32,000 nucleotides of DNA from Acaryochloris thomasi RCC1774 (GTDB lineage Bacteria; Cyanobacteriota; Cyanobacteriia; Thermosynechococcales; Thermosynechococcaceae). How positions within the stretch are numbered: the stretch's first letter is position 1; every line of letters begins with the position of its first letter. This document shows positions 1 to 32,000 of the stretch, one piece after another. Under the pieces are notes generated by a model. That model was not told where the DNA came from. It did no database searches and saw only the letters and a list, made by a program, of their open reading frames with translations. The position numbers and the translations under genes are program-made. Location of the stretch: contig NZ_PQWO01000003.1 in the NCBI RefSeq assembly GCF_003231495.1, positions 150,001 to 182,000 on the forward strand, written 5' to 3'.

Positions 1-149
1 CCTGTCGGTTCGCACTCCAGGCGCTTTGCGGGCATGGTGAACCCTCCTTAATCCCCGGTATTCGCCCGATTAATCCCCTAGATGTCTTAGACATTGTGCT
101 GATGCATCGCAAAGAAGGGGCATTTATCCTCGATACCTGGACAACCTAA
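1..149 (+). CDS. 3' end of an ORF running in from the left edge (...[16 protein letters not shown]). By position it is probably the small leading protein of the Nit1C-type cassette (MSMEG_0572/Sll0783-like).
   Basis: Frame 3 is open from the window edge to TAA at 147-149. The stop lies 2 nt before the nitrilase GTG at 152, which is operon-like packing. The family call rests on synteny only, because 49 aa is too little to recognise. Confidence 0.4.
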
Positions 150-151
150 CC

Positions 152-1171
152 GTGGACTATTCCCGAACCATACGAGCGGCAGCGGCTCAGATTAGTCCGG
201 TTTTGTTTAGTCGAGACGGGACTACTGAAAAGGTTTTAGATGCGATCTCATCCGCAGCCAAGGACGGGGTAGAGCTACTGGTTTTTCCAGAAACCTTTAT
301 CCCTTACTATCCGTATTTTTCGTTCGTGCAGCCTCCAGTGCTGATGGGTAAAGAACATATGCGCCTCTATGAAGAGGCCGTCACAGTTCCTAGCCCTGTC
401 ACCGATGCGGTTGGTCAAGCCGCTCGCACCCACAGCATGGTAATTGTTTTGGGCGTCAATGAACGGGACGCCGGATCGCTCTATAACACTCAGCTTATTT
501 TTGATGCCGACGGTACTCTGCTACTGAAGCGGCGCAAAATCACCCCCACCTATCACGAGCGCATGGTGTGGGGGCAGGGTGACGGGGCAGGCCTCCAGGT
601 TTTAGACACCGCCGTTGGTCGATTAGGTGCCCTAGCCTGTTGGGAACATTACAACCCCTTGGCGCGGTTTGCGTTGATGGCTCAGCACGAGCAGATCCAC
701 TGCGGTCAGTTCCCAGGGTCAATGGTCGGTCAAATCTTCGGTGACCAAATGGAGGTGACCATGCGCCACCATGCTTTAGAGTCAGGCTGTTTTGTGGTCA
801 ACGCCACCGGCTGGCTTTCCGAAGAGCAGAAGCAGCAAATTGTTACCGATGAAAAATTGCAGAAGGTGCTGAGCGGAGGCTGCTACACCGCCATCATTAG
901 TCCCGAAGGAGTACCGCTGTGTGAGCCAATTACGCAGGGGGAAGGGCTGGCTGTGGCAAATCTAGATTTTGCCTTAATCACCAAGCGCAAGCGCATGATG
1001 GATTCTGTCGGGCACTATGCCCGCCCCGACTTACTGCGGCTACTGCTTGACCAAGAGGCTTGGTCCGTTCTGGAGCAATCTGCTGGTCAATCACCGGTGA
1101 CAGATGCTGAGAATAGCCCTCTGCTAACGACTGCACCTGTTCCCATGTCTCTTACGACAGAGGCACTTTAA
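152..1171 (+). CDS. Nitrilase (carbon-nitrogen hydrolase superfamily, Nit1C-cluster type, Sll0784-like)
   Basis: 339-aa ORF. The Glu-Lys-Cys triad motifs are visible: VFPE(47)[10 protein letters not shown] and LAC(163)WEHYNP, with the Cys codon TGT at 638-640. The N-terminus IRAAAAQ is typical of nitrilases. It is followed by the canonical Nit1C partner genes. Confidence 0.93.
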
Positions 1172-1272
1172 AGCCTTGCGGACGGGGTGATCACCACAGT
1201 AATCACAATATATTTTACCCTAGAGCTGCAGCATCATGACAAGACCTGTCAGCGCTGGTTCGCTCTGCATTG

Positions 1273-1301
1273 GCCCCCCCGGCCCCCCAATTCTGGGGGG
1301 A
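1273..1301. repeat. G/C-homopolymer hairpin element (GCCCCCCCGG CCCCCC-aattct-GGGGGG)
   Basis: C6 (1283-1288) and G6 (1295-1300) flank a 6-nt loop, preceded by another C7 run. The element lies in the 210-bp spacer between the nitrilase and radical-SAM genes. Related C-run motifs occur at 2506-2520, 8044-8049 and 18114-18129. Confidence 0.6.
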
Positions 1302-1381
1302 GAAAGCTAGAGGCTTGGGTCATTCCCTTTGATTGCGAGGAATTGGGGAAACACAAGTGAAATGCTTTTGGTTCCTTCTAA

Positions 1382-2458
1382 ATGAACAAACAACAACTGA
1401 TTACAGAGCTGCAGTCCAGTGGCCTAAAGCTGGTGGACCCTAACGTAGGGGCTGCCGGACGCCGAGGCGGAGCCGGTCCTTCAGACCATAAGGCGGTCAC
1501 CATTGAGGGGACGACGGTGATGGTGCCGATTTACACCGGCACTGCCGATCAGTCTCCCTACACGGCGGAAGCGGATACCCTATTGCTCAAGCGAGAAGGT
1601 AAAGCCGTTGCCCCGCTCCACTTTCCGGAGCAGCCTCAGTTTTATGGTCTGGAGACTACCGACGGCATTCCCTACTGGAAGATTGCGCTGCTCCACAGCC
1701 ATGATGTGCTAGCGACGACGGTGCAGCAGACCTGTAAGCGATACCGCGATCCAGAAACGGTCTGTCAGTTCTGTGCCATTGAAAAGTCGCTGGATGCTGA
1801 CCGCACCATTGCCCGTAAAACGCCGGAACAGCTGGCTGAAGTCGCTGAAGCAGCCGTGCGCCTTGATGGGGTAACCCAAATGGTGATGACCACGGGGACG
1901 CCCAATACGTTAGATCGCGGTGCAGCCTATCTGACCGACTGCGCCCGAGCTGTGAAGGCCCGAGTGGATTTGCCGATTCAGGCCCAGTGCGAACCGCCGG
2001 ATGATTTTGGCTGGTTTGAGCGGATGAAAGCAGCGGGTATTGATAGCTTGGGCATGCACCTAGAGGCAGTGGAGGATGAGGTGCGATCGCAAATCATGCC
2101 CGGGAAGGCAGATGTGCCGGTGTCATTTTACTTTGAGGCATTTGAGGCCGCCGTGAAAGTCTTTGGTCGCGGACAGGTAAGTACCTATCTGCTGGCTGGC
2201 TTGGGGGATAGTGCAGAAACGCTGATTAAGACTTGCGATCGTTTGATCCAAATAGGGGTTTATCCTTTCGTGGTTCCCTTTGTACCGATTACGGAAACTC
2301 CACTGGCGGGGCATCCGGCTCCGACAGCGGAGTTCATGTTGACGATCTATCAGCAGGTGGGTGCATTGCTGAAGATATCTGATTTGTCTTCTGCAGAGAT
2401 GAAAGCAGGCTGTGCCAAGTGTGGTGCTTGTTCGGCTCTGTCTACGTTTGAGTCCTAG
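1382..2458 (+). CDS. Radical SAM-family protein of the Nit1C cassette (MSMEG_0568/Sll0785-like)
   Basis: 358-aa ORF next to the nitrilase. It has a Cys cluster C118-X9-C128-X2-C131 (QQTCKRYRDPETVCQFCAIE), a TIM-barrel-like middle region (MVMTTGTP, GIDSLGMHLEA) and a C-terminal CAKCGAC motif. The family call uses position in the cassette plus these motifs. Confidence 0.85.
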   Translation: MNKQQLITELQSSGLKLVDPNVGAAGRRGGAGPSDHKAVTIEGTTVMVPIYTGTADQSPYTAEADTLLLKREGKAVAPLHFPEQPQFYGLETTDGIPYWKIALLHSHDVLATTVQQTCKRYRDPETVCQFCAIEKSLDADRTIARKTPEQLAEVAEAAVRLDGVTQMVMTTGTPNTLDRGAAYLTDCARAVKARVDLPIQAQCEPPDDFGWFERMKAAGIDSLGMHLEAVEDEVRSQIMPGKADVPVSFYFEAFEAAVKVFGRGQVSTYLLAGLGDSAETLIKTCDRLIQIGVYPFVVPFVPITETPLAGHPAPTAEFMLTIYQQVGALLKISDLSSAEMKAGCAKCGACSALSTFES

Positions 2459-2484
2459 GAGGTGCTTTGAAAGAGATGTGTCAG

Positions 2485-2588
2485 TTGTGAGATCGGGCTG
2501 ATGATCCCCCCTAGCCCCCCTTGAGAAGGGAGAGCCAGAGTAATGGTCCCCCTTCTCAAGAGGGATTTAGGGGGATCTCACAATTTTT
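2485..2588 (+). repeat. Imperfect palindromic element of about 100 nt followed by T5. It may be a REP/MITE-like insertion and a possible internal terminator.
   Basis: Main hairpin: 2503-2530 pairs with 2550-2577. This includes gatccccc with gggggatc (8 bp) and cttgagaaggg with cccttctcaag (11 bp perfect). An alternative outer stem pairs ttgtgagatc (2485-2494) with gatctcacaa (2574-2583). TTTTT lies at 2584-2588. The element sits between the radical-SAM and GNAT genes. Confidence 0.65.
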
Positions 2589-2660
2589 AGCTATCCGAAA
2601 TGAGGCATTCAGTATATCTTTATCGTTCTCAAAATATCTGCAGTCCAAGAGGTTTGATTC

Positions 2661-3173
2661 ATGTCTGCCCAACGCTATACCTTTGAACTGGCCCGTTCTC
2701 AAACAGAAGTTGATGCCTACTTTGATCTGAGGCGCACTATCTTTTGCGAAGAGCAGGGACTGTTTGAAGGCCATGATGAAGATGGTATAGACGCGATCGC
2801 AACCCCCATCATCGCCATCGATCGTGAATCATCTAATCGGGTCGTCGGCGTTGTCAGAATATACGAAGATAACACCCGCCTCTGGTATGGCGGCAGGCTG
2901 GGCGTGCATCCTGACTATCGGCGCGTCGGTCGCATTGGCAAGGGACTCATATACAAGGCAGTTACAACCGCAAACACTTGGGGTTGCGATCGCTTCTTAG
3001 CCACTGTTCAACAGCAAAACGTACGCTTCTTTCAGCGGCAGCATTGGTTCTCGCTAGAAGAGATTGAGATTTGCGATCGCCCCCATCACCTCATGGAGGC
3101 AGAGCTAGACTTTTATCCACCAGGGAATGAACCACGCCCTGTGCTGACTCGGCCCGTGGCCCAAGCATCATAA
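2661..3173 (+). CDS. GNAT-family N-acetyltransferase of the Nit1C cassette (MSMEG_0567/Sll0786-like)
   Basis: 170-aa ORF. The GNAT motif-A-like segment is LGVHPDYRRVGRIGKGLIYKAV. The stop TAA (3171-3173) overlaps the next gene's ATG as TAATG. Confidence 0.85.
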   Translation: MSAQRYTFELARSQTEVDAYFDLRRTIFCEEQGLFEGHDEDGIDAIATPIIAIDRESSNRVVGVVRIYEDNTRLWYGGRLGVHPDYRRVGRIGKGLIYKAVTTANTWGCDRFLATVQQQNVRFFQRQHWFSLEEIEICDRPHHLMEAELDFYPPGNEPRPVLTRPVAQAS

Positions 3174-4141
3174 TGCTCACCGAGCTAGCGGCAAACCTAC
3201 GGCAAACGCTGGGTATCTTGCACAAACAAGATATTCAACCCGTAGCCCATCACCTCGGTCGCTGGGTTCCCGATAATACGACGGATTCTCCGATCTGGCT
3301 GGGCGATGACTGTGCTGCGATTCCCGATGGCGAAGGCTACTTACTACTGGCCGCAGAAGGGATGTGGTCGGTCTTGGTAGAGACAGAACCCTGGTTTGCA
3401 GGCTGGTGTGGTGTCTTGGTCAACGTCAGCGATATCTATGCAATGGGAGGCAAGCCGGTCGCCGTCGTCGATGCCCTCTGGAGTCGCTCAGTCGAACAGT
3501 CTCAGCAGATCTGGGAAGGCATGAAAGCGGCATCAAAAGCCTTCAACGTCCCGATTGTGGGCGGACACACCCACTGCCACAGTCCCTATGAAGCGCTATC
3601 GGTGGCAATTCTAGGACGCGCGCAGCATCTGATTACAAGCTTTAACGCTCAACTTGGTGACACCCTATTGCTGGTCACGGATTTCAATGGCAAACCGCAT
3701 CCTAAATATCCATTTTGGGATGCCGCGACGATGGCAGAGCCTGCAGTTTTGCAGGCCAATCTCGATTTACTGCCGACCCTAGCGGCTGCTGGTCTGTGTG
3801 ATGCAGGTAAAGACGTCAGCATGGGTGGTTTAGTGGGCACATTGTTGATGCTCTTAGAAACATCCGGCTGTGGCGCTATTTTGGACCTTGACTGCGTTCC
3901 TGTGCCCTCTAGCTTGAGCTTGGAGCAATGGCTGGTAAGCTTTCCTAGCTATGGATTTTTACTCAGTGTGCGACCTAAAAAAGTTGCTTCAATTCAGACT
4001 TTATTCCGTCAACAGGAACTTGTCTGTGATGCGATCGGGCAGATTACAGAAGGACAGGCCTTAACATTCCAGGCTGGCTCTAAATCAACCTGCTTTTGGA
4101 ACTTGAGCCAAGATCCGCTCACTGGCTTTTCTAAATTGTGA
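3173..4141 (+). CDS. AIR synthase-related (PurM/HypE/ThiL superfamily) protein, Sll0787-like
   Basis: 322-aa ORF. The N-terminal LGDDCAAI and DIYAMGGKP segments and the later GGHT segment are typical of the PurM-superfamily ATP-binding fold. It is translationally coupled to the GNAT gene. Confidence 0.85.
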   Translation: MLTELAANLRQTLGILHKQDIQPVAHHLGRWVPDNTTDSPIWLGDDCAAIPDGEGYLLLAAEGMWSVLVETEPWFAGWCGVLVNVSDIYAMGGKPVAVVDALWSRSVEQSQQIWEGMKAASKAFNVPIVGGHTHCHSPYEALSVAILGRAQHLITSFNAQLGDTLLLVTDFNGKPHPKYPFWDAATMAEPAVLQANLDLLPTLAAAGLCDAGKDVSMGGLVGTLLMLLETSGCGAILDLDCVPVPSSLSLEQWLVSFPSYGFLLSVRPKKVASIQTLFRQQELVCDAIGQITEGQALTFQAGSKSTCFWNLSQDPLTGFSKL

Positions 4142-4153
4142 GAAGAGCTGGGA

Positions 4154-4933
4154 TTAAGAGATTTCGTCTGGGTTGATGCCTTGCGATCGCAAATAATTCT
4201 CCAGCCGCTCTTTCTGTTGCCGTTCCTGATCTGCCCGTTGTCGTTCCTGATCTGCCTGCTGTTGGGCAACATCCTCCGGTAAAGGGATCAACTCTCCCTC
4301 TGCCGTATACCAGCGTAGCTGTCGGTCATAGATGCCTAGTGCTAAGCCCAACTGCTCACTTTTCAATTTGCCATCCGTGAGTTCAATTTCAACATAGGTT
4401 CCACCCATGAGCCGAAATCCAGCAAACTCCATCGTCTCTGGATGAAACCAGTAATACTCCGGTACACGCCAGACGTCCTGATAGAGATCTTTCTTCTTAC
4501 CCCGATCAATCGCCGCCGTGGAATCAGACAGCAGCTCAATCACAAGATTGGGATATTTGCCCCCTTCTTCCCAAATGGCCCAACTACGGCGGTTCTTTTT
4601 CTCTGCGCCGAGGACAACGAAAACATCAGGCCCCTTAAAGTCTTGTGATTTAAGCTGTTTCTCGTTGTAGTAAACAGTGAGATTCCCAGAGATATAAAAG
4701 TCTGAGCGGTCTCTCCACCAATATTTCAGCAGCCGGAGTAGAAGATCAATCTGGTCGCGGTGAAAGTCAGTTTCCAAAGGTGGCTCATCGCTATACAAAT
4801 TTGTAGGTAATCGCTGAACGGTATCAGGGACTTCTTCTTGAATTGATTGTGGCGGGTTAGCTTCAAGACGAACCACTGCAGGACTCTCCAGCAAAACTGC
4901 CCTCAGTTTAGCGCAGAGGTATTGAGGCATCAT
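4154..4933 (-). CDS. Uma2-family (DUF820) putative restriction-endonuclease-like protein
   Basis: 259-aa ORF with the characteristic pattern YSDEPPLETDFHRDQI...PDVFVV...LVIELLSDST...D...K..Y. The family is highly expanded in cyanobacteria. It lies antisense inside the nit cassette. The C-terminus carries a 7-aa tandem duplication, ADQERQR/ADQERQQ. Confidence 0.85.
   Translation of the reverse strand: MMPQYLCAKLRAVLLESPAVVRLEANPPQSIQEEVPDTVQRLPTNLYSDEPPLETDFHRDQIDLLLRLLKYWWRDRSDFYISGNLTVYYNEKQLKSQDFKGPDVFVVLGAEKKNRRSWAIWEEGGKYPNLVIELLSDSTAAIDRGKKKDLYQDVWRVPEYYWFHPETMEFAGFRLMGGTYVEIELTDGKLKSEQLGLALGIYDRQLRWYTAEGELIPLPEDVAQQQADQERQRADQERQQKERLENYLRSQGINPDEIS
4221..4256 (-). repeat. 21-bp in-frame tandem duplication within the Uma2 gene
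   Basis: cgttcctgatctgcc occurs at 4221-4235 and again at 4242-4256 (period 21 bp). It encodes ADQERQR/ADQERQQ. Confidence 0.8.
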
Positions 4934-4987
4934 GTGACCCCTTTAAGAAATATCGGCACCCAGATTTGAATCAGTCGCCTTATCGCA

Positions 4988-6142
4988 ATGTCTAGATCAT
5001 CACTCTCGATCGCGCTCCTCACCTATGCAACCAAACCTCGGGGCAGCGTCATCCACACTCTAGAGCTAGCGACAGCTCTCACCGCCCTTGGGCATCACGT
5101 CTGTGTCTACGCTCTTGATAAAGATGGAAAAGGATTTGAGCGATCGCTTCCCTTTCCAACGCAACTCGTTCCGGCTCAAGACGCGCCTAAAGACATCGAC
5201 GTCCTTATCCAGCAGCGAATCCAGGAATTTATAGGCTTCTTTACAGCTCATCCCCACCATCACGATATCTATCACGCCCAAGACTGCATTGGTGCCAATG
5301 CCTTGATCCAACTGCGACAGTCGCAAACAATTCCCCACGTTGTTCGCACCGTGCATCATGTCGAAGACTTTCAAAGTCCCTATCTGCAGCAGTGCCAAGA
5401 TCGCTCGATTCAGGAGCCTGACTTGTGTTTGTGCGTCAGCGATCGCTGGCAGCAAGCTCTACAGAAGGAGTATTACATTGAAGCTCCCCGCGTCCTCAAC
5501 GGCGTCGATCTCAACCGATTCTCACCGGAACTGTCGGGCCAAGAGATTGAACTACAAAAACGCTACGGCCTCAATGACTCTCCGACTTATCTAACGGTGG
5601 GTGGCATTGAGCCTCGGAAAAACTCACTCCGACTGCTGCAGGCATTTGCCCAAGTTTTACGCAGCCACCCTCAAGCTCAACTGGTGATCGCAGGGGGGGC
5701 AACTCTATTTGACTATCAGCCCTATCGAGACCAGTTCTTTCAGCTTGCCGATCAGTTCAATATTGCCGTAGGTCGGTCCTTAATTTTGCCGGGTGTGGTG
5801 ACCAATGCAGAGTTACCTGCACTCTATCGCTGTGCGGATGTGTTCTGTTTTCCTTCAACAACAGAGGGCTGGGGGTTGGTCGTACTGGAAGCGATCGCAT
5901 CCCATCTCCCCGTCATTCTTTCTAATCAGCCACCATTCACAGAGTTCCTATCGACCGAGCAGGCGCTGTTTGTGGAACCTGAAGATGAGGACGCCATTGC
6001 TTTGGCCATGCAGTCTGCCTTAGACCCACGATTGGCACAGACGCTGATCACAAACAGCTATACAATCTTGCAAAACTATACATGGAAGAAATCCGCACAG
6101 CTTCATCTCCAGCACTACCAAGCGTTGCTGTACACCCGCTGA
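4988..6142 (+). CDS. Family-4 (GT-B) glycosyltransferase of the Nit1C cassette (MSMEG_0565-like)
   Basis: 384-aa ORF. The N-terminal segment YATKPRGSVIHTLELA and the C-terminal E-X7-E region FPSTTEGWGLVVLEAIA are typical of the GT4 fold. Confidence 0.9.
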   Translation: MSRSSLSIALLTYATKPRGSVIHTLELATALTALGHHVCVYALDKDGKGFERSLPFPTQLVPAQDAPKDIDVLIQQRIQEFIGFFTAHPHHHDIYHAQDCIGANALIQLRQSQTIPHVVRTVHHVEDFQSPYLQQCQDRSIQEPDLCLCVSDRWQQALQKEYYIEAPRVLNGVDLNRFSPELSGQEIELQKRYGLNDSPTYLTVGGIEPRKNSLRLLQAFAQVLRSHPQAQLVIAGGATLFDYQPYRDQFFQLADQFNIAVGRSLILPGVVTNAELPALYRCADVFCFPSTTEGWGLVVLEAIASHLPVILSNQPPFTEFLSTEQALFVEPEDEDAIALAMQSALDPRLAQTLITNSYTILQNYTWKKSAQLHLQHYQALLYTR

Positions 6143-6173
6143 ATACCCGAATAAACCTTATCCACTGAAGACA

Positions 6174-6461
6174 ATGCCTGAAATGCGTTTTCAAATCGAA
6201 TGGCCCGACGGTACCCAGGAGACCTGCTACTCACCATCACTTGTGGTCAAGGACTATCTAGCCGTAGGCGAGACCTATAGCCTTGAAGAGTTTGTGACCA
6301 AAATAAGAGCAGCTCTGAAGATTGCGAGCGATCGCGTCCAGGCAAAATATGGCTTTCCCTGCGGTCTTGCCCTGGGACAACTAAAAGAAATTGAGTCAAA
6401 AGCTATGGGCTACCGTGACTTACCCGACCCCAAAGTTCGTGCCATTCAATTTATCGAATAA
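6174..6461 (+). CDS. Small conserved protein of the Nit1C cassette (MSMEG_0570-family-like)
   Basis: 95-aa ORF 31 nt downstream of the GT gene on the same strand. Its size and position match the small hypothetical protein of this cassette. I recognised no catalytic motif. Confidence 0.7.
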   Translation: MPEMRFQIEWPDGTQETCYSPSLVVKDYLAVGETYSLEEFVTKIRAALKIASDRVQAKYGFPCGLALGQLKEIESKAMGYRDLPDPKVRAIQFIE

Positions 6462-6704
6462 AAGCCTGCATTCGGGCAAGATTCACGCGATCAGCAGACT
6501 TTAGATGATTACCAAAACTATACATAGTTGACCGTGGTTCTGTAGCCTATTTGGCATTTTCGCTTCTGTTAAAGGCACTATCGTTCACTTATAGAACGGC
6601 CAACGATCGGTCCATCACCCTATCGTTTTATCTCAAGTGCCTTTGCAGCCATTCTGTCACTGAAACGTCCTACAATGAACGGCTTCATCACTGGCCCCAG
6701 TGGA

Positions 6705-6732
6705 CTTCTAGAGCAGAAGCTGCATTTTTTTT
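6705..6732 (+). terminator. Possible weak intrinsic terminator downstream of the nit cassette
   Basis: A short hairpin CTTCT-agagc-AGAAG (6705-6719) is followed, after ctgca, by a T8 run (6725-6732). The stem is only 5 bp, so this call is tentative. Confidence 0.35.
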
Positions 6733-6809
6733 AATATTTAATTAGGGCGGAAATCGTTTTTTGTCTAGCCCTTCACCAATCAACAGAAATATCTGAAGGA
6801 GTGAAAGCT

Positions 6810-7997
6810 ATGCCTGAAACCCTCTTCAAAATTGATCTAACAAAGCCAATGCACGCACAGGAAGTGCCAGGACATAATCGTTGGCACCCTGAGATTCCGG
6901 CTGTGGTCAATGTGAAACCGGGCGATAGCTTCAGAATTGAATGCAAAGACTGGACCGACGGCCAAATTAAGAATGATGATGACCCCAGCGATATTCGAGA
7001 TGTTGAACTGTCTGTTGTTCATGTTCTAAGCGGTCCAATTCGTGTCGAAGGGGCAGAACCAGGCGATATTTTGGTAGTTGATCTGCTCGATATCGGCGCA
7101 CTGCGTGGAGATGAGTGGGGCTTTACAGGCATCTTTGATCGCGAGAATGGAGGTGGTTTTCTGACCGATCATTTTCCTGACGCCGCCAAAGCCTGCTGGG
7201 ATTTACAGGGCATCTACACCAGCACCCGTCATATTCCTGGCGTCAAGTTTGCGGGCATTACCCATCCCGGCCTGATTGGCTGCGCTCCGTCTGCTGAATT
7301 ATTGGCGACCTGGAACAAGCGAGAGAAAGCCCTGGTTGATAAAGGCGGACCACCTTGGAAGCCCCCTATCCCAGCCCTAGCAGAGTTGCCGAATCCTAAA
7401 AACGCGGTTCTAGGAACGCTGGCAGCATCTGAATTCGATCGAGTCGCAGCAGAAGCAGCTCGAACGGTTCCGCCGCGCGAGCATGGTGGCAACTGCGACA
7501 TCAAGAATCTCTCAAAAGGATCTCGCATTTACTTTCCGGTGTATGTCGATGGAGCCAATCTATCTATGGGAGATATTCACTTCTCTCAGGGAGATGGCGA
7601 GATTTCTTTCTGCGGCGCGATTGAGATGTCAGGGTATATCGACCTGCACGTGGATCTGATTAAGGGCGGCGTGGAAAAGTATGGCATGGTTAACCCCATC
7701 TTCAAGCCCGGTCCCGTGGAACCGCAGTATTCTGAATATCTAATTTTTGAAGGCATATCGGTTGATGAACATACAGGTGAACAGTACTACCTAGATGCCC
7801 ATGTCGCCTACCGACGGGCCTGCCTCAATGCAATTGAGTATCTCAAGAAGTTTGGCTACACGGGCGAACAAGCTTACCTACTACTAAGCTGCGCCCCCGT
7901 TGAAGGCCGCGTCAGCGGTATTGTTGACATCCCAAATGCGTGCTGCACGTTGGCACTGCCCACGGGTATCTTCGATAAAAGCATCTTGCCAACCTAG
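6810..7997 (+). CDS. fmdA: Formamidase / acetamidase (FmdA_AmdA family)
   Basis: The ORF opens at GTG 6801, but ATG 6810 is preceded by GAAGGAG (6795-6801). The N-terminus reads MPETLFKIDLTKP...HNRWHPEIP...KPGDSFRIEC.DWTDGQI.N and is strongly FmdA-like. Length is about 395 aa. Confidence 0.9.
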   Translation: MPETLFKIDLTKPMHAQEVPGHNRWHPEIPAVVNVKPGDSFRIECKDWTDGQIKNDDDPSDIRDVELSVVHVLSGPIRVEGAEPGDILVVDLLDIGALRGDEWGFTGIFDRENGGGFLTDHFPDAAKACWDLQGIYTSTRHIPGVKFAGITHPGLIGCAPSAELLATWNKREKALVDKGGPPWKPPIPALAELPNPKNAVLGTLAASEFDRVAAEAARTVPPREHGGNCDIKNLSKGSRIYFPVYVDGANLSMGDIHFSQGDGEISFCGAIEMSGYIDLHVDLIKGGVEKYGMVNPIFKPGPVEPQYSEYLIFEGISVDEHTGEQYYLDAHVAYRRACLNAIEYLKKFGYTGEQAYLLLSCAPVEGRVSGIVDIPNACCTLALPTGIFDKSILPT

Positions 7998-8092
7998 CTT
8001 TAGGGAGGGGCTTAGCTACGCGACTAGATAAAGTTAGGCAAGCCCCCCTCTCTTCATGCTCCGACATTAAAACTTCAGCAAGGAGAGTTCCG

Positions 8093-8380
8093 ATGCCGCT
8101 CTACGACTTTCGCTGTGAGACCTGTGGCGAGTTTGATGCATGGCAAACGCTAGCTGAGCTAGATCAGCCGATGCCCTGCCCAACCTGCCCAGCCACTACG
8201 AAGCGTCTCTTTTCAGCTTCAAATATTAGCTTAAGTTCCGGCAAGTTAAGGACGATGGACCGTCAAGTTGCTTCAGAACCTAGGGTTGTAAAACGCGATC
8301 GCAACCCCACCCCCCCGAGACACCAAGCGTCTAAAAACCCTAGACCTTGGATGGTTGGTCATTCAACCCAAAGACTCTAA
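8093..8380 (+). CDS. fmdB: FmdB-family zinc-ribbon putative regulatory protein
   Basis: The N-terminus MPLYDFRCETCGEFD...PCPTCPA gives CxxC...CxxC. An AAGGAG RBS lies upstream. The position downstream of fmdA matches the classical fmdA-fmdB pairing. Confidence 0.8.
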   Translation: MPLYDFRCETCGEFDAWQTLAELDQPMPCPTCPATTKRLFSASNISLSSGKLRTMDRQVASEPRVVKRDRNPTPPRHQASKNPRPWMVGHSTQRL

Positions 8381-8388
8381 CCCCACAT

Positions 8389-9519
8389 TCAACGTCGCAA
8401 ATCTTGAATAATGGCCTTGAGGGAACGCTCTTGGGCTTCGATGCTCTCAGTCAGCTTGAACTGAACCAGTGCCCGCGCCAGATTATGGTCTGGATATTGG
8501 GTCTTGAAGTAGCGATCGCCCATTAGATAGTCGGTAAAAAAGCGCAGCCCTAACTCAAAAGCAATCAGACGGATAGCATCAAACAGATAGTCGTAGTCTG
8601 TTGGCGTCAGAAAGCTGCGAGCCACGGACAGATAGCCCTGCAAAACGGCCTGACTCAGATCTAAATCAAAGCAAACACTTTCCCACTGATCAGTTTCTTC
8701 ACCCAATGGGTTACAGCTCGATCTAAGACAGTCGCCAATGTCGTAATGGACTAAGCCGGGTTTCACGGTATCCAAATCAATCAGGCTAACGGCTTGGCCA
8801 GTCACTGCATCAATCATGATGTTATTGATCTTGGGATCACCATGCATCAAACGCAGCGGCAGCAGACCTTTTGCCTTCGCTGTCTCTAGAGTGTGGGCCA
8901 GGGAGGTGCGATCGCAAATAAACGCCCGACAATAGTTCACCTCCGGCGACGAACCCATCGAGTTCTGCTCTAGAACCGACTCATACTGCTGCAGATAGCG
9001 AGGCGTAATGTGGAATCCCTCCAGCGTATCCGCCAACTGTTCAGACGGCAGGTCGCTGATCAGATGATGAAACATCCCTAAGCCATAGCCAACCTCACGA
9101 GCATGATCCAAACTTTGGATCGTATCGAAAGACTGAGCCGCATCAATAAAGCTAATGGCCCGCCAAACCGTCCCGTCAGACTCTAGCCAATGATCCTGCT
9201 GGGACTGCGTCAACAGCACCTGAGGAACATCCCATCGCCGCTCGGCACAGAGCACATCAGTTCGCTGCCTCTGGCGCACATGCTCCGTAAACGTTCGCAT
9301 ATTCCGCATCACCAGCTCTGGCTGACGGAAAACATGCGTATTAATGCGCTGCAGAACAAAGGGGGCCTCACCAGAATCCAGCGTCACCAAATAGGTATCG
9401 TTAACGTTGCCTTGACCAAACTCTTGAGCGGTCGCCACTCGTCCCTTCTGTGCAAATTGAGCCGCGATGGTGAGAATGCGATCCACAGCTGCTCCCTCTG
9501 TCTCAGTCACTGATGTCAT
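8389..9519 (-). CDS. APH/choline-kinase-fold phosphotransferase (N-acetylhexosamine-1-kinase-like)
   Basis: It has a Brenner-type motif LMHGDPKINNIMID followed by LIDLDTV, and a glycine-rich-loop equivalent EFGQGNVNDTY. The ORF extends to 9564, but ATG at 9519 (MTSVTETEG...) is the more plausible start. Confidence 0.8.
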   Translation of the reverse strand: MTSVTETEGAAVDRILTIAAQFAQKGRVATAQEFGQGNVNDTYLVTLDSGEAPFVLQRINTHVFRQPELVMRNMRTFTEHVRQRQRTDVLCAERRWDVPQVLLTQSQQDHWLESDGTVWRAISFIDAAQSFDTIQSLDHAREVGYGLGMFHHLISDLPSEQLADTLEGFHITPRYLQQYESVLEQNSMGSSPEVNYCRAFICDRTSLAHTLETAKAKGLLPLRLMHGDPKINNIMIDAVTGQAVSLIDLDTVKPGLVHYDIGDCLRSSCNPLGEETDQWESVCFDLDLSQAVLQGYLSVARSFLTPTDYDYLFDAIRLIAFELGLRFFTDYLMGDRYFKTQYPDHNLARALVQFKLTESIEAQERSLKAIIQDLRR

Positions 9520-9829
9520 GGTGTGGCGTACGGAAAATCTTGGCCTTCGCCCAGTATGGCGCACATCTTAGCACCAACCTGCAGTCTTCTCGCCGTCTTA
9601 AGGTTCGCCTCATGTTTGACTGGTACAGTCAAACCGTTGTGGCAATGATTCTGACTCAGCGCAAGGCCGCTAGCTCCACCAAGCGAATCACATAAGCTGC
9701 GTTCAGAGCGTGGTAGACGTACACTTCACGATCCGCTCAGGATGCTTGATGACGAGCACCACCACTGAGCTACACGACTAGCTTTTTTATCCCTTCTTGG
9801 AATATTCACTCACAACAAAAGGAGACCCC

Positions 9830-10477
9830 ATGAGTTTAACAACCGATCTTCAGACACAGAAAGAGCAATTCCTGGCCAACGTTCCTGATGAGACAGTTCA
9901 GGTAATGGGCAAAGCGACCCAGGCTCTAGCAGAGTCAGGCATCGTAGATCAAAGCCTGAAGGCAGGTCAGCAGGCTCCCCCTGTGCAGCTCCCTAACGCC
10001 ACTGGAAACACCATCGATCTGCAGGAACTCTTAAAGTCTGGCCCAGTGGTACTCAGCTTCTATCGCGGTCAGTGGTGTCCTTACTGCAACTTAGAGTTAC
10101 GCGCTCTGCAGCAGATCCTACCCGAGATTCAGACACTGGGCGCTAGCCTCGTCGCAGTTTCACCGCAAACACCGGATAGTTCACTCTCAACGGTCGAGAA
10201 GAATGAACTGACCTACGAAGTTCTGAGCGATGTCGGCAATCAGGTGGCTCGGGCCTATGGTCTGGTCTTTAAGCTACCCGAGCATCTGCGCCCAATTTAT
10301 AACAGCTTCGGGATTGACGTCCCCGCCCACAATGGAGACTCATCTTTTGAACTCCCGATTGCCGCCACCTATGTGATCGCAACAGACGGCACAATTGCCC
10401 ATGCCTTCATTGATGCCGACTACACACAGCGCTTAGATCCAGAGGCAATTTTGACAGCTCTCAAGACTCTTAGCTAA
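9830..10477 (+). CDS. Peroxiredoxin-like / AhpC-TSA thioredoxin-fold protein
   Basis: The motif FYRGQWCPYCNLELRAL is typical of PRX-like2 proteins. ATG 9830 is preceded by GGAG (9821-9824). The ORF-track start TTG 9797 is less likely. Confidence 0.85.
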   Translation: MSLTTDLQTQKEQFLANVPDETVQVMGKATQALAESGIVDQSLKAGQQAPPVQLPNATGNTIDLQELLKSGPVVLSFYRGQWCPYCNLELRALQQILPEIQTLGASLVAVSPQTPDSSLSTVEKNELTYEVLSDVGNQVARAYGLVFKLPEHLRPIYNSFGIDVPAHNGDSSFELPIAATYVIATDGTIAHAFIDADYTQRLDPEAILTALKTLS

Positions 10478-11168
10478 CGGAGCTGCAAGGCTCAAGCTTC
10501 CGAAAATATTTTGAATGGAAGCAGCGATATTCGTCATTTGAGAAGTCCCCTCTAGTCTCCTTTGGGAGAGACGTGTTCTTGTCTCGTTTTCCAGAGAGAT
10601 TGAGGGGGCTTTTGCAAGAAATCAGCATCAATTACAAAAAGAGGTGTTTCCTCTAGAGAAAAATACCGGTGAGCACAAAAAACGTCCGTCATTGATTCTG
10701 AGTTAGGTTTGCGCAGGCTTCTCCGTTGAAGGCAAGTGAGCAGCGTTAAAGAAACCAGAGTACTCACTAGAAGGGTCTACATCCAGGTATCCCGCATACT
10801 TCGTGCGGTCTAGGCGTTTGGGATTAGGCGTCGGGGCTTTCTTCTGTGGCTTAGAGCCTGGGCTTTCGTGAGTAATCTTGCGCATAGCTTAAAAACGTAT
10901 TTATACTTAGCCTCCATCCTTGGCAATACAGCCTAAAAACGGTGTGATTTAGATCACTTGCTAAGTCAACGGCTAAAGTTCAGAAGCGCCAAGACACAAA
11001 AGAAGGTAGCTCGATAATTGGCAGAGAAGCTGAAGCCACAGAAGCAAAAGGGCTATCTTACAGTGCTGTGACATCCATGCTTCAACGTCAGATATAGCGT
11101 TTTCAAAAATCCTTGCAACAGAGTCCCATCTGCTCCCGGATGGCGCTTGCCACCCGGAGAGGCAGACA

Positions 11169-13073
11169 TCAAAACACGAAGTTGTCGGCGCTGAGGTCAT
11201 TAACATCAAACGAATCCAGCGTGATTGTTGTCCCAGCTAGATCATCAATCACCGCATTGCCGCCCACTGACGTAATGTGATTATTGAACAGGTCCGTGGC
11301 GTCAGAGATACCGCTGATTCCCGCGAGATCGATCACCTCGGCAGACGCGAAGTCAAGGATGATATTGGCTCCGTTGTTGTCCTCAAAGATGAATGTGTCG
11401 TTGCCGCCGCCACCCGTGAGTTCATCATCGCCAGCGCCGCCAACAAGGATGTCATTACCAGCGCTGCCAAAGAGTGCATCTCTGCCCACACCGCCGATGA
11501 GGGTGTCACGACCCGCGCCGCCGATCAGGGTATCATTACCATTCCCGCCATTGAGCAGGTCATTGCCACCTTGACCCAGTAGCTCATCACTGTTGTCCTG
11601 GCCATTGAGGATGTCACTCCCCGCACCACCGATGAGGGTGTCATTACCAACTCCACCATTGAGGAGGTCATTGCCACCTTGGCCGAGAATCTCATCGCTG
11701 TTGCCCTGGCCGTTAAGGGTGTCACTGCCCGTGCCGCCTATGAGAGTGTCATTACCCGTTCCACCATTAAGGAGGTCATTGCCACCTTGGCCGAAGAGTT
11801 CATCGCTGTTGCCTTGGCCATTGAGAGTGTCGTTACCATTCCCGCCCTCTAGGAGGTCATTGCCGTTGCCGCCCTCTAGGAGGTCATTGCCGCTTTGACC
11901 GAAGAGTTCATCGCTGTTGCCTTGGCCATTGAGGGTGTCATTGCCTGCGCCGCCTTCGAGAGTGTCATTGCCGTTCTCGCCTGAGAGTTCGTTGTTATCC
12001 CCGTTGCCCACCAGGAGGTCATTGCCCGCATCACCTCGGATGTTGAGATCGTTGAATAATATAGATACGTTGGCATCGTCTTCGTTAACAATGGCTAGGT
12101 CCAAGTCGCCATCGCTATCCAAGTCCTCTGCAACGACTGCAAATGGGTTATCTCCCACCGCAAAGGTGGATGGAGTTTCAAAACCTCCATTTCCATCGCC
12201 TAACAGCACTGATACGTTATCGTTGTTGCGGTTAGCAGTGGCTAAGTCCAGATTGCCATCTCCATTTAAGTCGCCGACTGTGACTGAGAATGGACTATTC
12301 TCCACTGCGAAGGTCGATTGGGGCGCAAACCCTCCATTTCCATCGCCCAACAACACTGAGACTGTGTCATCGTCCTCGTTCGCTGTCACCAGATCTGCAT
12401 TACCATCCCCATTAAAGTCGCCGACGGCAACTGAGAATGGATTATCCCCCACTGCGAAGGTCGCTTGAGGTGCAAACCCTCCATTGCCATCGCCTAACAG
12501 CACTGAAACTGTGTCATCAAACTGGTTTGCCGTTACTAGATCTAAGTTTCCATCCCCATTAAAGTCCCTGATGGCGACGTCCTCTGGCTCATCTCCCACT
12601 GCGAAGGTCAATTGAGGTGCAAACCCACCATTTCCATCACCCAACAGCACTGAGACTGTGTCATCGTCCTCGTTCGCTGTTACGAGGTCAGCATTGCCGT
12701 CTCCATTAAAGTCCCCGATGGCAACTGAGTTTGCATTCAAACCTACTGCGAAGGTTGCTTGAGGCGCAAACCCACCATTCCCATCACCCAACAGCACCGA
12801 TACATTACTGTCGTCACGGTTGACCGTCACCAGATCAGCGTTTCCATCCCCATTAAAGTCTCCAATGTCTAGGTCCTGTGGCTCATCTCCTACTGCGAAG
12901 GTCGATTGAGGTGCAAACCCACCATTCCCATCACCTAACAGCACTGAGACCGTGTCATCGTTCTCGTTCGCTGTTACGAGATCTACATTTCCATCCCCAT
13001 CAAAGTCTTCGAAGGCAATTCCCTCTGGACTATTTCCCACATCGAAGTTAACTGCATCTTGAAATGTCGCCAT
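11169..13073 (-). CDS. Secreted FG-GAP (7-blade beta-propeller) plus RTX calcium-binding repeat protein, a probable type I secretion substrate
   Basis: Seven exact 49-aa periods of [35 protein letters not shown] start at ORF-track aa 31, 80, 129, 178, 227, 276 and 325. About 24 GGxGxDxL nonapeptides follow. There is no N-terminal signal peptide, and the non-repeat C-terminus ends DNFVF. ATG 13073 follows GAGGG, and the ORF-track start 13097 is less likely. Confidence 0.9.
11505..11936 (-). repeat. In-frame 108-bp (36-aa, four RTX nonapeptides) tandem repeat, three clean copies plus one divergent copy
   Basis: The unit [36 protein letters not shown] is repeated at aa 424-459, 460-495 and 496-531, with a variant at 388-423. 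The corresponding DNA motif aggtcattgccaccttg recurs about every 108 bp. Confidence 0.85.
12048..13013 (-). repeat. In-frame 147-bp (49-aa) FG-GAP repeat array, 7 copies
   Basis: The period is exactly 49 aa. Blades 3 and 5 share 34 identical residues. Their DNA (12612-12713 versus 12318-12419) shares an identical 33-nt run but differs at about a dozen mostly synonymous sites. Confidence 0.9.
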
Positions 13074-13271
13074 GATTATTTCCCTCTCTAGAATCAATTT
13101 GTGAGTAATTCAAACCCCATCTGCATTGCTTTTGGGGGTTATAAGTGGCTGCTTGCATTGCCGCTCGGGTCGAAAACTTGACTCCGGATAAAAAATCCAG
13201 GTTCGTCAATTTCAACTGCCCTCGACTAATTTGATTAGACTCTGCAGATGGCTATCTTCAGGGCTGAGAAA

Positions 13272-13302
13272 GGCTAACTTATGGCTAACTTGTGGCTAAG
13301 TT
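13272..13302. promoter_or_regulatory. Three direct repeats GGCTAA(C/G)TT at 11-bp spacing, upstream of the RTX gene
   Basis: ggctaactt at 13272-13280, ggctaactt at 13283-13291 and ggctaagtt at 13294-13302. The one-helical-turn phasing in a non-coding region about 200 bp upstream of the minus-strand start at 13073 suggests a protein-binding site. Confidence 0.4.
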
Positions 13303-13542
13303 AAAGATGCAATTGTGAACGAGGTTCAATCCTGGGTGATCAATCATGGACGATTTAGGAAAATATTCGCAGCCGAAATCGAACCCTCTGTATCAATGGT
13401 TTTGTTACAAGGAGTGGAGCTGGAGATATTTTTTTGAGAGCCTTGCCAGCTTTAGATTACAGTTATGTCTATGGATCGCCCCTTCAGATATCGCCAATAT
13501 CCATAGCGCCGTTGCGCGAAAGACCTAATGCTCTAGCTGATA

Positions 13543-14331
13543 TTAGTTAGGCTCTGAAAGTTGCAAGTCCTTTAATTTCTCACCAGTCCGCAATATCTGC
13601 CCAGCTAGCATCGCAGCCCCAAAGCCGTTATCAATATTGACAACCCCCATACCTGTCGCGCAGGAGTTAAGCATCGTCAGCAGCGGCGCAAGGCCGTTAA
13701 AACTAGCACCGTAGCCAACACTAGTGGGAACCGCGATCACAGGTACGTCGGCAAGACCCGTGACGACGCTGCCGAGTGCGCCCTCCATACCGGCCACCAC
13801 AATTAAAACCTGAGATTGAGCAATGATGTCTCGATTGTTGAGTAGCCGATGGATTCCTGCCACCCCCACATCCCAAAGGCGCTGTACTTTGAAACCGCAG
13901 AGATTGGCCGTAACAGCCGCTTCTTCAGCAACGGGTAAGTCAGCGGTGCCCGCCGTGATAATACCAATCTGACCGGGATAGCGAGGCACAGAAGGCAGAG
14001 TCGTGGTCGCACAGATCTGGGCCTGTTCGTAATAGTGCAGCTCTAAGTGCTGCTGGAGCTGTGCATAGACCTCTGGAGCAATGCGGGTCGCCATCACGCA
14101 GGGATAGGCACTCATCGCCTGAAAGATCTTGATAATTTGCTCTGGGGTTTTGTCCAGCCCCCAGATCACCTCCGGGAAACCAGTGCGTAAGGCTCGATGG
14201 TGATCGACACGAGCAAAGTCTTCGACAGGCTCGTAGGCAAAATATTTAAGTTTTTCTAGGGCTGCATCGGGACTCAGGTCACCGGCTGCAACATTACGCA
14301 GCATCTGGCGGAGGGCATCAGGATTTGTCAC
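13543..14331 (-). CDS. larB: LarB-type nickel-pincer cofactor biosynthesis protein (PurE-like carboxylase/hydrolase)
   Basis: 262-aa ORF. The N-terminal segment GDLSPDAALEKLK...ARVDHHRALRTGFPEVIWG and the C-terminal PurE-fold segment GIITAGTADLPVAEEA...VIVVAGMEGALGSVV match the LarB architecture. Confidence 0.85.
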   Translation of the reverse strand: MTNPDALRQMLRNVAAGDLSPDAALEKLKYFAYEPVEDFARVDHHRALRTGFPEVIWGLDKTPEQIIKIFQAMSAYPCVMATRIAPEVYAQLQQHLELHYYEQAQICATTTLPSVPRYPGQIGIITAGTADLPVAEEAAVTANLCGFKVQRLWDVGVAGIHRLLNNRDIIAQSQVLIVVAGMEGALGSVVTGLADVPVIAVPTSVGYGASFNGLAPLLTMLNSCATGMGVVNIDNGFGAAMLAGQILRTGEKLKDLQLSEPN

Positions 14332-14498
14332 AGGAAGAGATTAAATCTACGTCTTAATTCTAGAAGCTGCGTGGGGACTCGGCAGATCATTCTCCCTAGC
14401 TAGAATCAGCCGTGATCGGATGGGCATTGTCAGGGTTCAACAAAGTTGATTACTCTAAAGGTGGTGAGGACGTTTTGTTCACAGGAAAGGAAACCAGC

Positions 14499-14879
14499 AT
14501 GGACGAGAATAACGTAACGGATGTCTTGAAGAAAGGCTTTCAGGTGACGCTGGGAGCAGCAACGTCATTGGCCGAGTCACTTCAGGATGAACGGAAGCGA
14601 GAGGAGAATCTCTCTCAGCTCAATCTTGGTTTTGACAAAGTAACTGAGATTTGGGCTGAGAAGGGGGCCGTCACCGAAGTTGAAGGCCGAAAGATGATTG
14701 ACACAATGGTGGAGCAGTACGGCCCCAACGCCAACAGTTACTCAACGCCAGGGACAACGCCAACCTCGACGTCACCGGGTGTCGATCCAGGGCTGCATCA
14801 AGAGCTGCGCGACTTGACAACGCAGCTAGCTGCGATCAGAACAGAGCTGACGCAAACCAGCCCAGATAAAGATTCTTAA
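14499..14879 (+). CDS. Small hypothetical protein, phasin-like (COG3937-like pattern), with a low-complexity T/P/S tail
   Basis: ATG 14499 follows AGGAAAGG. The pattern LKKGFQVTLGAATSLAESL...KGAVTEVEGRKMID resembles the PHA-regulator/phasin family. The ORF-track start 14412 is less likely. The functional call is weak. Confidence 0.5.
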   Translation: MDENNVTDVLKKGFQVTLGAATSLAESLQDERKREENLSQLNLGFDKVTEIWAEKGAVTEVEGRKMIDTMVEQYGPNANSYSTPGTTPTSTSPGVDPGLHQELRDLTTQLAAIRTELTQTSPDKDS

Positions 14880-14932
14880 AAACTTTGGCGTCTCAGTTTA
14901 CCTAAGGTAAACGTCTGATGAGCAACGCTTAA

Positions 14933-14968
14933 AAGTCCCGATCATAAAATAGTGATCGGGACTTTTTT
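14933..14968 (+). terminator. Rho-independent terminator
   Basis: A perfect 12-bp stem, aagtcccgatca (14933-14944) with tgatcgggactt (14953-14964), has an 8-nt loop and a T6 run at 14963-14968. It lies 54 nt after the stop at 14879. Confidence 0.8.
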
Positions 14969-15027
14969 CGTGCCAAAGATCGTAGAACGATAAAATACTG
15001 ACACTTCGGCAAATGAGCGCAGGGTAG

Positions 15028-16305
15028 ATGTTTGCAACTCGATCTGTAACCCTTCCATTACTCTGTCTGGGGCTGTACGGCTTGGGCTGCAGCAAAACAG
15101 CTCCCATACCTGAGCCTGATCCAAAAGAGGTTTCCAGTCCGACGGTACAGAACGCTCAGCCGTTAAATCTGACTTTGCAGCAACCCAAATCTGTTGAAAA
15201 TTCTACAATTGACCAATATCTTGGTCAGCTTGCAGCGCCCAGGGCAGCCCAAGGGGTCTGGATTCAATCATCAACGCAACTACTGGCAAATCATCAAGGT
15301 ACTGTACCTTTGCCTGCGGCTTCGATTACGAAGGTAGCCACGTCGTTGGCCGCTCTAAAAAAGCTGGGGCCTCGTCATCGCTTCAACACTGTGATTGGGA
15401 CAACGGGACCAATTAAGGATGGGGTGCTACAGGGCGATTTGGTCATTCAGGGCGGGGCAGATCCCCTCTTTGTTTGGGAAGATGCGATCGCAACGGCCAA
15501 TCTCCTCTCTCAAAAAGGAATCCAGCGAGTGTCCGGCAACCTGATCATCCAGGGGCCATTCTACATGAACTTCAAAACCGACCCTCAGCAAACAGGAGAA
15601 TTACTGAAGCAGAGCTTCAACGCCCAACAATGGCCACCAGAAGCCGCGACGCAGTACCAGACGCTGAAAGACATCCCGAAACCACAGCTAGAAATTCAGG
15701 GCAATGTACAGGTCGCCGAAGCAGTCACCCCACCCACGATCATTCATGAGCATCCATCGTTGCCGCTGGCTGAACTCCTGAAGCGCATGAACCGCTACAG
15801 CAATAATGCAATGGCAGAGATGCTAGCACAGGAAGTCGGAGGGGCTCAGGTTGTGGCTCAAACAGCAGCACAAGCAGCTGGGGTTCCTCAGAGCGAAATT
15901 CAACTGATTAACGGATCTGGGTTAGGGGTTGAGAACAGGATGTCTCCTCGGGCGGCCTGTGGGGTTATGTTTGCGATCGCAAATCTTCTCCACCCCCAAC
16001 AAATGAACCCTGCCGACATCTTAGCCATCCCCGGCAAAGACATCGGCATCCTGGACAGTCGCCCACTACCTCAACAGGCGATCCTTAAATCAGGCACACT
16101 TAACAGAGTGAGCGCCTTAGCCGGAGCTATTCCAACCCAAAAACAGGACGCTGTCTGGTTCGTACTCCTGAACGGAGAGGGAAATATTGCGCTCTTCCGC
16201 TCACAACAAGAGGCCCTATTACAAACCCTAATAGCTGAGTGGGAAGCCGCAGCAGAGATCCCTCCCAGCCTAAAACCCACCCCCCTATCACACCAGGGAA
16301 GATAG
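15028..16305 (+). CDS. dacB: D-alanyl-D-alanine carboxypeptidase/endopeptidase (PBP4, peptidase S13), probable lipoprotein
   Basis: The SxxK (ASITK), SxN (YSNN) and KTG-like (KSGT) motifs are present in the correct order. The N-terminus LLCLGLYGLGC is a lipobox-like signal. Confidence 0.9.
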   Translation: MFATRSVTLPLLCLGLYGLGCSKTAPIPEPDPKEVSSPTVQNAQPLNLTLQQPKSVENSTIDQYLGQLAAPRAAQGVWIQSSTQLLANHQGTVPLPAASITKVATSLAALKKLGPRHRFNTVIGTTGPIKDGVLQGDLVIQGGADPLFVWEDAIATANLLSQKGIQRVSGNLIIQGPFYMNFKTDPQQTGELLKQSFNAQQWPPEAATQYQTLKDIPKPQLEIQGNVQVAEAVTPPTIIHEHPSLPLAELLKRMNRYSNNAMAEMLAQEVGGAQVVAQTAAQAAGVPQSEIQLINGSGLGVENRMSPRAACGVMFAIANLLHPQQMNPADILAIPGKDIGILDSRPLPQQAILKSGTLNRVSALAGAIPTQKQDAVWFVLLNGEGNIALFRSQQEALLQTLIAEWEAAAEIPPSLKPTPLSHQGR

Positions 16306-16715
16306 CATGTACAGAATAGCTAGAGCCATACAGCAACTGAAGTCTACGCCCGAGAAAGCGATCCTAACTCAGCCGGGCCCTTCGATGAATCGGGAGGTTA
16401 TTCAAGGGCAGTAAGAGAACGCAGATCAACTTCCACAAAACAGACAGACAAGCCTCTAGTGGCCATCTCATGCGCTAATAATGCCCGTCCAATCACAACT
16501 ATATTTTCCAAATTCACAGGTCGAGAACAAGCAAACAACTATTATTTTGAGTCTAGATCTTTACCCAGAATTGCAATATTTGGCCTACAGGCAAACCATG
16601 CCCTGAAACTGGCATTGACGAGAACCAATACGAATGGTTAATTTCAGCAATCAACCTATTCCCAACAAGACAACTTAATGGCTATCAGCGAACGAGCTGA
16701 AACCGCTAGCAAGCT

Positions 16716-17735
16716 CTAGGCTCCCACTTTTTTTAACTTGCGAGCGACATCATTACCGAAGCGCTCTAACCCCAGGCACAGGAGAACAAAAGCAGGTGAG
16801 ACAATAATCACTGCAACAACACTCCAGAGAAGGTCAATTTTTAGAACGCCAATTTTCGCTAAAAGGAAATAGTACGTCATATGAAACAAGTACACTGAGA
16901 ATGAAATCCTTCCCAGAAAAGCGAAAAATTTAATTTCAATCCCATTCCTAAGTGCATAGATAGTCCATGCAATAACGAGTATTAGAGTACCAAAGACTGG
17001 GAAGGAATAGACCTTATCCAGCAGAACAGAGAAGCAAATTAAAATAAAAATCAACAAGAATATTGTGCAATGCACAGACTTAGGGATCTTGCTCTCCCAT
17101 TGCGTTCGATTCTTAATTAATTCCAACTTCTGCAGAGACATCCCCAGAAAGAAAAGATATGTATGCAAAAAATATATATCTAAATAGGGAGACTCCACGA
17201 AATGCAGCCAGCCGAGAGTATTCGCAAGAAAGGGATAGTGAGAAGGGAGAAAGTAAACACCGATAAAAACAAGCGTGGTTCCGAAGAGAGTCAGATACTT
17301 TTTCCGATCTAAAGCATAGGCAAGAAAAGGGCTCAGCAAATAACACTGAAGGATGGCAGAGATAAACCAGTAGTGACCCTCCGCTCCTATCCCCAGAAAA
17401 TCAGACACCTGGTAGGGTTCATGATTGACGAGCATCTGCGCAGCAAGAGCAATCCAATACAGAGGGAACAGGCGCACTAGACGATCTCGAAAGAAAAGCA
17501 CCAAACTGATAATGGAGAAATCCTTGATAACTTTTTTGCGTACAGAGGCAAAAATCCCATAACCGCTGAGCAAGAAAAAGACCGACACAATCACATTTGC
17601 AAACCCACCAACATTCATTGTTGAGTAATCATTTATGTAGTGATTCACCAAGACAGCTAATATTGCAAGCCCTCTAAGTGACTCACTAGAAGATCTAGTA
17701 TCAGCGGTGCCAGCATGTTGAGTCAAAGCAGTCAA
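16716..17735 (-). CDS. Acyltransferase family 3 integral-membrane O-acyltransferase
   Basis: 339 aa and polytopic. The N-terminal LRGLAILAVLVNHY is typical of Acyl_transf_3. The gene is markedly AT-rich relative to its neighbours. The start is TTG at 17735 and is uncertain. Confidence 0.8.
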   Translation of the reverse strand: MTALTQHAGTADTRSSSESLRGLAILAVLVNHYINDYSTMNVGGFANVIVSVFFLLSGYGIFASVRKKVIKDFSIISLVLFFRDRLVRLFPLYWIALAAQMLVNHEPYQVSDFLGIGAEGHYWFISAILQCYLLSPFLAYALDRKKYLTLFGTTLVFIGVYFLPSHYPFLANTLGWLHFVESPYLDIYFLHTYLFFLGMSLQKLELIKNRTQWESKIPKSVHCTIFLLIFILICFSVLLDKVYSFPVFGTLILVIAWTIYALRNGIEIKFFAFLGRISFSVYLFHMTYYFLLAKIGVLKIDLLWSVVAVIIVSPAFVLLCLGLERFGNDVARKLKKVGA

Positions 17736-18148
17736 AACAGGCGTTCTCTATATCTATACAATAGGAATACAGGCATCACAGAACAGAGACAACCTTGCTC
17801 TTGAAGATCTCGAAGATATTGTTATTCTAATTCAGAACAAAAATTTTTCTTACCACTCTTACCACTCATTCAAATATCAAATTATTTATCCATTATATTT
17901 TCAAGCCATTGTTTCAATAATAGCCAGCAGCAACCAAGTGCCTCAACGTCACTGCTGAAAATCTCAACAACAGAGGAAAGCAGCACAAGCCTTAGGGAAC
18001 CATCCGGAACTCGCAGAAAAGGGTCATGCGCTCCGAGAACCTTGAGCAGAGTAGGTTACATAAGTCTAGATTTTATCGATCGAGAGAATATAAACGGGTG
18101 ACGAGAAGAATACGCCCCCTATCCCCCCCTTGCTCAGGTTAACACCAC

Positions 18149-18172
18149 ATATTGAGATATTTATCTCAATAT
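18149..18172. promoter_or_regulatory. 24-bp perfect palindrome (11-bp arms, 2-bp centre): ATATTGAGATA-TT-TATCTCAATAT
   Basis: Read directly from the sequence. It lies in the 790-bp AT-rich divergent intergenic region between the acyltransferase (17735) and the WecB-like gene (18528), and has operator-like geometry. Confidence 0.45.
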
Positions 18173-18527
18173 TCAAGATTAAATAATTGGGCAGAAAATA
18201 ATCCAACTCGCAGTTCACCTGAAGACTCATGCATATTCAATAGTTTTATTAGCGCCAAACTCCAACATCTTCAATACTAGTCGGCTAGTTGAGAACACCA
18301 GGAATGCATTATCTGAAGAAATGACAGGAGTCAACCCACAACTTATTGAAATGAGAGAGTAGCTTCGAGCACAAAATTCATTGCACAAAGAGATAAAAAA
18401 TGTCTTACTTATAATAGAAGGCAAACAGGCTTAGATAGGGGGATTATCGGCCTGAAAGCTTTACCTGCAGGACATGAAACATCTGCAGCACTTTTAAGTA
18501 TTTTAAATAAATAAGCCTTTAGAAGCG

Positions 18528-19295
18528 ATGAACCAGGCAGAGCCCCCTCGCAGACAAGTTATTGGCATTTCTATCAATCCCCTGTCTCTGAGCCAGCACG
18601 TCAACCTGATTCTAGGTTGGGCCACGCAGAACGAGAGCCGAGCCGTCTACGTGGCGAATGTTCATATGTTGATGGAAGCTCGCTGGAATCCGGACTTTAG
18701 ACAGGTCTTGCATGCAGCAGACCTAGTGACGCCTGATGGCATGCCGCTTGTGTGGATGTTGCGTCTACTAGGAATTTACGATCAAGAACGGGTCGCTGGC
18801 ATGGATCTGCTGAGAGAATTGTGTGTAGGGTCACAAAGCCGCAGTATAGGCGTCCTATTTTTAGGATCTAGCGCTCAGATTTTGGCCAAGATGCGACAAC
18901 GTTTAGACATTGAATATCCTAGTCTTAATATTGTAGGCATGGATCCCTTACCTTTTCGCCCTCTAACGCCCAGTGAGGACCGAGATCTCATCAACAAAAT
19001 TAATCAGAGTAAGGCTGGACTACTGCTCCTATCTTTAGGTTGCCCCAAGCAAGAAAAATGGATCGCAGCTCATCGCGGCCGGGTCAACGCAACCATGATT
19101 GGCCTAGGAGGGGTTTTCCCAGTTTACGCAGGCCTCCAAGCATACGCACCGCAATGGGCCAGAGACTCTGGGCTTGAGTGGGCCTATCGTCTATGCCAGG
19201 AACCCGGAAGACTTTGGCGGCGCTATGCAACCACCATTCCTCCATTTCTTTGGCTAGCAGCTCAGCAGCTCGCAAATCGATCTAGTAAGCACTAA
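18528..19295 (+). CDS. WecB/TagA/CpsF-family (GT26) glycosyltransferase
   Basis: 255 aa. The segments VYVANVHMLMEA, DLVTPDGMPLVW, LLLSLGCPKQEKW and GLGGVF match the family pattern. Confidence 0.85.
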   Translation: MNQAEPPRRQVIGISINPLSLSQHVNLILGWATQNESRAVYVANVHMLMEARWNPDFRQVLHAADLVTPDGMPLVWMLRLLGIYDQERVAGMDLLRELCVGSQSRSIGVLFLGSSAQILAKMRQRLDIEYPSLNIVGMDPLPFRPLTPSEDRDLINKINQSKAGLLLLSLGCPKQEKWIAAHRGRVNATMIGLGGVFPVYAGLQAYAPQWARDSGLEWAYRLCQEPGRLWRRYATTIPPFLWLAAQQLANRSSKH

Positions 19296-19711
19296 GGCGT
19301 CCTATCGGGCGATCCAAGCTCATTCAAAACGTAAAATTGGCTTTTCAAGCCAATCGCAGCGATATATTCTATTGGATCTTTTGAGAGCGGCATTTCATTC
19401 CGGTTACTACCTCACGGATCTGCAAGAAGACAGTCCCTCACTTCATTAACATTTGTAAGACAATCAATAGAAAGCTGAACTTAGGTTAACTAGTGACGAA
19501 GAGTCGCAATCATCTCAGGTGATCGTGGTTTACTTTTAGATATTGCATCTAGACGACGGGTCGTTAAGATAACGGCTAGTGACTGAACGCTGAAATTGTT
19601 ATGGAGTCAGTGTTTAAGCACTATTGAAAGGGGGCTGAGTTTCATCTGACTACAGTGGGGTTTCAGAAGCTTGTTGCATCTTCCCTAGTTCTTCCCGGAA
19701 CTTAAGCTTTT

Positions 19712-20131
19712 GTGTGGTCGCCATGTTTTCGGAGCAGCAGTCATAGGATGTATTTATATTTCATTCGAGAAAGTAAATTCTCGTGTTCGGAGATATTGCA
19801 AGTGAACACATCCGTAGAGTTCAACCCATCGACGCATTCACCGGGTCAAAAAACAGAAGGTCACAAAGTTCGCTCATTGCTGCAAGGCTGGCGACAGAAG
19901 CTCAAGACGCACAGCTACCAAGCCTCTGGTGCAGGGGTTGATTTTGTGCTGGAAGCGAGTTCTGAAAGTCCAAAAGAGTTTTACATGACAGCGCACAAAT
20001 CGGGCGTCAAAAAAAGTGACTCGATCAAAATCAATGATTCATCTCGTTCTCAGACGTATGAAGTTTTAGAAGTCGACTATTACTCGGATCCCTCAGATAT
20101 GTGGATGGCCCGTTTGGTCTTAGTGGGCTAG
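19712..20131 (+). CDS. Hypothetical protein with weak coding evidence
   Basis: 139-aa ORF with a GTG start and no clear RBS. I recognised no motif. It is the only ORF in a 990-bp gap. The real product, if any, may start at an internal ATG. Confidence 0.3.
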   Translation: MWSPCFRSSSHRMYLYFIRESKFSCSEILQVNTSVEFNPSTHSPGQKTEGHKVRSLLQGWRQKLKTHSYQASGAGVDFVLEASSESPKEFYMTAHKSGVKKSDSIKINDSSRSQTYEVLEVDYYSDPSDMWMARLVLVG

Positions 20132-20287
20132 GCAAGATGGCTAACGGTCTAACCGAGAGAGTGAAGCCGTTGGCATCATTTGACTAAAGAACAGACTGGC
20201 TCAAAGGACTGGCTTTCAGAAAATACCGAAAGCACTTCTGTAGGGATTAACGTCAAAGACTCCATCTCTGAGGGGATATTTCGTCAA

Positions 20288-21757
20288 TTATGGCTGGGGT
20301 CTGGGGCTTTTGCCGAGCGGAAGCAAAGACTTGATGATTGTTAGGTCTTGCTTCCTGAACTCGCCCAATAGCAGAAATCCAATGAGGATACCCACGGTGA
20401 CGACTGCAAGCTTCAGAAAGACACCCCATGCTGAAACAGGCCAAAGCTTCGTCACAGCAGCGCTAGCGCCCGAGAGTAAGACACTCCGCCAGAATGTTCC
20501 CAAGGGAAGCTGAAGGGTCCAGGTAGACTGAACCACCAGCGCACCGGCGAAGCCACCGAGCAGAGCAACGACGGTGGTGACCTGGGCTGCCCCTAACGCT
20601 CCTGAGCGGGGAATGAGCCAAAAATAGCCACAAAGAGCAACCGGAGAGAGCGGTGCGACAAGCCAAATACTGGCTCGGGGGCGGCCAAGACCGGTCAAAA
20701 TAGCTGAAGTGATTTGGAGCAGATCGAGGCCCACAGCACTGAAGATCAGCCAGGCAAAGAAGGAAGCAGCTGGTCTGTATTGTTCACCAAATCCAAGGAC
20801 AATCCATTCAGGAGCTGAGGCCGCCAACATCGCCAACAGAGGTAGCTGGAGCAAGAGAATCCGTAGGGCAGTTTGGGCTATTTGCTTTGCCTGGGGCTGC
20901 TCCTTTGCCTTCAAAAGCCGACTGAGAGTGGACAGCAGTAGAGGATTTAAGGCTGCGGCAAAGACCCGCGCAATAATAATCAGCTGGAGCGCCAAGGCAT
21001 AAATCCCGGCTTGAGCGACGGTACCACCGAGGGCTTTATAGGCAAGCAAGTCTAATTTATCGTAGATTTGCAGCCCCATACTGGAGATAAAGAGAGGCCC
21101 AGCATAGACCCAAAGAGGGTCTCGGGAAAATTCGCTGCGTTGAAAAAGAGCGGGACGAATAAAGTATCGTCCAATCAGCAACGAGGCAACAGAGCCAGCC
21201 ATGCAGCCTAGCAGTGCACCCAAAACGGACCAGCCAAGGAAGACAAAGCCAACAATCAGCAGAACTCGGGTGAGCCAGTAAGCCCCCAAACTCAGCGCTC
21301 GCTGGCGAAATTGACCGGTCCCAATCAGTAGACTGTTGTGGATGCGCGCCAGACAGAAAAGGGGTATGTCAAGGCTCAGTAGCCTCAAGTAACCAGAGAG
21401 AGCAGGGTCTTGAAGAAGAGTTGCGATCGCATCTGCTAAAACCCACAGTAGCAGTACCGCTCCCAGGCTCAGTAGGCCCGTTATTTGACTGACTTTTGCC
21501 CCAATGGGTCGCCAATCATCGGCTTCACTCACGAGCTTCACCGTAGCCTGCTCAAACAGCAGCGTGATCGAGAACTTGAGCCACAACACCACCGTCGTCG
21601 TCAGCGTAAAGCGACCAAAATCCTCCGGTCCTAGCACAGACGTAAGGACGACCACCGTAATAAATCCCACCGGCAGACGAATGCCAACGGCCAACATATT
21701 CCAGATCGTGCCGCTCAGAATTGAATGGCCTGAGGAGAGCTGCGTCTTTTCAGCCAT
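20288..21757 (-). CDS. Polysaccharide/oligosaccharide flippase (Wzx-like, MOP superfamily)
   Basis: 489 aa with about 12-14 predicted hydrophobic helices. The N-terminus GTIWNMLAVGIRLPVGFITVVVLTSVLGPEDFGRF is typical of the polysaccharide biosynthesis protein family. Confidence 0.85.
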   Translation of the reverse strand: MAEKTQLSSGHSILSGTIWNMLAVGIRLPVGFITVVVLTSVLGPEDFGRFTLTTTVVLWLKFSITLLFEQATVKLVSEADDWRPIGAKVSQITGLLSLGAVLLLWVLADAIATLLQDPALSGYLRLLSLDIPLFCLARIHNSLLIGTGQFRQRALSLGAYWLTRVLLIVGFVFLGWSVLGALLGCMAGSVASLLIGRYFIRPALFQRSEFSRDPLWVYAGPLFISSMGLQIYDKLDLLAYKALGGTVAQAGIYALALQLIIIARVFAAALNPLLLSTLSRLLKAKEQPQAKQIAQTALRILLLQLPLLAMLAASAPEWIVLGFGEQYRPAASFFAWLIFSAVGLDLLQITSAILTGLGRPRASIWLVAPLSPVALCGYFWLIPRSGALGAAQVTTVVALLGGFAGALVVQSTWTLQLPLGTFWRSVLLSGASAAVTKLWPVSAWGVFLKLAVVTVGILIGFLLLGEFRKQDLTIIKSLLPLGKSPRPQP

Positions 21758-21807
21758 CAGGATTATCTGTAGACAAAAGTTTAAAGCCCAATAGCCGGAC
21801 GATATCG

Positions 21808-23400
21808 TTAAGTCCCACGGCGAATTTGAAGGATCAAACCGGCAACAAATCCCAAAACCAAGCCTGAAATATGACCAATGAAACTAACCTCAGGGGTGAT
21901 TAAATCAAAAACGGTCTGTGACGCAACCACAATCCCAATTAGACGGAGTCGCCGTTGCGCAAATCGAGAGGGTTTACGTCGCCATTGCAGCAACAAAATC
22001 ACGGCTTCTGCCCCCAGCACGCCCATGACGGCTCCAGACGCTCCCAAGGCCAGCCCCCTCGGGTCAAGCCCCTGCAACACCAATAACATTGAACCCACCC
22101 CTGCCACAAAATACATCAGGCTAAATCGCAGACGTCCCAACTGCTTCTCGACAAAGGGACCCAAGATAGCTAAACCCAACATATTGAACAGTAAGTGGCT
22201 AATGTCATAGTGCAAAAAGGTAGCCGTCAAAACCCGCGACCACTCCCCATTGATCACCGTTTCATACTTCACCAGAGCCCCAAGCTGAATCAGCATTTCT
22301 TGATGAGCTAGAAGCATCTGATCCGGCGTACTTATGCCTCGCAGGCTATTGAGCATGAAAAGAATATCAAGGCTCCCGCCCTGAATTTCGCGCAGGAAAA
22401 AGAGGAGGTTTATACCAATTAACACCAGCGTAACGGGAGATGTCTTTAGGGACGCAGAGGTTGTCACCGATGGAAAGGCTCTATCCACATCCGGTCGCCA
22501 CTGCCGTAGCAAAGCATGAGAGCGATCGCTGAGATCTGATTTAGAGCGCGACCATTGCGTCCGGGCTTGAAGCGTTTGGTAATAGAGCAAATCACCACTG
22601 TCTAAAATCTCATCAATATCGGCTTGAGCCACCTCCGGCTTCCCAGCGGCCATGCAGGCAGTCGCGAGCCAAAACCGGCGGTCGCGAGGGGTTCTCGTGC
22701 CCTGCAGTAGGTGAGACACCACTGCAGGCTGTCCACAGTAGGTAAACACAATCAAACGACCCAGATTCCAGTCGATTTGTCCCATCTTTTGCAGTAGGGA
22801 CTGGAAACGGTCCATTGTCTCAACCATGGCATTGAGAGCATTCGTTTCACCCAGAGCCTGCAGGTAAAAAGAAATAAGGCGGGGATAGCGGCTGAGATTC
22901 TCCAGCGTAATGTCTTGCTCAACCCAGCGTCGCAGTCCCTCCCAGTCTCCCTTGACTCGAAATAGATTACAGTAGGCAGCCTGTCCTAAACCTGAAGTCG
23001 TATTTTTGAGGCGTTCAAAGTGACCGATCGCCTCTGGGCGACCAAACTGCGCCAGCGCCAGCGCTCTCAGATAACCGGGATAGATCCACCAGCCATCGAA
23101 CGGATGGAAAAGACGTCCGAAGTACGCACAGCGCGCTGCAGCCTGAAACCGGTACTGAGCAGCAAGCACCTGGGTCCGGCGAAAGCTAATCAGGGGTAGA
23201 ACGACGAAAATGACCCACACGGCACCGCCCAGAAGACCAGCGGTTTGCGGTTGATGCAACCACAGCACCCACATCAATCCCAAAATCAGGCCGGACACAG
23301 CCACCCACCCACCTGCAGTTCGATAATGCTGCAGTCCGCGAATGAGATTGGCCGTGCAAGAAATGCAGACCAACCAAATTAAAAGGCGATTGAGATCCAT
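21808..23400 (-). CDS. Rhomboid-family intramembrane serine protease with an N-terminal membrane plus TPR-like extension
   Basis: The C-terminal third carries FLHYDISHLLFNM, the GASGAVMG motif (GxSG) and the GHISGLVLG motif (catalytic His). Confidence 0.85.
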   Translation of the reverse strand: MDLNRLLIWLVCISCTANLIRGLQHYRTAGGWVAVSGLILGLMWVLWLHQPQTAGLLGGAVWVIFVVLPLISFRRTQVLAAQYRFQAAARCAYFGRLFHPFDGWWIYPGYLRALALAQFGRPEAIGHFERLKNTTSGLGQAAYCNLFRVKGDWEGLRRWVEQDITLENLSRYPRLISFYLQALGETNALNAMVETMDRFQSLLQKMGQIDWNLGRLIVFTYCGQPAVVSHLLQGTRTPRDRRFWLATACMAAGKPEVAQADIDEILDSGDLLYYQTLQARTQWSRSKSDLSDRSHALLRQWRPDVDRAFPSVTTSASLKTSPVTLVLIGINLLFFLREIQGGSLDILFMLNSLRGISTPDQMLLAHQEMLIQLGALVKYETVINGEWSRVLTATFLHYDISHLLFNMLGLAILGPFVEKQLGRLRFSLMYFVAGVGSMLLVLQGLDPRGLALGASGAVMGVLGAEAVILLLQWRRKPSRFAQRRLRLIGIVVASQTVFDLITPEVSFIGHISGLVLGFVAGLILQIRRGT

Positions 23401-23501
23401 ATAAAAATTGCGGCGACGAGCCTCAAGGCTCCTGCGAAAGGGTCCACCCCAAAGATAACGATTCTATCTTGGCAATATTAAGACGGCTAAGGTCGCCGCC
23501 C

Positions 23502-24857
23502 TCAAACCACAGCCTCTGCTGGCAGCCGCTCGCCCGTAATGCTGAAAGACCGAACCTCTGTAATCTTAACCGGCACCAGTTGCCCCTGCAGCTCAGCAAT
23601 GTTCCCTGGGAAAAAGGTTAGGCGGTTCCCTCGAGTGCGCCCCATCACCTGCGCTGGATCTTTGGGATTTTGATCCTCCACCAAAATCTCTTCAACTCGA
23701 CCAGCATAGCGATGGGAGCGCTCCGTCGCCATTTGGCTCATGAGATGGTTCAGCCGCTGGAGACGATCGCTTTTGACCTCTTCTTCAAGCTGATTCTCCC
23801 AAACAGCGGCAGGGGTTCCAGGCCGAGGGGAGTAGGCCGCAGTATTAACCAAATCGAACTCTAGGTGTTCAACCAATCGCAGCGTATTTTCAAACTGCGC
23901 CTCTGTTTCACCCGGGAAACCCACAATCGCATCGGCACTGATGGCCGCATCCGGCATTAACGCTCGAATCTTATGAATAATCCTGCGGTATTTTTCATGG
24001 GTATAGCCCCGCGCCATCGCTTTCAGAACATCATTATCACCTGACTGAAACGGGATATGAAAATGCTCACACACCTTAGGCAGCTCGTGACAGGCCCGAA
24101 TCAGCCGCTCCGTGAAATAGCGGGGATGGCTAGTGGCGAACCGAATCCGCTCAATCCCAGGCACATCATGAACGAAGTAGAGTAAGTCCGTCAGCGTGTT
24201 CTGCCGCCGTCCTTCGGGGGTGATGCCAGGTAAGTCTCGACCATAGGCGTCAATATTTTGGCCCAGCAGCGTCACTTCCTTATAGCCCTGCTGACCCAAC
24301 AGCACCATATCCTGCCGAATCGCTTCAGGGGTGCGGGACTGCTCAACGCCGCGAACGCCCGGAACCACACAGTAGGTACAGCGCTCATTACAGCCGTAGA
24401 TAACGTTAACCCAGGCGGTTACAGAACTATCCCGACGGGGCTTGGTGATGTCTTCAACAATATGGATGGGTTCGGTGGCGACCACTTGATTGCCGTCAAA
24501 CACCTGCTCCAATAAATCCTGGAGGCGGTTAGCGTGCTGCGGCCCCATGATCAGATCCACTTCGGGGACGCGGCGCAGGAGGGCTTCGCCTTCTTGCTGA
24601 GCCACGCATCCAGCGACAATTAACGTTAGCTTTGGATCGTGATGCTTGCGCTTGGCCTGCCGCCCCAAATAGGAATAGACCTTTTGTTCAGCATTGTCTC
24701 GAATGGAACAGGTGTTGTAGAGAATCACATCCGCCTGCTCTGGCGTATCAGACCACTGCAGTCCCATATTTTCTAGGACCCCCGCCATCCGTTCGGAATC
24801 GGCTTTATTCATTTGGCAGCCGAAGGTGGTGATGTGATAGCGAGACCGAGCAGTCAT
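23502..24857 (-). CDS. miaB: tRNA-2-methylthio-N6-dimethylallyladenosine synthase
   Basis: It has [16 protein letters not shown] (UPF0004 domain), CNERCTYC (a CX3CX2C radical-SAM motif) and a C-terminal TRAM domain. ATG 24857 is preferred over the TTG ORF-track start at 24878. Confidence 0.95.
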
Positions 24858-25190
24858 GAACGTTAATCCGAAAAACAATCTTTTCTATGGTAGTTGACGC
24901 TGAGGAAAGTCTTCTAGGCCAGGAGCCTTCTGACAGTGCATAAGGTAGCGAACTCGGATACAGTAGGTAAAGTTACTTAACTTCTATTCATATTAGAAAC
25001 CCCAAGAATTTTGGGATAAGGTCTTGAGTTCTCTGCATTAGTCTCCGAAAGCCCCCGCTCTAGGGGGCGTTGGGTGTCAGGCCCAAAATTCTGACAGGGC
25101 GCCGCGAATGCAGACGTCAGCTACAACGGCTGGCCGTAGAAAGTTAAGGAATATGGCTATCACTGAATACCAGGAGAAATAACCTCAGTT

Positions 25191-26246
25191 ATGACTGCCT
25201 CTTTAATTAAGCCTGAATCGAAGCTTCGGAGTCTGGACAATCCCGAAGTGACCATGCAAAAGATTATCCAGTCCCTTCCCAAGGCTTGCTTTGAGAAAAA
25301 TGCTCGCAAGGCATGGACAGAGGTCGTCGTGACCGTTCTAGGTGTGGCGCTGGGCTATGCAGCCATTGTGTTCTCTCCTTGGTATCTCTTACCCTTCGCC
25401 TGGTTTTTCACGGGTACGGCCCTGACGGGATTTTTCGTCATTGGTCATGACTGTGCCCATCGTTCCTTTGCCAAAAAGCGCTGGGTTAACGATGTTGTCG
25501 GTCATATTTGCATGATGCCGCTGATCTATCCGTTCCACGGCTGGCGGATTATGCACAATTTTCATCATGTGCATACCAATGAGCTAGACGTTGATAATGC
25601 ATGGCGGCCCTTTAGCACTGAAGAGTATGACGGGTGTGGTCCCGTTGTGGCTGGCGCTTACAAGGTCATTCGCGGTCGGCTCTGGTGGATCGGTTCGATC
25701 ATTCACTGGTTCAATTTGCATTTCGACTGGCGACAGTATGACGAGAAGGACCAGGCTGATATCAAGCTGTCGGTGGCTGTTGTAGTTTTGTTTGGTGCGA
25801 TCGCATTTCCGACTCTGATCCTGACCACTGGCGTCTGGGGCTTTATTAAGTTCTGGCTTCTACCTTGGATGGGCTACCACTTCTGGATGAGCACTTTTAC
25901 GCTGGTGCACCATACCGCACCTGACGTTGCGTTTAAGCCGACTGACGAATGGAATCCTGCAGAAGCGCAGCTTGTGGGTTCCATTCACTGCGATTATCCC
26001 TGGTGGATTACGTTTCTCTGCCACGACATCAACGTCCATATCCCCCACCATGTTTCCACAGCGATTCCGTCCTATAACCTACGCATGGCCCATGAAAGCC
26101 TGAAGGAAAACTGGGGTGAGTACGTCTGTGAGACAAAGTTCGATTTGGAACTGATCAAAACCATTACAGATGACTGTCATCTCTATGAGCCGGAGAAGGC
26201 CTACCAGTCTTTCAAAGAGCATCAAGCAAAAGCGGCTCGTTCTTAA
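25191..26246 (+). CDS. desA: Acyl-lipid delta-12 fatty acid desaturase
   Basis: 351 aa with three His boxes: HDCAHRS, HNFHHVHTN and HIPHHV. From memory it is colinear along its whole length with Synechocystis DesA (KKRWVND.VGH, GVWGF.KFWL.PW..YHFWMSTFT.VHHT). Confidence 0.93.
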   Translation: MTASLIKPESKLRSLDNPEVTMQKIIQSLPKACFEKNARKAWTEVVVTVLGVALGYAAIVFSPWYLLPFAWFFTGTALTGFFVIGHDCAHRSFAKKRWVNDVVGHICMMPLIYPFHGWRIMHNFHHVHTNELDVDNAWRPFSTEEYDGCGPVVAGAYKVIRGRLWWIGSIIHWFNLHFDWRQYDEKDQADIKLSVAVVVLFGAIAFPTLILTTGVWGFIKFWLLPWMGYHFWMSTFTLVHHTAPDVAFKPTDEWNPAEAQLVGSIHCDYPWWITFLCHDINVHIPHHVSTAIPSYNLRMAHESLKENWGEYVCETKFDLELIKTITDDCHLYEPEKAYQSFKEHQAKAARS

Positions 26247-26278
26247 GGTCCGCTGAATTCACAAAAAATTGATCACAG

Positions 26279-26310
26279 GATCCCTTCAGTTTTGGAGGGG
26301 TCTTTTTATT
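26279..26310 (+). terminator. Probable rho-independent terminator of desA
   Basis: A 9-bp stem pairs 26279-26287 with 26294-26302 and includes two G-U pairs. The loop is 6 nt and TTTTTATT follows. It lies 33 nt after the stop. Confidence 0.6.
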
Positions 26311-26351
26311 ATCTTTTGCTTCCGAACAAAGGCAGGAATGGTAGAGGAGAT

Positions 26352-26381
26352 TATACATTACGCATATACAACGTATACATT
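26352..26381. promoter_or_regulatory. Three direct TATACA(T/A)(T/C) repeats
   Basis: tatacatt at 26352-26359, tatacaac at 26365-26372 and tatacatt at 26374-26381. They sit about 190 bp upstream of the FHA gene. They loosely resemble response-regulator direct-repeat boxes, but no exact known consensus matches. Confidence 0.3.
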
Positions 26382-26567
26382 TGGCCGGGAATCCTAACGA
26401 TAGGGTCCACCAAAATATTCTGCATCTATAGCCGTCGCCAGCTAAGTTAGGACAGCTCTTCTTCAGCAGAGATAGGTTTCAATGACCTTGATGTCCGACT
26501 TAGATATGTCGAAGGCTATATTTCAGAGTCATGCTTAGGCAAAGCCCCGTCCAATTTTCTAGAGCTT

Positions 26568-27518
26568 TTGACTCAGCGCATGGTTTCTCTCCCACATTCT
26601 CGTTCCCGTGATTTTGAGTCCAGTTCTATCGAGACCCCGCAGCTACTCTTAAATTCTGAAGCGGGCTTGCAAACATTCCGCCTCAGCAACCTAAGAACTT
26701 GGACCCTAGGCCGGAATCAAGCCAATACAATTTGTCTGCAGGATCCCTGTACGTCTCGCTGCCATGCCCGCATTGATGTGCAGCAAAATCACGACTGCTA
26801 CTTCATTGATCTGGGCAGCGCCAATGGTTCGTCGGTGAACGAGCAGCCGGTGACGGAACCCGTGTTACTGAAGCATGGTGATCGCATCAAGATAGGCCAA
26901 ACCGATCTATTGTTTCAGCATCGTCCTTCACCCAAGGCTGACGCATACGCTCTCGTTGACCAAGTCCTGATGCTGCATATCTCATCGGTACAGGGCAAAG
27001 TTTGGCAAGATATTTTCTGTTCTCAGGGAATTCCGGTGGCGTGGGGCAATCCGGGGGTGAGCCTGCGACAGACGGTGGAGTTCAGCGCCATGTCCTGCAG
27101 GTTACCGAAAATCTTGCTGGTGGATATTGCTGCCTATCGCAATCATTTTGGGGAGTTCTGCCGCTGGTGTACGGTTCAGTATCCGCAAATGAGCATTGTT
27201 TTTTTTGATCGCAAGCAGGCGGCTCCCAAGCCATCTGCGACCCTGCTGCCCCACGTGCATCGGGTTACGGCATTTCCTGAGCGGCACCTATTTCAACACT
27301 TAGGGCGTATTGAGGCACAGACCCAACAGTTACTGCAGATCTATGATGGACGCGGGTTGCGATCTCATCCCCTCCACAAAGCTCTAGAAAGCCTAGAGGA
27401 GCTGATACACCAGCTTCCTGATGACAATGCGCTGCAGCCTCACCACCTAAACGTAAGCGACGAAGACGTCACGTCTTTTATGACACCTCGAGATCGCAAC
27501 ACCCCCATCTATCTGTAA
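26568..27518 (+). CDS. FHA-domain protein with a receiver-like C-terminal domain
   Basis: FHA signature: WTLGRNQANTICLQDPCTSRCHARI...FIDLGSANGSSVNEQPV...GDRIKIG. The C-terminal half has a CheY-like beta/alpha pattern (VLMLHISS...KILLVDIAA...MSIVFFD). The start is TTG 26568 or ATG 26580. Confidence 0.85.
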   Translation: MTQRMVSLPHSRSRDFESSSIETPQLLLNSEAGLQTFRLSNLRTWTLGRNQANTICLQDPCTSRCHARIDVQQNHDCYFIDLGSANGSSVNEQPVTEPVLLKHGDRIKIGQTDLLFQHRPSPKADAYALVDQVLMLHISSVQGKVWQDIFCSQGIPVAWGNPGVSLRQTVEFSAMSCRLPKILLVDIAAYRNHFGEFCRWCTVQYPQMSIVFFDRKQAAPKPSATLLPHVHRVTAFPERHLFQHLGRIEAQTQQLLQIYDGRGLRSHPLHKALESLEELIHQLPDDNALQPHHLNVSDEDVTSFMTPRDRNTPIYL

Positions 27519-27575
27519 CTCTCAATGCCGAATAAGTAGGCGAGATAAACTATAGACGTTGTTTGTTGCTAACCC

Positions 27576-28139
27576 ATGAATACCCCTGCCCACATCGTTA
27601 TCAACCTGCTGTGCTTAGGGCGTTCGGGGCAAGGTCTGAAACCCATCGTCACCGGGGCACTTTTACCTGATGCGCCCATGCTGGTGTTTTATCTCGTAGA
27701 GAAATTGCGCGGGACATCGGAACAGGACATTTGGCGTCATGCTTACTACCAACCCCATTGGCAAAATTTCATCGATATTTTCAACTCGATTCCCTTAGTA
27801 GTTCTAGGGATGGCGATTATGGTCGCGGCTGGATCGGTCACAGGGTTAATCCTCGGAGCCAGCATGTTGCTTCACCTTTTAGAAGATCTGCCCGTACACC
27901 ATGACGATGCCCACCGCCACTTCTTCCCGTTGTCGAACTGGCGTTTTGAGAGTCCGATCTCATACTGGGACTCCAATCACTACGGCGGGATTGTCTCAGC
28001 CCTAGAGATTGTAGCGGTGATTGTAGGCTGTATTTTTCTATGGCGCATCTATCGAACCTGGGGCGCTAGATTGATGCTGGGCACCATCGGCCTGCTCTAT
28101 GCCAGCTTCTTTATTTACGCCTTTACAACTTGGATTTGA
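27576..28139 (+). CDS. Polytopic membrane protein, possibly a DUF457/YdjM-like metal-dependent hydrolase
   Basis: 187 aa with 4-5 hydrophobic segments. It has the His/Asp-rich motif LLHLLEDLPVHHDDAHRHFFPLS and an N-terminal PAHIV. The functional assignment is tentative. Confidence 0.55.
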   Translation: MNTPAHIVINLLCLGRSGQGLKPIVTGALLPDAPMLVFYLVEKLRGTSEQDIWRHAYYQPHWQNFIDIFNSIPLVVLGMAIMVAAGSVTGLILGASMLLHLLEDLPVHHDDAHRHFFPLSNWRFESPISYWDSNHYGGIVSALEIVAVIVGCIFLWRIYRTWGARLMLGTIGLLYASFFIYAFTTWI

Positions 28140-29706
28140 GTCCTGGAATCTTTTGCCGGAGGCGGTCAAGAAATACGTTAACCTCTGGTAGCTTCAATTG
28201 CCAAACCACAAGTATAAACACGATCATTCCGGCTGTACCCGCTGTGGCAAGTTCGCCAACGTAGCTCAAAAGACCATCAGCGGTGACAAGGGCTTCATAT
28301 CCTTGAGATGTCCCCCAAGCAACAACTCCAGTCAAAAAGCTGCCAATGGCTAATCCTACAATCGGTCCTGCCGTTGTCCGCCAAGGTAGGCCACCTAAGC
28401 GACGATTCAAAATCCACAGGAGGGCGATCAAAGAGAATAAATTAACTCCCACCGTTGCCATCGCTAGCCCTTGAGCTTGGAAAGCACTCGTGAACAGATA
28501 GCAGAAGAGCGCATGGAAGCCCAAACCCACCAGAGTGATTTTAAATGGAGTCTTCCCATCCCCTAGACCATAGAAAACGCGGACCAATACATCCCGTGCT
28601 AGGTAGATAAACATTCCCAGTCCGTAGACAGCCAAAATGGAGGCTACCAACTGAGAATTGGACGCAGTAAATTCTCCTCGCTCCAGCAAGACACGAATGA
28701 TGGGCAGGGCCAAGGCTGACATTAAGGCTCCGATGGGCATCATGCTCATGGCTGTGATAATTAGGCTTTGGCGAATTCGACCCTTAAGTTCGGGCCAGTT
28801 CTCTGGGGCCGATAGCTTGGAGAAAATCGGCATGTAGGGAACCAGAATGACATTAGAGAGAATCCCTAACGGCATTACAAAGAGCCTCTGGGCATACTGA
28901 AGCGCCGCAGGTACACCCACACCAATCAAAGAGGCGAACTGGGTACTAATCAATAGGCTGATTAGCAGCATTCCAGATGAAACCGTAGCTGGAATCATGA
29001 GGCTAAAGATTTCTCGAACGCCCGGTCGGTTGAAATCAAACCGGAGACGGGGTTTTCCCATTCCAGCTTTAGACTGGGCAACGATCTGCGCCAACCATTG
29101 CAAAATACCTCCGGCAAGGGTACCCCAAGCCAGGGCTGCAGGGCCAAGATAATCGGCAAGTAGCAGCGCGCCCAAAATGACCGTTAGGCTGGAGAGTAAG
29201 GGACTAATGGCAGGGAGCCAGTACTGATCAGATGCATTTAAGGTCCCAAAGCCAATTCCAATCAGGACGGACAGGACGCCCAGCGGAGCCATGATCCGAA
29301 ACTGTTCCACAGCGAGCATCTGCACCTCTGGCGGTGCCCCTGGGGCAAAAAAGCCCACGATCGGGGCCGCGAATAGCATCATCCCAGCAACTAGGATCAG
29401 CAATAGTCCACCCACAAGGGTATTGACAGTTTCGATTAGGGGAGCCGCTTCTTCCTTGGTTCGCTTCGCCAAGACGGTGATAATGGCGCTGTGAAAAGGA
29501 CCGTTAATTCCCCCCAGCAAGATAAACAGAAAGCCAGGAACAATGTAGGCGTAGGCAAAGGCATCAACCCCAGCACCTGCTCCAAATTTAGAGGCGATCG
29601 CCTGCTCTCTAACTAAGCCCGCGATTTTGCTGATTAGGGTTGCGATCGCAACAATCGTTGCAATACTCGCCAAAGAGCGCTGAGGTTTCGGAGGCAAGGC
29701 AATCAC
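28123..29706 (-). CDS. murJ: Lipid II flippase MurJ (MviN)
   Basis: 527 aa. The N-terminus TLISKIAGLVREQAIASKFGAGAGVDAFAYAYIVPGFLFILLGGINGPFHSA is characteristic of MurJ. GTG start. The 3' end overlaps the convergent gene by 17 bp. Confidence 0.92.
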   Translation of the reverse strand: MIALPPKPQRSLASIATIVAIATLISKIAGLVREQAIASKFGAGAGVDAFAYAYIVPGFLFILLGGINGPFHSAIITVLAKRTKEEAAPLIETVNTLVGGLLLILVAGMMLFAAPIVGFFAPGAPPEVQMLAVEQFRIMAPLGVLSVLIGIGFGTLNASDQYWLPAISPLLSSLTVILGALLLADYLGPAALAWGTLAGGILQWLAQIVAQSKAGMGKPRLRFDFNRPGVREIFSLMIPATVSSGMLLISLLISTQFASLIGVGVPAALQYAQRLFVMPLGILSNVILVPYMPIFSKLSAPENWPELKGRIRQSLIITAMSMMPIGALMSALALPIIRVLLERGEFTASNSQLVASILAVYGLGMFIYLARDVLVRVFYGLGDGKTPFKITLVGLGFHALFCYLFTSAFQAQGLAMATVGVNLFSLIALLWILNRRLGGLPWRTTAGPIVGLAIGSFLTGVVAWGTSQGYEALVTADGLLSYVGELATAGTAGMIVFILVVWQLKLPEVNVFLDRLRQKIPGLKSKL

Positions 29707-29858
29707 CCATACTGAAGGAACGGAATGCTTAAGGAACGTAAAGAATCCTCACCTATTTAACCGTGAATGGGGCATTTAAGGCGACGGTCAGTGGGAGTTG
29801 CCCTGGGACTGCTTTGCTTTAGCTGTTACGGTGACAAAAGTATCTGCCTGCGACGCCT

Positions 29859-30479
29859 GTGAGTAAACCGCTTAACTCAAAGCCTGAATCACCCGAAATC
29901 GAACCCCTAAGCCGAAGTCAAGTCCTGATTGCGATGGGGGTCACAGCAGTCTTACTGCTGGTCGCAGCTAAGATTTGGCGCTACTTCGACCCTGTCCCTA
30001 CCCTACCCTTCGTGTGGGACGTCACCCAGGTCACCATCGGCATCGGCCTAGGGTTTGGAATCACGCTTGCCAGCGCCGTAGTCTATCAACTTTGGCCCAA
30101 GTACCGCGAGTCGGCAGACCTCTATTTAAAGCTCATTCTATCGCCGCTCTTTTGGCCCGATCTAATCTGGCTAGGGCTGCTTCCTGGCCTCAGCGAAGAG
30201 TTACTCTTTCGCGGCGTCATGCTCCCCGCATTCGGCCTCAATATAGTCGGTCTCATCATCTCTAGCATTTGCTTCGGCGTCCTACACATGAGCGGCCGCA
30301 ATCAGTGGCCCTACGTCGTCTGGGCCACCGCCGTGGGAATGCTGCTGGGCTACAGCGTTATCTTGACGGGCAACCTTCTGATTCCGGTGATCGCGCACAT
30401 CGTCACCAATCTCATCTCCAGCATCACCTGGAAATTCAGACATTCAGATCCACCCCCCCTCGAAAAAGTCCAAAATTAG
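29859..30479 (+). CDS. CPBP-family (CAAX/Abi) intramembrane glutamic endopeptidase
   Basis: It carries the motifs SEELLFRG, FGVLH and HIVTN within a 206-aa polytopic protein. GTG start. Confidence 0.85.
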   Translation: MSKPLNSKPESPEIEPLSRSQVLIAMGVTAVLLLVAAKIWRYFDPVPTLPFVWDVTQVTIGIGLGFGITLASAVVYQLWPKYRESADLYLKLILSPLFWPDLIWLGLLPGLSEELLFRGVMLPAFGLNIVGLIISSICFGVLHMSGRNQWPYVVWATAVGMLLGYSVILTGNLLIPVIAHIVTNLISSITWKFRHSDPPPLEKVQN

Positions 30480-30575
30480 CTCGACTCTCTAGCAGTAAAC
30501 GGCGGAGCTAGAACAGCCCTTCACCAGCACAGATGGGTTTCAGCTATTTTTATGTCCTAGTCAATACGTGTAGTG

Positions 30576-31271
30576 CTACAAAACCTGATCGAGCGTGAGC
30601 TGTTCTGCCGTTGAAGTAGCCTCACCCTTCGGTAGATAAATCGTCTGAATATCTTCTGGCAGAGCTTCCTGCAGGCATCGATAGGCGTAGCGGAGCTTCG
30701 GCTGAATTTGCTCAATTGTGATCTCCTCCCCCTCGGCCTGCAGCACCGCCGCGATTCGGGAATCCGGCCAGCGAAAGACCTGCGAAAGCGTCAGCAATAG
30801 GCGAGAGAGCGGCGGCAAATCTTCCAGCGCCATCTGCAAATAGCACCACAGAGGCGGAGAGGCAGCTTCCAAAGAATATTGAATTGTCTCAATGGCCGGG
30901 ACTTCATCTTGATTAATACATAGAGCAATTTTATTGACCACCCAAGGCTGAAGCGAAAAATCATCGGGTGCGTTGCTGGCATCAACCGGCAGATACCTCA
31001 ACTCATAAAAAATGTTGCGCCACAGGCGCGCAAATAGGTAATCCACCTGCATTGCCACTCTGGCCTTATTCCGTAATAGCGAGTATGTGAGCACGCCATA
31101 CCGACAAAAGATCGCCACAAAAAATCGACCCTGCTCGGGGTGTAGCTGAAATCCTTGAGTCAGCTCAAGATCGCTCTGCTCTAGGCAAGGACCTACAAGT
31201 GGGTGGCCTGCTTCAGGGAATTCAGGTAGCTTCATGGACTCAACAGGAATGGTGAATGGGCTGGACGGCAC
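30576..31271 (-). CDS. Sigma-70-like protein (degenerate region 2, region-4-like HTH)
   Basis: The C-terminus ALEDLPPLSRLLLTLSQVFRWPDSRIAAVLQAEGEEITIEQIQPKLRYAYRCLQEAL matches the sigma region-4 pattern. FFVAIFCRYG...VDYLFARLWRNIF resembles region 2. The start is uncertain (GTG 31271 or ATG 31235). Confidence 0.5.
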   Translation of the reverse strand: MPSSPFTIPVESMKLPEFPEAGHPLVGPCLEQSDLELTQGFQLHPEQGRFFVAIFCRYGVLTYSLLRNKARVAMQVDYLFARLWRNIFYELRYLPVDASNAPDDFSLQPWVVNKIALCINQDEVPAIETIQYSLEAASPPLWCYLQMALEDLPPLSRLLLTLSQVFRWPDSRIAAVLQAEGEEITIEQIQPKLRYAYRCLQEALPEDIQTIYLPKGEATSTAEQLTLDQVL

Positions 31272-31462
31272 AGGGCAGCAGTTCCATCACAGCAAACCTT
31301 AGCATCAACTGGAAAATCTGCGAAAGTGGCGACCATTAGCGAAAAGCAGCAGCCATTCACCTAGCGCTCTTAAAGAGACCACTCAATCCAACGATGGATC
31401 CCTTTATTAAGAAAAGTAAATATAATAGTTAATAGAACTTAATCATTCTGTTAAGCCTCACG

Positions 31463-32000
31463 ATGAATACCACTCCTTACATACGCTTACGGCGACTCTC
31501 AACGCTGATCGCTGTTTCAATCTTGACTTTGTTTACCCTGTCTGGCGTGACCGGCATATTACTAGCGTTTTACTATGACCCAGCAGCAGGAGAAGCCTAC
31601 AACTCTCTCCAAAATATTGTGGAGAACGTCTCCAGTGGCTGGCTGATCTACAGCATTCACAATCTGGCCGGGAACGGCATCATCACTTTAGCAATGGTGC
31701 AAATGGTGATCTTATTTCTAGGACGGCAGTTCAACCGCCACTGGTGGCTGTCTTGGATTAGCGGCGGTCTGTTGCTGCTAAATCTGATGGGCCTGGGCTG
31801 GACCTCAATGATTCTGGGCTGGAACCAGGAAGGATTTTGGCGCTTGAAGATCGAGCTGGGCCAAATTTCTGGCATTCCGGTCGTGGGTGAGACCTTGGCT
31901 CGCATCTTGACAGGAGGCGTAGGCATCGGCACAGCAACCATTCAGCACCTATATACGCTGCACAGCTATGTCCTAGCCTTGACGGCGCTTGGTTTAGCAG
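31463..32000 (+). CDS. Divergent cytochrome b/b6 N-terminal-domain protein (PetB-like paralog), truncated by the window edge
   Basis: My own translation from ATG 31463 is open to the window end (179 codons). GILLAFYYDP..GEAYNSLQNIV..V..GWLIYSIH, GWNQEGFW, IPVVGE and LYTLHSYVL are colinear with cytochrome b6 helices A-D. It is absent from the ORF track only because no stop is reached. Confidence 0.75.
   Translation, partial: MNTTPYIRLRRLSTLIAVSILTLFTLSGVTGILLAFYYDPAAGEAYNSLQNIVENVSSGWLIYSIHNLAGNGIITLAMVQMVILFLGRQFNRHWWLSWISGGLLLLNLMGLGWTSMILGWNQEGFWRLKIELGQISGIPVVGETLARILTGGVGIGTATIQHLYTLHSYVLALTALGLA

Follow-up and report, generated by a model that had tools for sequence, protein, structure and literature searches.

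An intact Nit1C gene cluster in Acaryochloris thomasi RCC1774 and its possible role in nitrogen scavenging

The left edge of the 32,000-nucleotide stretch of Acaryochloris thomasi RCC1774 DNA analysed here (the window) carries a run of genes that includes a nitrilase and a radical SAM protein, which raises the questions of which gene cluster this is, whether it is intact, and what it may do for the cell. The initial annotation had read the run as the Nit1C cluster, equated it with MSMEG_0565-0572 and Sll0783-Sll0787, and proposed that it makes and later hydrolyses a nitrile.

Identity and gene order of the cluster

Our ORF listing reproduces the coordinates of all seven ORFs reported initially, namely a partial ORF at the left edge (frame 3, bases 3-149, with a TAA stop at 147-149) and six complete ORFs on the plus strand (152-1171, 1382-2458, 2661-3173, 3173-4141, 4988-6142, and 6174-6461). 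Both junctions described for them are present as well: a gap of 2 nt (cc, 150-151) separates the NitB stop from the GTG start of the nitrilase gene at 152, and the TAATG at 3171-3175 has one base common to the stop of the GNAT gene and the start of the AIR-synthase-like (AIRS-like) gene. All seven ORFs are indeed co-oriented on the plus strand but do not form one uninterrupted block, as a Uma2 ORF (4154-4933, minus strand) lies between them. The gene order is NitB (cut by the edge), nitrilase, radical SAM, GNAT, AIRS-like, Uma2, GT4 glycosyltransferase (GT), and a small protein of 95 aa.

In an NCBIfam/TIGRFAM profile search, all six full-length proteins score above the curated cut-offs of the Nit1C families TIGR04048, TIGR04043, TIGR04045, TIGR04049, TIGR04047, and TIGR04042, with end-to-end matches and E-values of 1e-37 to 1e-180, and the edge fragment matches TIGR04044. 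This comparison with family HMMs at trusted cut-offs is the check that had been suggested at the outset, and it bears out both the assigned identity and the accession range given with it (TIGR04042-04049). Another 80 cyanobacterial loci, as well as Synechocystis and Tistrella, share this order of genes. Given the end-to-end profile matches and an order kept in 80 cyanobacterial loci, the agreement with the Nit1C families is far beyond chance, and the region is an intact Nit1C copy. The Nit1C cluster is, in turn, the same as the gpr cluster of M. smegmatis and the sll0783 operon of Synechocystis.

Families and order match those of Podar's Nit1C and of nitBCDEFGH in Pseudomonas pseudoalcaligenes CECT5344 and P. 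fluorescens NCIMB 11764 (NitB, nitrilase, radical SAM, GNAT, AIRS-like, and a protein of ~100 aa), but the window is without the flavin oxidoreductase NitH, has a GT4 gene in addition, and is interrupted by Uma2. Podar, Eads and Richardson (2005) described a seven-gene Nit1C with a flavin oxidoreductase and without a glycosyltransferase, and a GT as an insertion in beta-proteobacteria (PMC1199592). The initial equation of the gene set with theirs is therefore correct for six of the seven canonical genes, while the GT is extra to the seven and the flavoprotein lies outside the window. In Pseudomonas, the gene of a sigma-54 activator, NitA, adjoins the nit cluster; such a regulator is not expected in the window because cyanobacteria use NtcA.

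Gene for gene, the window corresponds to the eight-gene cluster of Tistrella mobilis (locus L083: NitB, nitrilase, radical SAM, GNAT, AIRS-like, GT, small protein, and flavoprotein), so that its six canonical genes plus GT represent the eight-gene, GT-containing version. The cluster sll0783-sll0787-ssl1464 of Synechocystis sp. PCC 6803 encodes orthologues of 49-87% identity in the same order but differs by the absence of a GT and by a transposase at its end. Its flavoprotein gene is divergently transcribed directly upstream of the cluster, a position that the window does not reach. The flavoprotein (TIGR04046), the canonical seventh gene, was not found within the window and probably lies just beyond its left edge; in related clusters, this protein matches N-hydroxylating monooxygenase families (PF13434). 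The M. smegmatis gpr cluster (MSMEG_0565-0572) comprises eight ORFs, including MSMEG_0566, described as a putative aliphatic amidase (PMC6039565). Its GNAT and AIRS-like portions fall into a family of fusion proteins (TIGR04050, MSMEG_0567 type), whereas they are separate genes in the window, and its putative amidase sits inside the cluster, whereas FmdA, the only amidase here, is not homologous to it and lies outside the cassette.

Insertions and downstream genes

The Uma2 ORF (4154-4933, minus strand) encodes a putative endonuclease of 259 aa (PF05685, 80.8 bits) and fills most of the 846-nt gap between the AIRS-like and GT genes (4141 to 4988), a gap that spans 3-59 nt in 18 of the 25 loci having a GT after the AIRS-like gene. 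Unrelated Uma2 genes are found at the same junction in loci L046 and L075 and directly 3' of the AIRS-like gene in L019, and insertions at this junction also occur in other species with intact cassette genes. The Uma2 gene breaks up the cassette without belonging to the pathway, and its insertion may uncouple the GT and small-protein genes from the operon promoter. For an operon, two of the spacers are long, at 210 nt (1172-1381) and 202 nt (2459-2660), and the second, between the radical SAM and GNAT genes, holds a long imperfect hairpin of ~100 nt (2484-2583; an inverted repeat with -61 kcal/mol and z = -5.9). Its core was absent from all 84 related loci and the element had no match in Rfam; it is probably an inserted repeat outside the pathway.

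An FmdA-type formamidase gene (6810-7997, plus strand; NF045496, 685.4 bits, cut-off 500) follows 339 nt after the cassette end on the same strand, and next to it lies the gene of its partner, a zinc-ribbon protein of the FmdB family (8093-8380, plus strand; TIGR02605, 58 bits, cut-off 31.3; PF09723). The mechanical ORF of FmdA begins at GTG 6801, and the ATG at 6810 is preceded by GGAG. FmdA is probably a separate transcription unit. A functional link to the cassette is possible, but the adjacency may be coincidental because FmdA does not occur within 10 kb of the cassette in any of the 80 related loci. In favor of a link to amidases, a Pseudanabaena cluster (L057) contains an inserted gene for an aliphatic amidase, AmiE (704 bits), and the gpr cluster has MSMEG_0566, likewise described as an amidase (PMC6039565).

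Proteins encoded by the cassette

The nitrilase NitC (152-1171, plus strand; 339 aa, GTG start) is a member of the Nit6803 family (TIGR04048, 581.7 bits, cut-off 502.6) and matches the solved Nit6803 of Synechocystis (PDB 3WUY) with 590 bits. It is 77% identical to the Synechocystis and 68% to the Tistrella protein, and its FPETF, KRRKITP, and LACWEH stretches are identical in alignment to solved Nit6803. Nitriles such as fumaronitrile and cinnamonitrile are known to be accepted in vitro (PMC7815647), and oxaloacetate cyanohydrin has been proposed as NitC substrate by Pseudomonas workers (PMC5939895, PMC11049912). Purified Nit11764 uses cyanide poorly and shows modest efficiency even with its best nitriles, and its authors questioned whether it serves only to supply nitrogen (PMC7815647).

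The radical SAM protein NitD (1382-2458, plus strand; 358 aa) belongs to the MSMEG_0568 family (TIGR04043, 597.4 bits, cut-off 303.7; NF045502 variant_rSAM, 195 bits), shares 70-78% identity with its relatives from 80 cyanobacterial loci, and had no PDB relative by sequence search. It carries a variant cluster motif CX9CX2C (C118-x9-C128-x2-C131) and a second, C-terminal motif CX2CX2C (C344-x2-C347-x2-C350). All 81 cyanobacterial sequences compared retain the cysteines of both motifs, and among 85 diverse representatives these positions are conserved at 90-98%. The GNAT acyltransferase NitE (2661-3173, plus strand; 170 aa) is of the MSMEG_0567/Sll0786 family (TIGR04045, 231.5 bits, cut-off 68.45; PF00583). 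Seven of the ten long representatives of the wider NitD family are radical SAM-GNAT fusions, and a GNAT-AIRS fusion family exists as well (TIGR04050 match in the profile search). Elp3 likewise combines radical SAM and GNAT/KAT domains in one polypeptide, where they jointly act on acetyl-CoA. This analogy is architectural: Elp3 is not listed among the profile-search matches of NitD, which has the CX9CX2C cluster motif.

The AIRS-like protein NitF (3173-4141, plus strand; 322 aa) is a PurM-superfamily member of the sll0787 family (TIGR04049, 476.3 bits, cut-off 321.3; PF00586 and PF02769) and had initially been proposed to act like HypE, the carbamoyl dehydratase of [NiFe]-hydrogenase maturation. 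HypE has the same two fold domains, and ATP-dependent oxygen activation is chemistry shared across the PurM superfamily, HypE included. However, HypE is much farther from NitF than methanogenesis marker 2 and ThiL, its next-best NCBIfam matches (280.6 and 93.3 bits, respectively), and was not among the NCBIfam matches of NitF at E <= 0.001. In a search of PDB chains, the nearest solved structures are ThiL, PurL, and SelD, with HypE reaching only 24 bits, and the C-terminus of NitF (...LTGFSKL) is without the C-terminal acceptor cysteine of HypE. A HypE-like reaction by NitF is chemically permissible but gains no specific support from these comparisons.

NitB is represented in the window by its last 48 codons (3-149, plus strand; TIGR04044, 72.5 bits, profile positions 112-158 of 159). 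Alignment with 20 full-length homologues of related loci places the single invariant cysteine of the family (C113) at the first residue of the fragment (window codon 3-5). The Synechocystis and Tistrella proteins are 85% identical, and identity within the family is ~85% across phyla. When the predicted model of Synechocystis NitB was compared with PDB structures, its six best matches were all DsrE/DsrF-like, at moderate model confidence (pLDDT 66.5) and with a Pfam DsrE score for NitB (15.7) below the threshold of 22.7. The GT4 glycosyltransferase (4988-6142, plus strand; 384 aa; MSMEG_0565 family, TIGR04047, 512.8 bits, cut-off 259.85) has counterparts in Tistrella and in 27 of the 46 cyanobacterial loci with at least 3 kb past the AIRS-like gene, but not in the Synechocystis cluster. 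The small protein (6174-6461, plus strand; 95 aa; MSMEG_0570 family, NitG/ssl1464 type; TIGR04042, 127.6 bits, cut-off 79.85) is 100% identical to A. thomasi RCC1774 C1752_01241 and has two invariant cysteines, C18 and C63. Its AF2 model (pLDDT 96.9) gave no significant match to PDB folds (best E = 0.33).

Regulation and phenotypes of orthologous clusters

Nitrogen starvation induces orthologous clusters, among them the Synechocystis operon sll0783-ssl1464, which NtcA targets directly (PMC5714215, PMC10094980). Binding of NtcA to the sll0783 promoter was seen by ChIP (PMC5714215), and ammonium represses the operon (PMC10094980). Its M. smegmatis counterpart is under GlnR control with >500-fold induction (PMC6039565), Pseudomonas mutants in nitA, nitB, or nitC fail to grow with cyanide or nitriles (PMC5939895), and the cluster is enriched in low-nitrogen, iron-replete ocean (PMC10119275). 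The phenotypes reported for Synechocystis and M. smegmatis concern redox (NADPH/NADP, PHB, and peroxide resistance), and loss of a nitrogen source is not among them (PMC3901256, PMC6039565): NADPH/NADP is lowered in the Synechocystis sll0783 mutant (PMC3901256), and in M. smegmatis gpr expression raises NADPH/NADP while gpr deletion causes peroxide sensitivity (PMC6039565). The literature that we searched on Nit1C clusters reports no pathway product, and two of these papers agree with the initial annotation in regarding substrate, product, and reaction order as not established (PMC7815647, PMC11049912).

Possible functions of the cluster

As a whole, the locus is best explained as a Nit1C copy working as a nitrogen-scavenging module, a reading that we favor, working model included, with slightly better than even confidence. 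The nitrilase would perform the output step and free ammonium by hydrolysing a nitrile, which could be an unsaturated nitrile or a cyanohydrin formed from cyanide. The radical SAM, GNAT, and AIRS-like proteins, pairs of which (radical SAM/GNAT and GNAT/AIRS) are fused in other lineages, may form one unit acting on a common small molecule or protein-bound group, with the AIRS-like protein as the putative supplier of ATP-dependent oxygen activation. DsrE-like NitB with its one invariant cysteine and the two-cysteine small protein would be carriers or partners and not enzymes, and the GT and flavoprotein would be accessory, with the GT optional. Formamide is known to arise as a by-product when cyanide or nitriles are hydrolysed, and FmdA could regain its nitrogen, a link that would be particular to the A. 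thomasi genome. The redox phenotypes of orthologous clusters, which the initial annotation had overlooked together with the Uma2 interruption, the absence of the flavoprotein from the window, and the downstream FmdA and FmdB, weigh against this model, as does the poor use of cyanide by Nit11764.

A distinctly less probable reading starts from these phenotypes and takes the cluster to produce a small molecule, redox-active or with sulfur, or a protein-bound group, by which the nitrogen-starved cell would stay reduced, with the nitrilase as a processing step instead of a nitrogen scavenger. It draws on an NADPH/NADP phenotype common to two distant organisms and on the peroxide resistance that the cluster gives M. 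smegmatis (PMC3901256, PMC6039565), on the DsrE-like predicted fold of NitB with one invariant cysteine, and on the extra CX2CX2C motif of the radical SAM protein, which also weakly resembles lipoyl synthases (LipS2 and LipA). The flavoprotein likewise shows low similarity to YpdA, a disulfide reductase (60 bits), and the GT4 protein to MshA (68 bits) and BshA (52 bits). However, these similarities are superfamily-generic and far below family cut-offs, no thiol or cofactor has yet been detected, and the need for nitB and nitC in growth on cyanide and nitriles (PMC5939895) would be left unexplained. We rate a little lower again the model of the initial annotation, a nitrile store or nitrogen-salvage metabolite for which the AIRS-like and radical SAM proteins would make an endogenous nitrile in HypE fashion, the GNAT and GT tailor a carrier, and the nitrilase later release ammonium. 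Precedents for it are the turnover of cyanogenic glycosides by way of nitrilases in plants and the preQ0 pathway with radical-SAM QueE and QueC, an ATP-dependent nitrile synthase. Both PurM-superfamily domains of the AIRS-like protein make ATP-dependent oxygen activation plausible, the flavoprotein of related clusters matches N-hydroxylating monooxygenases (PF13434), and the nitrilase clearly belongs to a family of true nitrile hydrolases (PMC7815647). Yet HypE is distant (24 bits) and its acceptor cysteine missing, with methanogenesis marker 2 and the kinase ThiL nearest, and making and then hydrolysing a nitrile gives zero net nitrogen although nitrogen starvation induces the cluster. The GT, moreover, is absent from Synechocystis and ~40% of cyanobacterial loci and is therefore not essential to the carrier.

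That the A. thomasi copy is a remnant and no longer a working operon seems very improbable to us, despite the minus-strand gene between the AIRS-like and GT genes, the 210- and 202-nt spacers, and the inserted hairpin: all genes are full length and profile-matched end to end, without frameshift or internal stop, other species have insertions at the same junction alongside intact genes, and identity of the radical SAM protein to its relatives in 80 loci is 70-78%. The Nit1C cluster, somewhat more likely than not a nitrogen-scavenging module in our reading, has already been described, and the A. thomasi copy contributes small hints only: the double cysteine motifs of the radical SAM protein, the radical SAM-GNAT fusions, the DsrE-like fold predicted for NitB, and a small-protein fold without a PDB match.

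Identity and layout of the Nit1C cassette

We consider it virtually certain that the gene cassette at window positions 1 to 6461 is a Nit1C cluster. Searches with the NCBIfam profiles, including the TIGRFAM models that the initial annotation had proposed for this purpose, place every complete protein above the curated cut-off of its own Nit1C family. All encoded on the plus strand, these are the nitrilase or NitC (152 to 1171; TIGR04048, 581.7 bits at a cut-off of 502.6), the radical SAM protein or NitD (1382 to 2458; TIGR04043, 597.4 bits at 303.7), the GNAT acyltransferase or NitE (2661 to 3173; TIGR04045, 231.5 bits at 68.45), the AIR-synthase-like (AIRS-like) protein or NitF (3173 to 4141; TIGR04049, 476.3 bits at 321.3), a GT4 glycosyltransferase (4988 to 6142; TIGR04047, 512.8 bits at 259.85), and the small protein NitG (6174 to 6461; TIGR04042, 127.6 bits at 79.85). 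Since all six span their profiles end to end, there is no sign of truncation or decay. NitB, the homologue of Sll0783, enters the window with its C-terminal 48 residues (3 to 149, plus strand), which match positions 112 to 158 of the 159 positions of TIGR04044 with 72.5 bits, a fragment that cannot reach the full-length cut-off of 109.85. The nitrilase belongs to subfamily 1 and therein to the Nit6803/nitrile_sll0784 clade; it aligns with the solved Synechocystis enzyme Nit6803 (PDB 3WUY) at 590 bits, with identical FPETF, KRRKITP, and LACWEH stretches. The find is real and was correctly named, and it concerns a cluster already described, here in a sequenced and automatically annotated genome.

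The six complete reading frames were reproduced exactly as initially annotated, and so were two of their junctions. The frame that is open at the window start (frame 3, bases 3 to 149) ends with TAA at 147 to 149, followed by two bases and the nitrilase GTG at 152, and the GNAT stop and AIRS-like start share one base in a TAATG at 3171 to 3175. While the coordinates of this seven-ORF layout are exact, it passed over the 846-nt interval between 4141 and 4988 with its minus-strand Uma2 gene as well as spacers of 210 nt (1172 to 1381) and 202 nt (2459 to 2660). Compared with the operon-like arrangement of Nit1C, on a single strand with little or no sequence between genes, the cassette gives a mixed picture: some neighbors overlap by 1 nt or are only 2 nt or 31 nt apart, besides these two spacers and the Uma2 gene.

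The cassette promoter lies outside the window. No NtcA box of the form GTAN8TAC is present near the cassette, and the sole match in the 32 kb (at 24963) is below chance expectation. Scans for sigma-70 promoters and terminators gave fewer sites than shuffled sequences, with no plus-strand promoter near the glycosyltransferase gene. The spacer between nitrilase and radical SAM genes has no unusual structure (z = -0.57), and the one between radical SAM and GNAT genes contains an imperfect hairpin of about 100 nt (2484 to 2583; -61 kcal/mol, z = -5.9). This hairpin occurs once in the window, and its core is absent from 84 related loci. Searching the whole window against Rfam at gathering thresholds returned nothing, leaving the hairpin without an Rfam family, and a relaxed search of positions 1 to 9000 (E <= 1) gave two chance-level matches, one of which is simply the hairpin. 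It is probably a small inserted palindromic element.

An eight-gene version of the cluster

Nit1C as defined by Podar and colleagues in 2005 begins with a Sll0783/NitB-type hypothetical protein of 160 to 163 aa directly upstream of the nitrilase, followed 3' of the latter by cluster-specific radical SAM, GNAT, and AIRS-like genes in that order, and its ORF6 is a conserved protein of about 100 aa. The window agrees with each of these features, with the NitB fragment at the first position and the small protein as the counterpart of ORF6. A scan with the radical SAM protein retrieved 80 cyanobacterial loci at 70% to 78% identity, and the order of Sll0783, nitrilase, radical SAM, GNAT, and AIRS-like genes is found in nearly all of them that extend far enough. 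Of the loci reaching at least 3 kb past the AIRS-like gene (46 in all), the glycosyltransferase is present in 27 and the small gene in 21, with 20 having both.

The canonical seventh gene of the original definition is a flavin oxidoreductase (PMC1199592). No pyridine-nucleotide/flavin oxidoreductase is present among the Pfam-scanned ORFs of window positions 1 to 32000. This flavoprotein was identified in two relatives (TIGR04046, 672 and 704 bits) and in 49 of the 80 related loci its gene, in either orientation, is the immediate upstream neighbor of the Sll0783 gene, so that its usual site would here fall beyond the left edge of the window.

Synechocystis has a divergent flavoprotein gene followed by six genes without any glycosyltransferase, unlike the window, whereas in the alpha-proteobacterium Tistrella mobilis eight genes lie co-oriented in the order of the window, with the flavoprotein last. 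The glycosyltransferase gene sits between AIRS-like and small genes at the same position in the window and in the Tistrella locus. Given this position and the shared gene order, the window carries the eight-gene, glycosyltransferase-containing version of the cluster as typified by MSMEG_0565-0572 of Mycobacterium smegmatis, which is composed of eight ORFs (PMC6039565). Identities to the Synechocystis and Tistrella proteins are 87% and 87% for the Sll0783 fragment, 77% and 68% for the nitrilase, 71% and 60% for the radical SAM protein, 66% and 48% for the GNAT, 64% and 42% for the AIRS-like protein, and 49% and 52% for the small protein; the glycosyltransferase, absent from Synechocystis, is 43% identical to that of Tistrella.

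The radical SAM, GNAT, and AIRS-like proteins

The canonical CX3CX2C motif that binds the SAM-cleaving [4Fe-4S] cluster is absent from the radical SAM protein. Instead, 81 cyanobacterial sequences share an invariant C118-x9-C128-x2-C131 motif and a second one at the C-terminus, C344-x2-C347-x2-C350. Both are 90% to 98% conserved among 85 diverse representatives (30% to 63% identity), and the wider family (related proteins P0180 to P0329) mostly has CX8-9CX2C together with a conserved C-terminal GCxxCxxC, while invariance of C187 and C203 is confined to the cyanobacterial Nit1C set. [quoted passage not shown] A second Fe-S cluster is a reasonable inference. Among NCBIfam models the protein weakly resembles the lipoyl synthases LipS2 and LipA, and no relative was found by sequence in the PDB.

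Seven of the 10 long members of the wider radical SAM family are fusions with a GNAT, in either domain order, and the AIRS-like protein scores against TIGR04050 too, the C-terminal model of the fused MSMEG_0567 family. These fusions argue for radical SAM, GNAT, and AIRS-like proteins that share a substrate or work as a single complex. Comparisons of the GNAT with the PDB returned only a 21-bit match to puromycin acetyltransferase, and those of the glycosyltransferase only generic matches to SPS, PimB, and MshA; none of these comparisons, that of the radical SAM protein included, suggests a substrate.

The initial annotation had viewed the AIRS-like protein as a possible HypE-type dehydratase, an assignment that the sequence does not support. 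In NCBIfam the protein is closest to methanogenesis marker 2 (280.6 bits) and ThiL (93.3 bits), with no HypE family among 18 hits at E <= 0.001; HypE structures score 24 bits compared to 44 for ThiL, and the protein ends in ...LTGFSKL, without the acceptor cysteine.

NitB and the small protein

No other gene of the cluster comes close to NitB in conservation. With the Acaryochloris marina protein as query, proteobacterial Sll0783 homologues show 86% to 88% identity; the Synechocystis protein is 85% identical to that of Tistrella, and across cyanobacteria and proteobacteria the 160-aa protein shows 83% to 93% identity (related proteins P0330 to P0449; loci L081 and L083, the latter from Tistrella, at 10001 to 10483). 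This pattern points either to numerous interaction surfaces or to horizontal spread in recent times. The single invariant cysteine of the family is the first residue of the window fragment (3 to 149). Members of the family score 11.8 to 15.7 bits against the Pfam DsrE model PF02635, below its threshold of 22.7, and a NitB profile search against the PDB found nothing. However, a moderately confident AlphaFold model of NitB (pLDDT 66.5) has exclusively DsrE/DsrF-like structures as its six best PDB matches (probability 1.00, E 1e-5 to 5e-3), in agreement with earlier tentative assignments of the family (PMC1199592, PMC6039565).

The small protein (95 aa; 6174 to 6461) is modeled by AlphaFold at a pLDDT of 96.9 and has two invariant cysteines in CYSPSL and PCG motifs. 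A fold search against the PDB gave no significant match (best E = 0.33, TM <= 0.38).

Insertions, neighboring amidases, and the remaining window

The gene following the AIRS-like gene encodes a 259-aa putative endonuclease of the Uma2 family (4154 to 4933, minus strand; PF05685, 80.8 bits). Uma2-family genes also lie between AIRS-like and glycosyltransferase genes at two related loci (L046:9874-10434 and L075:3756-4313, both plus strand) and directly after the AIRS-like gene at another (L019:12680-13222, minus strand). They are found after this gene in at least three independent Nit1C lineages and on either strand, yet the window copy is unrelated to those of the other loci at BLASTP level (E = 0.9). 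The junction seems to be a recurrent or permissive insertion site, and we attach no pathway meaning to it.

Downstream of the cassette, behind an AT-rich spacer of 339 nt, follow genes for an FmdA-type formamidase (6810 to 7997, plus strand; 685 bits at a cut-off of 500) and, 3' of it and on the same strand as the cassette, an FmdB zinc-ribbon protein (8093 to 8380, plus strand). None of the 80 related loci carries FmdA within 10 kb; we therefore rejected it as an integral cluster member and consider the adjacency specific to this genome. An AmiE aliphatic amidase gene (704 bits at a cut-off of 427) is located between AIRS-like and glycosyltransferase genes at a Pseudanabaena locus (L057:13467-14552), and the same gene begins at the end of a second Pseudanabaena contig (L061:11813-12019). 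The M. smegmatis cluster contains a putative aliphatic amidase as well, MSMEG_0566 (PMC6039565). Together, these three amidase associations (FmdA, AmiE, and MSMEG_0566), which involve two unrelated folds, hint at an amide by-product. Just past the formamidase genes lie those of an APH-family phosphotransferase (8389 to 9564, minus strand) and an AhpC/TSA peroxiredoxin (9797 to 10477, plus strand).

The small protein of the cassette is 100% identical to a protein of Acaryochloris thomasi RCC1774, and the rest of the window fits this origin. Its genes are ordinary for a cyanobacterium, and the octamer GCGATCGC (the HIP1 palindrome), typical of cyanobacterial chromosomes, is frequent throughout, both within and between genes. 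A 642-aa protein with FG-GAP and RTX calcium-binding repeats is encoded at 11169 to 13097 (minus strand), where the DNA itself is repetitive with six copies at 147-nt spacing and thirteen copies at 27-nt spacing. A 262-aa protein encoded at 13543 to 14331 (minus strand) has a C-terminal AIR-carboxylase domain (PurE-like, PF00731) and may be a LarB-type enzyme rather than PurE. The region of 16000 to 20000 has lower G+C content (0.40 to 0.47) and a strong AT skew. Its genes include those of an Acyl_transf_3 acyltransferase and a WecG/TagA glycosyltransferase as well as one of polysaccharide flippase type, and the region may form an islet for surface polysaccharide.

Possible functions of Nit1C

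When Podar and colleagues defined Nit1C, they noted that its function lacked experimental evidence (PMC1199592). Mutants of Pseudomonas pseudoalcaligenes in nitA, nitB, or nitC fail to grow on cyanide or aliphatic nitriles, and the substrate proposed for NitC is a cyanohydrin that arises chemically when cyanide reacts with oxaloacetate (PMC5939895, PMC11049912). Cinnamonitrile and fumaronitrile are the preferred substrates of the purified Pseudomonas fluorescens enzyme, and cyanide is a poor one; the authors of that study considered the physiological role still unclear and suggested that a biosynthetic metabolon might be involved (PMC7815647). Nitrogen starvation induces the Synechocystis operon sll0783-ssl1464 and ammonium represses it, NtcA being one protein that binds there (PMC5714215, PMC10094980), and an sll0783 mutant has a decreased NADPH/NADP ratio and less PHB (PMC3901256). 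GlnR mediates a more than 500-fold induction of the M. smegmatis gpr cluster, which increases NADPH/NADP and protects against peroxide (PMC6039565). Among marine picocyanobacteria, Nit1C is enriched where waters are low in nitrogen and replete in iron (PMC10119275). Our literature search turned up no publication establishing a product or an order of reactions, as the initial annotation had stated; its summary, essentially right, omitted the proposed cyanohydrin substrate and the redox phenotype common to two distant organisms.

Gene identity and conservation come from our own comparisons, and nitrogen regulation and the need for nitB and nitC on cyanide and nitriles from the literature; beyond these we infer that the cassette may be a nitrogen-scavenging module. 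In this module the nitrilase would free ammonium from a nitrile, and the radical SAM, GNAT, and AIRS-like proteins would form a unit that makes or modifies a partner molecule. NitB and the small protein could serve as cysteine-bearing carriers or scaffolds, and glycosyltransferase and flavoprotein would be accessory. As a whole we favor this model by a slight margin over even odds, mostly for its general shape.

The initial annotation had instead proposed that the cluster could make its own nitrile via the AIRS-like and radical SAM proteins, which is chemically possible and has precedents in the synthesis of preQ0 by QueE and QueC and in the turnover of cyanogenic glycosides in plants. However, this idea gains nothing specific from the sequence and leaves a net nitrogen benefit unexplained. 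A role in redox or cofactor metabolism would account for the NADPH and peroxide phenotypes, but the similarities underlying it are all generic. The same holds for a thiol-cofactor pathway resembling those of mycothiol and bacillithiol, for which one could invoke the GT4 glycosyltransferase, the GNAT, a YpdA-like flavoprotein, and a DsrE-like carrier; since each of these similarities is generic and far below family cut-offs, we keep this pathway only as a rival to nitrogen scavenging.

More speculatively, and in our view rather improbably, the radical SAM, GNAT, and AIRS-like trio could, together with DsrE-like NitB and the small protein, build a new metabolite or protein-bound group via a nitrile or amide stage that controls both nitrogen recovery and NADPH balance during nitrogen starvation. 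If this were true, the repeated recruitment of non-homologous amidases (FmdA, AmiE, and MSMEG_0566) would mark an amide as a real intermediate or by-product.

The window holds one more intact copy of Nit1C that is no more testable than those of model organisms, and its local peculiarities (the Uma2 insertion, the spacer hairpin, and the adjoining formamidase) are minor. Experimental handles are offered by the radical SAM protein with its two motifs, the radical SAM-GNAT fusions, the fold and conservation of NitB, the fold of the small protein, and the amidase neighbors. Nit1C is tightly conserved in cyanobacteria, proteobacteria, and actinobacteria, and many marine picocyanobacteria of low-nitrogen waters have it (PMC10119275). 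It has posed a puzzle since 2005, with the nitrilase as its sole enzyme of known reaction type. A solution would extend the picture of microbial nitrogen scavenging and would probably uncover new radical SAM chemistry.
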